Below the pieces are notes generated by a model. It was not told the DNA's origin. It saw only the letters and a list, made by a program, of their open reading frames with translations, and did no database searches. A stretch of DNA of 37,059 nucleotides from an uncultured Candidatus Peribacteria bacterium (GTDB lineage Bacteria; Patescibacteriota; Gracilibacteria; Peribacterales; Peribacteraceae): positions 1 through 37,059 of the forward strand of contig CAYMAT010000007.1 in the NCBI GenBank assembly GCA_964388495.1, read 5' to 3'. How positions within the stretch are numbered: position 1 is the stretch's first letter; every line of letters starts with the position of its first letter. The translations under genes and the position numbers were made by a program. This document shows, one piece after another, positions 1-37,059 of this stretch.

Positions 1-26
1 ATGTACGGACAATGTAGAGACATACA

Positions 27-61
27 TTGACATATATAATTTTATATATTATTAAATATAT
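27..61 (+). promoter_or_regulatory. Sigma70-like promoter for the 62..1312 ORF. TTGACA at 27-32 is followed by an A/T-only stretch with several -10-like hexamers that runs up to the ATG.
   Basis: Perfect TTGACA at 27-32. Positions 33-61 are pure A/T (tatataattttatatattattaaatatat). There is no purine-rich SD before ATG 62. Confidence 0.5.
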
Positions 62-1312
62 ATGGAGAAAAAAGACCATTGGTTAAGCGAGGAGGCATTG
101 GAACTACTGACAAAGGCAATCCAGGAAAAAAGGATAAGCATCCAATCCCTAGAAGAGGACATACGGACTTTGATGAATTTAACGATCATGTTTCCCTCCA
201 ATGGCCAGGCAGGGTTTAAGGAAGCACTCCCCCACATACCCCCTGCCCCCAAGCTGTTGCCCGAACGACTGACGGAAGATCCCAAACATGCAGAGAGCCC
301 TTATCCGGGTCTTTTGACTCTCTTAGATTTCATGAAGCAGGCATACGTGAGTGATACACAGACCACGGAGGCGCAAATGCAAGGAACTATCCCGCAACAG
401 ATTCGCCACATAGTCCGCAGAGACACCCAGGACTGGCTCAAGCAAGAAATACTGAATCTTTGGCAATTGATGCTGCCGTTCAGGAAAAAATCATTTTTCT
501 ATATCCCCGTTGATTCCGGATACCGGCTGGACTATCCAGACCCCGACAGTGCGATGTTTGACGATTACCTTTTCGACAAAATCCCCATCAATGACCGATT
601 CCATGAATACTGCAGAACTGAAGATCCTGACTCCCTAAATGCAGTCCTCAAACAGATACTCTCTGTAAGCTGCATTGGCTTTACCGAAATGTGGTGGAGG
701 AAAAATATGCACACAAAAGAATATAAAGACATGCAAACCATCTTTGCGGCAACGGAAATGCAGCCCGCTGACGCCATCACGCGCGGTTTTTCCTCTGCCC
801 TGGATTTTGGCATGGAAACACTCCATTTCACCGTCATGAGCCATGCGAAAAGCCAGGGATCCCCGGATGACTCTTTGTATGCCCACATCACGCAGCTGCA
901 CAAAAAATTGCAAATGATGGTAGCGGGCAACTTGGGACTCCAGTCATTTGCGCGCCTGGAACACGGACTGACGACCAGCTACACACCGCTCACTCTCAGC
1001 ATCATGAAAAAAAATACCACTCCAGATAAATGGGCGTATCTCAAGCGCGATTCTCAGAATAGAGAGGATTCGTCTTTGGGGGGGATCAACCCCGCACTAT
1101 GTCTCACGCGGTACGTTCACGTGCAGGAGAAAAGCGTTCCCGTGTTTGACGTGGATCTGTCCAAATTCGATAAGGATTTTTTGGAATATTTCCACTTCCG
1201 GCAATCGCAGCGCGGCTGTCCAGCGCTCCCCGTCATTCCGGAATTCCTGGAAACCGTGTATCACATTTACAAGGCAACCATACTGCCCGTCATCCGGAAA
1301 CACTATCGCTAG
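62..1312 (+). CDS. Hypothetical protein (416 aa), orphan with no recognisable motif
   Basis: Long uninterrupted ORF with its own promoter. It is more AT-rich than its neighbours. The overlapping antisense ORFs are short. It is convergent with the next gene, with 1 nt between the stops. Confidence 0.7.
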   Translation: MEKKDHWLSEEALELLTKAIQEKRISIQSLEEDIRTLMNLTIMFPSNGQAGFKEALPHIPPAPKLLPERLTEDPKHAESPYPGLLTLLDFMKQAYVSDTQTTEAQMQGTIPQQIRHIVRRDTQDWLKQEILNLWQLMLPFRKKSFFYIPVDSGYRLDYPDPDSAMFDDYLFDKIPINDRFHEYCRTEDPDSLNAVLKQILSVSCIGFTEMWWRKNMHTKEYKDMQTIFAATEMQPADAITRGFSSALDFGMETLHFTVMSHAKSQGSPDDSLYAHITQLHKKLQMMVAGNLGLQSFARLEHGLTTSYTPLTLSIMKKNTTPDKWAYLKRDSQNREDSSLGGINPALCLTRYVHVQEKSVPVFDVDLSKFDKDFLEYFHFRQSQRGCPALPVIPEFLETVYHIYKATILPVIRKHYR

Positions 1313-1313
1313 A

Positions 1314-2705
1314 TCAGAAGAGGAACCTCTCGTTCCTGGGCCTCTGCTGGAGGGACATCGCAAGCATAATCCACGCGGTGTACGCAACGGCACTGTCTTC
1401 AAATGCATGCAGGAAGAGCGATGCAAGTGCCAATGCGGCAAAGGAGAGCGCGGCAATGCGGTGCGTGGGTGACGTGCCAAACAGCGAGAAACTGCGGATA
1501 AGCCCCAGACCCGTGAGGATCAGCCACAGCGCCATGCCCGTTACACCCAACTCCACGCCTATCTGCAGATACCAGTTCTCCGGCAGAAACGCGCAGTGGC
1601 ATGTGCGCTCGTGTACGGCGGGCACCACCTGCTCCCCTCCCACAAACACGCACAAGGTCGACTCATTGGGCTGCAGCCAGTCGAGTGGTCCCTCCTCAAG
1701 ATACACACAGGCATCGCTTGTGCGGTTGGCGGCGGGGCCGACTGAGCCCAGTCCCATACCCAGCGGGTTCCGGACAATGGCGGCGATGGCGGCCAGTGGA
1801 CGCTGCAGATGATCCTTATTGGAGACGGCCCGGTTGAGTGCCTGCGGAAAGAGCACCACCACCGCAGCCACAGCAACAACGGCGCAGGAAAACCCCGCCA
1901 GGAGAAGTTTTTCACGGATCATCCCCGATGTGAGCAGCATAATGGAGAGCATTGTCACCACCGCGGCGCCCAGCCAAGCCGAGCGGGAGAAGGAAAAGAG
2001 GATGGCAAGACCGATGAGCAGGACGATGACGAGACGGCTCATGCTTTTGCCTTTTTTCCAGGTGGCGAAGCAGGCCGCCAGAGGGAAGAGCATCCACAGT
2101 CCCAGTTGGTTGGGGCCGCTGAGCGTTGCCTGCATGCGGCGCAGTCCGTCCGGTCCGCCAATCTTCTGGAATGCGGCCAAGGGGCCATTGGGTTGATAGA
2201 GCGAATGTGCGTCGGAATAGCCGAGCCAGGTGAAAAAGGCGTCCGGCACAAAGAGCGTTGCCAGGCCTTCCAGGGCAATCAATGAACCCGCAAAAATGAC
2301 TACCGTGGGGACCCATGCACGGAAGACATCACTCCAGGGCAGGCGGCGCAGGAGCAAAAACGCCAGGAGCGGGATGAAGTCATACTTGAATCCGTATGCG
2401 AAGGACGGCAGCGAGACGGGTGCGTGGTACTGCAGTACGGCGGCAATTGCCAAAAGCCCCAAAATGCAGAGATCCATGCCGTCAAAGAAGGACTCCAGCA
2501 GCTTGTCCCCAAAGCGGGCGATGATTTCGATGAATGCCAGCAAAAGGATCACGGCCAAAAGACCTTCCTTCCAAACCGCCAGCGCGCTCATGGGCGCGTG
2601 ACCGGGGCCTTGGATCACTCTTGTCCCGATCGTCACCAAAAACGCATGGAACGGGAGGAGTGCGAGGAGCGCCAGAGTGAGGATTTCACGGATTCTCTGC
2701 AGCAT
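1314..2705 (-). CDS. O-antigen ligase / polymerase-like (Wzy_C family) polytopic membrane protein
   Basis: 463 aa with at least 10 hydrophobic helices. It carries the characteristic motif FSFSRSAWLGAAVV followed by a periplasmic loop. Confidence 0.65.
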   Translation of the reverse strand: MLQRIREILTLALLALLPFHAFLVTIGTRVIQGPGHAPMSALAVWKEGLLAVILLLAFIEIIARFGDKLLESFFDGMDLCILGLLAIAAVLQYHAPVSLPSFAYGFKYDFIPLLAFLLLRRLPWSDVFRAWVPTVVIFAGSLIALEGLATLFVPDAFFTWLGYSDAHSLYQPNGPLAAFQKIGGPDGLRRMQATLSGPNQLGLWMLFPLAACFATWKKGKSMSRLVIVLLIGLAILFSFSRSAWLGAAVVTMLSIMLLTSGMIREKLLLAGFSCAVVAVAAVVVLFPQALNRAVSNKDHLQRPLAAIAAIVRNPLGMGLGSVGPAANRTSDACVYLEEGPLDWLQPNESTLCVFVGGEQVVPAVHERTCHCAFLPENWYLQIGVELGVTGMALWLILTGLGLIRSFSLFGTSPTHRIAALSFAALALASLFLHAFEDSAVAYTAWIMLAMSLQQRPRNERFLF

Positions 2706-2747
2706 GGATTGCTCGGAATTATCAATTATCCATTTTCCATTATCAAT

Positions 2748-4076
2748 TTACATTCCCAATCGCGCGGATTCGTCGCGGAAAACTTCCTGCTTTTTCAGCA
2801 CCTTTTCCACGGCATCAATGCACTTTTTGCTGACATTCTTGCCGTAGATCTTGGGTGCTTTTCGGAGCGATTCGTTATCCCAGGCGAATTCGATAATCTT
2901 CTTGATGACCGCGGAATCGACCGGCGGCGCGATGATGTTTCCTCCGCACATGATGGACTCGCTGCGGTCGGAACCGAACCGGAGCGTGACGCATGGAATG
3001 CCCATCGCGTTCATCTCCTCCTGCATGGAACCGGAATCCGTGGCGCAGACCGCGGCTTTGGTCATGGCGGCAATCACATCCACGTACTCCGCCCACACGG
3101 GCGAGAGAATGAAGTTCTTATGCTTTTTGGCAAGTGCTTCCACTTCTTTCTTGAGGCCAAAACGCTCAAATGCCAGCTCGGTTTGGATCATGGAAATGAG
3201 GAGAACCTTTCTCCCCTCTTCAATGAGCGCCTTCATGGCGTTATAGATGGCCATGAAACGCTTCTCGCTGATGCAGTTCTCTCGCCTGTGGATGCAGAAC
3301 CGCACAAAGTCGCCGTCTTTCAGCTCCGGATGCCGCTCAAAGACTGTCGATTCCTTCACGCGTGCCATCGCCTCCTCTGTGGCATCCACTACCGAGTTGC
3401 CCACCACAAATATCCGATCCTCGGAAAACCCCTCACTCAGCATGAACTCACGATCCAGCTCCACGGGCGCCAGGTGGATACCCGTGCCGGCCTCGCTGCA
3501 GCGCGTGTTGAACTGCTCCGGATACGGCTCCTGCGACCCCCTTCTCCAGTTTTTCTGATCCTGAAGAAATGCGTACCATTTTTCGGGCTGGCCGCTGATC
3601 GCTGACAGCTCATAGCTCGCATAATCCGGCGTCAGCGTGCGGATGCCCGCCTCCACATGGACGGAACTGAAACCGTGGCAGTAACCGGCATTGCTAGCGG
3701 CCATGGCTGTTGTGGTGTCTCCGTGCACATAAGGGATGACGATTTTCCCCTGCTTTTTCATCTCGTCGATGACGGAGCCGAGTCTCCCGATGATCTGACT
3801 GACCACTTCGTACATCTGCCCGCGGACGTTGAGGTTGAAATCCGGCTGCACGCCAAACTCCTTGAGCATTCCCCCACTCAGGTTCTCGTCATAATGCTGG
3901 CCCGTGTGCCCCAAGACCACACAGTGACCACGCTTTTGGAGCTCCTTATAAAGTGGCACCTGCTTGATGATGTCCGGCTTGGTGGCGATGAGGATCAGGT
4001 GCACGTGCTTATCCGGATGCGCGGCGAGATCCTGTAAAAATGTGGCTTTGGTAAACGTCGTTTCAGGCACGGGCAT
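2748..4076 (-). CDS. wecB: UDP-N-acetylglucosamine 2-epimerase (non-hydrolysing)
   Basis: The sequence HVHLILIATKPDIIKQVPLYKEL...VVLGHTGQHYDENLS...FGVQPDFNLNV...HVEAGIRT... is typical of WecB/MnaA. I place the start at the ATG at 4076 (MPVPETT). The 72-codon upstream extension in the ORF track is Arg/Ser/Cys-rich junk. Confidence 0.85.
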   Translation of the reverse strand: MPVPETTFTKATFLQDLAAHPDKHVHLILIATKPDIIKQVPLYKELQKRGHCVVLGHTGQHYDENLSGGMLKEFGVQPDFNLNVRGQMYEVVSQIIGRLGSVIDEMKKQGKIVIPYVHGDTTTAMAASNAGYCHGFSSVHVEAGIRTLTPDYASYELSAISGQPEKWYAFLQDQKNWRRGSQEPYPEQFNTRCSEAGTGIHLAPVELDREFMLSEGFSEDRIFVVGNSVVDATEEAMARVKESTVFERHPELKDGDFVRFCIHRRENCISEKRFMAIYNAMKALIEEGRKVLLISMIQTELAFERFGLKKEVEALAKKHKNFILSPVWAEYVDVIAAMTKAAVCATDSGSMQEEMNAMGIPCVTLRFGSDRSESIMCGGNIIAPPVDSAVIKKIIEFAWDNESLRKAPKIYGKNVSKKCIDAVEKVLKKQEVFRDESARLGM

Positions 4077-4122
4077 AGCATACAGTGACGGAGCCGGAGG
4101 GAAAGAGATAGTGTCCTGCGCT

Positions 4123-4473
4123 ATGGGTCGTCCATCCAAGATCACGCTTCTGGCCAAACGCGAGCCCGTGGCTCCGCTCACGCATCCGGGGCAAAAAGAA
4201 CTGGTGCAGGATAAGTTGCGCGATCTGGCCCGCAACAAGGAATTGGTAGCAGCGCTCGCAAAAATCCTGGATGACACACAAAGCAGTCGCAAAACGGTGG
4301 GAATTACTGATCATGTTCTTAGTGTTTCACTCCGGGGCTTTGAAAATCAGATCAAAAGCCTGCTGGAAAAGGCAGAAAAAACATTGGGTGAGCGTCTGAT
4401 CATCAAGGAGCCACCAAAAAATGATTTCAGAAATACAGAGAAGGCCGATCCGGCTGAGCGCGCGGCCAGTTAA
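4123..4473 (+). CDS. Small hypothetical protein (116 aa), MGRPSK... N-terminus, Lys/Glu-rich and helical
   Basis: It fills an otherwise roughly 400-bp gap. Third codon positions look GC-biased by eye. GATAGT at 4107-4112 lies 10 nt upstream of the ATG. No homolog recognised. Confidence 0.4.
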   Translation: MGRPSKITLLAKREPVAPLTHPGQKELVQDKLRDLARNKELVAALAKILDDTQSSRKTVGITDHVLSVSLRGFENQIKSLLEKAEKTLGERLIIKEPPKNDFRNTEKADPAERAAS

Positions 4474-4476
4474 ACA

Positions 4477-5121
4477 TCAACGAATGTTCGCCGTGCTCTT
4501 CTGCTCCATGCCGGGCACCGCGCGGATTTCCTTACCCGTCACTTTTCCGTCTTTGAACGTGTAGACGATGGGCGTGACCAGCGGGATTTCGAACGTAGCC
4601 GCTTCTTCTTCGCTCAAATTATCCAGATACATGATGATGGGGCGGAGGCTATTGCCGTGTGCCACCACTAGCACGGTGTTTTCGCCCGTGATTTCCGGAA
4701 CGATGTACTGCTTGTAGAACGGCAGTGTGCGGCGGACGCAGTCCTCAATGCTCTCACCGTTGGGAGGACGGATGGAATAGCTCCGGCGCCACTGCTTCAC
4801 CTGTTCCTCGCCGTACTTCTTAATGGTATCGGCCTTGTTGAGTCCCTGCAGGTCCCCGTAGTGGCGCTCGTTCAGCGCGGAATCCAGAACAGGAACGGCA
4901 TCACAGGAGCCATATCCCTCCAGCACTCCCTTATACGTATTTTGCGCACGCTTGAGGCGCGAGATAAAGACTTTGTCGAAGGTGAAACCTGTAAGGCTCT
5001 TACCGGCCAACACCGAGTCTTTCTTTCCCGCATCAGAAAGCTCCACATCCGTCCAGCCGGTAAAGCGGTTTTCCAGGTTCCATTGCGACTGTCCGTGACG
5101 GAGGAGGATGAGGGTAGCCAT
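4477..5121 (-). CDS. gpmA: 2,3-bisphosphoglycerate-dependent phosphoglycerate mutase
   Basis: N-terminus MATLILLRHGQSQWNLENRFTGWTDVELS with the RHG catalytic motif, then ...VVAHGNSLRPIIMYL. Confidence 0.9.
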   Translation of the reverse strand: MATLILLRHGQSQWNLENRFTGWTDVELSDAGKKDSVLAGKSLTGFTFDKVFISRLKRAQNTYKGVLEGYGSCDAVPVLDSALNERHYGDLQGLNKADTIKKYGEEQVKQWRRSYSIRPPNGESIEDCVRRTLPFYKQYIVPEITGENTVLVVAHGNSLRPIIMYLDNLSEEEAATFEIPLVTPIVYTFKDGKVTGKEIRAVPGMEQKSTANIR

Positions 5122-5191
5122 AGGCCTATGGTAGAGCCAAAAAAGCTCATGATCTAGCTGAATGCAGCTATATATCTAAAATTCAGTTTTA

Positions 5192-5200
5192 TGGTATAAT
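5192..5200 (+). promoter_or_regulatory. Extended -10 promoter element (TGgTATAAT) for the 5213 ORF
   Basis: tggtataat at 5192-5200, 12 nt before ATG 5213, with no SD in between. A 6-bp inverted repeat tagctg-aatg-cagcta at 5154-5169 lies in the same divergent intergenic region. Confidence 0.5.
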
Positions 5201-5212
5201 TATAAAGTAAGC

Positions 5213-7510
5213 ATGGACAAGCAATCATCACCAATTAATGGCCTAGAGGCACTGGAAAGCTTGTCGCAAAAATTGTCGACACTGGAAAAACAATATGGAT
5301 CGGAAAAGGAACTCCTCATGCACATCAGCACGGAATGGACACACTCCCCTGTGCGAAATTGGCTACTGGAGAATTATGATGAATGCGAGGAAGGAGTCAT
5401 GGGCGCCCTTTCCCATCCGCACAAAAGTACACTGCGCCACAGCATGTCGGATTTGAACGAATTCTGTCGCGAACTCCTAGAAAAATCCCATACAGAAAAT
5501 AATGACATATCGCGGCAAATGATGATCGGCGCGATCGCGCAAAACATGCAGATTATTTTGAATGAACTTATCAAATATGTACCAAGGAATTTAGTACATG
5601 CTAAAAAAGATGCGAACGCCATGGGAAGAAGTATTCCAAACGACGGAGCACGGGGAGAGCTAGAAAGGAAATCTGCATTTTCTGCCACCATCCGGAACAA
5701 TTGGAATGATGAGTGGAGATCTTCCGAATCAAAAAAGGAATTTGCTGACGCGCTCAGAAGTCGAGTGGGTACTCTCACGCTGGATGGTCGGTTTCGCAAA
5801 GAATACCAAAACTTCACCGTCGTCTTTGAAGTGCAAAATTGTTTCAATGCAGAAGAAAACAAGAGCTGGTCCGAAGCTCCTGAAGAAAAAGTATACATTC
5901 GCACATATGAGGACGACGAAATGCATCACATATTTGAAGCAACGTTCGAATATGCGACGACTTTTCCTTCCGATGGAGTCATCCTCTTGCCGCGTGTCTA
6001 CGGTCACCATCAGGAGAACTCCCGCGCTTCATCCGTGAGCATCGCCTATCCCGAAGAAGTGTATATTATGGATAAGCATGAAAATATCGCTAACACAGCC
6101 ACATTTACACGAGACGCATTAGGCAATTATCGTGCACGCTTTTCACCGGAAACTATTTCCGAGAATGTCGGAAAAGAACTGCGTGTTTTTGTGCACTGCG
6201 AAATCTGTAATCTTGAACTTGAAGAAAAATATCTGGGATCAGCCGCATCGGGGAAAATCCATGCGCCCCTTCTCACATTGCCGGAAAATCTCGCTCAGGC
6301 ATCTGTGTACGATTTGCCCGCGATTATTGGAACGCAGGCGGTCTATGACTGCTGCGACGTAAAGCCCACTCCAATCACTCCTCTGGGTGCCACCAAAGCC
6401 GACATGGTACTTGAACAGCAGCGCGCATCCTGCGTGGGTTCTCATCAACTACTGATTGCGGCTATATGCGCAAAAGAACCTAAAAGATTGATAGGCCTGG
6501 TGCGCGGATATTCCTGTGTAGGAAAAGATGTAATACCCGTGATGCAAGCGAATAGTCATGTGAATGTACTCATAGATCAAAATATTATTTTAGATGCCAC
6601 GCCCTGGTCCCAGAAATCACACCACGAACATCAACATAATATTCTCATCTATAAATTTATTGGAAATACGCTTAAAGAAATACAGGCGAGAGTCATAGAA
6701 GAGAGGAAAAACAAAGGTCTACCGGTCATGTATCCCGGATCGGATCTGCATACTCAACTTCAAACACTGGATAATAGAAGTATATGGGGAGACTTTTCGC
6801 CAAACATCTGCCCTTCTGAATGCATTGATCAGAAGAATGTTTTAAAGAATTTTGCGCTCACTATTTCCGCAGACAGCATTTCGCAGAGAAGGCAGCCTGA
6901 CGATGCAAAAAAACTGGAGGTACAATCGTGGTTCTCCGGAATGTGGACGAGCGACGAAATGGAGAGAGACGCGGAGGCAGTTGCCAGGCGCCACCAAGAC
7001 ATTGTGGCGAATAATATTCCGATCTATGCATGCATTGTTGATGAGATAGATAGGGTCAAAGCACAGTGGGTGGAGGAGTTTAAGGAAACATTTCAGAAAA
7101 CCATCGGCACCGTAAAAGAAGAATTCTGGAACGGCGCACCGTGGCTAAATCTGTTAGGCAAACCTTTTGATATCGAGGCATTGGAGCGTTTTTTTAAGAA
7201 CAATGAATCCACGGGGATTATCAACAATGGGTGGCCTCAGGCAGTGAGAGTGGGCATGTATTTTTCCAATGAAGAATGCTCAAAAACAATGGAACAAAGA
7301 TTGATATGGATACACGACTATCTTGCAAGCATGAAAAAATCTACAGATGCAGACACCTTGCCCTTTCCTGCTATGCAATTGCTACATAAGACAAAAACCA
7401 CCATTCCCTACGGCAAAAGAAAGACAACTGATCTTAATGCCGCAAAGCTCTATCAAGAGCTAAAAGAACATCTTCTGATAAAGGATCCCAAAACACCCAT
7501 AGAAGATTGA
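5213..7510 (+). CDS. Large hypothetical protein (765 aa) with a central transglutaminase-like Cys-His-Asp core
   Basis: Long AT-richer ORF. Residues about 403-465 read ASCVGSHQLLIAAICAKEPKRLIGLVRGYSC...ANSHVNVLIDQNIILDATPW. This fits the C..(F/H)A.L...R..GIPAR.V.GY....H.W.EV......DPT pattern. Confidence 0.75.
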   Translation: MDKQSSPINGLEALESLSQKLSTLEKQYGSEKELLMHISTEWTHSPVRNWLLENYDECEEGVMGALSHPHKSTLRHSMSDLNEFCRELLEKSHTENNDISRQMMIGAIAQNMQIILNELIKYVPRNLVHAKKDANAMGRSIPNDGARGELERKSAFSATIRNNWNDEWRSSESKKEFADALRSRVGTLTLDGRFRKEYQNFTVVFEVQNCFNAEENKSWSEAPEEKVYIRTYEDDEMHHIFEATFEYATTFPSDGVILLPRVYGHHQENSRASSVSIAYPEEVYIMDKHENIANTATFTRDALGNYRARFSPETISENVGKELRVFVHCEICNLELEEKYLGSAASGKIHAPLLTLPENLAQASVYDLPAIIGTQAVYDCCDVKPTPITPLGATKADMVLEQQRASCVGSHQLLIAAICAKEPKRLIGLVRGYSCVGKDVIPVMQANSHVNVLIDQNIILDATPWSQKSHHEHQHNILIYKFIGNTLKEIQARVIEERKNKGLPVMYPGSDLHTQLQTLDNRSIWGDFSPNICPSECIDQKNVLKNFALTISADSISQRRQPDDAKKLEVQSWFSGMWTSDEMERDAEAVARRHQDIVANNIPIYACIVDEIDRVKAQWVEEFKETFQKTIGTVKEEFWNGAPWLNLLGKPFDIEALERFFKNNESTGIINNGWPQAVRVGMYFSNEECSKTMEQRLIWIHDYLASMKKSTDADTLPFPAMQLLHKTKTTIPYGKRKTTDLNAAKLYQELKEHLLIKDPKTPIED

Positions 7511-7537
7511 GTGCTCGCAAAAGGGAGTGAATTCCGG

Positions 7538-7543
7538 TATAAT
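7538..7543 (+). promoter_or_regulatory. -10 box (TATAAT) for the 7552 ORF
   Basis: TATAAT at 7538-7543, 8 nt upstream of ATG 7552. Confidence 0.45.
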
Positions 7544-7551
7544 GATCAGAA

Positions 7552-7872
7552 ATGCACATGGAATTCTTCCCTCAACTCAAAAGCGCGCACGGCATGATCT
7601 GGGCGCTCCTGAGCAGCTGCCTGATTGTCGCCATAGCCGCCACGCTTGCCCGCGCCACCATCAACCTGCGCGGGGCGCTGACCGCGGATGACGCCAGTCT
7701 TGCCGTGATGCTGCTGCTCCCGGACGAGAACATCTCGGACATCACCATGATCAAGGCAGGCCCCGACACCGAGGAGTTTCTGGCGCAGACAAAGGAAGGA
7801 CCCAAACTGGTCCGCACCCAGAAAGAGAACGGGACCTGGCACGTCCAGGAGTTGATCAAGTTGCGTGAATAA
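7552..7872 (+). CDS. Small membrane-anchored hypothetical protein (106 aa)
   Basis: One N-terminal hydrophobic helix (MIWALLSSCLIVAIAATLA). A -10 box sits at leaderless distance. The competing antisense ORF 7546..7953 has junk composition. Confidence 0.5.
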   Translation: MHMEFFPQLKSAHGMIWALLSSCLIVAIAATLARATINLRGALTADDASLAVMLLLPDENISDITMIKAGPDTEEFLAQTKEGPKLVRTQKENGTWHVQELIKLRE

Positions 7873-8119
7873 TCCCCATTTTATGAAAGCAAAGCATCCA
7901 TCCATCGAGGAGGAGCTAGAAAAGTCCGCCGATGAAATCCAAGGCCATATCAATAAGCTCCCGCTTGATCAGCAGGAGAAGTTTGAAGGTCGTCTCGTCG
8001 CTTCACGGAATCTAATCGCTTCCGTTACAGGGGGAAAAACGGTGGATGAACAAGAGCTGCTGGCGTTGAAAGGAAGTTTTTCTAGACTCTTGAACGACGT
8101 GAAGAAAATCCAAAACTGA
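7865..8119 (+). CDS. Small helical hypothetical protein (84 aa; the start could be ATG 7883)
   Basis: The ORF overlaps the stop of the previous gene by 8 nt. Charged, helical composition. No homolog recognised. Confidence 0.4.
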   Translation: MNNPHFMKAKHPSIEEELEKSADEIQGHINKLPLDQQEKFEGRLVASRNLIASVTGGKTVDEQELLALKGSFSRLLNDVKKIQN

Positions 8120-8138
8120 ACAGACTTATTATGTGCTC

Positions 8139-8933
8139 TTAGGAAGCTTTTTTACCGCTGAGAACAAAAAAAGGGAAAACCACCACCGCGTTCCACATGC
8201 GCTTCCAGCGGGACGGCTCCTGCGCAAACCTCCAGGCCCATTCCAATCCGATCTTTTGGAGGAATATCGGAGCTCTCTTTTTCTCCCCCGCCAGAAAATC
8301 AAACGTCCCCCCCACCCCCATCGCCACTTTCACACTGGGCATGTCCTGTAAGTGACGATTGATCCAGATATCCTGCTGGGGCGCTCCAAATGCCACCAAC
8401 AGAAGATGCGGCCGAATGTCATTGACGGCACTGAGGATTTTTTCAGCATCGCATTCCTTTGGGGATCCGGACATTGTCATGACAATATTGAGCTCCGGAT
8501 TCATAGTCCTGAGTGCAAGTGCCGCCTTTTCCGCCACCCCCGGCGCAGCACCCAGGAGAAAAACACGCACCCCGTCATGGAGCTGCCTGCAGAGAGCTTG
8601 GACCGTGTCCGCACCCGTCACGCGTTCCGGAAGCGCCTGCCCCGTGAGACGCGCCATCCATACCAAGCCCTGACTGTCCGGCAGATTGAGGTCCGCGGAC
8701 CGCAGTACGCGCGCGAACTCCGGGTTACGGACGGATTCCACCAGCATTTCCGCATTGGGCGTCATCACGTGCCTGCCCGCCGAAGCTTTAGCGTTGGCGG
8801 GGTTCTCCCCTTCTTTTACATCAAGCATCTCCATCAAGCGTGTCACCGCCTCCTGTTGCGTGAGGGAATCGACAGGGATGCCCAGTATGTGGGATCGGGA
8901 ATTCACGAAAAAAGCGTACCACGGCGCGGCCAA
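8139..8933 (-). CDS. tagA: WecB/TagA/CpsF-family glycosyltransferase (UDP-ManNAc: lipid-linked GlcNAc ManNAc-transferase-like)
   Basis: ILGIPVDSLTQQEAV...VMTPNAEMLV...ADLNLPDSQGLVW...VFLLGAAPGVAEKAA...LLVAFGAPQQDIWI...VAMGVGGTFDFLAG..RAP...GLEWAWR. The start is uncertain. The ORF track uses TTG 8933, and GTG 8906 is an alternative. Confidence 0.85.
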   Translation of the reverse strand: MAAPWYAFFVNSRSHILGIPVDSLTQQEAVTRLMEMLDVKEGENPANAKASAGRHVMTPNAEMLVESVRNPEFARVLRSADLNLPDSQGLVWMARLTGQALPERVTGADTVQALCRQLHDGVRVFLLGAAPGVAEKAALALRTMNPELNIVMTMSGSPKECDAEKILSAVNDIRPHLLLVAFGAPQQDIWINRHLQDMPSVKVAMGVGGTFDFLAGEKKRAPIFLQKIGLEWAWRFAQEPSRWKRMWNAVVVFPFFVLSGKKAS

Positions 8934-8954
8934 ACCCTGTATCGTTTGCGGGTC

Positions 8955-9677
8955 GTGAAAAAGACGCTTGCATTCATCGGCTTCTGCATTGTCCTTTCGG
9001 CTTGTACAAGCCTTAAAACAAATACGCCTTCCTCACCTGCAGCTTCCTCCGGCTCTTCGCTCTCGTCTCTCCCCCTCCCGCCCACGGTGGATGGTGCAGA
9101 AACGCAGACGGGGATTTTGGTGGAGAGCGAGGATGATACCTCCTCTGACGGGGAATTGCGGTCTTCCACGGGAGCCCTCTTGGAGAGCGCCGCAACGGAT
9201 GGCTCGCTGACACTGGGGAATACCGCAACGGTACTGACCGTCTATACCAATGCTTCCTGCTCGTACTGTCATGATTTCCTGACGCAGATGTTGCCCGCAC
9301 TGACGGATGAATTCGTTGCCCAGGGGAAACTGTCCGTTCGTTTCGTGACCGTTCCGCTCAAGAAGTACCCCAACTCCGCGCTGGAAGCCGGGGCTGTGTA
9401 CTGTGCAGCGCGCGAGGGAAAGGGTCTGGCAATGATGGAGGCGCTGCACGCACTCCCCACCCATGACCGCAAGAAACTGCTTTCCGCCGCCGCGGCGCTG
9501 AAGGCGTCATCCGCCTTTCCTGCATGCCTGGACAGCGCGGAAGGCAAGGCAGCCATTACCGCAGGGGAAAAGAGCAGCATCACGCTGCTCCCCACGTTTG
9601 TTTTGAACGGAAAGAGCATTACCGGGCTCCCCATGCCCGCGGATCTCCGGGGCTGGATACGCCAGGAAACGCGGTGA
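8955..9677 (+). CDS. DsbA-like thioredoxin-fold lipoprotein (thiol:disulfide oxidoreductase)
   Basis: I place the start at GTG 8955. The signal peptide has a lipobox (VKKTLAFIGFCIVLSAC), followed by a Ser/Pro-rich linker and a CxxC motif (CSYC) in a DsbA-like context. The ORF-track extension back to 8352 is antisense to tagA. Confidence 0.75.
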   Translation: MKKTLAFIGFCIVLSACTSLKTNTPSSPAASSGSSLSSLPLPPTVDGAETQTGILVESEDDTSSDGELRSSTGALLESAATDGSLTLGNTATVLTVYTNASCSYCHDFLTQMLPALTDEFVAQGKLSVRFVTVPLKKYPNSALEAGAVYCAAREGKGLAMMEALHALPTHDRKKLLSAAAALKASSAFPACLDSAEGKAAITAGEKSSITLLPTFVLNGKSITGLPMPADLRGWIRQETR

Positions 9678-9935
9678 TCAGCGGCTGATCCGGACGATTT
9701 TCTTCTTGGACGTGAAGCCGCTCACGAGCGTGACGGCGTTTTTGGGAACGCCGTGCATCTCCGCGATAAAGCGCAGAAGCTCCAGATTGGCGGCGTTGTC
9801 CTCCGGCGCAGCGGCTACGTCTATCTTGAGCGTGCCGTCCGCCATGGTGGATGCAATTTTCGTCTTCTGCGCATGGGGACGCGCACGGATATGGAGAATG
9901 GTATCCATCATCATTTGGTCATGTTTTTCCGCCAT
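9678..9935 (-). CDS. DUF167 (YggU-like) family protein
   Basis: ...[13 protein letters not shown]....[49 protein letters not shown] is typical of DUF167. An alternative start at ATG 9914 would form an ATGA overlap with the trmD stop. Confidence 0.75.
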
Positions 9936-10603
9936 TCTTCGATCTTCTTGTGGTGACCGGAGAGCAGCACGTCAGGGACGCGCATGCCGCGGAATTCCTC
10001 CGGGCGGGTGTAGTGCGGGTACTCGCGCTTGCGCTTGAGGCTCTTGCTGAAGCTCTCCTCGTGAGCGGACTCGTCTTTGCCCAACACACCGGGGATGTGC
10101 CGCACCACGGCATCGATCAATACCATCGCCGGTAATTCGCCGCCGGTGAGCACGTAGTCGCCAATGGATATCTCTTCGTCAATCCACCCGTCGATAACTC
10201 GCTGATCGACTCCTTCATAGTGCCCGCAGAGGAGGAGTAGGTGATCTTTTTTGGCCAGTTGCTCCACCTTTGTCTGCGTCAGGCGCTTACCCCTGGGAGA
10301 CAGATAGATTCTATGAACGCCACTTTTCTCTTTTCTCTTTTCTCTTTTTACAACGTCGCTCATTGCTGATCGCTCATTGCTGATCGCTTCTATCCCCTTC
10401 ACCAATACATCCGGGCGCATCACCATGCCCGCCCCGCCGCCGTAGGGGCTGTCGTCGATCTGCTTGTACTTGCCCTCCGCGTAATCGCGCAGATCATGGA
10501 GACCGATTTCAAAAAGCCCAGCATCTTGCGCACGCTTAAGGATGCTCTCGGTCATGGGACCGTTAAACATGGCCGGGAAGAGGGTGAGAACGTCGATACG
10601 CAT
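9911..10603 (-). CDS. trmD: tRNA (guanine37-N1)-methyltransferase
   Basis: [13 protein letters not shown]...[16 protein letters not shown]...YLSPRGK...[13 protein letters not shown]...[27 protein letters not shown]. It contains a repeat-encoded loop insertion at 10323-10390. Confidence 0.92.
10323..10343. repeat. 7-bp tandem repeat (cttttct x3, plus a partial fourth unit) inside trmD
   Basis: Read directly. It encodes the KREKRKEK stretch of a variable loop. Confidence 0.9.
10357..10390. repeat. 14-bp tandem repeat (cgctcattgctgat x2.4) inside trmD
   Basis: Read directly at 10357-10370 and 10371-10384, plus a partial unit. The 14-nt period shifts the frame between units, giving [11 protein letters not shown]. 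Confidence 0.9.
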
Positions 10604-10620
10604 GTCGTGATGTTTCTATA

Positions 10621-11520
10621 TTACACAATATCCGCGTAAAACTGACGGACATCCTGGATGGCTACCTCGTCTACCGCTTGCGTCTTTTTCCCCTTCCGCG
10701 GCTCCAGGCGGTCATAGAAGCTGGGGACGTCCTCGCGCTGGTACAGGATGCCGGTGGGGATCCGCTCATGGACATTCTGCGCCAGCTTGCGCGCAACGGA
10801 AATATTGCAGTGGGGATCATGTCCCTCGGCGTTGGCGTCGTAGCAACGCTGCAACAGGTACTCGTGCGTGGCGAAATGGTTGTACGTGGGACAAGCCTGC
10901 AGGACATCCACAAAGGCAAAACCGTGTTTCTGATGCTCGATGGCCGCCTTGAGCACTTTGGTGAGATGCGGGATGTTGCCGCTGAACGCGCGGGCCACAA
11001 AGGTGGGCTCCAGGGAGAAGATGAAATCCATGGAGTTGAGCGTGTGCTCCGGGATACCGTTGGGACTGCTGTTCATCGGCTGCTCCTGCCACGTGAGCGA
11101 GCTGGCCTGGCCGGTGGTGAGGCCGTAGTTGGCGTTGTTGTGGAGAACGAAGGTGATGGGGTAATTGCTGCGGATCCCGTGCACCAGGTGGCCCACGCCT
11201 TCCGAGAAACTGGCGCCGTCGCCGCCAAAGGCGATCACAGGCATGCGCGTGTTGGCGAGCTTTGCGCCGGCGGCAAGCGGGATGACGCGGCCGTGGAGCC
11301 CGTGGATGCGGTAACCCGCGATCTTGTCGCTGCCGTTGCCGTGGCAACCGATGTCGTAACACAGGCACACCTGCCACGGATGGAGATTGAGTTCCGTGAG
11401 CGCGCGCTTGGTAGCGGTCCAGATGCCGTAGTCGCCGCAGCCGTCGCACCATGAGCACTGTGTACCGCAGTAGTATTCGTGGATATTTGCCGAGCCGCTG
11501 GTGTGCAAGGGGATACCCAT
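10621..11520 (-). CDS. 2-oxoacid:ferredoxin/flavodoxin oxidoreductase, beta (TPP-binding) subunit
   Basis: CSWCDGCGDYGI..., GGDGASFSEG (TPP GDG motif), VLHNNANYGLTTGQ. The ATG lies 3 nt after the alpha-subunit stop. Confidence 0.9.
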   Translation of the reverse strand: MGIPLHTSGSANIHEYYCGTQCSWCDGCGDYGIWTATKRALTELNLHPWQVCLCYDIGCHGNGSDKIAGYRIHGLHGRVIPLAAGAKLANTRMPVIAFGGDGASFSEGVGHLVHGIRSNYPITFVLHNNANYGLTTGQASSLTWQEQPMNSSPNGIPEHTLNSMDFIFSLEPTFVARAFSGNIPHLTKVLKAAIEHQKHGFAFVDVLQACPTYNHFATHEYLLQRCYDANAEGHDPHCNISVARKLAQNVHERIPTGILYQREDVPSFYDRLEPRKGKKTQAVDEVAIQDVRQFYADIV

Positions 11521-11523
11521 AAA

Positions 11524-11551
11524 TTATTGCTGATTGCTGATTGCTAACCGC
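11524..11551. repeat. Degenerate 7-bp tandem repeat (ttattgc tgattgc tgattgc taaccgc) at the 3' end of the OFOR alpha gene
   Basis: Read directly. It covers the last 7 codons (LAISNQQ) plus the stop. It is related to the trmD 14-mer, sharing ATTGCTGAT. Confidence 0.7.
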
Positions 11552-13311
11552 TGACGCAGTTCATCGGCGAAGAAAGGACGGCCGTCGTACTTGAGGATTT
11601 TTTGTGCGATGTCCACGCCCGTTTCCATCCGGATCATCATGCCCAGTTGGGCCTGCTTGTTGCATTCCACGATAACCGACTTTTTGGCTTTCTTGAGCAA
11701 TTTCTCTAACCTCTCAGTCTTGAGGGGCCAGAGGTAAGTGTAATGGAGATAACCAATCTTCTGCCCCCCTGCCCCCTTGCCCTCCTGCCCTTTTAGGGCA
11801 TCCAGAATCACACCCTTGTTGCTGCCCCAGGAGACGATGAGCATGTTCAGCGACGGATTGTCTTTGACGATTTTCCCGTTCACATACAGGTCCGGTTCCG
11901 GCAGCGCGGCCTTGAGCGCCTCCCCTTTGCGCATGCGCTTCTCCATTTGCTCCTGCGCGTTCTGCGCCGTCTCGTTCACGTTGCCCGCGGCGTCATGCTC
12001 GTCGCTCTGCGCGCAGTACGTGGCGGCCTCCGCTCCCGGCAGCCAGCGCGGGGAGATTCCGTCCTTGGCGGAGGGATCAAAGCGGTCGGTGCTGCGGAGC
12101 TTGGCGAGTTTCTGGGGATCAGTGACGAGTTTCCCGCGGCGGATCTTCGCCTTCTTCTGGTCAAACGGCTTCTGCGTAAAGAGCGCCTCCGCCGTCTGCT
12201 TGTCCGTCATGACAATGACGGGAATCTGGTATTCCTCAGCGATATTGAACGCCTGGGGCATGAGGTCGAAGCTGTCCTGTGACTCACTGACGGAGAGCAC
12301 GCAGCGCGGGAATTCCCCGTGTGCGGAACCCACGGCCAGCAGCAGGTCACCCTGCGCGGTCCACGTAGGGAGGCCGGTGGCGGGGCCGGGGCGCTGCGCG
12401 AGCACGAAGACGGACGGGTTCTCGATGATGCCGTTCATGCTGACGGTCTCCGTCATGAGATCGAATCCTCCCCCCGATGTCCCCGTTGCCGCACGCGTGC
12501 CCATGTACATGGCTCCGCTCATCATCTGCGCGGCGGTGATCTCGTCCTCCGCCTGCTTGATCACCATGCCAGTCTTGTTCTGGATCTCCGCTACGTAACT
12601 GAGGAGAGGAGAAGAAGGCGTCATGGGATACCCCACGTACATGCGACAACCGCCGTGCACCAAGCCCAGACCCATGGCCTGGCTGCCCGTGATGAGGAGA
12701 TGGTTCTTCCATTCGGGATTGGCTTTGGGAAGCGACAAACTTAACTCCTTCCGGTGTCCTGCCGCAAACGCCATACCCTCGTCGATACACTGATGGTTTG
12801 CCTGTACCACGGCATCGCCCTTGTAGCTGAACTGTTCGGTGGCCAGGTCTTTGAGCGCCTCAGCGGGAAGACCCAGGAACGACCACACGATGGACGTGAC
12901 CAGCATGTTACCCATGATGGGTCGCGCCTTCATTTTCTTCAGGATCTCCTCGATGGGCAGGTACAGCACGCGCACGCCGCGGCTGTCCAGGTCCCTCTGG
13001 ATTTTGGGATCGAATTTCCACTGCGGCGTCTGGTGCAGGATCACGCCGCCGTCGCGCACCTCATGGATGTTTTTCTCCAGACCGTGATGGTTGAAGTTCA
13101 CCAGGAGATGCACCCGGGACTCCGTGCTCTCCACATAATCGGCACTCACGTCCAGCTGATAACTGCTGTGCCCCCCCTTGATGAGCGAGTTGTATTCACG
13201 GTAACCAAAGACGCAGTACCCCGTGCGCTTGAGACCTTTGGCCAGCACCTCCCCCACGGAGTTGACCCCCTGCCCCTGCGCGCCGGTGATTTTGAGGGCG
13301 ATGCGCGTCAT
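11524..13311 (-). CDS. 2-oxoacid:ferredoxin/flavodoxin oxidoreductase, fused gamma-alpha subunit
   Basis: The N-terminal gamma domain reads IALKITGAQGQGVNSVGEVLAKGL...GGHSSYQL. An alpha domain follows: GYPMTPSSPLL....EDEITAAQMMSGA...GTSGGGFDLM. I prefer ATG 13311 because it overlaps the flavodoxin stop as ATGA. ATG 13344 is the alternative. Confidence 0.88.
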   Translation of the reverse strand: MTRIALKITGAQGQGVNSVGEVLAKGLKRTGYCVFGYREYNSLIKGGHSSYQLDVSADYVESTESRVHLLVNFNHHGLEKNIHEVRDGGVILHQTPQWKFDPKIQRDLDSRGVRVLYLPIEEILKKMKARPIMGNMLVTSIVWSFLGLPAEALKDLATEQFSYKGDAVVQANHQCIDEGMAFAAGHRKELSLSLPKANPEWKNHLLITGSQAMGLGLVHGGCRMYVGYPMTPSSPLLSYVAEIQNKTGMVIKQAEDEITAAQMMSGAMYMGTRAATGTSGGGFDLMTETVSMNGIIENPSVFVLAQRPGPATGLPTWTAQGDLLLAVGSAHGEFPRCVLSVSESQDSFDLMPQAFNIAEEYQIPVIVMTDKQTAEALFTQKPFDQKKAKIRRGKLVTDPQKLAKLRSTDRFDPSAKDGISPRWLPGAEAATYCAQSDEHDAAGNVNETAQNAQEQMEKRMRKGEALKAALPEPDLYVNGKIVKDNPSLNMLIVSWGSNKGVILDALKGQEGKGAGGQKIGYLHYTYLWPLKTERLEKLLKKAKKSVIVECNKQAQLGMMIRMETGVDIAQKILKYDGRPFFADELRQRLAISNQQ

Positions 13312-13781
13312 GCGTTGAGGAATGTTGCCAGTTTTTGCGTCCATTTGGCGATCTTTTCCTCCTGTCCGTAGGGTTCGTCAATGACGGTGAGCGCATCCAC
13401 AGCCACTTTCCCACCATGGGTGACGATATACGAACGGAGATATTCACCCGCGCGCGCGGTGTAGAAATAGCGGTGGTCACCCAGCGCGATGATGGAACAC
13501 GGCCTTCCCCCAAGATCCACCGTCTTTGCCGATCCGTTGAGCAGCGCATACATGTACGGATGCAACTGGCCCTCCACTCCGCCGGTGTTCCATGTTCCGG
13601 AAGCCAGGACCAATGTCTGGGCCTTAGCGAGATCTTCCGGGACGGCCTCTTCTGCACGCACCACGCGCGCGTGGATTTCCGGCAACAAGGTGCGCAGGCA
13701 CTCCACGGCATGATGGACCACCCATTCGGTATGGCCGCTCCCCGATGCATAGACGAAAGTCACGGACTGCACGGCTCCCAT
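13308..13781 (-). CDS. Flavodoxin (short-chain type)
   Basis: VTFVYASGSGHTE (FMN phosphate loop), LVLASGTWNTGGVEG, IALGDHRYFYTARAGEYL. It is the first gene of the OFOR operon. Confidence 0.8.
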   Translation of the reverse strand: MGAVQSVTFVYASGSGHTEWVVHHAVECLRTLLPEIHARVVRAEEAVPEDLAKAQTLVLASGTWNTGGVEGQLHPYMYALLNGSAKTVDLGGRPCSIIALGDHRYFYTARAGEYLRSYIVTHGGKVAVDALTVIDEPYGQEEKIAKWTQKLATFLNA

Positions 13782-13903
13782 TGTAGATCACCGCGCGCCG
13801 CGGCTCATTGACAAAAAACACCTTTCGTCCGCCATACGCGTAGCAACGGAATCACCCACGGTCTTTTGCGCTTGCACAAGGTCAAAAAGAGATATGCCGC
13901 ACA

Positions 13904-13932
13904 TTGAAAAAATATCCAAAAAACGGTATACT
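13904..13932 (+). promoter_or_regulatory. Sigma70-like promoter (TTGAAA-17 nt-TATACT) for MBOAT gene 1
   Basis: TTGAAA at 13904-13909 and TATACT at 13927-13932. ATG 13943 is 10 nt downstream, with no SD. Confidence 0.55.
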
Positions 13933-13942
13933 GTCCGGATAC

Positions 13943-15334
13943 ATGAACTTCACGAGTTTCGGTTATCTTTGGCTGATCGCGGCGTTTACACCCGTGTACT
14001 GGATGGCCGCAAAAAGGGTGCGGCTGCGGAACCTGCTCCTGGTGCTGGTCAGTTATTTTATCTACGGGTTTCTGAATCCGTGGTACTGCCTCCTGCTCTT
14101 CTGCAGTTCGCTCACCGCGCATATCTGCGGGCAGTCTGTGCAGAACCCGGAGAGGAAAGGCCGCGCAATTATTGTGGCGGTGTCCGTTGCGGTGAACATC
14201 GGCATGCTGGCCTTCTTCAAGTACGAAGGGTTTTTTGCGACGCAGGTTGCTGCAGCGCTCACATCCGTGGGGATTGGCGTGACGGAAGCGGGTGCAAAAC
14301 TGATCATGCCCATCGGCATATCGTTCTATACGCTTCAGGCCGTGGGATTCACCGTGGACGCCTACCGCGCAAAGATACGCGTGGGTGAACTGCTGGAGAC
14401 CATGGCGTACCTGTCGTTCTTCCCCAAGCTCATCGCTGGCCCGTTGGAGCCGGCGGAAACTCTCCTGCCCCAGCTGCAGCAACCCAAGGATTTCCAGGTA
14501 TCGCATCTGGGCGAAGGAACGGAGCTGATGCTGTACGGACTGTTCAAAAAGCTGGTGGTTGCGGAGAACATCCGTCCGTACATCGACCAGATATTCCTGC
14601 TCAAAAACCCGTCAGCCACGCTGCTTGCCGTGGGGGCCGCGGGTTTCACCGTCCAGATTCTTGCGGATTTCTCCGGATACACGGACATCGCCCGCGGAAG
14701 CGCGCGCCTCCTGGGCTTCACGCTCATGGAGAATTTCCGCCTGCCGTACCTTGCCGTCTCCCCGTCCGATTTCTGGCGGCGTTGGCACATTTCGCTCTCC
14801 CAGTGGTTCAGGGATTACGTCTACATCCCGCTGGGGGGATCGGAATGGCAATCGCGGACGATGACGTGCATCGCGCTCATGACCACCATGATGATCAGCG
14901 GCTTGTGGCACGGAGTCACGGGTAATTTTTTGCTGTGGGGGCTGTACCACGGTCTGCTGCTCTGCGCATATACCATGCTGGGAATGGGCGGCTCATGGAG
15001 TCCGCGCACCAGGCTTGGGCGCGCGGCGGCATGGCTGACGATGACAATCTTCACGGTCTTCGGCTGGCTGCTCTTCCGCAGTCCCGGGACGCCCTGGTTT
15101 GTACATGTCATGGCAAACCTCACGCCCGGATTGACGCAATCGCAATCCGCTGTGGCCCTGGTGTGGCTGGGCATGTACGCGCTGTACGTCCTGCCGTGGG
15201 TCTGCGCGTGGACACTGAAGACGCGCTGGGGACAGCACCCCGCCGCACGCGCACTCAGTAATGCCATTGTTGCACTCAGCATCGTCTATCTGTCCATTGA
15301 GGTACCCCTCAACTTCGTTTACTACCAGTTCTGA
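13943..15334 (+). CDS. MBOAT-family membrane O-acyltransferase (AlgI/DltB/PatA-like), copy 1
   Basis: MNFTSFGYLWL..., ISFYTLQAVGFTVDAYR, FFPKLIAGP, DFWRRWHISLSQWFRDYVYIPLGGS, and GLWHG, which contains the conserved MBOAT His. I chose the start by homology with copy 2 (MQFTSLHYLAFL). Confidence 0.85.
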   Translation: MNFTSFGYLWLIAAFTPVYWMAAKRVRLRNLLLVLVSYFIYGFLNPWYCLLLFCSSLTAHICGQSVQNPERKGRAIIVAVSVAVNIGMLAFFKYEGFFATQVAAALTSVGIGVTEAGAKLIMPIGISFYTLQAVGFTVDAYRAKIRVGELLETMAYLSFFPKLIAGPLEPAETLLPQLQQPKDFQVSHLGEGTELMLYGLFKKLVVAENIRPYIDQIFLLKNPSATLLAVGAAGFTVQILADFSGYTDIARGSARLLGFTLMENFRLPYLAVSPSDFWRRWHISLSQWFRDYVYIPLGGSEWQSRTMTCIALMTTMMISGLWHGVTGNFLLWGLYHGLLLCAYTMLGMGGSWSPRTRLGRAAAWLTMTIFTVFGWLLFRSPGTPWFVHVMANLTPGLTQSQSAVALVWLGMYALYVLPWVCAWTLKTRWGQHPAARALSNAIVALSIVYLSIEVPLNFVYYQF

Positions 15335-15336
15335 AC

Positions 15337-16347
15337 ATGGAACCCCTGGAGACATCCGCCGCCCCACCGGCCCCCGCACCCGCATTCGCGCGTCATGCCG
15401 TGACCGTCCTGCTGCATGTCCTCTTCATCGCCGGCGGAATGGGGGCGATGACCGCATTGGGCAACCTGGCACCGGACCCCGACCACGTCTTACGGGAAAG
15501 CCAGGAGAAGTACGCCACCCAGCACTACGACGCGGTGATTGTGGGGAATGCGCTGGCATTCAACCAGATCGACACCGCACTTCTTTCCTCCGCCACCGGC
15601 ATGAGCGTGGGGAGGTTGACCAAAGGCGATTCGGAAATCCCGCTGTGGTACATGGCCGCACGCAATTTGCTCGGCAGCATGCGCATGCCGCCGCGCATGG
15701 CATTGATCGTCTTCAATGACTTTGAACTCACGGACCCCTCCCGCTATTCGCCGGGCTACCTGCTCTCGGACGTGCAGTCACTGCGTGAAAAGGACGATCC
15801 CGTGGCCGATGCAAGGGTGCTGAAGCCGGCTATGGGCCAACTCCAGTACCTGTTGTACCAAAATTTCCGCAGCTACCGGCTCAAGACCGCGGGCCACCGG
15901 TGGCTGGAACGCACCGTGCAGAATGCGGTTGCGGCATCGCTCTTCCTCCCCAAGGACAGCGTGCAGCGGATGGTGGAGAAAATTATTCCGGAAACGGAGA
16001 CACCCATTCCCTTTGAACCCACGGACGTGCGCAAGCCGGAGGAGAACATCGCCGGTTCGTTTCTGCCGCCGCTGCTGGATGAACTGAAACGGCAGGGCAT
16101 CCGTCCGGTTCTGGTCCGCGCGCGGACGCGGCGCTACACGGAACGGGCGTCCAATGCCAGCACCGTCAAGTACATGGACGCCCTGCGCGCGTACGTACAA
16201 TCACGCGGCGGGGTGGTTTTGGACTATGCGGAGGACCCGCGCATCACCCGCGATCATTTTGCGGACAGCCTGCATTTGAACCTCCTGGGACAGAAGACCT
16301 TCACGGAAATCCTCGCGCAGGACATCTCTTCCCTCCCGGCCCAATGA
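15337..16347 (+). CDS. Membrane-anchored SGNH-like accessory protein of the MBOAT system (AlgJ/PatB/DltD-like role), copy 1
   Basis: The start lies 2 nt after the MBOAT stop (TGAacATG). It has an N-terminal TM helix. It is clearly paralogous to 23071..24087 (YDAVIVGNALAF / PLWYMAARNLLGS / FND / DSLHLN..G). Confidence 0.7.
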   Translation: MEPLETSAAPPAPAPAFARHAVTVLLHVLFIAGGMGAMTALGNLAPDPDHVLRESQEKYATQHYDAVIVGNALAFNQIDTALLSSATGMSVGRLTKGDSEIPLWYMAARNLLGSMRMPPRMALIVFNDFELTDPSRYSPGYLLSDVQSLREKDDPVADARVLKPAMGQLQYLLYQNFRSYRLKTAGHRWLERTVQNAVAASLFLPKDSVQRMVEKIIPETETPIPFEPTDVRKPEENIAGSFLPPLLDELKRQGIRPVLVRARTRRYTERASNASTVKYMDALRAYVQSRGGVVLDYAEDPRITRDHFADSLHLNLLGQKTFTEILAQDISSLPAQ

Positions 16348-18413
16348 CATCCCTGCTGGATCCCAAATCCGTAGCGGTCATCGGCGCCTCTGCCACACAG
16401 GGGAAGGTGGGGCATGATATTTTGAGCAACCTGCTCATCCAGAAATTCCGCGGACATGTGGTTGCCGTGAACCCCAAGGGCGAGCGCATCCTGGGATGTC
16501 CCACCTATGCATCCGTCTCCGCCATGCCGGAAGCCGTGGACCTGGCGGTGGTGGCCATTCCCGCGCCCCTGGTTGCGGCAACGCTCAGGGAGTGCGGGGA
16601 AAAAGGCATCAAGAACGTGGTAGTGATCACCGCGGGGTTTAAGGAAACGCATACCCCTGAAGGGGACAAGCTGGAGGAGGAACTCCTCACCATCGCCAAA
16701 CAGTACAACCTCACGCTGGTGGGCCCCAACTGCCTGGGAATCCTGCGCCCTTCCATCGGCCTCAACGCGTCGTTCGCCAAGGACATCCCGCCCGCAGGCA
16801 ACGTGGCGCTCATCAGCCAATCCGGTTCCACCGCGGTGGCCATCATGGACCAGAGCGCGCAATTGGGACTCAGCTTCTCCGCGGTTTTCAGCATAGGGAA
16901 CAAAACGGTCCTGAACGAGGTGGACTATCTGCGTCTCTGCATGGACGACGACAAGACCACGGCAATCGGGCTGTATCTGGAGAACATCGATCACGGAACC
17001 GAATTTCTGGAGACCGCACGGGCAATCTCCCCCCGCAAACCGATCATTCTCTTGAAGGCGGGAACGACGGAGCAGGGCCGGCGCGCCGCGCAGTCCCACA
17101 CGGGCGCGCTTGCGGGAAGCGATGCGCCGCTGCAGACGCTCTGTGACCAGGCGGGCATTCATCTGACGCGCACGATGGATGATTTTATCGATACCATCGC
17201 CGTTTTGAGCAACCAACCCGCACTCCCCTCCCGCAATATCGCGATCGTGACCAACGCCGGAGGACTGGGGATCCTGGCAGCGGACGCCGCAACGCGCGCA
17301 GGCCTGACACTCCCCGCCCTGGCGGAAGACGGACAGAGGGATCTGGCGCCAAAACTCCCCGCATCGGCCAGCCTCCGCAATCCCTTTGACCTCATCGGAG
17401 ACGCAAAAACGGACAGGTACGAGGCGGCCATCCGCGCCATCCGCAGCGACCCCAACATCGACGGCATCGTGGTCCTGCTCTCGCCGCAGATCATGACACC
17501 CTGCTCGGAAATCGCGGATGTGGTCATACGGGAGATGCGCAACGTGAAACTCATGCCCATCACCACCTGTTTCATGGGCGGGGACATTGTGATGGACGCA
17601 CGCCGCAAGCTGCAGTCGCACAATATCCCCACCTTCCCCACGCCGGAGCGCGCCATTAACGCCCTTGCCCGGCTGTTCCCGCGCAAGGCAACGCTCACGG
17701 GAATGAGTTGTGTGCCCGACGGCGATACATCCAGAAAGGCAAAAGAGCTGATGAAGGGTTCCCAAGGTCTTCTGGACGATGACAGGGTAAGGGATCTGTT
17801 CTCGCTCTTTGGCCTCCCCGCCGATCCTTACCGCATCTGCAAAACGGCAGAGGAAGCGGCGGATGCTGCCGCGGAATTGGGGTACCCCGTAGCGGTGAAG
17901 ATCCATTCCCCGGATATCCTGCACAAAACCGATGTCGGCGGCGTTCGTTTGGGACTTAAAAGTAATGACGATGTACGTACAGCATTCCGCGAGATCATGG
18001 CGACTGTGGGCAACAGATCGCCGGCGGCCAGGGTGGAGGGGGTATTAGTCCAGAAAATGCTTCCGGCAGGCCACGAATTCATCGTGGGCGCCACGCGGGA
18101 CCCCAATTTTGGTCCGCTGATCATGGTGGGGCTGGGCGGCATATACACGGAACTGTTCCGGGACACCGTTTTCCGCATTGCGCCCATCGGCAAGGAGGAT
18201 GCCTACCGCATGCTGGAGGAGTTGCGATCGTGGAAAATGCTCCTGGGCATGCGCGGCAACCAGCAGAGCGATATTTCTGGTCTTGCGGAACTCATTGGCA
18301 ACGTCAGCAATCTTGTCTGCAATTGCCCGGAGATCAGGGAACTGGATTTAAACCCCGTGATCGTGCGGAGCGACGGAGTACATATTGCCGATGCGAAGAT
18401 CGTCGTAGGGTAA
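16344..18413 (+). CDS. ADP-forming acetyl-CoA synthetase (acetate--CoA ligase, fused alpha-beta)
   Basis: An N-terminal CoA-binding domain (KSVAVIGAS..GKVGH), then a succinyl-CoA-synthetase-like domain (VALISQSGS), then a C-terminal ATP-grasp domain (GYPVAVKIHSPDILHKTDVGGV). ATGA overlap with the upstream gene. Confidence 0.85.
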   Translation: MTSLLDPKSVAVIGASATQGKVGHDILSNLLIQKFRGHVVAVNPKGERILGCPTYASVSAMPEAVDLAVVAIPAPLVAATLRECGEKGIKNVVVITAGFKETHTPEGDKLEEELLTIAKQYNLTLVGPNCLGILRPSIGLNASFAKDIPPAGNVALISQSGSTAVAIMDQSAQLGLSFSAVFSIGNKTVLNEVDYLRLCMDDDKTTAIGLYLENIDHGTEFLETARAISPRKPIILLKAGTTEQGRRAAQSHTGALAGSDAPLQTLCDQAGIHLTRTMDDFIDTIAVLSNQPALPSRNIAIVTNAGGLGILAADAATRAGLTLPALAEDGQRDLAPKLPASASLRNPFDLIGDAKTDRYEAAIRAIRSDPNIDGIVVLLSPQIMTPCSEIADVVIREMRNVKLMPITTCFMGGDIVMDARRKLQSHNIPTFPTPERAINALARLFPRKATLTGMSCVPDGDTSRKAKELMKGSQGLLDDDRVRDLFSLFGLPADPYRICKTAEEAADAAAELGYPVAVKIHSPDILHKTDVGGVRLGLKSNDDVRTAFREIMATVGNRSPAARVEGVLVQKMLPAGHEFIVGATRDPNFGPLIMVGLGGIYTELFRDTVFRIAPIGKEDAYRMLEELRSWKMLLGMRGNQQSDISGLAELIGNVSNLVCNCPEIRELDLNPVIVRSDGVHIADAKIVVG

Positions 18414-18465
18414 AACTATTCCGAGCGGTGAAGCGAAGGCATGCAGAGCCGGGTATACTCGGGCC

Positions 18466-19683
18466 GTGTCCCCTCTCGTCTCCGTCTGCATCCCGGTCTA
18501 CAAACCCAAGATCCCCTATCTGCTGGAGGCGCTGGAGTCGGTGTGTCGGCAGACATTTGAGGATTACGAAATCATCATCCGCGATGACGCATCGCTCCCG
18601 GATGTCGGTGAACTGAAAAACGCGCTTCCCGCTAACCCCAAAATCTCCGTACACCGGGGGGAGAAGCGGCTGGGCATTGGCGGCAACTGGAACGCAACCT
18701 GCGATCTGGCCCACGGCAAATACATTGCGCTCCTCTTCCAGGATGACCTCTGGTACCCGCGGTACCTGGAACGCTGCGTGGCGGTTTTGGAAGCCAACGA
18801 CAACGTGGGGTTTGTGGCATGCGCGCACGATTATGCGATACAGGATCAGACGGGAGCGGCAGCCACGGGCGTGTATGCCGAGGTGCAGGAGGCACGGAGC
18901 CACATTCCACACGGGACGCTCACCAAGGATTTCTTCATCCAATGGCTCAATATGGGGCTGCGACCCAATATCGTAGGCGAACCCAGCTTTGTGGTGATCC
19001 GGAAATCGCTGCTGGAAAAGATCGGCGGGTTCCACAAAACCATGCACCAGGGGCTGGATGCGGAGGCATGGAGCAGGATGCTGATCCACATGAACGGCTT
19101 TTGGATCACGGAAAAACTGGGCAGCTTCCGCGTGCATGCGGCGGGCGCCACGGCACAGAACGAGGAAGCGGGACGCGGGATGCTGGACCGCATCAAAACC
19201 ATCCGCATGGTATGGAGACGGGCCATAGACCGCGACGTGAAAAAAGCCGCACGCAGGGCTTTCCGCCGGGAGGGGGTAAAACTGGGGAAGCGCGCCATGA
19301 CCCGCAAGACCAGCCACCCGCTTCTGCAGTTCGTCCGGTACCTCTTTGTAGGCGGCTCCGCGTCCGTGGTGGACTTTGCCGTCTATGCCGGACTGCTGAT
19401 GCTCATGGGGTTCAACCCGTACCTATCCGCGTTTGCGGGTTACACCGTGGGCTTTGCCTGGAACCACTTCCTGAGCGTGGTGTGGATATTTGAGTCCAAG
19501 CATGATCGGACAAAAGAAGTGGCAATGGCATATGCCATTGCCATCGGAGGCCTTGCCTGGACGGAAATTCTGCTCTGGATCTTCACGTTTGCGGGCATTG
19601 GCGCGCTTGTTAGCCGTTTGATCGCCATGGTTCTGGTACTGGTCTGGAATTACGTGATGCGCAAGAAGTTCGTCTTTGCCTGA
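18466..19683 (+). CDS. GT2 glycosyltransferase fused to a C-terminal GtrA-like membrane domain
   Basis: VSVCIPVYKPKIPYLLEALESVCRQTFEDYEIIIRDDAS is a GT2 signature. The C-terminus LLQFVRYLFVGGSASVVDFAVY...WNHFLSVVWIF...VWNYVMRKKFVF is GtrA-like. TATACT at 18454-18459 lies 6 nt before the GTG. Confidence 0.8.
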   Translation: MSPLVSVCIPVYKPKIPYLLEALESVCRQTFEDYEIIIRDDASLPDVGELKNALPANPKISVHRGEKRLGIGGNWNATCDLAHGKYIALLFQDDLWYPRYLERCVAVLEANDNVGFVACAHDYAIQDQTGAAATGVYAEVQEARSHIPHGTLTKDFFIQWLNMGLRPNIVGEPSFVVIRKSLLEKIGGFHKTMHQGLDAEAWSRMLIHMNGFWITEKLGSFRVHAAGATAQNEEAGRGMLDRIKTIRMVWRRAIDRDVKKAARRAFRREGVKLGKRAMTRKTSHPLLQFVRYLFVGGSASVVDFAVYAGLLMLMGFNPYLSAFAGYTVGFAWNHFLSVVWIFESKHDRTKEVAMAYAIAIGGLAWTEILLWIFTFAGIGALVSRLIAMVLVLVWNYVMRKKFVFA

Positions 19684-19710
19684 CCATAGGACTTCCTTAT
19701 AGTGCCGGGG

Positions 19711-21342
19711 ATGACCAGAAAGGTAGCCATCATCGCAGGTGCGGGGCCGGCAGGTTTAACTGCAGCGTACGAACTCCTCGTCCGAACGGATATTCAGCCC
19801 ATCGTCTGCGAGGAAACGGGGATCATCGGCGGCATCGCCCAGACCTTCAATTACAAGGACAACCGCATCGATATAGGCGGTCACCGTTTTTTCAGCAAGA
19901 GCGAGCGCGTGATGAAGTGGTGGTTCAATATCCTGCCCCTGCAGGGCGCTCCTTCCGCGGACACGGCAGAAAAAAACCACGAGATCGATTACGCCGCGGA
20001 GGCGATCGTGAAGTTCCTGTGCCCGGAGTGCGCGGAAGGACGGCCGGAAAAACGGACCGCACCAGACCCTGAAAAAGAGGATGAGGTGATGCTGCAGCGC
20101 CCGCGCCTCTCCCGCATCTTCTACAAGCGGCACTTTTTCCCCTATCCCATTGGCATCACGCTCTCCGTGGCGCGCAAGCTGGGCCTAGGGAACACCTTCT
20201 TGATAGGACTCAGCTACATCAAGGCCCAACTGTTTCCCATCAAACCCGAGCAATACCTGGATGCCTTCTTCACCAACCGTTTCGGATACCGGCTGTACAA
20301 GACCTTCTTTGAGAAATACACGGAGAAGGTGTGGGGTATCCCCTGCAGCCAGATCCGCGCGGACTGGGGGGCGCAGCGCGTGAAGGGCCTCTCGCTCAAG
20401 CGCGCGGTGATGCACGCGGTGAAAGACCTGCTGAGCAGCGATTTTAAGAAGGCGCAGGAAGAACGCGAGACCAGCCTGATCACGCGTTTTTACTATCCCA
20501 AATTCGGCCCGGGCCAGATGTGGGAAACGGTGGCCAGGCAGGTCCAGCAGTGCGGAGGCGAGGTGCACATGAAGACGCGCGTGGTGGCTGTAAAAGTGAG
20601 CAGCGGAAAGGTTACGGCCGTGACGCTGGAGAACGCAGACACAGGCTCGCGCGAGGAAGTCGCCTGTGATTACTTCTTCTCCACCATGCCCATCAAGCAC
20701 CTGATCGGCATGATCAGCCCCCGGCCGGAACCCAAAGTGGTGGAGGTTGCGGAGGGGCTGCAATACCGCGATTTTTTGACGGTCGGCCTGCTGCTGAAGA
20801 AGCTCCATGTGCTGGAAAAAGGGAATGGCGCGCAGACGAGCGTGCCCGATAACTGGATTTACGTGCAGGAGGGCGACGTGCGCGTGGGACGCATCCAAAT
20901 CTTCAACAACTGGAGCCCGTACATGGTAAAAGACTGGAAGAACACCGTGTGGATTGGCCTGGAATATTTTGTGAACGAGGGCGGTGACCTGTGGATCAAG
21001 CAGGACAAGGAGATGATCGATCTGGGCGTGAGCGAGATGGAAAAGATCGGCTTTGTGAAAAAGGACGACGTGCTGGACGCGTGCGTGCTGCGCATGCCCA
21101 AGGCTTACCCCTCATACTGGGGCAGCTACGAGCAGCTGCACGTGGTGCGCGATTACGTGAACACGGTGGAGAACATGTTCCTGGTAGGGCGCAACGGCAT
21201 GCACCGCTACAACAACCAGGACCACAGCATGCTCACGGCAATGCTGGCGGTGGACAACATCGCGGAAGGCAGGACCGACAAATCCAACCTGTGGGACGTG
21301 AACCTGGACATGGTCTACCACGAGACAAAAAAAGGAGGCTGA
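19711..21342 (+). CDS. NAD(P)/FAD-dependent oxidoreductase (amine-oxidase / UDP-galactopyranose-mutase-like fold)
   Basis: [19 protein letters not shown] is a dinucleotide-binding motif, and [11 protein letters not shown] follows. I prefer ATG 19711 over the track's GTG 19702. TATAGT at 19698-19703 sits 7 nt upstream of it. Confidence 0.8.
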
Positions 21343-21440
21343 CAGCAATACAGCTATAGAAAGGTTCTGTATGGAGAGATAAAAGAGGGTAAATTCATTT
21401 TTTTAGCTTATGGTAAACAAAAAAGTAGTGTTAAGTTTTT

Positions 21441-21468
21441 TTGACTTCACAGAGACTGTCCGTAAAAT
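21441..21468 (+). promoter_or_regulatory. Sigma70-like promoter (TTGACT-16 nt-TAAAAT) for the 21475 ORF
   Basis: TTGACT at 21441-21446 and TAAAAT at 21463-21468. GTG 21475 is 6 nt downstream, so the transcript is predicted to be leaderless. Confidence 0.55.
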
Positions 21469-21474
21469 TCCCTG

Positions 21475-23067
21475 GTGATACTCACGGAGGACACCGCCGA
21501 AAACCTTGCGCAAGATGCGGGCATCATGGCGCGCACGCATGCCAACGACCCCCCAAATTGGGACAAGATAATAAAAATTGTTTCTGCGGAACCCGCAGGA
21601 TTTGGAAGCAACAGAATGTTCCGAAAAAAGCTCATCCAGCTCCTTAGTCGGACAACACATCCGCTGGATGCCAGCATTAAAACCTTCAATGACGACATGC
21701 TGATCATCTCCCGTTACAATATATACGAGCAGCAGATTCTCGGGGATGAGGAAACCAAAAAAACAGCTGGCCAACTGTATATGGAACAGGAGCGTCATTC
21801 GCGGGAAATGGGTGAAAAACTGATGGAACATGCACCCAAATTCACGGAATGGGTCCGTGCTCAGGCAGACGCGTTGGCGGAACTGGTCCGGGAAAACAAT
21901 GCATGGAAAAACGGCACATTGCAGGAAAAAATGGATGTTCTGACGCAAGCCCTGTCTTGCATCAATATGTACGCCGCTGCTTGGAGCAGATCTTTCAATA
22001 CACGTCCGGGGTTTTCTACTGAAATAAGCTCTGTGGGGCAATTGACACAATCTGCCCTGCTCTCGCTGGTACAGCGGGTCCTCTTTACCCTGAAACCCTC
22101 CGACGATATTTCTGCCGCCTTGCAGAACATGCCTGAATGGCAATACAAAAAACTGTACACAGCCCCCGCGGATAAGAGGTTTCCAATATCGTATTTGGGC
22201 CCTAAAACGATTTCTCTGGCAAAAATACTGGGGTCGGGATTGGCGAGAATGAAAAAACTGCACGGCATACCCGAAACAGCCGAGGATGCCATTGGCTATG
22301 CCCCTCTGCCTCCCGTGCAAAACGACGTGCGCATGACCATCCTGGGAACCAAGATGAATCTTTTATACATCCAGATCCCTTTGGGAGGCGGAACGTTCCC
22401 CGTGGAGCAAATCATGGGAGAAAACCTAGAGGATGATCAGGAATTTTTTGCCGCCTACCGGGAGAAAACGGATACATGGTTTTTTGAAAGCATCACGGAG
22501 TATGCGGGGATGCGCGATTTTCTATCCACTGGAACGGAACAGTCGCTGAAAACCCTTCTCTATTGGAGCAGGCAAAAGGTGGATCGCATCCTGAAAGACA
22601 ATCCATTGGTTCACAAAAACCTGGATCAGATATCGAAATTCCATATCGAGATTGATCAAAACAACGAATATACCCTCTTTTGCGATCCTACCACCCAGGA
22701 AATTCTGGATGGACTCCAAATAACCGGTCCACAAACAAAAGAAGAGGAAAAGCAGTCCATTACCGCCTCCGCCCCTCCTCTCCACCAACGCTGCAAGGAA
22801 ATCTTCAGCACCCGTGACATTACCTCACTCCAATGGAACCGGGTCAGCTGGTTGCTGAGACACGCAGGTCTTGTGGAAACGCATGAAGGCAAAGGAAGTC
22901 ATATTAAATTCACGAATCCAGAAAACGAGAGTTTTTGCACGGTGTCCTATGCCTTCCACCACTCATCCACCGTGGATATCCCCTATGGAACCATCGCACG
23001 CTGGCTCTCTCAGGCAAATTTGACCGACGCACAAATAGGTCTGATAGAGGGCTTCCTGGATCAATGA
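21475..23067 (+). CDS. Hypothetical protein (530 aa) with a C-terminal HicA-like domain
   Basis: Long AT-richer ORF. The last ~70 aa read WLLRHAGLVETHEGKGSHIKFTNPENESFCTVSYAFHHSSTVDIPYGTIARWLSQANL. This fits the HicA (YcfA) toxin pattern, including the GSH histidine. The start could instead be ATG 21526. Confidence 0.7.
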   Translation: MILTEDTAENLAQDAGIMARTHANDPPNWDKIIKIVSAEPAGFGSNRMFRKKLIQLLSRTTHPLDASIKTFNDDMLIISRYNIYEQQILGDEETKKTAGQLYMEQERHSREMGEKLMEHAPKFTEWVRAQADALAELVRENNAWKNGTLQEKMDVLTQALSCINMYAAAWSRSFNTRPGFSTEISSVGQLTQSALLSLVQRVLFTLKPSDDISAALQNMPEWQYKKLYTAPADKRFPISYLGPKTISLAKILGSGLARMKKLHGIPETAEDAIGYAPLPPVQNDVRMTILGTKMNLLYIQIPLGGGTFPVEQIMGENLEDDQEFFAAYREKTDTWFFESITEYAGMRDFLSTGTEQSLKTLLYWSRQKVDRILKDNPLVHKNLDQISKFHIEIDQNNEYTLFCDPTTQEILDGLQITGPQTKEEEKQSITASAPPLHQRCKEIFSTRDITSLQWNRVSWLLRHAGLVETHEGKGSHIKFTNPENESFCTVSYAFHHSSTVDIPYGTIARWLSQANLTDAQIGLIEGFLDQ

Positions 23068-23070
23068 CAT

Positions 23071-24087
23071 TCACCGGATGAGCGGCCTGAGCGCTTCCGT
23101 GAGAATGCCCGTGAAGACCTTTCTGCCCTCCGGATTCATGTGGTCGTCTTTGCTGCCGCGGTAATACTGCGGCTGCAGGCGCTCCTCGTTGGTGAAATCG
23201 ATCAATACGCCGTCCCTTTGCTCAATGTATGTGCGCAGATCGGCCATGTAGCGGACTGTCTTCTTGCTCTGCGGTTTTCCGTCGGCATATTTCTTCTCAC
23301 GCACGCGGATGAAGATCAGCTGCATGTCGTATTTGGCTGCCTCGTCAAAGAGCAGCGGAAGGTACGAATCGCCTATGGCGATATCGAAGTTTTTCTGCGC
23401 GGTGGGCCCGGGGGTATTGGACGCATTGCGGCGGGATACGAATTTCACGATATGGTTACCGATGTCTTTTTCACTCCTGCGCGTGAACAGCGAGGCGAAG
23501 GCGCGGGATTCATCGTATATTTCCGTGCGGAGATCCTCTTTGATCGCATAGAGCGGGATATTCCGCTGCAGCGTTGCGCGGATCCATCCCTTCACCGGGA
23601 CAAGCGTTTTATCATAGAGAACGTCATCGTCCGGCTGAGCGATGGAAAGCAGGTCCGCCTCCTGGTATCCCACGGCACCGTTGGTGGTGGTGGTCAGGTC
23701 CGCATCGCGGAAGAAAACGAGAACCTGCCGTGGCGGCTCCTGGAGACGCGAACCGATGAGATTTTTAAGGGCCAGATACCAGTACGGGGTGCGCGACCCC
23801 CCGGTGGAAGTATCCACAATGCTGACCCCCAAATCCTTGCCAAGCGTGTCAAAATCCACGTTCACGTACGCCATGGAATTGCCCAAAACCCCCACATCGT
23901 ACTTTTCGGTTTCATGCTGTTTTCGCCAATCATCCAGGAGCGATGGACTTGCGCCCGCGCGGACGGCGACGGCGTTGGCCCCCGTTATGATCAATACAGC
24001 CAGCGCGACCACGTAGAGCCCAAAGAGCGCCAGCTTCCAGAAGCGGACGGGGGCGATAGCCTGCGGTTGAACGTTCTGGTCGGTCAT
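23071..24087 (-). CDS. Membrane-anchored SGNH-like accessory protein of the MBOAT system, copy 2
   Basis: ATG 24087 lies 1 nt after the MBOAT-2 stop (TGAcATG). It has an N-terminal TM helix. It is paralogous to 15337..16347 (YDVGVLGNSMAY / PYWYLALKNLIGS / FRD / DDHMNPEG). Confidence 0.7.
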   Translation of the reverse strand: MTDQNVQPQAIAPVRFWKLALFGLYVVALAVLIITGANAVAVRAGASPSLLDDWRKQHETEKYDVGVLGNSMAYVNVDFDTLGKDLGVSIVDTSTGGSRTPYWYLALKNLIGSRLQEPPRQVLVFFRDADLTTTTNGAVGYQEADLLSIAQPDDDVLYDKTLVPVKGWIRATLQRNIPLYAIKEDLRTEIYDESRAFASLFTRRSEKDIGNHIVKFVSRRNASNTPGPTAQKNFDIAIGDSYLPLLFDEAAKYDMQLIFIRVREKKYADGKPQSKKTVRYMADLRTYIEQRDGVLIDFTNEERLQPQYYRGSKDDHMNPEGRKVFTGILTEALRPLIR

Positions 24088-24088
24088 G

Positions 24089-25471
24089 TCAGAACTGGAA
24101 GTAGACGAAGTCCCCCGCCGCCTCCTGCCCCAGAATGAGGATGCAGGCAATGAGGCACGCATACATGACACCGCGCCCCAGCGGGTGCCGCACAAAGCGG
24201 TCCATGACCACAGGCACAGTCCAGAGAATCACAAAAAAAGCGGCGAAGCTGAGCCATACGGCCATCAGGGAAATCCCCCAGGATTCGCGCTCCCCTGTGG
24301 AACTGCGGACGCTCTGCAGCAGCCACGTGAGACTGGATGCCTTGAAGAGGATCCATCCCAACACAGTCCAAAAGAACATCACCGTGCGAGCGGTCCACTT
24401 GATGACGGCATTGCGGGGAACCCAGTGGCCGTCCATCTTGAGCAACTGGTAGACGAAAAGCAGGATGCCGTAATACAGGCCCCACAGCAGAAAGTTGACG
24501 GTGGCGCCGTGCCACAGGCCGCTGGCGCCCATGGTGACCAGCGTGGTGAAGAGGAGCTTGAGCTTACTGTCCGTACGGGAGCCGCCCAAAGGAATATAGA
24601 CATATGTAGTGAACCACTTGGAGAGCGAAATGTGCCAGCGCCTCCAGAAATCGGAAGGAGTCAGGGCAAGATACGGGTAATTGAAGTTCTCCATCAGATT
24701 GATGCCCAGCAGCCTGGCGCTTCCGCGCGCCAGGTCCGTATACCCGGAGAAGTCCGCAAGGATCTGGACGGCAAAGCAGAGGCCCCCCGTGAACAGAACG
24801 GTGAGGGGGACGGGGTTCCCCAGGAAAATGCGGTCCACATACGGAGAAATGTTGTCGGCAATGACGAGTTTTTTGAAAAACCCGAAAATCATGAGGGACA
24901 ATCCCCCGCTCAGGTTGGCCCAGTCCCACGCATGACGCTCGGCAATCTGCGGAAAAAACGTGCCGGCCTTTTCAAAGGGGCCGCTGATCAGCTTGGGGAA
25001 GAATGCCAGGAACACACTCACCTCCAGCCATCCCTGGCGCGGCACCTCGCCCTTGTAGGCGTCTGCCACCAAGCCCACCGCCTGCAGGGAGTAGAACGAA
25101 AGACCCAGCGGCAGAATGACATTGAGCAGGCTCTGAACCACCGGACTTGCCGTTTTGGGATTGATGAAATCCCCGATGAAATACCCCCAGTATTTGAAGA
25201 GCACCAGGATCCCGATATTGAAGACGATGCAGGCGACGAGAGGTAGGCGACTCCGCTGCTCTTTTTCCTTGGACCACAGGGCGTGCAAGCAAACATACGT
25301 GACCGCCGTGCTGATGAGCAGGAGCACGCAATACCACAGGCTCGCCCAGCCATAAAACAGGTAACTTCCCACCAGCAACTGGACGTTGCGGACCTTCTGG
25401 GAATCCGTCATCCAGTACACGCAACAGAAGACCGCAAGGAAGGCCAGATAGTGCAGGCTGGTGAACTGCAT
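24089..25471 (-). CDS. MBOAT-family membrane O-acyltransferase (AlgI/DltB/PatA-like), copy 2
   Basis: MQFTSLHYLAFL..., LSFYSLQAVGLVADAYK, FFPKLISGP, DFWRRWHISLSKWFTTYVYIPLGGS, GLWHG. The start is ATG 25471. The upstream 126 codons in the ORF track are junk that overlaps the divergent promoter. Confidence 0.85.
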   Translation of the reverse strand: MQFTSLHYLAFLAVFCCVYWMTDSQKVRNVQLLVGSYLFYGWASLWYCVLLLISTAVTYVCLHALWSKEKEQRSRLPLVACIVFNIGILVLFKYWGYFIGDFINPKTASPVVQSLLNVILPLGLSFYSLQAVGLVADAYKGEVPRQGWLEVSVFLAFFPKLISGPFEKAGTFFPQIAERHAWDWANLSGGLSLMIFGFFKKLVIADNISPYVDRIFLGNPVPLTVLFTGGLCFAVQILADFSGYTDLARGSARLLGINLMENFNYPYLALTPSDFWRRWHISLSKWFTTYVYIPLGGSRTDSKLKLLFTTLVTMGASGLWHGATVNFLLWGLYYGILLFVYQLLKMDGHWVPRNAVIKWTARTVMFFWTVLGWILFKASSLTWLLQSVRSSTGERESWGISLMAVWLSFAAFFVILWTVPVVMDRFVRHPLGRGVMYACLIACILILGQEAAGDFVYFQF

Positions 25472-25501
25472 AAATCTATTTATTTTAACATAAAAATACG
25501 C

Positions 25502-25507
25502 TATAAT
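25502..25507 (+). promoter_or_regulatory. -10 box (TATAAT) for the beta-helix gene
   Basis: TATAAT at 25502-25507, 6 nt upstream of ATG 25514, in an A/T-rich divergent intergenic region. Confidence 0.5.
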
Positions 25508-25513
25508 CAATGG

Positions 25514-27010
25514 ATGCTTTGGAACAGCAGAATCAGAAACGGCATGGGTATAACGCTGTCTGTAGCCGCCTTGCTGTGCCTGATTGCGTACCAGTTTCCC
25601 GTCCGTTTTTGGATGCAGGAAAAGTACGTGTCGCTCCACCAGACGTTTTTGCCGCATGCCAACGTCAAGACCGTGAAACTGAAAAGGGCCAGGCTGCTGT
25701 CCACCCTCGCAAAGGAATATTACGTGAAGAGCGGGGATCTGGTTTCCGCCAACCCCCTGCTCCGGCCCAGTGACGTGATCCCGGAAAAACTGTCGGTGCT
25801 CATCCCCGCCGACGCACTCGCCTCCGCCCCCGTCCCCACGGACCTGCAAAACAGACCCCGAGCACAGATCGCGTTCAGCACCAATGAAAACGCCATTGTC
25901 ATCAGCGGCGAGGGAGCTGTAGCCCGTCTTGCGGACATCGCACGCGTCATGAATGACCCCGCAATTCTTGAGCAGCGGGACAATGCCTGGCTGCTCTCAC
26001 GCAACATTTTGCTCATAGGCGGGGCGATCTTGGATCTGGAGGAAAAAAGCTCATGGCTGAGGCTGCGGAGCGATGCCGACATAACCGTGAACATCACGGC
26101 GGAAGACGGAAACATCGTCATGCGGGGGATGCGGGTGTCTTCCTGGGATCCATCCACGCAAAGCCCCGACACCAACACGGATGACGGAAGGGCGTACATC
26201 ACCCAGATGGCGGGGAGAATGGATATCATGGACAGCGAGATTTTCTCGCTGGGCTCCGAACACGGCCCCGCCGACAAATCGGGCGCCATCTACGGCCTTT
26301 CATGGAGAACGACAAACGCGGAGCATGACGACATGCTGGTGGCGGGCAGTATTGCGCGCTCCTCGGTTCACGATAATTATTACGGGCTTTACTCGTACGG
26401 TTCCACGGCGCTTCGCATAGTCAAAAACGAGTTTTACAGAAACATCCAGTACGGCATTGCGCCGCATGATGATTCGCGCTTTTCCGTCATCCAGAAAAAC
26501 TACGTTCACGACAACGGCAAGCACGGGATCATGCTGAGTAACGGCTGTAACGACAACCTTATGGAGGGGAACATCGTCGTCCACAACGGACTCAGCGGCA
26601 TCATGATCAGCAAGCTCTCCAAGAGGAACACAGCACGCTCCAATATTGCGGCGTTCAACGCGGCGGGGATCACCCTGAACGACAGGTCATCGGAAAACAC
26701 CCTGGATGCGAACGCGTCACTGGATAACAAAAACGGTATCGAGATCCGCAGAATGTCCAGCGCCAACGTGGTAAAGGCCAACGTGGTCCAACGCAACGTG
26801 AACGGAGTGGTCATCAACAGCAGATCCTATGACAACGATGTCTTCGGCAACCTGGTGGAACAAAACGGCACGGCGGTCTCGCTCAAGGAGACATCGGGAA
26901 ACTACCTGCACGACAACTTCACCTACGCGGGGAACCAGAAGAATGTCACGGCAGCGGCATCGGCAAAAGACAATGTGATCCGTTTCTTTGGGGATAACGG
27001 GGATTTCTGA
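25514..27010 (+). CDS. Right-handed parallel beta-helix protein, AlgG-like (polyuronate C5-epimerase / CASH-domain family), membrane-anchored or exported
   Basis: N-terminal hydrophobic segment GITLSVAALLCLIAY. Repeated ~22-aa units of the N-x-(V/I)-x-x-N type are present. YGIAPHDDSRFSVIQKNYVHDNGKHGIMLS resembles the AlgG YGFDPHDRS...HGIIIS region as I recall it from memory. Confidence 0.7.
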   Translation: MLWNSRIRNGMGITLSVAALLCLIAYQFPVRFWMQEKYVSLHQTFLPHANVKTVKLKRARLLSTLAKEYYVKSGDLVSANPLLRPSDVIPEKLSVLIPADALASAPVPTDLQNRPRAQIAFSTNENAIVISGEGAVARLADIARVMNDPAILEQRDNAWLLSRNILLIGGAILDLEEKSSWLRLRSDADITVNITAEDGNIVMRGMRVSSWDPSTQSPDTNTDDGRAYITQMAGRMDIMDSEIFSLGSEHGPADKSGAIYGLSWRTTNAEHDDMLVAGSIARSSVHDNYYGLYSYGSTALRIVKNEFYRNIQYGIAPHDDSRFSVIQKNYVHDNGKHGIMLSNGCNDNLMEGNIVVHNGLSGIMISKLSKRNTARSNIAAFNAAGITLNDRSSENTLDANASLDNKNGIEIRRMSSANVVKANVVQRNVNGVVINSRSYDNDVFGNLVEQNGTAVSLKETSGNYLHDNFTYAGNQKNVTAAASAKDNVIRFFGDNGDF

Positions 27011-27928
27011 TCAGGCCTGCAGGTTCCTGGTGTACCACTCCACGGATTTCTGGATGCCGTCCTTGAAGGAAACCTTGGGCTCGTACCCCAGGGCCTGCTG
27101 GGCCTTGGTGATATCCGCGATGTAACGGATGACCTCTCCGGTACGGGAAGGTCCAACGGAAACCTCCGACGTGCTGCGGAGCAGGCGCTTGAGGGTCTTG
27201 GCCAGGTCGGTCAAATATGTCCCCTGCCCGTACGCGAGGTTGTAGGTGTCGTTTTTGACGGCATCGAATTTTTCGATGGACTGGATGATGCCCTCCACGC
27301 AGTCGTCGATATAGGTGAAGTCCAGGCACTTGGCCTCTCCAAAGACGGCTACGGGCTCATTGCGGCGCATCCTGCCGATGAAAACGGGAACGATGCGGTT
27401 GCTCTCGTCGTACATTCCGTAAACGTTACTGAACCGGAAGATGATGTGGTCGATCTTGTAACAGCGCGTGTAGGACTCCACCAAAGCCTCACCCGCTATC
27501 TTGCTGGCGGTGTACGGACTCTCGCACTGCTGGATGGTGGCCAGCTCCTCCTTGTACTTGCGCGCGGTGATATTGCCGTAGGTCTCGCGCGAGGAAGCGA
27601 AGATCACTTTGCGGATCCCCTTCTGCCGTGCGAATTCCAGCACGTTGAACGTGCTGAGCATGTTGTCCCGAGCGCGGGAAGGGTCTTCGACAAGATCATA
27701 GACGCGGGCGTTTGCGGCCAGATGCACGATAATGTCCACATCCTCACTGGGCATCTTTTGCGTGGCGTCCCAGTCCCGCAGATCCGCCAGCGTGGTGATG
27801 GCATCCACTTCTGGCCGCCATTTGTTCTTCACCCAGTCCACCCCCACCACGTCGTAGGAACGCTGCAGGAGGGTCTCGCAGAGACGGGTACCGATGGTGC
27901 CGGAGCTTCCGGTGACGAGGATCTTCAT
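27011..27928 (-). CDS. NAD-dependent nucleotide-sugar epimerase/dehydratase (SDR family)
   Basis: MKILVTGSSGTIGTRL (Rossmann GxxGxxG) and YTASKIAGE (YxxxK). Its stop directly abuts the stop of the convergent beta-helix gene. Confidence 0.85.
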   Translation of the reverse strand: MKILVTGSSGTIGTRLCETLLQRSYDVVGVDWVKNKWRPEVDAITTLADLRDWDATQKMPSEDVDIIVHLAANARVYDLVEDPSRARDNMLSTFNVLEFARQKGIRKVIFASSRETYGNITARKYKEELATIQQCESPYTASKIAGEALVESYTRCYKIDHIIFRFSNVYGMYDESNRIVPVFIGRMRRNEPVAVFGEAKCLDFTYIDDCVEGIIQSIEKFDAVKNDTYNLAYGQGTYLTDLAKTLKRLLRSTSEVSVGPSRTGEVIRYIADITKAQQALGYEPKVSFKDGIQKSVEWYTRNLQA

Positions 27929-27987
27929 GGCCCGTAGCGTAACGGAACAAGCAGCTGGAAGCCAGAAGAGCTGCTACACTTCCCGCA

Positions 27988-29082
27988 ATGCTCTCCGTCG
28001 TCTTCCCCACGTACAACGAATCCAAAAACCTGCCCGCAATCGTGGCAAGGGTTGAGGAGGCACTGCGCGGCACGCAGTTTGAAATCATCATTGTGGATGA
28101 CAATTCTCCGGACGGAACATGGAAAGTGGCGCGTGAGATTTCCCTGACTTTCCCCAGTCTGCGGGTGATCAGACGCGTGGGGCGGCGGGGACTTTCCTCC
28201 GCGGTCATTGAGGGCTTTCTGGCGGCGCGCGGCGATATTTTTGTGGTAGCCGACGCAGACGGACAGCATGACCTGAGCCTGATCCCCAAGCTGGCAAAGG
28301 CGGTAGCGGAAGGCAACGGCATAGCGCTGGGCTCCCGCTACACGGAAGGCGGAAGCGTGGAGGGGTGGGACGAGCGCCGGCATTTGATGAGCCGCATCGC
28401 CACGCGCATGGCCATGAGCCTGTGCAAAGTGAAGGTGAGCGACCCCATGAGCGGTTTTTTCGCCGTGTCACGCAGCGCATTTGAAGAGATCCTGCCCCGC
28501 CTGAATCCCAAGGGATTCAAGATCTTGCTCGATCTCCTGGTGCACGCACCCGCAGGCATGAAGGCAAAGGAGATTCCCTTCACGTTTGGTTCCCGCATGC
28601 ACGGAGAGAGCAAGCTCTCCCGCCGCGTGCAGATAGAGTTCCTTGAATACTTGTATGAAGCCACCATGGGGCGGTTTATCCCGCTGACCCTGGTGGAGTA
28701 CTGCGTGGTGGGTGCCATGGGCGTTGTGGTGAACCTTGCGGCATATTTTGCGGTATCGCGCATGCTTTTGGGTGAGGGCGCTGCGGGAGTGACGGGAGTT
28801 TCCATCCCGGTGGTCGCAGGCATTGAGGCAGCCGTATTGTTCAACTTTTACGTCAACAATTCCTGGACCTTCTCTCATGCAAAGCTGAAAGGCCTCAACG
28901 CCATCACGGGCTTTGCACGCTACAACGTGATCTGCGCGCTTGGCGCATTCGCCAATATCGCCATCACCACATACGTCTACAGCCAAGGCATGACGGAAGT
29001 GGCCAGTCTTGCAGCCGGCGCCTGTGCGGGGATGATCTGGAACTACACCATCAGCCTGCTCTTTACCTGGAAAGCCGCATGA
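27988..29082 (+). CDS. Polyprenol-phosphate hexosyltransferase (Dpm1/GtrB/ArnC-like GT2) with a C-terminal GtrA-like membrane domain
   Basis: LSVVFPTYNESKNL...IIIVDDNSPDGT...VVADADGQHD...DPMSGFF...FTFGSRMHGESKLS. The C-terminal helices include VLFNFYVNNSWTF. TACACT at 27975-27980 lies 7 nt before the ATG. Confidence 0.85.
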   Translation: MLSVVFPTYNESKNLPAIVARVEEALRGTQFEIIIVDDNSPDGTWKVAREISLTFPSLRVIRRVGRRGLSSAVIEGFLAARGDIFVVADADGQHDLSLIPKLAKAVAEGNGIALGSRYTEGGSVEGWDERRHLMSRIATRMAMSLCKVKVSDPMSGFFAVSRSAFEEILPRLNPKGFKILLDLLVHAPAGMKAKEIPFTFGSRMHGESKLSRRVQIEFLEYLYEATMGRFIPLTLVEYCVVGAMGVVVNLAAYFAVSRMLLGEGAAGVTGVSIPVVAGIEAAVLFNFYVNNSWTFSHAKLKGLNAITGFARYNVICALGAFANIAITTYVYSQGMTEVASLAAGACAGMIWNYTISLLFTWKAA

Positions 29083-29387
29083 AAACCGCGCGCAGGGAAT
29101 ATGCGGCATTCATCCTGGCCTGCGCCGTTGTGGCCGTCATACTGGGTATGCGCGCATGGCGTATCCGCGCTCTGTGGAATGCGCAGGAGAGGAAGGAAGT
29201 CCAAGCATCCCTGCAGGCAATTGTGGATGAACGGGGATGGCTGCTTTCGGACATGGAGATTGTCAGCATCCAAAACGGCGTCGTAAAGCTGAACCACAGG
29301 TCGCATATCCTGGGACAGGATCCTTCTGCGTGCTTTGTAATGACAATGTCCACACGTTCTCTTGCCCCATGCGCCGCAAAAATCTGA
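29079..29387 (+). CDS. Small membrane-anchored hypothetical protein (102 aa)
   Basis: ATGA overlap with the upstream GT2 gene. One N-terminal TM helix (AAFILACAVVAVILG). It overlaps the GT-C start by 19 nt. Confidence 0.45.
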   Translation: MKTARREYAAFILACAVVAVILGMRAWRIRALWNAQERKEVQASLQAIVDERGWLLSDMEIVSIQNGVVKLNHRSHILGQDPSACFVMTMSTRSLAPCAAKI

Positions 29388-30574
29388 TTATCGCAGGCTG
29401 TCTGGAACTCCTGGCCGTGGCGTTCGCCAACTGGCACCAGTACCTGGGCCTGCAGACAGACGAGGCCAAGTATTTACTCAATATCCCCTATCCCCACCCG
29501 CCACTCATCCGGACCGTCATGTCTATGACGGAATTCATCCCGTTTCAGGAACTGTTCTGGCGCCTGGCATTTGCCACCATCCTGGTACAACTGGTGTGGC
29601 TGGTATGGGATATGGGTAAGGACCTTGGGCACCGCGAGCAGGTGATCCTCTGCGGGGCATATTTTTCCTGCACGGCGTTTCTGCTCTATGCGGGAACGGT
29701 GATGCTCTCGCCCGTGTTCGTCATGTTCGCAATTGCATTCCTCTGGCTTCGGTCGCGGAAGGAGATTGCGCAAAAACACTGGGGACTGATTGGGCTTCTC
29801 TGGCTCTGTTGCGTGTTCTCCGTTTTCCAAGGAGTGCTTCTGGCACCGCTGGCGTGGAATGTCCTGCGACGCGGGGCAGGCTCAACGCGAGCAACATGGA
29901 TGACCCTGGTACCGCTGGCGCTTCTGGGTCTGCACGTCTTGGGCAGTCCGCTGACCATCGCCACACTCATGATCCATGGCGACCAGGGCATCACGGGATC
30001 AGTATTTGAACGCCTGAGCGGAAGTCTCACCCTCCTGGCGGTGGGCGGCGGCGGTATCGGAACCATCGCGGGAATACTCGGTTTGCTTAAAAAGCGGAGC
30101 CCAGACCTCCTGACCACCGCATTTCTGGTATTGGCATACACCACGCTTTCCGTGCCATTCCCCTTCTACGCCATTCTGTGGACTCCGCTGCTGCTTGCGG
30201 GAATCCATGATCTGCTGCGTACGCGTGAATTCAAGGAACACATCCCCCTCCTCCCCGCGTTCGCCTTGAGTGGGGCAATCCTGGCCTTCGTGATGCGCCC
30301 GGTGACGCCGCATACGGAAGCCACGGACACGATGAATATGGTGATCCCGCAGATGGCGCACTGCACCCGTGCGGAGTCCTGCAGCGTCATGATCTCCGGG
30401 AATTTTGGGCACCAGTGGCAGCACGCGTCTCCGTACCCAGTCCTCCGCTACGTGCCCGCACGCGCGGCGGACGCGGCAGCAGTGGTGTGCCTGTCCGCAT
30501 GCGAGCCCATGTTCAACACGGCGGGCTGGAAGCGATTGGAAAACACGCCGGTGGAGGCGTGGGTAAGAAAATAG
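29369..30574 (+). CDS. GT-C fold glycosyltransferase (ArnT/PMT_2-like, uses a polyprenol-phosphate sugar donor)
   Basis: Polytopic membrane protein. The first-loop hallmark TDEAKYLLNIPYPHPPL matches the D-E-x-x-Y ... HPPL pattern. I place the start at ATG 29369 (MRRKNLII). Confidence 0.65.
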   Translation: MRRKNLIIAGCLELLAVAFANWHQYLGLQTDEAKYLLNIPYPHPPLIRTVMSMTEFIPFQELFWRLAFATILVQLVWLVWDMGKDLGHREQVILCGAYFSCTAFLLYAGTVMLSPVFVMFAIAFLWLRSRKEIAQKHWGLIGLLWLCCVFSVFQGVLLAPLAWNVLRRGAGSTRATWMTLVPLALLGLHVLGSPLTIATLMIHGDQGITGSVFERLSGSLTLLAVGGGGIGTIAGILGLLKKRSPDLLTTAFLVLAYTTLSVPFPFYAILWTPLLLAGIHDLLRTREFKEHIPLLPAFALSGAILAFVMRPVTPHTEATDTMNMVIPQMAHCTRAESCSVMISGNFGHQWQHASPYPVLRYVPARAADAAAVVCLSACEPMFNTAGWKRLENTPVEAWVRK

Positions 30575-30580
30575 GAGAAT

Positions 30581-30617
30581 AGAGAAAATATCTTGTTGGT
30601 GCTTTTCAATTTTCTCT
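30581..30617. terminator. Perfect 9-bp inverted repeat (agagaaaat / attttctct, 19-nt loop) between convergent genes; a possible bidirectional terminator
   Basis: Read directly at 30581-30589 and 30609-30617. The stem is AT-rich, so it is a weak terminator candidate. Confidence 0.3.
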
Positions 30618-30620
30618 CAT

Positions 30621-31658
30621 TTAAGAGAGCCATTTGAGCAGCCTGATCACACCCATCTTGGCCGGCTGTCGATGCGCGGAAACGGCGTCCCCCGTCTGGA
30701 GCGTCTGCCTGTTCTGGTGATAGAAATTGTAGGCTTCGTAGAGCATGTCCTGGTTTTTGAGCGTGGGATGCCAGCCGAGTTCCTTTTTGATTTTGGAGGT
30801 ATCAAAGGTGAAATCCTCGGCGATCATCTTGTACTGGTAGGGGCCCAGAGGGGAAAGACCCAGCGCGTAGAGGATTTTCATGGCGAGGATCGTGGGACCG
30901 CGCGGGAGTGTTGCCACCCTGCTCCTGCTGCCTGCTTTGGCAATGACGCTCTGGTACGCCTCGCGGAAGGTAGGCACGTCATCGGAACCGATGTTGAAGA
31001 CGCCGGAAACCGTGGAACCCGCGGCCCTGATGCACGCATCCGCCAGATCCTTGGCGTAGATGAACTGGTACCGATTTTTCCCCCCACCCACTACCCAGAC
31101 CTTCCTGCCTTCGTCGATGAATTCAAAGAGAATCGCCAGAAGCCCCATGCGGCCGGCATCGATGATGGTGGGACAGCGGAAAATGACGCTGGGAATCTTG
31201 GATGAATACTCCTCCAGGATCTTCTCCCCCTCCCACTTGGAACGCCCGTAGATTTCTACGGGATTTGGCGCGTCGTCCTCGCGCACGGGACGGTTGAAAC
31301 CTTCTCCCCACAGGCAGTTGCTGGAGGTGAAAACAATTTTCTTCACACCGGAGCGGGATGCTGCATCGGCGACGACGCGCGTACCGTCCACGTTGCTGGT
31401 CCAGAGCATGCCCTTGTCCTTCACCGCATGGGCCAGGATGGCCGCGCAATGGAAAATGACCTCTGGCTTAGATTCCCGGATGACTTTTTCCATCATCACC
31501 ACATCGCGGATGTCCCCCTGGATGGATGTGAGCTGGGGGTGGGCGTCATCGTCTTTCACCAAGTCGATATTCGTCACAGACCATCCGTCCGCCAGAAGTT
31601 TTTTCTTGAGGATGCTGCCAAAGAATCCCGAACCGCCGGTGATCAACGCATTTTTCAT
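30621..31658 (-). CDS. NAD-dependent epimerase/dehydratase (SDR family)
   Basis: MKNALITGGSGFFGS (Rossmann), FHCAA, YGRSKWEGE (YxxxK). I prefer ATG 31658 to the track's TTG 31712. TATCGT lies 9 nt upstream. Confidence 0.8.
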   Translation of the reverse strand: MKNALITGGSGFFGSILKKKLLADGWSVTNIDLVKDDDAHPQLTSIQGDIRDVVMMEKVIRESKPEVIFHCAAILAHAVKDKGMLWTSNVDGTRVVADAASRSGVKKIVFTSSNCLWGEGFNRPVREDDAPNPVEIYGRSKWEGEKILEEYSSKIPSVIFRCPTIIDAGRMGLLAILFEFIDEGRKVWVVGGGKNRYQFIYAKDLADACIRAAGSTVSGVFNIGSDDVPTFREAYQSVIAKAGSRSRVATLPRGPTILAMKILYALGLSPLGPYQYKMIAEDFTFDTSKIKKELGWHPTLKNQDMLYEAYNFYHQNRQTLQTGDAVSAHRQPAKMGVIRLLKWLS

Positions 31659-31708
31659 CACCGGGAAACGATAGCAGAGAAGACTTAGCTGTGCGGTATT
31701 CTTTCTCT

Positions 31709-32092
31709 TCAAGGAGAAATCTTTCGCAGGAGCAATTTGATGGCGCGGGATACCTGCTCCACCTCCGTCACGGTCAGATTTTTGTTAATCTTATCCACAG
31801 GAAACTTATTAGCGTTTCCCAATACACGCAAACCTTCGTCGGTAATCTGCACGTCAATTTTTCGCCTGTCCCTCTTGTTCATGGTGCATTGGATAAGCGG
31901 TGAATCCCTAAGCTCCAGAGCCCGGATAATACGAGTCATCTGAGCCGGCAATACCTCCAGCTCCCGCTGGATATCCCCTACAATCATCACGCCGTTTTTA
32001 GCCAGAAGAACGAGGGCGCTTGCTTCCCTTTCGTTGATCTCAAGATGACGCTCAGGCGTGAGCAATTGAGTGGCCAATAACCGCATGTCCAT
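31709..32092 (-). CDS. MarR-family transcriptional regulator
   Basis: 127 aa. The winged-HTH pattern reads ...EASALVLLAKNGVMIVGDIQRELEVLPAQMTRIIRALELRDSPLIQCTMNKRDRRKIDVQITDEG. Confidence 0.8.
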   Translation of the reverse strand: MDMRLLATQLLTPERHLEINEREASALVLLAKNGVMIVGDIQRELEVLPAQMTRIIRALELRDSPLIQCTMNKRDRRKIDVQITDEGLRVLGNANKFPVDKINKNLTVTEVEQVSRAIKLLLRKISP

Positions 32093-32230
32093 GACAAGCG
32101 TAGTGACCTGCTCTTTCCCCAGCTCAGCAGCTTCATTGGACTGTTAACATTCAGCTCCTGACGCAACATCGTTACCCAGCCTTGGAGATGTTGTGGACAT
32201 AAAATAATGCTATTTGTTGATCACAAAATA

Positions 32231-33178
32231 TCAAATTTTGTAGTACTCCCTGTACCACTGGACGAATTTGGGGATCCCCTCCTTGATAGTGGTCTTAGGT
32301 TCAAATCCAAGCATTTTGCGTGCCTTCTCAATACTCGCAAGGCTTGCCATGGTGTCGCCCGGCTGCATGTCCATGTAGTTCTTCTTTCCTTCCTTGCCAC
32401 AGGCGGTTTCGGCCCCCTTGATGTAATCCATGAGCTCCTCTTTGCGACCGCAGCCCAGGTTGAAGATCTCTTCGGGATAGTTTTTGTCGATGGACGCGAT
32501 GATGCCATTGGCGATGTCCTCCACGTACGTGAAATCGCGCTGCATTTTGCCGTGGCCAAAGACATTAAAGGGTCGATCGTGCAGGATGGCGTCCGTAAAG
32601 AGGAAGAGCGCCATGTCCGGGCGGCCGTAGGGACCGTAGACCGTGAAGAAACGGAGCCCGGTGACCGGGATTCCGTAGAGTTTGTGGTAGGTGTGGGCCA
32701 TCAGCTCGTTGTCTTTCTTGTTCTGTCCGTAGAGCGAGAGCTGGTCATCCGTGCGGTCGGTCTCCTCTGCGGGAAGCTTGCCGTTGCCGCCGTAGACGGA
32801 ACTGGAACTGGCGTAGATGAATCCGCCGATCTTCTGGAGACGCGCCTCGTCCAGGACTTCAAAGAAGCCGCGGATATTGATATCGATGTATTCCTCCGGG
32901 TGTTCAAATGAATAACGGACGCCGGCGATGGCCGCCAGGTGACACACGCGGTCGCAACCTTTCATTGCCTCGCGCACCGCAGCTCTGTCCTGGATATTGG
33001 CCTGCACAAAATGGAAGTTCTTGTGCTTTTTGAGGATCGCCAAACGCGCCTGCTTGAGGGTGGGATCGTAATAGGCGTTCATGTTGTCAAAACCCACCAC
33101 GGTATCGCCGCGGTCCAGCAACTTGAGTGACGTATGGAAGCCAATAAAACCGGCAGCACCGGTGAGGAGGATCTTCAT
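32231..33178 (-). CDS. UDP-glucuronate 4-epimerase-like SDR
   Basis: MKILLTGAAGFIGFH, ...YGQNKKDNELMAHTYHKLYGIPVTGLRFFTVYGPYGRPDMA is typical of the UDP-GlcA 4-epimerase subfamily. The start is ATG 33178. It is divergent from ugd. Confidence 0.8.
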   Translation of the reverse strand: MKILLTGAAGFIGFHTSLKLLDRGDTVVGFDNMNAYYDPTLKQARLAILKKHKNFHFVQANIQDRAAVREAMKGCDRVCHLAAIAGVRYSFEHPEEYIDINIRGFFEVLDEARLQKIGGFIYASSSSVYGGNGKLPAEETDRTDDQLSLYGQNKKDNELMAHTYHKLYGIPVTGLRFFTVYGPYGRPDMALFLFTDAILHDRPFNVFGHGKMQRDFTYVEDIANGIIASIDKNYPEEIFNLGCGRKEELMDYIKGAETACGKEGKKNYMDMQPGDTMASLASIEKARKMLGFEPKTTIKEGIPKFVQWYREYYKI

Positions 33179-33237
33179 GGATACAGGATACAGAAGGTAG
33201 AATGCAGAATACAGAACAGAGAACGCGGAATTCCCTA

Positions 33238-33262
33238 TTCCACATTCTCTCTTCCACATTCT
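33238..33262. repeat. Direct repeat ttccacattct x2 (period 14) abutting the -10 box; a candidate operator
   Basis: Copies at 33238-33248 and 33252-33262. The second copy ends in the T of TATAAT (33262-33267). GGAATTCC palindrome at 33227-33234. Confidence 0.6.
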
Positions 33263-33276
33263 ATAATCTAGCGCTC

Positions 33277-33318
33277 ATGAAAATTGCCATTGTTGGAACC
33301 CGTCTTCGCTCCTCATGA
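33277..33318 (+). other. 13-codon mini-ORF (MKIAIVGTRLRSS*) whose first 8 codons duplicate the ugd start
   Basis: 33277-33300 matches 33380-33403 at 22 of 24 positions. Both mismatches are synonymous third positions. It is preceded by TATAAT at 33262-33267. Confidence 0.6.
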
Positions 33319-33379
33319 ATTCGGAGCTACGCCGGGCAGGCCGGCTACAGACATATTTTATCTTTCAAGCCTTGTTTCT

Positions 33380-34693
33380 ATGAAAATTGCCATTGTGGGC
33401 ACCGGGTATGTGGGACTCGTCTCTGCCGCTTGCTTTGCGGAACTGGGACACCACGTGATTGGCGTGGATATTGATGAAGCCAAGGTCAAAAAGCTTCAGA
33501 GCGGCAAGAGCACCATTTATGAGCCGGGACTGGAGGAACTGATCCAGAAAGGCCTCCGGAGCAACCTCCTCTCCTTCACTACGGACCTGAAGGAGGCATT
33601 GCCCCAGGTGCAGATCGTCTTTTCCGCAGTAGCCACCCCCCCGGGCGAGGGGTACCAGGCCGATCTGCGCGCCGTGTTTGCCGTGGCGGAGACGGTGGCG
33701 AAGTTTGCGGAAAAGGACGTCGTATTCGTGAACAAATCGACGGTGCCCGTGGGGACGGGGAAGATCTGCGAGGAGCGGATGCAGAAGGTGCTTACCGAGC
33801 GGAAGTCCAACGTGAAGATCTCGGTCATCAGCAATCCCGAATTCCTGCGGGAGGGTATGGCCGTGCCGGACACGCTGATGCCGGACCGCATCGTGGTGGG
33901 TATCAACGGTGACGCCGATGCGCAGAAAAAAATGGAAGACCTCTACCGCCCCATCACGCGCGTGGGGAAGCCCATCGTCTTCATGAGCCGCGAGAGCGCG
34001 GAGATCGTGAAATACGCAAGCAACGCCTTCCTGGCCACCAAGATCAGCTTCATCAACATGCTGAGTGAGCTGTGTGAGGTGGGCGGAGCCAACGTCCGTG
34101 ACGTGGCCAAGGGCATGGGTTTGGATAACCGCATCGGTCCGCGGTTTTTACACGCGGGCATCGGCTACGGCGGCAGCTGCTTCCCCAAGGACGTAAAGGC
34201 GCTCCTGGCCACCGCCAGGCAGTACGGACTCGATTTTTCCATCGTGGAAGCAACGGACCGCATCAACAGCCGCCAGCGGAAGCGCTTCTTTGATTTGATC
34301 CTCAAAAAACTTCCTCAAAAAGCGACCGTGGGCATCTGGGGACTGAGCTTCAAACCCAAGACCGATGACATGCGCGAGGCTCCCAGTCTTGATCTGCTCC
34401 CCATGCTTGTTGCCGCCGGGCACACCGTCCGCGTGTTTGATCCTGAGGCGATGGAGGTCAGTAAGAAACTGGTCCCGGCAGACGTCGTCTTCTGCTCGTC
34501 CGCCGCGGACGCCGTTAAGGACGCTGATGCGCTGGTACTTCTGACGGAATGGGATATTTTCCGCGGAGCGGACCTGGCAGAAATAAAATCTACGATGAAA
34601 GGTATCGAACTTTTTGACGGCAGAAATATTTATGAGCCTGAAGAGGTGAAGGCTGCCGGTTTCAATTATTACGGCATCGGTATAGGGAAATAA
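33380..34693 (+). CDS. ugd: UDP-glucose 6-dehydrogenase
   Basis: MKIAIVGTGYVGLVSAACFAELGHHVIGVDID..K...L..G...IYEPGLEEL, ...GIGYGGSCFPKDV (catalytic Cys), ...GLSFKPKTDDMREAP. The track's TTG 33284 start would add 32 non-homologous residues. Confidence 0.9.
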   Translation: MKIAIVGTGYVGLVSAACFAELGHHVIGVDIDEAKVKKLQSGKSTIYEPGLEELIQKGLRSNLLSFTTDLKEALPQVQIVFSAVATPPGEGYQADLRAVFAVAETVAKFAEKDVVFVNKSTVPVGTGKICEERMQKVLTERKSNVKISVISNPEFLREGMAVPDTLMPDRIVVGINGDADAQKKMEDLYRPITRVGKPIVFMSRESAEIVKYASNAFLATKISFINMLSELCEVGGANVRDVAKGMGLDNRIGPRFLHAGIGYGGSCFPKDVKALLATARQYGLDFSIVEATDRINSRQRKRFFDLILKKLPQKATVGIWGLSFKPKTDDMREAPSLDLLPMLVAAGHTVRVFDPEAMEVSKKLVPADVVFCSSAADAVKDADALVLLTEWDIFRGADLAEIKSTMKGIELFDGRNIYEPEEVKAAGFNYYGIGIGK

Positions 34694-34740
34694 GTTCCCC
34701 AGCTTCTTGCTGGCCGCTCATCGCTAACTGCTTATCGCTT

Positions 34741-35688
34741 ATGAAGAAAATCCTCGTCACCGGCTCCATGGCCTACGATGTCCTCCTTGGCTATGACGGG
34801 TCCTTTAAAGACGCCATCGGGAACGATACGGAGAAGCTCTCGGTCTCTTTCTTCAGCCCGCGCTACGCCCGGCACCACGGCGGGACGGGATCCAATATCT
34901 CGTGGAACTTGGCTTCCCTGGGCGGAAAACCCGTCCTGGTCACGGACATCGGATACGACGGAGGGGAATACCGGGATTTCCTCAAAGAGCGCGGCGCTGA
35001 TGTGCATCATGTGCGGCAGCATCAGGATCATGTGACGGCCACAGCGGTGATTGGCACGGACAACGCGGAGCGCCAGATCGCCTTTTTCCACCCCGGTGCG
35101 GACGCGCACGGCACGTGGCCGGACTTGAACGAGGACCGGGATGATTTTGCGTACGCCATAGTCTCGCCGCGGAATCCCCTGTTGGTGATGGAAGCGGTGC
35201 GCTGGTGCGGCACGTGGAAGGTTCCGCTGCTGTTTGATCCCGGCCAGATCATCATCGCCCTCTCCAAAGACGAATTGATCACCGGCATCAAGACCGCCAG
35301 GGGCGTCATCTGCAACAACTATGAGTGGGATCTTTTGAGCCAGAAGACGGGCATGAACGAGAAGGACGTGGTGAAGCACGCGGAGTACCTGATCATCACG
35401 CGCGGGGAGGCGGGAGTGACTATCATGGACCGCGGGGGCAAAAAGGATCTGCCTGCCTGCAAACCGGACCAAGTGGTGAATCCCACCGGCGCGGGTGATG
35501 CCCTGCGCGCGGGGCTCTTGTTCGGCCTCAGTAAAAGATGGGATCTCCACACCAGCGTACAATTGGGTGCCGCCGTCGCCTCCCTGGTTGTTGAGCAGGA
35601 GGGCACCCTTATCGCTGATATGGATATAGAGGAGATCGACGGACGTGTATATACAACGTACGGACAAAAGATGCCGCCTCTACGCTGA
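34741..35688 (+). CDS. PfkB-family carbohydrate/nucleoside kinase
   Basis: MKKILVTGSMAYDVLL..., HGGTGSNISWNLASLGG, NPTGAGDALRAG (PfkB signature 2). Confidence 0.85.
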   Translation: MKKILVTGSMAYDVLLGYDGSFKDAIGNDTEKLSVSFFSPRYARHHGGTGSNISWNLASLGGKPVLVTDIGYDGGEYRDFLKERGADVHHVRQHQDHVTATAVIGTDNAERQIAFFHPGADAHGTWPDLNEDRDDFAYAIVSPRNPLLVMEAVRWCGTWKVPLLFDPGQIIIALSKDELITGIKTARGVICNNYEWDLLSQKTGMNEKDVVKHAEYLIITRGEAGVTIMDRGGKKDLPACKPDQVVNPTGAGDALRAGLLFGLSKRWDLHTSVQLGAAVASLVVEQEGTLIADMDIEEIDGRVYTTYGQKMPPLR

Positions 35689-36387
35689 AATTGAAGACAA
35701 AGTGCGACCTTTTGCATTGGCGTCTTGATGTTCATCCTTTACGGATGTGGGAACCGACGTAATGAACCACCAATAGAAGCGCCTGCGTATGTCCTGATTG
35801 CAGGTGAGAAGAACTTCTCGGGCAATGGAGGAAAAATCCTCACGATCCAGAAGAGTGCGAAGATGCAATCTCTCAAAATGAACTTCGTCAAAAACTTGAA
35901 GGTCGTGCAAATACGTTTTTAGGGTGTCACGGAATCTTTCCTGGATATATAAAAGTTCACTGGCCATCTCCACCGCCTCAGGGAACGCCCCTATCGCCAG
36001 AAAATCGGAATGTCGCTGGATCTCGGCGAGACTGCCGGGGGAAAGCAGGCGAAGAGCCAGTGCTTCGGTAGCACTTTCATATGCCGTATACCGTTTGTCT
36101 GTATCCATATCCATGAACACAAGCGCCCCATTCCATGCACCACAGACCCATTCCGGACTTCCTTTTTGTCCATGCACCAGGCAGGAAGACTTTCCATCTT
36201 TTCCAATGACCTCCTGCGGACATTTCTCTCCAGCCCGCTTGGGCACCAACGCGGACATGGGATCGCCAGGCACTCCCGGGACGCCGTTTTGAATGTTCAT
36301 CGCGCTGCAGCACACACCGCACTGGTTGCATCCGCCTTTTTTACAAGCATCGATCTCTTCGCCGGAAAGGACGGGTAGTGACCTCAT
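35680..36387 (-). CDS. YkgJ-like CxxCxxCC cysteine-cluster (zinc/iron-chelating) domain protein with a unique C-terminal half
   Basis: The N-terminus CKKGGCNQCGVCC ...KCPQEV..DGKSSCLVHG fits the UPF0153/YkgJ pattern. The C-terminal ~130 aa has no recognisable motif. It overlaps the PfkB 3' end by 9 nt (convergent). Confidence 0.6.
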   Translation of the reverse strand: MRSLPVLSGEEIDACKKGGCNQCGVCCSAMNIQNGVPGVPGDPMSALVPKRAGEKCPQEVIGKDGKSSCLVHGQKGSPEWVCGAWNGALVFMDMDTDKRYTAYESATEALALRLLSPGSLAEIQRHSDFLAIGAFPEAVEMASELLYIQERFRDTLKTYLHDLQVFDEVHFERLHLRTLLDREDFSSIAREVLLTCNQDIRRRFYWWFITSVPTSVKDEHQDANAKGRTLSSISA

Positions 36388-36480
36388 ATAAAGGGCAGCA
36401 TTTTAAGGGCGCTCGCCGGTAAATTTCCATCAACTTCGCCGTATTTCATTTTTCCGCTTCATCCTCTATTGTTTGCGCCT

Positions 36481-37059
36481 ATGTCACACGTCAAAGACCC
36501 CTCACTCGCCCCCCAGGGCAAACTGAATATTGAGATCGCCGAACGCCGTATGGGCGCTCTTATGACCGTGCGCGAGCGGTTTGCCAAGGAGCAGCCGTTT
36601 AAAGGCCTTACCATCGGTATGGCGCTGCACGTCACCAAAGAGACCGCCGTGCTGGTGAAGACGCTGGTTGCCGGAGGTGCCAAGGTGGCCATCACGGGCT
36701 GCAACCCCTTAAGCACGCAGGACGACGTGGCCGCGGCACTCGCCGAGGAAAAGGACGTGCTAGTGTGGGGATATAAAGGAGAAGGCAAAGAGGATTACTA
36801 CAAATTCATGAACGCGGTGCTGGATACAAAGCCGCACATCACCATCGATGACGGCTGCGACCTGGTGACGGAGATCCACACCAAGCGTCCGGATCTTTTG
36901 GCGGGAATCATCGGCGGCTGCGAGGAGACCACCACCGGCATCATCCGCCTCAAGGCCATGGAGCGCGACGGCGCCCTTAAGATTCCCATGGTGGCGGTGA
37001 ACGACAACAAGACCAAGCACCTCATGGATAACTACTACGGCACGGGCCAGTCGACCTTT
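36481..37059 (+). CDS. ahcY: S-adenosyl-L-homocysteine hydrolase (partial; runs off the 3' edge of the window)
   Basis: This ORF is not in the supplied track because it is open-ended. My own translation gives MSHVKDPSLAPQGKLNIEIAERRMGALM...FKGLTIGMALHVTKETAVLVKTL.AGGA.V.ITGCNPLSTQDDVAAAL...DDGCDL...GGCEETTTGIIRLKAM...L.IP.VAVNDNKTKHLMDNYYGTGQS. Confidence 0.9.
   Translation, partial: MSHVKDPSLAPQGKLNIEIAERRMGALMTVRERFAKEQPFKGLTIGMALHVTKETAVLVKTLVAGGAKVAITGCNPLSTQDDVAAALAEEKDVLVWGYKGEGKEDYYKFMNAVLDTKPHITIDDGCDLVTEIHTKRPDLLAGIIGGCEETTTGIIRLKAMERDGALKIPMVAVNDNKTKHLMDNYYGTGQSTF

What the first reader, a model, noticed from the sequence alone, without database searches (positions are those of the whole stretch)
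5192..7510. 765-aa orphan with a transglutaminase-like Cys-His-Asp core
- This AT-richer ORF has its own extended -10 promoter (TGgTATAAT).
- At nt ~6419-6610 it contains ASC(407)VGSHQLLIAAICAKEPKRLIGLVRGYSC-x14-SH(449)VNVLIDQNIILD(461)ATPW.
- The order and spacing of the residues match the transglutaminase-like / papain-fold core: Cys-x-x-(F/H)-A-x-L ... G-(I/L)-x-x-R-x-V-x-G-Y ... H-x-W-x-E-V ... D-P-T.
- The ~400 residues before the core and the ~300 after it have no motif I can recognise.
- There is no signal peptide, so the protein is probably cytoplasmic.
- Large cytoplasmic transglutaminase-like proteins of unknown function are poorly characterised. This one is followed by two small ORFs that have their own promoter (7538-8119).
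Basis: partly seen in the sequence, partly recalled or inferred. Interest (0 to 1): 0.6.

Follow-up and report, generated by a model that had tools for sequence, protein, structure and literature searches.

The report
Rare acquired transglutaminase-like enzyme gene
This gene from an uncultivated Peribacteria (CPR) bacterium encodes a large soluble protein with a very divergent transglutaminase-like Cys-His-Asp enzyme core; it has only two distant relatives among about 15 billion public proteins and was inserted into an otherwise conserved stretch of the genome.

Summary
A 765-aa ORF (5213-7510) sits 12 nt downstream of TGGTATAAT, is AT-rich for its genome (GC z = -3.0), and carries C407, H449 and D461 exactly as described.

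No curated library names any part of it: Pfam, NCBIfam, PHROGs, PADLOC and PDB sequences all give nothing.

An exhaustive HMMER search found only two remote homologs (22-27% identity). One is in another Peribacteria MAG and one is on an unassigned SRA contig. Both keep C-x-G-x-H, the His and (I/L)(I/L)DATPW.

A profile of the three cores matches genuine Transglut_core (PF01841) domains at 92-94% hhalign probability, with Cys, His and Asp in register. Shuffles, reversals and four decoy families all score below 10%.

The protein forms a new family-level branch of the superfamily, because the Pfam model itself does not reach it. AlphaFold models were unusable (pLDDT 37-42), so the triad geometry is untested.

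- **Insertion:** relatives have an empty 175-bp site, or unrelated genes, between gpmA and the first small downstream ORF.
- **Downstream ORF s1:** it is a family core gene (170 of 200 genomes) and not a partner of the orphan.
- **Likely role:** a thiol peptidase or amidase with an unknown substrate.

Interest is moderate.

The parts
5192..5200 (+). Extended -10 promoter-like element TGGTATAAT, ending 12 nt before the ATG. This would give a near-leaderless mRNA with no Shine-Dalgarno sequence.
   Evidence: Read directly from the sequence. It is the only TGNTATAAT in the window. Function as a promoter is inferred, not shown; the generic -35/-10 scan does not flag it.
5213..7510 (+). Orphan gene: 765 aa, soluble, with no signal peptide or TM segment.
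   Evidence: Only two remote homologs exist, P0002 and P0003. No paralog exists in its own genome.
5213..5773 (+). N-terminal region (residues 1-187), probably helical. It is the least conserved part and is missing from homolog P0003.
   Evidence: Alignment A1. No significant N-terminal similarity to P0002 or P0003. Helices appear only in a low-confidence model.
5774..6343 (+). Middle region (residues ~188-377), weakly conserved in all three members (D-x-[LI]-G-N-[YI] motif), possibly beta-rich.
   Evidence: Alignment A5. P0002 and P0003 are significantly similar here (E = 4e-6). No PDB match. No relation to Transglut_core.
6395..6604 (+). Divergent transglutaminase-like (papain-fold) core, residues 395-464: Q402, C407-x-G409-x-H411, LVRGY strand, H449, ILD461ATPW.
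   Evidence: hhalign against ten genuine PF01841 domains gives 93.8% and 92.0%, with Cys/His/Asp in register. The full-length alignment maps the match to the same residues.
6431..6433 (+). Codon of Cys407, the proposed nucleophile.
   Evidence: Invariant in all three members. Aligned to the invariant Cys of Transglut_core.
6557..6559 (+). Codon of His449, the proposed general base.
   Evidence: Conserved in P0002. In P0003 the His is one residue off in BLAST and misplaced by MAFFT. Aligned to the invariant His of Transglut_core.
6593..6595 (+). Codon of Asp461, the proposed third triad member, within the invariant DATPW.
   Evidence: Invariant D-A-T-P-W in all three members. Aligned to the D-x-T/D-P-T Asp of Transglut_core.
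6608..7507 (+). C-terminal region (residues 466-765), conserved in all three members. Motifs: ER[KR]xxG, FWxxAPW[LM]xL, FPA[ML]xL. Fold unknown, probably helical.
   Evidence: Alignment A4. BLAST and HMMER matches extend to the C-terminus. No PDB match. No relation to Transglut_core.
5122..7532 (.). Segment absent from relatives, lying between the gpmA start codon and the conserved s1 promoter (tccGGTATAAT). It contains the orphan and its promoter.
   Evidence: Empty site of 175 bp in G137 with conserved flanks and s1 promoter tccGGTATACT. G010 has an unrelated 160-aa ORF there. No flanking repeats.

Best explanation
The gene is a lineage-specific, probably horizontally acquired insertion into a conserved cell-envelope and housekeeping gene block of a Candidatus Peribacteria (CPR) genome.

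It encodes a soluble four-part protein:
- a variable N-terminal region;
- a weakly conserved middle region;
- a ~70-100-residue core;
- a conserved C-terminal region of unknown fold.

The core is a very divergent member of the transglutaminase-like / papain-fold thiol-enzyme superfamily.

**Proposed mechanism (inferred from the superfamily, not shown):** Cys407 is deprotonated by His449, which Asp461 orients. Cys407 attacks a carbonyl of a peptide, isopeptide or side-chain amide and forms a thioester acyl-enzyme. Water then resolves it, so the enzyme would be a cysteine peptidase or amidase. The invariant Q402, G409 and H411 probably shape the oxyanion hole or substrate site.

The non-catalytic regions presumably select the substrate, which is unknown.

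**Shown:**
- the gene is real;
- it is compositionally atypical and absent from syntenic sites in relatives;
- the family has three known members;
- the core is statistically similar to Transglut_core with the triad in register and conserved.

**Inferred:**
- the fold;
- catalytic competence;
- hydrolase rather than transferase chemistry;
- cytoplasmic location;
- promoter use.
For: - **Gene and residues:**
- **Homologs:** only P0002 (E = 9e-9) and P0003 (E = 2.7e-6) among 1.84 billion representatives, both aligning over residues 378-535 and on to the C-terminus.
- **Conservation:** invariant C407, G409, H411, D461-A-T-P-W and Q402.
- **Profile match:** 93.8% (E = 1.7e-7, score 48.6) and 92.0% by the built-in tool, with Cys/His/Asp in register. 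The match persists without the window's protein (92.6%) and without the C-x-G-K-H subgroup of templates (88.8%).
- **Controls:** shuffles give mean score 10 and max 15.8; reversals 21-24; decoy families 10-14; the protein's own other domains 8-13.
- **Shared signature:** some true Transglut_core domains of Peribacteria carry the same C-x-G-K-H-x-x-L and D-x-T-W signatures.
- **Insertion:** empty site in G137 and a different ORF in G010, with conserved flanking order.
- **Composition:** GC z = -3.0 and GC3 z = -2.3 against 778 ORFs of its own genome. Homolog P0003 matches the GC of its own 43% GC genome.
- **Solubility:** no TM segment or signal peptide.
Against: - The Pfam models PF01841, PF13471 and PF00877 do not detect the protein, even at E <= 1 or in six-frame genome searches.
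- The window's protein alone scores only 3.6% in hhalign. It scores 4.6 bits against my own Transglut_core HMM. The link therefore depends on a three-sequence profile.
- Both AlphaFold2 runs failed (mean pLDDT 37.5 and 42.0), so neither the fold nor the triad geometry is verified.
- The His of P0003 is not in the same alignment column under MAFFT or BLAST.
- The invariant His411 four residues after the Cys is unusual. It could indicate a metal site rather than a classical triad.
- No flanking repeats or mobility genes document how the gene arrived.
Confidence: 0.6

Rival explanations
1. Same fold and triad, but the acyl-enzyme is resolved by something other than water on a peptide bond. The protein would be a protein cross-linking transglutaminase, a Gln/Asn deamidase (as in Cif- or PMT-C3-type papain-fold deamidases), or an acyl/acetyl-transferase (as in NAT enzymes).
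For: From established knowledge of the superfamily, the same Cys-His-Asp core supports all of these chemistries. The Cys-His (42) and His-Asp (12-21) spacings are compatible with compact members such as NATs. Nothing discriminates between chemistries.
Against: The statistically supported match is to Pfam Transglut_core domains. From knowledge of the field, bacterial members of that family are mostly regarded as peptidases or amidases. The D-A-T-P-W motif resembles the D-P-T of Transglut_core rather than the D-V-G-F-G of NATs (from memory, not tested here). No NAT or deamidase profile was tested.
Confidence: 0.2
2. The protein is an effector of inter-organism or genetic conflict. It would be a toxin-like or defence-associated thiol peptidase that is exported to a host or competitor cell, or unleashed on infection. 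That would explain its rarity, fast divergence, foreign composition and lack of fixed neighbours.
For: - Extremely patchy distribution: 2 of 200 family genomes and none elsewhere in about 1,000 further CPR genomes sampled.
- Insertion into a variable slot.
- AT-rich composition.
- Homolog P0003 is followed by two T4SS_pilin-repeat membrane proteins.
- Transglutaminase-like peptidases occur as effector domains in conflict systems (PMC7159879, PMC8195603).
Against: - No PADLOC or PHROG match.
- No relative in viral contigs or phage genomes.
- No immunity-like or regulator gene is conserved next to it; the three loci share no neighbour.
- No secretion signal and no ERRLL-type N-terminal tag.
- No T4SS machinery lies near P0003.
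Confidence: 0.15
3. The conserved Cys, His and Asp are structural or metal-binding (for example a Cys407/His411/His449/Asp461 zinc site). The region would not be a papain-fold enzyme, and the hhalign match would reflect convergent short motifs.
For: - The invariant C-x-G-x-H plus a downstream His and Asp could form a tetrahedral metal site.
- The Pfam HMMs fail.
- AlphaFold gives no confident fold.
- The profile is built from only three sequences.
Against: - The match covers 66-70 columns, including the intervening hydrophobic strand (LVRGY against ARxVxGY), not just three residues.
- It is far outside the shuffle, reversal and decoy distributions.
- True Transglut_core members share the C-x-G-K-H variant.
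Confidence: 0.1
4. The gene is a decaying or functionless foreign remnant that happens still to be open.
For: Foreign composition and a single copy. No expression data are available.
Against: A 765-codon intact frame carries family-invariant motifs across three proteins at about 25% identity. That implies long-term purifying selection on those positions. A well-placed promoter-like element is present.
Confidence: 0.05

Closest known systems
Pfam Transglut_core (PF01841): bacterial and archaeal transglutaminase-like cysteine peptidases (superfamily defined by Makarova, Aravind and Koonin 1999; cited from memory)
   Same: - Order and approximate spacing of Cys, His and Asp.
- A helix-borne Cys followed by a hydrophobic strand ending in G-[YF].
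- A His-bearing strand, then phi-phi-D-x-T.
- Profile-profile probability of 92-94% with the triad in register.
- A Peribacteria subgroup of the family shares C-x-G-K-H-x-x-L and D-x-T-W.
   Different: - Not detected by the Pfam HMM at any threshold.
- The usual aromatic/Ala pair after the Cys (C-x-x-[FHY]-[AS]) is replaced by C-x-G-x-H.
- GIPAR is replaced by non-conserved sequence.
- The core is embedded in a 765-aa protein between two regions with no known relatives.
- Only three members are known.
CPR-C4 / vasohibin-type transglutaminase-like proteases (PDB 7OB6, 7OB7, 7PJO; PMC9108980)
   Same: Both are transglutaminase-like superfamily thiol enzymes from Candidate Phyla Radiation bacteria. 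In both cases the relationship to known proteases is undetectable by ordinary sequence searches.
   Different: - CPR-C4 is small, homodimeric and highly conserved across the CPR. It uses a Cys-His-Leu(carbonyl) triad (C61/H93/L115).
- The present protein is large and extremely rare, and has a classical Asp.
- No PDB chain, CPR-C4 included, matched it by sequence or profile.
BTLCP / LapG-type bacterial transglutaminase-like cysteine proteases (Pfam Peptidase_C93)
   Same: Compact papain-fold Cys-His-Asp peptidases of bacteria (from knowledge of the family).
   Different: LapG-type enzymes are periplasmic or secreted, about 200-250 aa, and calcium-dependent. The present protein has no signal peptide. 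The C93 profile was not tested here.
Arylamine N-acetyltransferases (NAT, PF00797)
   Same: The same fold and a Cys-His-Asp triad with similar spacings (about 39 and 15 residues; from memory).
   Different: The motifs around the triad differ (R-G-G-x-C and D-V-G-F-G in NATs, from memory). No comparison was run here.

Membership tests
Pfam Transglut_core (PF01841) | Score above the family's gathering threshold with the curated HMM | tested here: not met
   No hit even at E <= 1 for P0001, P0002 or P0003. A six-frame search of its own genome with PF01841 found no match at E <= 0.001, while 8 of 41 genomes searched (the window's own plus 40 relatives) and 10 of 14 control genomes scored.
Transglutaminase-like / papain-fold superfamily (Pfam clan Peptidase_CA) | Significant profile-profile similarity to bona fide members, with catalytic residues in register | tested here: met
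   hhalign gives 93.8% (E = 1.7e-7) and 92.0% (E = 6.7e-7). Cys407, His449 and Asp461 align to the template Cys, His and Asp.
Transglutaminase-like / papain-fold superfamily | Cys, His and Asp (or Asn) conserved among homologs in the order Cys...His...Asp | tested here: met
   Cys and Asp are invariant in all three known members. His is present in all three, but in P0003 it is offset by one residue in BLAST and misplaced by MAFFT. The sample is only three sequences.
Transglutaminase-like / papain-fold superfamily | Alpha+beta fold with the Cys at a helix N-terminus facing a His and Asp on adjacent beta-strands | tested here: inconclusive
   The AlphaFold2 full-length model has mean pLDDT 37.5 and the core-only model 42.0. 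Both are too poor for geometry or fold search.
Transglutaminase-like / papain-fold superfamily | Thiol-dependent catalytic activity | not testable with these tools
   Requires expression and assay.
NlpC/P60 (PF00877) | HMM or profile similarity | tested here: not met
   No PF00877 match in its own genome. hhalign of the core against six NlpC/P60 domains gives 0.24%.
Transglut_core3 (PF13471, lasso-peptide B / McjB-type) | HMM match | tested here: not met
   No match in its own genome or in 40 relatives. No profile-profile test was possible because no member sequences were at hand.
Known anti-phage defence proteins (PADLOC) and phage protein families (PHROGs) | HMM match | tested here: not met
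   No PADLOC hit. The only PHROG hit is a chance-level one (E = 0.012, unknown function).

The most novel reading that the evidence does not exclude
The three proteins found a new, horizontally mobile family of large, soluble transglutaminase-fold thiol enzymes confined to Peribacteria-like CPR bacteria. They would act as conflict or host-interaction effectors: a protease or deamidase delivered to, or activated against, another cell or a virus. The unknown N-, middle and C-terminal regions would serve as novel targeting or regulatory domains. The adjacency of one member to T4SS-pilin-like genes would then be a trace of the export route.
Probability: 0.12. Interest if true: 0.6.

Novelty: new variant of a known kind. 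Interest (0 to 1): 0.38.

Why it matters
CPR bacteria are tiny, mostly uncultivated and probably symbiotic, and much of their accessory proteome is unannotatable. This case shows that one such 'dark' protein can be tied to a known catalytic superfamily only by profile-profile comparison of a three-member family.

It also shows that the gene is a recent insertion into an otherwise stable block, not part of an operon with its neighbours. That gives a concrete, testable hypothesis: a thiol enzyme with Cys407 as the nucleophile.

Together with other unchecked notes of this scan, it adds to a hint that Peribacteria repeatedly acquire or invent rare papain/transglutaminase-fold enzymes. It does not open or close a long-standing question on its own.

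Tried and rejected
**Direct family and structure searches: nothing usable**
- Pfam, NCBIfam, PHROGs, PADLOC and PDB by sequence.
- PDB with profiles of the core, the C-terminal region and the middle region.

**More relatives: none found**
- Two word-index searches with the orphan, plus one with P0002.
- GTDB genome contigs gave only P0003's contig.
- Metagenome contigs, viral contigs and phage genomes gave nothing.
- Profile searches covered 200 family genomes, 401 class genomes and 401 phylum genomes.
- The marginal hits in G070, G248 and G617 (E = 0.003-0.007; 30-60 residues, each with an in-frame stop) are chance. The G070 hit lies over a tRNA-like intergenic stretch.

**Structure**
- I did not run fold search on them, because matches from such models are meaningless.

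**Mobile-element signature**
- No meaningful direct or inverted repeats flank the gene.

**Shared N-terminal tag**
- Earlier unchecked notes mention an 'ERRLL'-type tag on large Peribacteria proteins. The tag is absent here, and the three N-termini are unrelated.

**Similarity to the other AT-rich singleton, orf62**
- The N-terminal resemblance is not significant.

**T4SS link**
- Only two pilin-like genes follow P0003, with no machinery nearby.

**Read and transcript evidence**
Full report
**1. Observation**

The window holds an uninterrupted ORF at 5213..7510 on the + strand, 765 aa long. It starts at the first ATG of a 776-codon open frame.

The sequence TGGTATAAT lies at 5192-5200 and ends 12 nt before the ATG. 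It is the only TGNTATAAT in the window. GGTATAAT occurs only twice in 37 kb. The second copy (7536-7543) ends 8 nt before the ATG of the next gene. Both genes would therefore give near-leaderless transcripts. That is my inference; the generic -35/-10 scan does not flag either site.

The gene has GC 0.447 and GC3 0.457. Among 778 non-overlapping ORFs of at least 200 aa in the 1.2-Mb genome, the means are 0.577 and 0.684. The gene ranks 17th lowest in GC (z = -3.0) and 23rd lowest in GC3 (z = -2.3).

The protein has a hydrophilic N-terminus and no TM-grade hydrophobic segment.

**2. What the databases say**

No family in Pfam, NCBIfam or PADLOC matches the protein. PHROGs gives only one chance-level hit (E = 0.012). 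PDB sequences give only a meaningless E = 0.23 match to a designed repeat protein.

The word-indexed search of 5.8 billion proteins returns only the query.

The exhaustive phmmer run over 1.84 billion cluster representatives returns two remote homologs:
- **P0002:** 905 aa, E = 9e-9, on a 3.2-kb Logan contig from run SRR22388058 (locus L014).
- **P0003:** 714 aa, E = 2.7e-6, at the start of contig CAZLVC010000011.1 of another uncultured Candidatus Peribacteria MAG (L013, which is G094).

Each is the sole member of its 90% cluster.

Further profile searches added nothing. They covered:
- 200 genomes of the same family, 401 of the class and 401 of the phylum;
- metagenome contigs and viral contigs.

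A tblastn of the orphan against phage genomes and a word search with P0002 also added nothing. Three marginal hits (E = 0.003-0.007, 30-60 residues with in-frame stops) are chance.

The family therefore has three known members among about 15 billion proteins. At least two of them are Peribacteraceae.

**3. Anatomy of the family**

The three proteins are 22-27% identical. They align from P0001 residue ~378 to the C-terminus.

Invariant positions cluster in three places:
- **The core:** Q402, C407, G409, H411, L414, G432, N447, D461-A-T-P-W465.
- **Just after the core:** E497-R498, G502.
- **The C-terminal region:** W639-x-x-A-P-W644, F718-P-A720.

A His follows N447 in all three proteins (SH449V, YHM, FHG). 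In P0003 it is one residue out of register in BLAST, and MAFFT misplaces it.

The region before the core (residues ~188-377) is weakly conserved. P0002 and P0003 match there at E = 4e-6, and a D-x-[LI]-G-N-[YI] motif is shared by all three.

The first ~185 residues are not detectably conserved, and P0003 lacks them.

**4. Test of the transglutaminase-like reading**

The Pfam Transglut_core model does not hit the protein. It also finds nothing in a six-frame search of the window's own genome.

I therefore took ten genuine PF01841 domains that the same search found in related genomes (sequences). I aligned them and compared that alignment with the three-sequence core alignment (A2, P0001 residues 375-540) by hhalign.

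| Comparison | Probability | Score |
|---|---|---|
| A2 vs Transglut_core (script) | 93.8% (E = 1.7e-7) | 48.6, 66 columns |
| A2 vs Transglut_core (built-in tool) | 92.0% (E = 6.7e-7) | 45.8 |
| 100 column shuffles of A2 | max 0.6% | mean 10.4, max 15.8 |
| 100 column shuffles of the Transglut_core alignment | max 0.5% | mean 9.4, max 14.9 |
| Reversed alignments | 4-8% | 21-24 |
| NlpC/P60 domains from the same genomes | 0.24% | 13.3 |
| gpmA decoy family | 0.22% | 14.3 |
| s1 decoy family | 0.09% | 10.1 |
| The protein's own C-terminal and middle regions vs Transglut_core | 0.13% and 0.04% | 12.7 and 8.3 |

In the real alignments, C407 falls on the template Cys, H449 on the His, and ILD461ATP on the v-v-D-x-t Asp.

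Further checks:
- The full-length alignment A1 finds the same segment (P0001 395-464).
- P0002 and P0003 without the window's protein give 92.6%.
- Removing the two templates that share the C-x-G-K-H motif still gives 88.8%.
- P0001 alone gives only 3.6%.

Some true Transglut_core domains of Peribacteria read GTC-x-GKH-x-x-L ... WIDVD-x-TWDP. That is the same unusual signature as the orphan family's C-[EV]-G-x-H-x-x-L ... ILDATPW.

My conclusion is that the core is a real but very divergent relative of Transglut_core. It is a new family-level branch of the superfamily rather than a member of the Pfam family.

Both structure predictions failed, with mean pLDDT of 37.5 for the full-length model and 42.0 for the core-only model. 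The fold and the triad geometry therefore remain untested.

**5. Genomic setting**

Gene order around the orphan is conserved in relatives: porA-porB-trmD-DUF167-...-wecG-s1-gpmA-wecB-O-antigen-ligase-like.

- **G137:** the gpmA and s1 start codons are 175 bp apart with nothing between them. The s1 promoter reads tccGGTATACT, against tccGGTATAAT in the window.
- **G010:** the slot holds an unrelated 160-aa ORF.
- **G136:** gpmA itself is replaced by a cofactor-independent PGM.

The orphan and its promoter were therefore inserted between gpmA and the s1 promoter.

No repeats or mobility genes mark the event.

The homolog P0003 has the same GC as its own 43% GC genome. A lower-GC Peribacteria-like donor is thus plausible for the window's copy. 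This is an inference.

The first small downstream ORF (s1, 7552-7872) is GC-rich and has a single TM segment. It is present in 170 of 200 family genomes, while the orphan is in 2. It is a core gene, not a partner.

The second small ORF (s2, 7865-8119) is absent from G010. In G137 a different 42-codon ORF fills its place.

The three family loci share no neighbours:
- P0003 is followed by two T4SS_pilin-repeat membrane proteins, then folP, gmk and an SLH protein.
- P0002 is followed by an unrelated ORF with a hydrophobic N-terminus.

**6. Mechanism and rivals**

The best-supported reading is a soluble thiol enzyme that uses Cys407, His449 and Asp461 through a thioester intermediate. It is most probably a peptidase or amidase, and the unknown flanking regions would choose the substrate.

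The chemistry is inferred from the superfamily. Transferase, cross-linking or deamidase outcomes cannot be excluded.

The rarity, foreign composition and lack of conserved context fit an accessory or conflict-related role. Transglutaminase-like peptidases are known as occasional effector domains of such systems (PMC7159879, PMC8195603). However, no defence or phage family, partner gene, secretion signal or tag supports this.

A metal-site reading of C407/H411/H449/D461 is a minor rival.

**7. Comparison with the known, and verdict**

- **Closest family:** Pfam Transglut_core. The gathering threshold is not met; the profile-profile test and triad conservation are met; the structure test is inconclusive.
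- **Within the CPR:** the characterised CPR-C4 protease is a small, widely conserved member of the same superfamily with a Cys-His-Leu triad (PMC9108980). It shows no detectable sequence relation to this protein.
- **Earlier notes of this scan (unchecked):** several other rare papain/transglutaminase-fold orphans have been reported in Peribacteria. This protein shares no detected sequence with a previously noted window.

The result is a new, very rare variant of a known kind of enzyme, with an unknown substrate and role. Interest is moderate.

Noticed in passing
window 7552-7872: The 106-aa single-TM protein s1 is a core gene of the family, present in 170 of 200 genomes (133 of 151 high-quality ones). 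It has no Pfam family and lies next to wecG in the three relatives inspected. It is a conserved small membrane protein of unknown function.
   Followed up: partly
L051 (G136:C1) 8398-9906, compared with window 4477-5121: At the position where the window, G010 and G137 carry cofactor-dependent phosphoglycerate mutase (gpmA, His_Phos_1), G136 carries a cofactor-independent PGM (iPGM_N + Metalloenzyme). This is in-situ displacement by an analogous enzyme.
   Followed up: partly
window 5193-5200 and 7536-7543: The only two GGTATAAT sites in 37 kb lie 12 and 8 nt upstream of the start codons of the orphan and of s1, which suggests leaderless or near-leaderless transcripts. The s1 element is conserved in G137 (GGTATACT). 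A TGTTATAAT also precedes the ORF downstream of P0002 in L014.
   Followed up: partly
window 7865-8119: The 84-aa ORF s2 is AT-richer (GC 0.47) than s1. It has no counterpart in G010, and in G137 a different 42-codon TM ORF fills its slot. It is a second small variable slot, between s1 and wecG.
   Followed up: partly
L013 2281-3860: Downstream of the homolog P0003 lie two multi-TM proteins of about 260 aa, each with several T4SS_pilin (PF18895) repeats. No other T4SS gene occurs within 10 kb.
   Followed up: partly
own genome, contig C13 2931-6797 and 6812-10480 (outside the window): Two adjacent giant ORFs (1289 aa at GC 0.32 and 1223 aa at GC 0.43) are among the most AT-rich long ORFs in a 57% GC genome. 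The genome has a clear tail of AT-rich long ORFs.
   Followed up: no
own genome, contig C9 13640-14266 (outside the window): This ORF scores 22 bits (E = 1e-5) against my ad hoc Transglut_core HMM, although the PF01841 genome search reported nothing at E <= 0.001. It may be another divergent transglutaminase-like protein.
   Followed up: no
L012 (G010:C1) 9206-9688: An unrelated 160-aa ORF with no Pfam family occupies the gpmA-s1 slot in the relative with the closest gpmA. The slot is variable across genera.
   Followed up: partly

Follow-up and report, generated by a model that had tools for sequence, protein, structure and literature searches.

Two MBOAT-SGNH acyltransferase modules in a Candidatus Peribacteria genome, one with a partner protein that carries alanine at the predicted nucleophile position

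The acyl relay of bacterial MBOAT-SGNH systems, which runs from the histidine of a membrane-bound O-acyltransferase (MBOAT) to an acyl-tyrosine in its tail, on to an acyl-serine and finally to a polymer, was established only in 2023-2025. In the PatA/PatB peptidoglycan O-acetyltransferases of Neisseria and Campylobacter, the MBOAT is separate from an SGNH protein held on a single N-terminal transmembrane (TM) helix; the MBOAT combines its catalytic histidine with an acyl-tyrosine shuttle, FxYxxF, fused at its extreme C-terminus, and the SGNH protein has the block order Ser ... DxxH. The FxYxxF motif and the acyl-tyrosine role of the MBOAT C-terminal tail have been described (PMC12148441). In the DltB/DltD/DltX system for the D-alanylation of teichoic acids, the shuttle motif lies on the microprotein DltX, and DltD has an N-terminal TM helix followed by an SGNH domain that lies outside the cell and contains a helical insert; the corresponding residues of L. 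plantarum DltD are Ser74, Gly104, Gln133, Asp373 and His376 (PMC13653941). Alginate O-acetylation by AlgI/AlgJ/AlgX/AlgF uses an AlgI-type MBOAT with an FxYxxF tail; one of its proteins, AlgF, has an accessory role and no catalytic one (PMC9487903). Like the genome described here, the alginate system and Bacillus cereus, with its two PatA/PatB pairs for SCWP O-acetylation, combine two or more SGNH-like components, or two or more complete modules, in one organism.

The window, by which we mean the whole stretch of 37,059 nucleotides that was analysed, comes from a member of the Peribacteria, a group of the candidate phyla radiation whose genomes are reduced, at about 1.2 Mb. The preliminary description had reported two modules, each with an MBOAT gene and a gene for a single-pass SGNH-like partner, and all four open reading frames were found where it had placed them. 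Module 1 consists of MBOAT1 (13943..15334, + strand, 463 aa) and partner 1 (15337..16347, + strand, 336 aa), and module 2 of MBOAT2 (24089..25471, - strand, 460 aa) and partner 2 (23071..24087, - strand, 338 aa); between the MBOAT stop and the ATG of the partner lie 2 nt in module 1 and a single nucleotide in module 2. MBOAT1 and MBOAT2 are 44% identical (E 2e-133) and the two partners 29% identical over their full length (E 2e-41), similarities that, as sequence comparisons go, are far above chance. The blocks by which the partners had been paired are all found, including VGNALAF in partner 1 and LGNSMAY in partner 2. Likewise, the single N-terminal TM helix proposed for each partner agrees with both a Kyte-Doolittle analysis (best 19-aa window starting at residue 21 in partner 1 and residue 19 in partner 2) and the AlphaFold2 models (N-terminal helix at residues 16-44 and 14-43, respectively).

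The two modules have different neighbours. The stop codon of partner 1 overlaps (ATGA) with the start of a gene for an ADP-forming acetyl-CoA synthetase (ACD; 16344..18413, + strand; Pfam ATP-grasp_5, Succ_CoA_lig and CoA_binding), and on its other side module 1 is bordered by a divergent flavodoxin / 2-oxoacid:ferredoxin oxidoreductase operon, the first gene of which encodes the flavodoxin (13308..13781, - strand; Pfam Flavodoxin_1). The module 1 cassette thereby lies inside a core operon that leads from pyruvate through acetyl-CoA to acetate. The divergent neighbour of MBOAT2 encodes an AlgG-like right-handed beta-helix protein (25514..27010, + strand; Pfam Beta_helix and NosD), whose start was adopted from a 498-aa gene call in a related locus, L108, where the gene stands beside the module in the same arrangement. 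Its best NCBIfam match is mannuronan 5-epimerase AlgG (E 3e-25), at 88.7 bits, far under the cut-off of 700.

MBOAT1 and MBOAT2 are the only MBOATs of the genome, and score 81.5 and 69.1 bits, respectively, against Pfam PF03062 (cut-off 27). The motifs DFWRRWHISLS, YVYIPLGGS and GLWHG, as first noted, are all found; RRWH is present in both proteins (residues 280-283 in MBOAT1), as is the catalytic histidine of G-L-W-H-G (residue 323 in MBOAT1). When compared among 11 partner-linked MBOATs, MBOAT1 is intact at 70 of the 70 invariant columns and MBOAT2 shows no unique deviation at conserved columns. All 11 end at the C-terminus on F[IVL]Y[FY][QRK]F. This acyl-shuttle hexapeptide, the last six residues ahead of the stop, reads F-V-Y-Y-Q-F in MBOAT1 (15314..15331, + strand) and F-V-Y-F-Q-F in MBOAT2 (24092..24109, - strand); its position 4 is Tyr in MBOAT1 and Phe in the 10 others. 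Of the AlgI/DltB/PatA type originally proposed, the AlgI/PatA assignment stands, with a fused FxYxxF tail in both proteins, while the DltB assignment fell, given that the scores against the DltB model TIGR04091 (145.9 bits for MBOAT1 and 130.8 bits for MBOAT2) do not reach its cut-off of 375. The fusion of the shuttle motif to the MBOAT, in place of a separate DltX, points to an acyl-CoA donor, not a DltC-borne one. A DltB/DltD system was rejected on two grounds, the failed cut-offs and the fused shuttle motif.

Both partners are predicted to adopt the five-stranded alpha/beta/alpha SGNH fold. The AlphaFold2 models have pLDDT values of 92.5 for partner 2 and 91.4 for partner 1, and Foldseek comparison of either model with the PDB returns DltD on top (6pfx, 3bma, 7dxm, 6o93), then GDSL lipases, TesA and PAF-AH, all with a probability of 1.00. 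Profile and structure searches therefore bear out the SGNH-like fold first suspected for the partners, with DltD as the nearest solved structure. PDB sequence searches with single partners or a three-sequence profile found nothing relevant; GDSL matches, and weak ones, came only from a 115-sequence family profile, which aligns the block I GNS with the GNS of the solved GDSL proteins 4ppy/4iyj and D-G-D-H with their block V DxxH (DGVH).

Both partners fall within an extensive DUF1574-like family that has no name of its own, and for which an exhaustive HMMER search yielded 1175 cluster representatives at 50% identity. Word-indexed homolog searches under-sample the family heavily by comparison, and returned 1 relative for partner 1, 0 for partner 2 and 9 for the 115-sequence profile, all unnamed or labelled 'hypothetical protein'. 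An MBOAT gene adjoins the partner gene in 10 of 11 distinct loci of relatives, the 11th locus being truncated. In Pfam, partner 1 has weak matches to Lipase_GDSL_2 and to DUF1574, an SGNH-clan family without described activity or structure (PMC9487903). The match to DUF1574 (PF07611), at 16.3 bits (E 0.006), lies under the gathering score of 29.1, and the Pfam search gave no DUF1574 match for partner 2; in the 115-member family set, 51 members match DUF1574 at E <= 0.01 (best 2.9e-9). Partner 1 and family member P0005 match the C-terminal third of DUF1574 colinearly, and P0016 is a recorded DUF1574 protein that adjoins an MBOAT. Judging from these profile matches, the window's partners stand either on the fringe of the curated DUF1574 family or in a sister group beside it. 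Among the same 115 members, none matches Pfam DltD (PF04914) at E <= 0.01, so that the resemblance to DltD is at fold level only, none has a PatB/DUF459 match in Pfam, and one matches ALGX (PF16822) weakly (E 0.0013). An AlgJ/AlgX-type partner was rejected, these proteins being a different family with a different motif order.

Both loci resemble PatA/PatB in having a separate MBOAT and singly anchored SGNH protein, in the catalytic histidine and fused shuttle of the MBOAT, and in the order of the SGNH blocks. Unlike PatB, the partners fall outside the DUF459/PatB family, have a large DltD-like helical insertion where PatB has beta-hairpin wings, and show Arg as the family consensus at block III; partner 1, moreover, is without the Ser. 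DltD shares with the partners its TM helix, its SGNH domain with helical insert, and the colinear order of its catalytic positions, S74/G104/Q133/D373/H376 in DltD versus S72/G98/R127/D310/H313 in the family (partner 1 numbering), which are also spaced in a parallel way. However, the partners fall short of DltD by about 90 residues, and their shuttle motif is part of the MBOAT instead of a microprotein. The alginate system is matched in the MBOAT tail and in the AlgG-like gene adjoining module 2, but AlgJ/AlgX and the DHHW family are other SGNH families with another motif order, and there is no alginate synthase in the window.

We conclude that each locus encodes a two-component system for O-acyl transfer outside the cytoplasm, of the bacterial MBOAT-SGNH kind. 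They are probably O-acetyltransferases, for which acetyl-CoA would be the donor. By analogy with PatA/PatB, the catalytic histidine of the MBOAT would move the acyl group from cytoplasmic acyl-CoA to the tyrosine of its own FxYxxF tail, this acyl-tyrosine would lie on the outer side of the membrane, and the membrane-anchored SGNH partner would pick the acyl group up on the Ser of its block I and then hand it to a surface glycan. To judge by sequence, MBOAT2 and partner 2 hold every residue that this relay would need.

For partner 1 the block I position is different. Active-site residues were mapped from the secondary-structure order of the models, in which G-N-S/A follows beta1, G-G beta2, R-D beta3 and D-x-x-H beta5, together with profile alignments. 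The G-N-S of copy 2 and G-N-A of copy 1, which the preliminary description had provisionally equated with SGNH block I, lie where beta1 meets alpha1 in the models, and the family profile aligns them with block I of the solved GDSL proteins. In partner 1 the codons read GGG AAT GCG (G-N-A, 15544-15552, + strand), with GCG for Ala72 at the nucleophile position (15550..15552, + strand), one T-to-G change from the TCG of the ortholog in locus L006; in partner 2, the predicted nucleophile of G-N-S is Ser71 (codon TCC, 23875..23877, - strand). The alignment holds 151 members, with the best 150 of the 1175 family representatives inspected; in its nucleophile column 150 of the 151 have Ser, and Ala72 of partner 1 is the sole exception. 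Further Ser-less members may exist beyond these 150. The suspicion that copy 1 lacks the serine nucleophile thus holds in the homolog alignment, and the models neither place the nucleophile elsewhere nor depart from the SGNH fold. Without this Ser, partner 1 cannot form an acyl-serine intermediate, and from this one replacement we infer that it has probably lost activity.

Partner 1 departs from its family at other positions as well, being the only one of the 151 members with Asp at Gly98, Arg at Lys109 and Asn at Arg127. Positioned by the secondary structure of the models, Gly98 would be the block II Gly, a residue that 145 of the 151 members have, partner 2 among them, and Arg127 the block III position, which is Arg in 142 of 151, again including partner 2, and Asn solely in partner 1. 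The R127N replacement would bring back the Asn that is canonical for block III of SGNH enzymes; together with the retained His313 and Asp310, this could mean a remodelled rather than a dead active site. Partner 1 departs further than any other member from the columns conserved at >=95%, deviating at 3 of 12 (median 0); partner 2, in which the family-conserved active-site residues are complete, deviates at 0 of these 12 and at 1 of the 21 columns conserved at >=90%. The block V His is invariant (151/151), and partner 1 keeps D310-S-L-H313, with the His313 codon at 16273..16275 (+ strand) and Asp310 three residues upstream; partner 2 has K-D-D-H after a two-residue insertion, and the register of its Asp is ambiguous.

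The Ala72 codon was verified against independent Logan assemblies. The same GCG is present in three other assemblies from other sequencing runs, and a sequencing or assembly error was rejected as its source because all four agree. Among the four strains, partner 1 has neither frameshifts nor stops; its 16 variable codons, to which the selection test is confined, divide into 11 synonymous and 5 nonsynonymous, pairwise dN/dS is 0.08-0.23, and so few nonsynonymous changes would seldom arise under neutrality (P = 0.0055 and 0.001). All five amino-acid polymorphisms fall at non-conserved positions. Partner 1 is kept under purifying selection, with dN/dS values above those of ACD and POR (0-0.11).

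The order flavodoxin, then MBOAT-partner-ACD, is conserved in four related loci (L006, L007, L013 and L098), all of whose partners have GNS; the L006 lineage, the closest relative, is represented in run SRR23592399. In the trees, module 1 is the ortholog of these relatives' syntenic modules and module 2 groups with the module of another lineage; module 2 comes in addition to the conserved locus and is intact. Hence the 'paralogous pairs' of the preliminary description are indeed two related modules, but not a recent in-genome duplication, and one of tandem type was rejected because the trees put the modules with different lineages. The maximum-likelihood branch of partner 1 is 1.16, versus 0.56 for the L006 ortholog, and that of MBOAT1 is 0.51, versus 0.19; relative-rate tests give a modest excess that varies with the choice of outgroup (Tajima P 0.01 to 0.5). 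Both modules are present in run SRR13612670. Among 200 genomes of the order, this genome alone has two copies, strong partner matches occur in 2 others, and single-copy relatives retain the Ser. A narrower search of 60 relatives' genomes gave no partner homolog, and a search of genome contigs with partner 2 alone gave no relative.

Given Ala72, the good predicted fold and the purifying selection, we read partner 1 as a maintained pseudo-transferase, and lean slightly towards the view that it is a non-catalytic subunit which still docks to MBOAT1 and/or binds the acceptor polymer. It would then serve as an adaptor; unlike in the alginate system with its AlgF, the non-catalytic role would here fall to a degenerate SGNH paralog and not to an unrelated protein. 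It is very improbable that both copies are ordinary complete enzymes, with the true nucleophile elsewhere or the Ala an error: the family does conserve other hydroxyls (S241, T132 and T323), but the models and GDSL profile alignments both put GNS at canonical block I, its Ser is the sole near-invariant Ser adjoining beta1, and GCG is identical across the independent assemblies, so that this explanation is already largely refuted. Partner 1 could instead remain a transferase that dispenses with a covalent acyl-serine, His313 and Asp310 activating an acceptor hydroxyl that attacks the acyl-tyrosine of the MBOAT1 tail directly, and G98D and R127N rebuilding the oxyanion hole. Such direct transfer would make sense of the retained His and DxxH Asp, the canonical block III Asn, the fully preserved AlphaFold2 fold, the purifying selection, and an intact MBOAT1 that differs in its shuttle motif only (FVYYQF), possibly as a co-adaptation. 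We nevertheless consider it unlikely, since the characterised MBOAT/AT3-SGNH transferases PatB, OatA and DltD go through Ser (PMC12148441; PMC13653941), Ser in all other aligned members signals a strong requirement, and our literature search turned up no description of an earlier SGNH transferase that lacks the Ser.

Also to be weighed is whether module 1 is on its way out, selection having relaxed once the intact module 2 arrived, so that the nucleophile mutated and partner 1 is an early, still-open pseudogene. Several near-invariant positions of partner 1 have changed, both genes of module 1 sit on branches longer than those of the L006 orthologs, a complete second module is at hand in the same genome, and the dN/dS of partner 1 exceeds that of ACD and POR. 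Yet the reading frame is open in all four strains, and dN/dS stays clearly under 1. The amino-acid polymorphisms avoid conserved sites, MBOAT1 has kept every invariant column, partner 1 is still tightly coupled in translation to MBOAT1 and to ACD, which looks essential, and AlphaFold2 confidence matches that of partner 2; decay of the module is, in our judgement, quite doubtful. We would give equally little credence to a bolder proposal, that MBOAT1 and partner 1 make up a working acyl-transfer system without the acyl-serine step, in which the acyl-tyrosine of the unusual FVYYQF tail is discharged straight onto an acceptor held and activated by His313/Asp310, or that partner 1 gates the acyl-tyrosine or redirects it to partner 2. 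If a Ser-less relay of this kind were true, a cassette co-transcribed with the acetyl-CoA-consuming ACD would tie surface acetylation to acetyl-CoA flux.

For annotation, partner 1 should not be called an active acyltransferase or hydrolase. Its family is large, with 1175 representatives, and almost always MBOAT-linked. Partner 1, standing as it does beside an intact MBOAT1, offers a natural test of what an SGNH subunit contributes apart from its nucleophile, be it docking, acceptor binding or gating.

The four genes of the two modules are present where the preliminary description had placed them: MBOAT1 (13943-15334, + strand, 463 aa) with partner 1 (P0002; 15337-16347, + strand, 336 aa), and MBOAT2 (24089-25471, - strand, 460 aa) with partner 2 (P0004; 23071-24087, - strand, 338 aa). 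Every motif and aligned block quoted there was also found. The gap from the MBOAT stop to the partner's ATG is 2 nt in module 1 and 1 nt in module 2, and the stop of partner 1 shares the sequence ATGA with the start of the gene that follows. Identity is 44% between the MBOATs (E 2e-133) and, over the full length, 29% between the partners (E 2e-41). The genome, 1.2 Mb in size and 93% complete, holds two MBOAT genes and two partner homologs, and no others.

Both MBOATs contain RRWH and GLWHG, which carries the catalytic His, and both end in FVY(Y/F)QF; F[IVL]Y[FY][QRK]F terminates all 11 partner-linked MBOATs examined. This tail is the FxYxxF acyl-shuttle motif. In PatA, the Tyr of FxYxxF is auto-acetylated from acetyl-CoA and the acyl group then passes to the SGNH partner, onto its Ser (PMC12148441). 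In the Dlt system the motif resides on a separate microprotein, DltX (PMC12148441), whereas in MBOAT1 and MBOAT2 it is fused to the protein's own C-terminus. Given this fused tail, and DltB model scores far under the cut-off, these are AlgI/PatA-type MBOATs that probably use acyl-CoA. MBOAT1 retains 70 of 70 invariant columns, and its four unique deviations are conservative and not outlying in number. One of the four falls in its motif (15314-15331), which reads FVYYQF, while position 4 is Phe in the 10 other partner-linked MBOATs; the change puts a second Tyr beside the acyl-carrying one and could be a co-adaptation to a Ser-less partner.

By sequence, single partners are nearly orphans. P0002 alone gives only sub-threshold C-terminal matches to DUF1574 (E 0.006) and Lipase_GDSL_2, and P0004 alone matches neither. 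A word-indexed protein search found one relative, whereas HMMER, run exhaustively against 1.84 billion cluster representatives, recovered 1175 at E <= 1e-3, with 217 at E <= 1e-30; the former thus overlooked a family with over 1000 such representatives. Among 115 scanned members, DUF1574 is matched in 51, Lipase_GDSL_2 in 13, and DltD or PatB in none. AlphaFold2 models of partners 2 and 1, built with the family alignment from the HMMER search, have pLDDT of 92.5 and 91.4 and pTM of 0.87 and 0.86, respectively, with the strand order of SGNH proteins. The SGNH-like fold proposed for the partners is borne out by Foldseek against the PDB, in which DltD ranks top for both (6pfx, E 2e-5 and 1e-4), followed by further DltD structures and then by GDSL/SGNH enzymes (TesA, PAF-AH, Bacteroides GDSL lipases). 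The partner gene adjoins an MBOAT gene in 10 of the 11 related contexts examined (L005, L006, L007, L013, L088, L089/L090, L093/L094, L098, L099 and L100), the contig ending upstream of the partner in the eleventh (L091/L092). Hence, the family is a general, uncharacterised MBOAT partner. For DUF1574 itself, no activity or structure is known (PMC9487903).

Predicted active-site positions (P0002 numbering) were assigned from the order of secondary-structure elements in the AlphaFold2 models. Block I, at the helix start after beta1, has the family consensus G70-N71-S72; block II, after beta2, G97-G98; block III, after beta3, R127-D128; and block V, after beta5, D310-x-x-H313. In the 115-sequence family profile, GNS pairs with block I (GNS) of 4ppy and 4iyj, two GDSL proteins of solved structure, and D-G-D-H with their D-G-V-H. 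The order and spacing of these residues also match those of L. plantarum DltD, in which Ser74, Asp373 and His376 form the triad and Gly104 and Gln133 lie close by (PMC13653941).

Among 151 members aligned with MAFFT, with the best 150 of 1175 relatives inspected, 150 have Ser in the block I column and P0002 alone has Ala, and His313 is invariant. P0002 is likewise the sole member with Asp at block II G98 (Gly in 145/151), with Arg at K109 (Lys in 146/151) and with Asn at block III R127 (Arg in 142/151). It ranks first of the 151 for deviations at columns conserved to at least 95% (3/12; median 0), and P0004 deviates at 0/12 of these and at 1/21 of those conserved to at least 90%. Further relatives recovered from genomes all have GNS or GDS. 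The earlier suggestion that copy 1 may lack the serine nucleophile is therefore supported, and the other changes go beyond a single substitution.

Module 1 is flanked by a divergent flavodoxin/2-oxoacid:ferredoxin oxidoreductase (POR) operon on one side and by an ADP-forming acetyl-CoA synthetase (ACD) on the other. The order flavodoxin, MBOAT-partner-ACD recurs on four other contigs (L006, L007, L098 and L013, a named Peribacteria genome). In 7 of 8 Peribacteria loci retrieved, flavodoxin directly adjoins ACD; in the window (13308-18413, flavodoxin to ACD) the MBOAT-partner cassette is an accessory insertion between them. A minority of Peribacteria carry it, namely one of eight GTDB loci retrieved (L008-L015) and several metagenome contigs; strong partner matches occur in 3 of 200 genomes of the order, two copies only in the window's own. 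Judged by ACD, the nearest named relatives are Candidatus Peribacteria/Peribacteraceae metagenome-assembled genomes (54-57% identity). Against the closest relative, L006, identity is 83% for POR and for the FAD oxidoreductase, 80% for ACD, 76% for the GT2, 62% for the MBOAT and 34% for the partner. In L006, the 320 nt from the MBOAT stop to the called partner start (4199-4519) are open in the partner frame and encode a proline-rich, internally repetitive (VPEGPP-like) stretch, and this partner could be considerably extended at its N-terminus.

The trees pair partner 1 with the L006 partner as its sister (SH-aLRT 97; branches 1.16 versus 0.56) and MBOAT1 likewise with the L006 MBOAT (99/99; 0.51 versus 0.19), while partner 2 falls within a subclade with the L007 and L098 partners and MBOAT2 has the L007 MBOAT as its sister (97/98; 0.66 versus 0.65). 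Since the modules group with different lineages, a recent in-genome duplication is ruled out; module 1 is the resident ortholog, and module 2 either is an older paralog or was transferred from an L007-like lineage. Directly beside module 2 lies a 530-aa ORF whose C-terminus weakly matches HicA, in a stretch (21000-23000) with a GC of ~0.50 against 0.56-0.61 on both flanks.

The Ala codon (GCG) differs from the Ser codon of the L006 ortholog (TCG) by a single transversion. GCG and the unbroken 336-codon frame recur in L095, L096 and L097, which come from other sequencing runs and whose copies of the locus are 97-99% identical to it in nucleotide sequence. A mis-mapped nucleophile, or an Ala produced by sequencing error, is very improbable. 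Early non-functionalisation of module 1 following the gain of module 2 would be another alternative. Tajima relative-rate tests give partner 1 a modest excess of unique changes (41-50 versus 26-35; P 0.01 to 0.5 by outgroup), and its pairwise dN/dS (0.08-0.23) is looser than that of ACD and POR (0-0.11) and like that of MBOAT1 (0-0.25). Across the four strains, however, its variable codons comprise 11 synonymous and 5 nonsynonymous, the latter at positions 6, 57, 114, 269 and 272, none conserved; nonsynonymous changes this few would arise under neutrality with probabilities of 0.0055 and 0.001. On these small counts partner 1 behaves as a selected coding sequence, and we regard non-functionalisation as quite unlikely. 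Both modules co-occur in run SRR13612670, where module 2 (L108) is nucleotide-identical to window 23071-25471 across 2.4 kb while module 1 and its neighbours (L095 versus window 13943-16347) differ at 1-3% of synonymous sites; module 2 may have spread recently, or the assemblies may be mosaics of strains.

Module 2 has everything needed for a PatA/PatB-type relay. The MBOAT1 of module 1 should still be capable of loading its tail Tyr, but its partner cannot take the acyl group onto Ser. Partner 1 may instead transfer without Ser, relying on the His/Asp that it retains and on a rebuilt oxyanion hole; R127N does restore the canonical SGNH Asn, yet we consider this unlikely. Because partner 1 is folded, conserved and selected, we lean towards its being kept in a non-catalytic role (MBOAT1 docking, acceptor binding or gating), with transfer made by partner 2 or straight from acyl-Tyr.

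By analogy with PatA and AlgI, the acyl group is presumably acetyl, which fits a cassette conserved between the acetyl-CoA-producing POR and the acetyl-CoA-consuming ACD. Envelope-glycan genes are abundant in the window: two GT2-GtrA fusions, two NAD-dependent epimerases/dehydratases, a WecB-like 2-epimerase, a TuaD-like UDP-glucose 6-dehydrogenase and a Wzy_C-like protein. Divergent from MBOAT2 lies an AlgG-like beta-helix gene (25514-27010; best NCBIfam match mannuronan C5-epimerase AlgG, E 3e-25, far below cut-off), whose likely start is 25514 (498 aa, as called in L108) and not the GTG at 25283 overlapping MBOAT2. This neighbour, the TuaD-like dehydrogenase and an alginate-lyase-like neighbour in L100 weakly hint at an acidic polysaccharide as acceptor. 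Across the family acceptors are probably diverse, given the differing cassette neighbours: GSDH and the alginate-lyase-like protein in L100 (2526-5295), ATP-sulfurylase/APS kinase and MurB in L093 (4895-6562), and an ABC transporter in L005 (2945-4658).

MBOAT-SGNH relays are already known, as is DUF1574 as a catalogued, unstudied SGNH family, and B. cereus offers a precedent for several modules in one genome. The literature searched on the point yielded no SGNH transferase partner described as lacking Ser. Orphan status from a word-indexed search alone is untrustworthy for fast-evolving surface proteins such as these. What is new here is the placement of an MBOAT-partner cassette in the Peribacteria acetyl-CoA operon and a naturally Ser-less partner that stands beside an intact MBOAT, apparently under selection.

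Follow-up and report, generated by a model that had tools for sequence, protein, structure and literature searches.

The window, i.e. the whole stretch of 37 059 nucleotides analysed here, comes from an uncultured bacterium of the Peribacteria, within the candidate phyla radiation (CPR), and carries on its forward strand a complete open reading frame (ORF) of 530 codons, whose product ends in a HicA-like domain (Table 1). The GTG at 21475 is the most upstream in-frame start of this ORF. It was favoured over an internal ATG at 21526 because the first 17 residues match the N-termini of the homologues described below (E5, A8 and L11; pattern ExxAxxIG). Position 21441, taken as the start in the original prediction, belongs to the first promoter-like hexamer and lies outside the gene.

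Table 1. Features of the 530-aa ORF and its upstream region (positions in the window).
Feature	Position	Strand	Basis or remark
Sigma-70-like hexamers TTGACT-16-TAAAAT	21441..21468	+	10/12 positions match
ORF, 530 aa, complete (GTG start, stop included)	21475..23067	+	Member of a Peribacteria-restricted family
N-terminal, mainly alpha-helical region with long helices, aa 1-262	21475..22260	+	AlphaFold2 on family alignment
Acidic middle beta/alpha region, aa 287-415	22333..22719	+	AlphaFold2 on family alignment
Predicted disordered linker, aa 416-435	22720..22779	+	pLDDT below 50 for aa 417-432
HicA-like domain, aa 436-530 (extra helix, alpha-beta-beta-beta-alpha, C-terminal helix with invariant Q520)	22780..23064	+	Profiles and model
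GKGSH motif, aa 472-476, family-invariant	22888..22902	+	His476 codon at 22900-22902

The gene had been credited with its own promoter. The two hexamers are present, with 6 nt between the end of the -10 element and the GTG, but matches at 10/12 positions are as frequent in the region as in shuffled sequence (2 observed versus 1.9 expected). The match is at chance level and is no evidence by itself; a genuine site would leave the mRNA with essentially no leader. Upstream of the ORF, no Shine-Dalgarno sequence can be seen. The gene is AT-richer than its surroundings, as had been noted, with a GC content of 0.493 and a GC3 of 0.56, compared with a GC3 of 0.70-0.81 in most neighbouring genes. A second AT-rich orphan of the window (5213-7510) is unrelated to the 530-aa protein. 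Rfam and tRNA scans of the 37 kb were empty.

The upstream gene encodes a flavin amine-oxidase-like oxidoreductase, in agreement with the FAD oxidoreductase predicted there, and is separated from the ORF by 132 nt. The downstream gene is convergent, also as predicted, and its end lies 3 nt from the stop codon of the ORF. It had been described as an acyltransferase partner; its 374-aa product has no Pfam match and it is the adjoining gene that encodes an MBOAT acyltransferase. Adjacent genes were scanned with Pfam and also with a HicB HMM, which gave no match in the window nor at the compared loci L001-L005 and L007-L009, the flanks of five homologues included. As a positive control, the same HMM found HicB directly after a canonical small hicA in L006 and L010, so the predicted lack of HicB in the flanks stands.

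The C-terminal HicA-type domain

Judged by homology, the ~95 C-terminal residues form a true HicA-type toxin RNase domain whose catalytic histidine motif is intact, as the original prediction had proposed. The Pfam HicA_toxin profile (PF07927) matched the isolated C-terminus with an E of 2e-5 and 25.1 bits. The gathering score of this profile is 27, and the protein bears no precomputed Pfam domain because its own score falls just below. PF07927 matched 5 of the 11 family members at E <= 0.01. A profile of the family C-termini was aligned by hhalign with 30 canonical HicAs over 69 columns (probability 97.8%, E 1.3e-12), GSH falling on GSH. Conversely, a canonical-HicA HMM run on the window found the 530-aa ORF as its sole match (E 1.3e-5). 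The best two PDB sequence matches were HicA 5yrz (E 0.002) and the HicA-like 1whz (E 0.004), and two PHROG 'toxin' families matched with an E of about 1e-4. The peptide on which the original prediction was based is present and corresponds to aa 456-516 (nt 22840-23022); its start had been placed near 22813, roughly 27 nt too early.

The alpha-beta-beta-beta-alpha HicA fold is present in the AlphaFold2 model, with helix 454-463, strands 467-469, 476-480 and 487-491, and helix 504-513 (pLDDT 80-93). With Foldseek, the top match in BFVD was an 86-aa phage 'Toxin' (probability 1.0, target-normalised TM-score 0.66, E 0.098), and no BFVD match reached E <= 0.001. When the whole protein was used as the query, no HicA entry stood among the top 50 PDB matches.

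The residues G465, K473, G474, S475, H476, N481 and Q520 are invariant in the 11 sequences, which are ~24% identical overall. The histidine assigned to the catalytic position, His476 of GKGSH, is thus kept in all members. It aligns with His36 of Streptococcus pneumoniae HicA, and the heptapeptide GKGSHIK is identical in both proteins. His36 is essential for the RNase activity of the pneumococcal toxin (PMC6159526).

The HicA fold and the GKGSH motif are shared with canonical HicAB systems (Escherichia coli HicAB, S. pneumoniae HicBA 5YRZ, Yersinia pestis HicA3B3). In these systems, HicA is a standalone basic toxin of 60-90 aa encoded next to HicB, which combines an RNase-H-like fold with an RHH or HTH. 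Here, in contrast, HicA forms the C-terminal end of a 530-aa chain, no HicB was found and the domain is acidic (net charge -3, pI 5.9), as it is in two other members. In the other 8 of the 11 its pI is 8.4-10.2, and the mean pI is 10.3 for canonical HicA and 5.2 for canonical HicB. As canonical HicAs are basic, the acidic domain of the 530-aa protein may have a weak affinity for RNA.

The N-terminal region and the linker

Single-sequence AlphaFold2 was uninformative (pLDDT 40) and the model used was the one built on the family alignment. In the acidic middle region (aa 287-415), the predicted order is beta strands, a long helix (354-375), a hairpin (389-402) and a helix (405-415), and two motifs are conserved, YAGLS..LLP.G and R..RIL..PLL. 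The net charge of aa 263-415 is -13 here and lies between -6 and -16 in all 11 members. The linker segment (aa 416-445 here) varies across the family from 14 to 37 aa and from 0 to -8 in net charge. It is acidic in most members; in the 530-aa protein it has a net charge of 0 and a pI of 6.8.

The ~415 N-terminal residues matched nothing by sequence or fold, which bears out the predicted fusion to a large unrecognisable N-terminus. NCBIfam gave only noise, and the N-terminal profile gave 0 matches at E <= 10 against PDB sequences. A Foldseek search with the full-length model, suggested with the original prediction so as to look for a HicB-like or other fold in this region, gave no PDB match at E < 0.25. 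The whole-model PDB matches, such as 14-3-3 and STAT3, had E >= 0.25, were of a generic helical kind and were dismissed as meaningless.

These searches bear on a first alternative, namely that a canonical HicA is paired with an antitoxin from another part of the genome, of which 37 kb are covered here, or with one that is not a HicB. An example of the latter would be a hidden HicB-like fold at aa 287-415, which would make the protein a true fused HicB-HicA as Gerdes understands it. The region is acidic as HicB is, and the predicted order of aa 310-415 (three strands followed by a long helix, two paired strands and a helix) would fit a degenerate RNase-H-like HicB. The single hhalign match to the HicB profile places helix 355-377 on the alpha-1 helix of HicB, but this match is insignificant (probability 0.4%), and HicB similarity of the N-terminal part was rejected as a candidate. 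HicB or RNase-H-like structures were absent from the whole-model PDB Foldseek matches and the N-terminal profile found nothing in the PDB. This alternative is considered improbable.

The position of the domain at the C-terminus, behind a flexible linker, could also be that of the warhead of an exported effector resembling polymorphic toxins, delivered by its N-terminus against competitor or host cells. Life attached to other cells is common among CPR bacteria. HicA is a documented C-terminal toxin of some RHS-type or BetaH-containing polymorphic toxins (PMC9424270). These HicA-tipped toxins (RHS or BetaH S8-PTS) and the Class 14 SMC-HicA proteins likewise are large, carry long helices and end in a HicA domain. 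However, neither a transmembrane segment nor a signal peptide was found in the 530-aa protein (maximum 19-residue hydropathy 0.94), and RHS, BetaH or other trafficking domains are lacking. No conserved immunity gene follows; here the convergent gene abuts the stop codon. The C-terminus is more conserved than the N-terminus, the reverse of polymorphic toxins. An exported effector is considered highly improbable. As for Class 14, the 530-aa protein lacks a Walker A motif as well as an SMC head, and no member of the family has an SMC Pfam match.

A sparse and divergent family

The protein had been called an orphan. This holds for word-indexed searches, which returned only the self-match whether queried with the sequence alone or with the profile of the family, but not for an exhaustive HMMER search, which recovered about 10 distant relatives of 457-583 aa. 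Identity is 17-30%, and the homology spans the entire proteins (24.5% over 555 aa, E 2e-35; 26.8% over 563 aa, E 4e-37). All relatives with an organism label come from metagenome-assembled genomes of Candidatus Peribacteria/Peregrinibacteria, the same lineage as the window. Every member has the same architecture, a region of ~415 residues and a linker followed by the HicA domain. Conservation is highest at the C-terminus (35.5% identity versus ~22% for the N-terminus).

Between two genomes whose BipA proteins are 73% identical, the family protein is only 22% identical. On the C-terminal 139-167 codons, dN/dS is 0.16-0.19. The family is thus fast-evolving, yet with values of about 0.17 on its C-terminal part it is still under purifying selection. 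About 18 sequences were found in 15 billion, and the family comprises only ~11 clusters at the 50% identity level. For TrmD of the same lineage, more than 120 clusters (90% identity level) were counted among the matches listed, at >=68% identity.

In the window, L002 and L004, the gene stands out by its composition or is part of a low-GC island. Its composition is that of the host in L001, L003 and L005, a finding equally compatible with a resident and with a mobile gene. Viral contigs contained no match to the family profile, and phage and plasmid collections none to the window protein in tblastn. Collecting homologues, a check proposed with the original prediction, yielded relatives with no conserved neighbourhood and, among the 11 members, none without the conserved histidine. 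Apart from the family gene itself, bipA alone turns up at more than one locus, in a loose association (within 8 kb of the family gene in L003 and L004). The homologue in L003 is preceded by an ORF of 552 aa, which was considered as a relative or partner of the family and is unrelated. The neighbours are mostly housekeeping genes, for polysaccharide synthesis in the window and his genes, bipA and gap at the other loci. No PADLOC-DB v2 model matched the 530-aa protein at E <= 1. With these neighbours and the absence from phage, plasmid and viral collections, the context, which does not resemble a defence island, lends no support to the abortive-infection or defence role that had been suggested.

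The same observations bear on whether the protein is a lineage-specific housekeeping or regulatory factor that binds or processes RNA, its dsRBD-like HicA domain being a module for RNA recognition or a mild nuclease and not a toxin. The housekeeping and envelope genes around it, among them the nearby bipA, would suit such a factor, as would the host-like GC at three loci, the purifying selection, the lack of matches in mobile-element collections and the acidic HicA domain of 3 of the 11 members, including the 530-aa protein. Such a factor would hardly be expected to be so sparse beside TrmD, to diverge so extremely relative to BipA, to keep no neighbourhood from locus to locus and to retain strictly a toxin-type catalytic motif. 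On balance, this explanation is rather unlikely. Sparse spread, extreme divergence and odd composition together make up what appears as a signature typical of conflict genes.

A putative self-inhibited RNase

As the best explanation, we give about an even chance to the gene product being a cytoplasmic single-chain, self-inhibited HicA-type endoribonuclease. Without an antitoxin in trans, the N-terminal part would take the antitoxin role in cis. The likeliest inhibitory element would be the acidic beta/alpha region with the linker, right before the HicA domain, and would keep the RNase face closed until released by a signal. Candidate signals are a foreign or stress-related ligand that would be bound by the helical N-terminal region, or proteolytic cleavage of the linker. 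Once released, the HicA domain would cut RNA of the cell or of an invader and arrest growth. A single polypeptide with a cis-acting inhibitor or sensor, as originally proposed, is plausible in line with the acidic region that precedes the HicA domain. The predicted charge pattern, with an acidic middle region and linker against a HicA domain that is mostly basic in the family, is like that of a toxin-antitoxin pair. We infer both the regulation and the toxicity of the 530-aa protein.

The idea of cis-inhibition itself is not new. The same self-inhibition was proposed for the monocistronic fused HicA proteins of Classes 11-13 (Gerdes 2024, PMC10865869). The closest of these are the fused 'HicBA' proteins of Class 13 (mBio 15:e03293-23; exemplar WP_067334119.1), which are also monocistronic, with a mainly alpha-helical N-terminus, a C-terminal HicA and no separate HicB. 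For their function there are only predictions, of self-regulation and possibly of action against phages (Gerdes 2024, PMC10865869). They are 340-440 aa long versus 457-583 aa for the Peribacteria family, which unlike them has an extra beta-rich acidic middle region and is confined to CPR Peribacteria. Homology to the Class 13 N-terminus is not apparent, as exhaustive phmmer with the whole protein gave only the 457-583-aa family; Class 13 was compared by description. The "fused HicA" architecture is already catalogued, and the family represents a rare variant of it that evolves fast, not a wholly new kind of system.

The proposed logic, with a toxin and its cis inhibitor or sensor in one polypeptide, is also that of the fused toxin-antitoxins CapRel-SJ46 and EzeT. 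Cis-inhibition has been demonstrated for CapRel-SJ46, which is unrelated to the Peribacteria family. Neither protein shows homology to it, their toxins being a tRNA pyrophosphokinase and a UNAG kinase, respectively, and the domain order of CapRel is reversed.

A bolder form of the self-inhibition reading, possible but doubtful, is that the ~415-residue N-terminus is a new sensor or antitoxin fold that gates the tethered HicA RNase. The gene would then be a CPR-specific single-gene switch for abortive infection or stress suicide, triggered by phage or by a factor of the host cell. The context of this reading is that few defence systems are recognised in the ultra-small Peribacteria.

Fused single-gene HicA proteins have so far been catalogued only computationally. 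Proteins such as those described here stay annotated as 'hypothetical' because the Pfam gathering threshold misses their HicA domain. The Peribacteria family offers a compact test case for the silencing of a HicA RNase without HicB: its catalytic motif is intact, a flexible linker and an acidic region lie directly upstream, and 11 divergent sequences are available for covariation. With it, the few conflict systems on record in CPR bacteria would be joined by a toxin-type module.

A lineage-specific family of fused HicA proteins

Word-indexed homology searches returned the 530-aa target protein as their sole match, in agreement with its original description as an orphan. That description did not survive an exhaustive phmmer search of 1.84 billion representative proteins, which recovered 10 relatives of 457-583 aa (E 2e-14 to 2e-4). 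The relatives aligned end to end, and full-length homology was backed by pairwise BLAST (e.g. 24.5% identity over 555 aa, E 2e-35). Pairwise identity averaged 35.5% within the HicA domain, compared with about 22% over the rest of the protein. Residues G465, K473, G474, S475, H476, N481 and Q520 of the HicA domain were invariant, as were only G44, R50, L156 and one Ser outside it; no second-enzyme signature (an invariant set of acidic residues, His or Cys) was found in the family alignment. Long members carrying an organism label, found through cluster look-ups or by scanning genomes and metagenomes, all came from Peribacteria or Peregrinibacteria MAGs. Metagenome loci had no such label, and the copies in three of them (L007-L009) were 63-100% identical to that in L004. 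One JGI copy already bears the annotation 'YcfA (HicA-like mRNA interferase family)'. These results show that the target belongs to a small, rare, lineage-specific family in which HicA is permanently fused to a conserved region.

The isolated tail matched Pfam HicA_toxin at residues 459-515 (E 2e-5, 25.1 bits) and the whole protein scored 21.5 bits (E 2.6e-4), both below the curated cut-off of 27 bits. Two PHROG 'toxin' families also matched (E about 1e-4). The family C-terminus profile was compared using hhalign with 30 canonical Class 2 HicA sequences (Gerdes 2024, Table S1) and aligned over 69 columns (probability 97.8%, E 1.3e-12), with the family GKGSH falling on the canonical GSH. When PDB sequences were ranked by the same profile, Streptococcus pneumoniae HicA (5yrz, E 0.002) came first and the Thermus thermophilus HicA-like protein 1whz (E 0.004) second. 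The aligned stretch reads GGKGSHIK in 5yrz and EGKGSHIK in the target, and RNase activity of 5yrz requires His36, which lies in the GKGSH motif (PMC6159526). An AlphaFold2 model was built from the 11-sequence family alignment (mean pLDDT 71.8, pTM 0.57); residues 454-513 were modelled as alpha-beta-beta-beta-alpha (pLDDT 80-93). Its best match in a viral structure library was an 86-aa phage 'Toxin' (probability 1.0, target-relative TM-score 0.66). On these several independent lines, the C-terminal domain belongs to the HicA family and keeps its catalytic motif intact, as originally predicted, including the retained GSH histidine.

Locus, composition and neighbouring genes

The window is one complete contig of 37,059 bp; coordinates are collected in the table. 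Beyond the target lies a convergent pair formed by a 374-aa gene without Pfam match and an MBOAT acyltransferase. The rest of the locus consists of envelope polysaccharide synthesis genes: GT2-GtrA glycosyltransferases, sugar epimerases, dehydratases and a UDP-glucose dehydrogenase, a Wzy-like protein, WecG and a beta-helix protein. The two MBOATs in the window are 44% identical and their partners (~340-370 aa, no Pfam match) 29% identical over 336 aa, and these paralogous pairs suggest two O-acylation modules within the locus. All organism-labelled TrmD clusters at 68-87% identity were Candidatus Peribacteria, Peribacteraceae or Peregrinibacteria, which marks the source as an uncultured member of the Peribacteria within the candidate phyla radiation.

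Features of the window and of the other loci scanned
Sequence	Feature	Position	Strand	Remarks
Window	ORF, no Pfam match	62-1312	+	GC3 0.59
Window	765-aa ORF	5213-7510	+	GC 0.447, GC3 0.457
Window	WecG/TagA	8139-8933	-	Pfam support
Window	Thioredoxin_4	8352-9677	+	Pfam support, last ~150 residues only
Window	TrmD	9911-10603		68-87% identity to >120 protein clusters
Window	MBOAT and partner	13904-16347	+	
Window	Flavin amine-oxidase-like gene	19702-21342	+	upstream of target
Window	TTGACT-16-TAAAAT	21441-21468		
Window	Target ORF	21475..23067	+	530 aa, GTG start
Window	MBOAT and partner	23071-25849	-	
Window	ORF, no Pfam match	35680-36387	-	GC3 0.52
L002	Low-GC3 island	6966-15845		holds family homologue P0007
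L002	ResIII/SNF2-type helicase ORF	12830-14380		within the island
L003	552-aa ORF	6863-8521	+	ends 52 nt upstream of family homologue
L006	Canonical hicA-hicB pair	2002-2600		Vicinamibacterales MAG
L010	Canonical hicA-hicB pair	439-1168		metagenome contig

The target is a compositional outlier (GC3 0.56 against 0.70-0.81 in most neighbours), and its description as AT-richer was accurate. Counting it, four AT-shifted genes without assigned identity are present on the contig, where GC3 is ~0.7-0.8 elsewhere. The 765-aa ORF has the lowest GC of the contig and is a singleton cluster in a 15-billion-protein collection; Pfam and PADLOC gave no match to it and PHROG no significant one, and it is unrelated to the HicA family (hhalign probability 0.2%). 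The WecG/TagA and Thioredoxin_4 ORFs overlap; since the Thioredoxin_4 match is confined to the C-terminal end, the plus-strand gene probably starts well downstream of its listed GTG.

The GTG start of the target is backed by its homologues, whose N-termini align with residues 5-12. The promoter originally assigned to the gene is present as a sequence, but such matches occur in the region at chance rate. If functional, this site would give a leaderless GUG mRNA.

HMMs built from 29 canonical HicB and 30 canonical HicA sequences were run against 1,786 stop-to-stop ORFs (>=40 aa) from the window and loci L001-L010. The HicB HMM matched the ORF directly after canonical hicA in L006 and L010, a positive control, and gave no match next to any long family member or anywhere in the window, which bears out the lack of a HicB partner first noted. 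The target was the only HicA HMM match in the window. The small HicAs of L006 and L010 carry the motif GKGSHRK[YF]xNP, as does the long family; the fused domain may have evolved from this motif subfamily.

Family genes lie beside hisF, hisIE and grpB in L004, bipA in L003, gap in L005, and ORFs without assigned identity, a GNAT gene and a ResIII/SNF2 helicase in L002. No neighbourhood was shared across loci, only the family gene and a loosely nearby bipA recurring. The co-oriented 552-aa ORF of L003, which has no Pfam match and no relation to the HicA family, could share an operon with the homologue but need not.

BipA of the L003 genome shares 73% identity with that of L004, against 22% for the family protein, and yet dN/dS is 0.16-0.19 (C-terminal 139-167 codons, three closer copies), so selection maintains the gene despite its rapid divergence. 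That the protein is a resident RNA-binding or RNA-processing factor is an unlikely, though not negligible, alternative. In L002 and L004 the family gene sits in a low-GC island; in L001, L003 and L005 its composition is that of the host. The L002 island (GC3 0.30-0.38, flanks 0.55-0.67) includes several ORFs without assigned identity; a hint of a mobile or defence island is seen in no other locus. No family member turned up in viral contigs, phage genomes or plasmids. The genomic context gives no support to a defence role as such, the abortive-infection-like role once proposed included. The family is shown to be rare, fast-evolving, under selection and restricted to one lineage.

The N-terminal region and its possible role

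Long helices were modelled by AlphaFold2 at residues 5-262, followed by a beta-rich segment (287-337), a long helix (354-375), a hairpin (389-402), a helix (405-415) and a disordered linker (417-432). No PDB structure matched the model better than E 0.25, the N-terminal profile had no match among PDB sequences even at E <= 10, and HicA was the only Pfam family common to members, in keeping with the motif-less region first described. The N-terminal part showed no sequence similarity to HicB (probability 0.4%). A hidden HicB fold, or a partner encoded elsewhere in the genome, is an improbable reading and overlaps with antitoxin action in cis. No Walker A motif, transmembrane segment or signal peptide was found in the target, and an exported effector is very doubtful.

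One regularity of the family is its charge pattern. Net charge is -6 to -16 over residues 263-415 in 11/11 members and 0 to -8 in the linker, whereas 8/11 members have a basic HicA domain (pI 8.4-10.2); the target (net -3) is one of the three in which this domain is acidic. Mean pI of canonical sequences is 10.3 for HicA and 5.2 for HicB. The N-terminal part would stand in for the antitoxin in cis, a role most plausible for the acidic middle region and linker, and would free the RNase on some signal; our confidence in this proposal is middling. It agrees with the cis-regulation proposed for fused monocistronic HicA Classes 11-13, especially Class 13, which has an alpha-helical N-terminus, a C-terminal HicA and 340-440 aa (Gerdes 2024, PMC10865869). 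Fused forms go unmentioned in a 2024 HicAB review, and no experimental work on them was found. The original observation was thus borne out, its interpretation only in part. The architecture is already described and uncharacterised; what is new here is its form restricted to the candidate phyla radiation (CPR).

Follow-up and report, generated by a model that had tools for sequence, protein, structure and literature searches.

An AlgG-family beta-helix protein with an altered catalytic motif is encoded divergently from a putative O-acylation operon in an uncultured Candidatus Peribacteria bacterium

Introduction

In alginate operons, algG neighbours the acetylation genes algI, algJ, algF and algX. 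A 37,059-nucleotide stretch of DNA from an uncultured Candidatus Peribacteria bacterium (GCA_964388495.1, contig CAYMAT010000007.1; hereafter the window) has a comparable look: a gene for a membrane O-acyltransferase (MBOAT) and the gene of its partner are transcribed divergently from a gene encoding a beta-helix protein that resembles AlgG. Do these three genes form an AlgI/AlgJ/AlgG-like set that epimerises and O-acylates a uronic-acid-containing wall polymer, as was proposed from the sequence alone? We find that the gene observation, the AlgG homology, the MBOAT and the gene context of this original prediction stand, while the catalytic motif, the AlgJ-like partner and the conserved triad do not.

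Results

The three genes are intact open reading frames. On the minus strand, the second of two MBOAT genes in the window (MBOAT copy 2; 24089-25471, 460 aa, ATG at 25471) is followed by the partner gene (23071-24087, 338 aa), with one base between the MBOAT stop codon and the partner ATG. Because of this one-base gap, we describe the two genes as an operon. The beta-helix gene (25514-27010, 498 aa, ATG at 25514) lies on the plus strand. Read directly from the sequence, the AT-rich region between the two divergent start codons (25472-25513) measures exactly 42 bp, as predicted, and the core peptide quoted in the prediction, YGIAPHDDSRFSVIQKNYVHDNGKHGIMLSNGCNDN, is found in the translation of the beta-helix gene.

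The locus was recovered in two independent assemblies, L084 and L085. L085 is 100% identical to the window locus. L084 shares 99.66% identity with it over 7.5 kb and preserves both the gene order and the APHD motif discussed below. Thus, neither the arrangement nor the alanine in this motif is an assembly artefact.

The beta-helix gene sits inside an island of envelope-glycan genes, among which we found two encoding GT2-GtrA fusion proteins. The context genes named in the prediction were all confirmed: a TuaD-like Ugd (33380-34693, 454 bits), a GalE/TviC-like SDR of the UDP-GlcA 4-epimerase-like type (within 32231-33259), WecB (within 2748-4292) and TagA (8139-8933, minus strand; PF03808, E = 3e-58). 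Likewise, the window contains no detectable Alg8/Alg44-like synthase or other processive GT2, no AlgK/E-like protein and no alginate lyase, AlgL included.

MBOAT copy 2 is a genuine AlgI/DltB/PatA-type O-acyltransferase, polytopic in the membrane and paired with an extracytoplasmic partner. It matches PF03062 (E = 5e-19; 69 bits, cutoff 27) and the DltB structure 6BUG (E = 1.6e-18), scores 131 bits against the DltB model TIGR04091 (cutoff 375) and has both conserved histidine motifs (RWH and WHG).

The partner combines an N-terminal membrane anchor with an extracytoplasmic SGNH-fold (GDSL/DUF1574/DltD-like) domain and is a putative terminal O-acyltransferase. Pfam and NCBIfam searches with the window protein returned no match, PF16822 included. 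Its family comprises 1476 representatives at E < 1e-3. Among 47 members, 23 match DUF1574 weakly, 10 match Lipase_GDSL_2 and one matches ALGX. The family profile matches the GDSL proteins 4PPY and 4IYJ, and a Foldseek search with the predicted structure (pLDDT 62) retrieved GDSL lipases, TesA and DltD. The window partner retains the G-N-S block I of the family, with Ser71 (found in 46/47 members), and the invariant Asn109, Asp297 and His316, in the canonical SGNH order Ser...Asp-His. The missing PF16822 match, this residue order and the relatives that match DUF1574, GDSL proteins and DltD rule out an AlgJ or AlgX identity, and the partner predicted to be AlgJ-like is instead an SGNH protein of canonical order.

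With an MBOAT gene present at 50 of 71 partner-family loci, the partner family is tightly tied to MBOAT genes. A second MBOAT and partner pair is found in the window (13904-15334 and 15337-16347). Its members share 44% (MBOAT) and 30% (partner) identity with those of copy 2, and this pair has no beta-helix neighbour.

Next, we examined the family of the beta-helix protein, in which the right-handed parallel beta-helix spans residues about 118-492. The protein matches PF13229 (E = 1e-25) and the NCBIfam AlgG model NF038177 (E = 2e-25; 89 bits, cutoff 700), compared to 1.6e-9 for NosD. In a phmmer search of 177,635 PDB sequences, the AlgG structures 4NK6 and 4NK8 came out best with an E-value of about 5e-16, which in a collection of this size is far above chance similarity, and all eight PDB sequence matches are C5-epimerases. 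The AF2 model (pLDDT 81.6) gave the same answer in Foldseek, with AlgG best (E = 4e-17, TM 0.60-0.72), followed by AlgE4 (7e-8), while PL6 lyases and NosD reached at best about 1e-4. The AlgG-like assignment thus holds by sequence, family model and fold: the beta-helix protein shares ancestry with mannuronan C5-epimerases of the AlgG type and not with lyases, glycosidases or NosD. Clustering with the latter had been named beforehand as grounds for rejecting the epimerase reading, and the protein sides with the C5-epimerases.

Like AlgG of Pseudomonas and Azotobacter (4NK6, 4OZY), the window protein would be extracytoplasmic, and its Y-G-I-x-P-H-D core aligns with that of AlgG residue by residue; the overall identity, however, is about 22%. 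The two also differ at the N-terminus. AlgG has a signal peptide and is soluble in the periplasm, whereas the model of the window protein has a helix at residues 16-45, hydrophobic over about 11-32 and preceded by Arg6 and Arg8, consistent with a membrane anchor and an extracellular beta-helix domain.

In sequence, the beta-helix protein is closest to proteins from Pseudonocardia, Chloroflexota and CPR bacteria (33-37% identity, E = 1e-57 to 2e-72). A GT2 synthase gene lies directly upstream in 73 of 81 relative loci, and in 60 of the 81 synthase and beta-helix are fused into a single protein. In addition, 61-62 loci have a short GMD-like dehydrogenase and 18 have a PL7 lyase; the window contains none of these three partners. 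Actinobacterial modules made of dehydrogenase, GT2 and a ManC5-E-like domain have been discussed as the origin of the brown-algal alginate genes. Since nearly all relatives carry a GT2 synthase, an epimerase-like gene without one is an exception within its family and not a new type of system.

The pairing with an MBOAT is seen in no other organism examined. Neither an MBOAT nor a partner gene occurs within 10 kb of the related beta-helix genes (0/79 loci), and no beta-helix gene occurs at the partner-family loci (0/71), so that the predicted divergent triad, for which lack of conservation was to count as refutation, is not conserved.

This result suggests that the adjacency could be incidental: the beta-helix gene would be the orphaned remnant of a dehydrogenase-GT2-epimerase module, or would work with a synthase encoded elsewhere, and the MBOAT-SGNH pair would acylate its own substrate independently. 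The near-constant linkage of the beta-helix family to GT2 and dehydrogenase genes points in this direction. So does the anchor of the window protein, which aligns with the linker and final membrane segment of the fusion proteins, a pattern consistent with an origin from a fusion or by the splitting of one. Moreover, MBOAT copy 1 and its partner do without a beta-helix neighbour, and the beta-helix gene is monocistronic, the gene that follows it being convergent. Nevertheless, the 42-bp spacer forces the promoters to overlap, the gene lies within an envelope-glycan island, and its reading frame is intact and mostly conserved. We therefore regard an incidental adjacency as somewhat unlikely.

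We then turned to the catalytic motif, which reads Y313-G-I-A316-P-H318-D319, that is APHD for DPHD. While the original prediction allowed for (D/A)PHD, the alanine is without precedent: DPH is present in 124 of 124 relatives (34/34 proteins and 90/90 genomic copies). The equivalent of AlgG Arg345 is Asn343, which is unique to the window, the relatives having Lys (60), Arg (11) or Glu (16). The window protein retains His318, Tyr313 and Asp319. Among 32 relatives from CPR bacteria, Chloroflexota and Pseudonocardia, 59 columns are conserved at >=90%, and the window protein matches 54 of them; its non-conservative losses (D316A, E327Q and H361S) all fall in or close to the catalytic coils. We see no decay of the gene, whose reading frame is intact in the second strain with three synonymous changes and one changed codon, substitutions too few to demonstrate purifying selection.

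The same substitution has been made experimentally. P. aeruginosa AlgG(D324A) shows no epimerisation (guluronate fraction FG of 0), preserves the protective or scaffold role of AlgG and, when overproduced, leads to more acetylation (PMC4436075). In AlgE, Asp152, equivalent to the AlgG motif Asp, is part of the catalytic site (PMC7385640). Judged by its sequence, with the identical change at the identical motif position, the window protein is a natural equivalent of AlgG(D324A). By analogy with this mutagenesis of proteins about 22% identical to it, epimerase activity has most likely been lost, which weakens the C5-epimerase reading.

An active C5-epimerase with a variant APHD motif, acting on a teichuronic-acid-like polymer that is also O-acylated by MBOAT copy 2 and its partner, is accordingly doubtful. 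AlgG is by far the nearest known protein, the catalytic residues His318, Tyr313 and Asp319 remain, and the gene, likewise intact in another strain, starts 42 bp from the MBOAT gene; Ugd and 4-epimerase-like SDRs are close by, and TagA and WecB point to a wall-linked polymer. In addition, in certain alginate lyases Asn can neutralise the carboxylate of the uronate (PMC4444821), so the site might be altered yet active. These points have to be weighed against the loss of an otherwise invariant Asp and of the Arg345 equivalent, a triad conserved at no locus examined, and the lack in the window of a synthase that relatives nearly always have adjacent or fused; Ugd, for its part, may feed into the interconversion of nucleotide sugars for glycosylation genes that depend on GT2-GtrA.

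Finally, although epimerases and lyases have mechanism and fold in common, with bifunctional AlgE7-type enzymes and lyases that use Asn as the charge-neutralising residue (PMC4444821), and although PL6 lyases, tailspike depolymerases and polygalacturonases are among the weaker Foldseek matches, a depolymerase (polysaccharide lyase or glycoside hydrolase) trimming or remodelling envelope or foreign polysaccharide is very improbable, given that the lyase, hydrolase and tailspike matches lie 9 to 13 orders of magnitude below AlgG, that the PDB sequence matches include no lyase or hydrolase, that no PL or GH Pfam family matches the protein and that beta-elimination requires the very catalytic centre that is damaged here.

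Discussion

We prefer, with a probability of roughly 0.45, to read the beta-helix protein as an AlgG-family orphan that probably no longer epimerises but binds a glycan, and that the O-acylation pair may have co-opted for a wall polymer. The MBOAT-SGNH operon would be a two-component extracytoplasmic O-acylation system, with O-acetylation most likely. MBOAT copy 2 would move an acyl group from cytoplasmic acyl-CoA across the membrane, and the membrane-anchored partner would pass it, through Ser71, His316 and Asp, to a cell-envelope glycopolymer, in parallel with the action of AlgI-AlgJ/X, PatA-PatB and PatA1-PatB1.

The beta-helix protein itself branched off from the AlgG/ManC5-E family of C5-epimerases, which act on uronates at the polymer level. 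It now stands without a neighbouring synthase; the first Asp of the DPHD motif is gone, as is the basic residue that in AlgG offsets the charge of the substrate carboxylate, and the fold and most of the family-conserved residues persist. Surface-exposed and tethered to the membrane, it probably binds glycans or serves as a scaffold, and may hold or present the polymer to the adjoining O-acyltransferase. Such a role is consistent with the scaffolding reported for the non-epimerising AlgG(D324A). Both the glycan binding and the coupling to the MBOAT pair are inferred, the latter from adjacency in one species. One candidate for the polymer is a secondary wall polymer with TagA/WecB-type linkage; that it contains uronic acid is pure inference. 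A GT2 synthase could be encoded elsewhere in the genome, beyond the window.

The proposed system resembles several known ones in part. AlgI-AlgJ/AlgX, PatA-PatB (peptidoglycan), PatA1-PatB1 (a Bacillus secondary wall polymer) and DltB-DltD likewise join a polytopic MBOAT with conserved His to an adjacent membrane-anchored extracytoplasmic SGNH-fold protein, a two-component logic that has been reviewed (PMC9487903). The window partner, however, falls outside the characterised SGNH families (AlgX, DHHW, DUF459/PatB and DltD), the nearest being uncharacterised DUF1574 and generic GDSL proteins, and unlike in the Dlt system, DltA and DltC are absent. Where alginate systems have Alg8, Alg44, AlgK, AlgE and AlgL, the window has the wall-polymer linkage genes tagA and wecB. 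AlgG(D324A) was engineered in the laboratory and sits in a complete alginate machine, whereas the alanine described here is natural, is fixed in at least two strains and belongs to a protein that has no synthase partner. The dehydrogenase, GT2 and ManC5-E-like modules of Pseudonocardia, Chloroflexota and CPR bacteria carry the same domain after a membrane segment and linker, but with the synthase adjacent or fused, DPH invariant and no MBOAT nearby.

The spacer itself must contain the promoters of both MBOAT copy 2 and the beta-helix gene, and such short divergent spacers often mean co-regulation. No repeats or palindromes were detected in 25472-25513. The minus strand has a TTGATT-17-TAAAAT match that stops 10 nt short of the MBOAT copy 2 ATG, the match count being at or below the shuffled expectation. 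A TATAAT at 25502-25507 lies 6 nt 5′ of the beta-helix ATG, and transcripts from this spacer may be leaderless or nearly so.

A divergent locus shared by independent assemblies

The locus consists of three intact open reading frames (ORFs): the partner of MBOAT copy 2 (23071-24087, minus strand, 338 aa), MBOAT copy 2 itself (24089-25471, minus strand, 460 aa) and the beta-helix gene (25514-27010, plus strand, 498 aa). A single base lies between the MBOAT stop codon and the ATG of the partner. The divergent ATGs of MBOAT (25471) and the beta-helix gene (25514) have exactly 42 bp of AT-rich sequence between them. The original prediction had described these three genes and the 42-bp gap, which the ORF list and the sequence bear out, and the peptide that it quoted is found in the beta-helix translation.

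The locus is also present in two independent public assemblies. One (L085) is 100% identical to it; in the other (L084), identity is 99.66% over 7.5 kb, the genes come in the same order and the beta-helix protein likewise has APHD. Accordingly, we take both the arrangement and the unusual motif to be real. When positions 21745-29302 are compared with L084, all 23 substitutions fall within 26156-28651, and 21745-26155 shows zero differences except one 3-bp indel (22739-22741). The boundary between the conserved and the divergent part falls within the beta-helix gene, which suggests a recombination breakpoint between strains.

The spacer contains a perfect TATAAT (25502-25507, 6 nt 5′ of the beta-helix ATG) and a −10-like TAAAAT ending 10 nt ahead of the MBOAT ATG. 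Promoter-like matches in the region 25472-25516 are not above the shuffled expectation, and we found no operator-like repeats in the 42-bp spacer. For both the MBOAT and the beta-helix gene this leaves too little space for a Shine-Dalgarno leader; their transcripts may thus be leaderless or almost leaderless.

The beta-helix protein is closest to AlgG in sequence and fold

Pfam assigns the beta-helix protein to the generic Beta_helix and NosD families only. Among the NCBIfam models, the AlgG model NF038177 ranks first (E 2e-25) and NosD next (1.6e-9). A search against PDB sequences, with E values up to 10, returned only 8 matches, all of them mannuronan C5-epimerases; the top match is P. syringae AlgG (5e-16), with the YGIxPHD core in register. 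An AlphaFold (AF2) model built from 35 homologues (pLDDT 81.6) predicts a beta-helix spanning approximately residues 118-492, joined by a linker to an N-terminal helix (residues 16-45) that would serve as membrane anchor. Using this model, Foldseek retrieves AlgG structures first (E 4e-17, TM 0.60-0.72), followed by AlgE4 (7e-8), tailspikes (about 1e-6), and PL6 lyases and NosD (about 1e-4 or weaker). The predicted fold of the window protein, a right-handed parallel beta-helix, is thus most similar to that of C5-epimerases (AlgG, AlgE, ManC5-E).

The originally proposed resemblance to AlgG is therefore correct, since NCBIfam, PDB sequence and Foldseek searches all rank AlgG first. Clustering with lyases, glycosidases or NosD proteins, which would have argued against the proposal, did not occur: C5-epimerases are closest in sequence as well as in fold. 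Nonetheless the protein is not a full-length AlgG equivalog, as it scores 89.3 bits against the NF038177 cutoff of 700 and the match covers residues 127-413 only. Net charge and pI, taken as a sign of an electropositive groove for polyuronates, are uninformative: the pI of the beta-helix domain (5.4) is mid-range among those of its relatives (4.6-9.1).

The catalytic aspartate is replaced by alanine

The motif of the window protein reads Y313-G-I-A316-P-H318-D319. The first Asp of D-P-H-(D/E), corresponding to D317/D324 in AlgG and D152 in AlgE4, is replaced by A316. This column is Asp in 34/34 database relatives in the alignment and in 90/90 copies of the gene at 81 genomic loci. The Tyr and His of the motif (Y314 and H319 in AlgG) are present as Y313 and H318 and are invariant in the family. 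A second difference is found at AlgG Arg345, a residue that Wolfram et al. reportedly showed in 2014 to neutralise the substrate carboxylate. The aligned residue is Asn343, an identity seen in the window protein only, the relatives having K (60), R (11) or E (16) in this column. The role of Arg345 is also cited in PMC4444821.

Of the 59 columns that are at least 90% conserved among 32 diverse relatives, the window protein matches 54. Of the five departures, two are conservative replacements of Ile by Met; the others are D316A, E327Q and H361S. Fold-defining residues are retained and ionisable residues by the active centre are lost. AlgG itself carries Ser and Ala at the positions of 361 and 327, respectively, so only D316A and N343 have direct mechanistic weight.

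The position of A316 has been studied in other epimerases. In P. aeruginosa, the variant AlgG(D324A), which is altered at this DPHD position, yields alginate without guluronate; protection of the nascent polymer is retained, and overproduction of the variant leads to more acetylation (PMC4436075). In AlgE epimerases, Asp152 is among four catalytic-site residues (PMC7385640), and the DPHD motif is a criterion for genuine brown-algal ManC5-Es (PMC11468063). Since A316 matches AlgG D324, the window protein is a natural D324A-type variant. Judging from these residues, we lean slightly towards a protein that does not epimerise. Its gene is not decaying: compared with a second strain it has 3 synonymous changes and 1 changed codon, and MBOAT and its partner have 0, numbers too small for dN/dS or a selection test.

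The MBOAT partner belongs to a separate SGNH family

The MBOAT is genuine, as originally predicted. Copy 2 scores 69.1 bits with PF03062 (cutoff 27), matches DltB 6BUG at 1.6e-18 and retains both conserved histidines (WHG, RWH) in the alignment. We rejected the idea that it is a DltB equivalog of a Dlt D-alanylation system because it falls below the cutoff of TIGR04091 (130.8 bits versus 375) and neither DltA nor DltC is found in the window.

The partner, on the other hand, is not AlgJ/AlgX-like (PF16822), although an AlgJ-like protein had been expected. It has zero Pfam or NCBIfam matches, ALGX included, and AlgJ/AlgX are not found in the best 50 fold matches of its model. Its residue order is that of canonical SGNH proteins (Ser71 ... 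Asp315-His316), whereas AlgX/AlgJ have a permuted D-x-H...S order. Word-indexed searches for homologues gave just 3, then 2 proteins; an exhaustive HMMER profile search gave 1476 cluster representatives at E < 1e-3. Among 47 family members scanned, DUF1574 is matched by 23 (weakly), Lipase_GDSL_2 by 10 and ALGX by 1 (E 0.013). The family profile matches the GDSL proteins 4PPY and 4IYJ, and Foldseek links the partner model (pLDDT 62) to GDSL lipases, TesA and DltD with a probability of about 1.0 and E of about 1e-3. The conserved residues are Ser71 in G-[ND]-S (46/47 members), Asn109, Asp297, Asp315 and an invariant His316. With the block-I Ser, the C-terminal Asp-His and the fold, the partner falls in the SGNH superfamily, and it belongs to an uncharacterised family there.

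Following the logic of PMC9487903, the partner can be regarded as a functional analogue of AlgJ, PatB and DltD, performing extracytoplasmic acyl transfer beside an MBOAT. The pair works like AlgI-AlgJ/X, PatA-PatB and PatA1-PatB1, but differs from them in its uncharacterised SGNH family.

Relatives of the beta-helix protein are linked to a synthase

The closest beta-helix relatives share only 33-37% identity with the window protein. They are found in CPR/Patescibacteria (Moraniibacteriota, Roizmanbacteria, Levybacteria, Saccharibacteria, Peribacteraceae), in Chloroflexota (Caldilineae, Ardenticatenaceae) and in Pseudonocardia, and the window protein is about equidistant from the CPR, Chloroflexota and Pseudonocardia groups (roughly 35% identity).

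A processive-type GT2 synthase is encoded immediately upstream of the beta-helix in 73 of 81 related loci. In 60 of the 81, the two form a single ORF of 900-1030 aa, with the GT2 synthase N-terminal and the AlgG-like beta-helix C-terminal (CPR, Chloroflexota). Examples are the fusion genes at 8483-11236 of locus L007 and 8456-11359 of locus L022, with 58 more among the compared loci L005-L083. A short UDPG/GDP-Man-dehydrogenase-like gene (about 290-340 aa, without the C-terminal domain) is present in 61-62 of the 81 loci and usually precedes the fusion, and a PL7 'Alginate_lyase2' gene, often nearby, is present in 18. The fusion together with the dehydrogenase looks like a minimal synthase-epimerase module for an alginate-like polyuronide. 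In an alignment with the fusion proteins, the N-terminal anchor and linker of the window protein correspond to their linker and final membrane segment. One alignment gave the impression of a LysM-like segment between anchor and beta-helix, which we dropped, as Pfam did not support it on the fusion proteins.

The family norm is an epimerase with its synthase. The window protein is not accompanied by the adjacent or fused GT2 and dehydrogenase of the GT2-linked ManC5-E-like family: the 37 kb of the window contain no homologue of the GT2 synthase, short dehydrogenase or PL7/PL14 lyases of its relatives. Likewise, Alg8/Alg44, AlgK/E and AlgL have no Pfam or NCBIfam match on window ORFs of at least 200 aa, and an alg operon is not found. 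No processive synthase, export component or lyase is thus detectable here, in agreement with the original prediction, in which no Alg8/Alg44-like synthase, AlgK/E-like export component or AlgL-like lyase was recognisable. In the 79 loci found via the beta-helix, homologues of MBOAT or the partner are absent from the surrounding 10 kb. In 71 partner-family metagenomic loci, collected by scanning with a 4-sequence alignment, MBOAT is adjacent in 50 and an AlgG-like gene in none. The divergent arrangement is therefore not kept in relatives, a result that counts against the proposed triad as a conserved unit, and we consider it a one-species juxtaposition.

The fusion module may be a more valuable lead than the window locus itself. 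Its wide distribution in CPR and Chloroflexota suggests alginate-like polyuronides in lineages not known for them. It also bears on the debated bacterial origin of brown-algal alginate genes, where one source under discussion is the actinobacterial set of dehydrogenase, GT2 and ManC5-E genes (PMC8307928; PMC11468063). A search of the accessible literature found no description of the CPR/Chloroflexota fusion proteins, which is not proof of novelty.

A possible glycan-binding role in wall polymer acylation

The window combines an MBOAT-SGNH operon having all expected catalytic residues with an adjacent, divergent, membrane-anchored extracytoplasmic beta-helix of the AlgG family that lacks the essential catalytic Asp. 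We propose that acyl-CoA would supply an acyl group, probably an acetyl, which the MBOAT would bring across to the outside of the membrane; there the SGNH partner would pass it on to a glycopolymer of the wall. Epimerisation would have been lost in the beta-helix protein, which would still bind the glycan chain and might act as a scaffold that holds or presents it to the acyltransferase. This proposal has parallels in AlgG, whose scaffold role is separable, and in AlgG(D324A), with which acetylation rises. We favour this combined account of a non-epimerising glycan binder co-opted by the acylation pair, with a probability of roughly 0.45. The functional coupling of the beta-helix protein and the pair, taken alone, is tentative, with the odds somewhat against it. 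Its most specific form, a naturally inactivated C5-epimerase recruited in a monoderm-type bacterium as a dedicated non-catalytic glycan-binding subunit that presents wall polymer to the MBOAT-SGNH machine, is unlikely.

The main competing explanation is that the adjacency is incidental and the beta-helix protein is orphaned or partnered with a synthase elsewhere. The synthase linkage of its relatives is in keeping with this, as is the restriction of the juxtaposition to one species; the intact and mostly conserved ORF speaks against it. We judge it rather improbable, less so than the other alternatives. An active epimerase working on a uronic-acid wall polymer has poorer prospects. Tyr and His of the motif are kept and the window encodes Ugd, which by itself is insufficient to establish a polyuronide; the missing Asp and Arg speak for loss of activity. 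In one variant, the active site of the APHD protein would have been rewired, and the protein would still epimerise, with a teichuronic-type polymer as substrate. A depolymerase, to which the distant fold matches with PL6 lyases might point, is very improbable for a protein whose nearest matches are epimerases.

The window protein works like AlgG and ManC5-E and descends from them, but departs from AlgG in its defining properties, namely model score, DPHD, Arg345 and operon context. The locus is a single-species curiosity that offers a testable pseudo-enzyme hypothesis. An adaptor of this kind would be a natural counterpart of the AlgG(D324A) scaffold and, among proteins that tailor the cell wall, the first 'pseudo-epimerase' adaptor. 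A beta-helix that serves as non-catalytic acyltransferase partner would mean that AlgG-type scaffolding outlives the chemistry and is reused in wall-polymer tailoring. It would also provide a handle on the fairly large uncharacterised DUF1574-like SGNH family.

Other features of the window

The predicted Ugd (TuaD-like), GalE/TviC-like SDR and WecB are present in the window, as is TagA (8139-8933, minus strand; PF03808, E 3e-58). The locus lies in an island of envelope-glycan genes that includes those for two GT2-GtrA fusion proteins, for three SDRs and for Ugd; TagA and WecB are encoded at other places in the window. One fusion (27988-29082, plus strand) resembles ArnC/PgfS-like polyprenyl-phosphate glycosyltransferases, and the second is at 18466-19683. 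The former may form an extracytoplasmic glycosylation pair with a polytopic membrane protein of 445 aa (29237-30574, plus strand). The first loop of this protein contains TDEAKY, similar by eye to the DExxY motif of GT-C glycosyltransferases; we did not retain a GT-C identity, as this motif is accompanied by no family (Pfam) or PDB sequence match. An Arn-like pentose pathway (Ugd, SDR and GT2-GtrA) is left as a weak possibility, since the SDR at 27011-27928 looks like a 4-epimerase and not a decarboxylase.

TagA is overlapped by a plus-strand ORF (8352-9677), in which a thioredoxin-like lipoprotein family matches only the C-terminal part, from about 8980 onwards. The true start of this ORF is probably downstream of TagA, making the two genes divergent.

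The G+C content dips to 0.45-0.50 at 1-1000, 5001-8000 and 21001-23000, compared to 0.54-0.62 elsewhere. These three segments may be acquired DNA. They hold proteins with no family match, of 416 aa (62-1312), 765 aa (5213-7510) and 530 aa (21475-23067); the last adjoins the partner gene and is weakly HicA-toxin-like at its C-terminus. No tRNA or Rfam features were found in the window. A Cys-rich ORF of 235 aa (35680-36387, minus strand) has no family match, and the window ends (36400-37059, plus strand) inside an ORF that by eye is S-adenosylhomocysteine-hydrolase-like (MSHVKDPSLAPQGKLNIEIAERRMG...).

Finally, copy 1 of the MBOAT and its partner (13904-16347) is paralogous to copy 2, with 44% and 30% identity, respectively. 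It is flanked by a 2-oxoacid:ferredoxin oxidoreductase (10621-13344, minus strand) and an ADP-forming acetyl-CoA synthetase (ACS, 16344-18413). The order oxidoreductase/flavodoxin, MBOAT, partner and ACS also occurs in two distinct relatives (loci L003 and L087) and in 0/71 loci of the wider partner family. The copy-1 acyltransferase may thus be connected with the supply of acetyl-CoA. The copy-1 partner (15337-16347, plus strand) reads GNALA in place of G-[ND]-S, so that the putative nucleophile Ser is missing, and has Asn at Arg127 and Leu at Asp315. It may be catalytically inactive and, if so, would be a second degenerate envelope-tailoring protein in the window.
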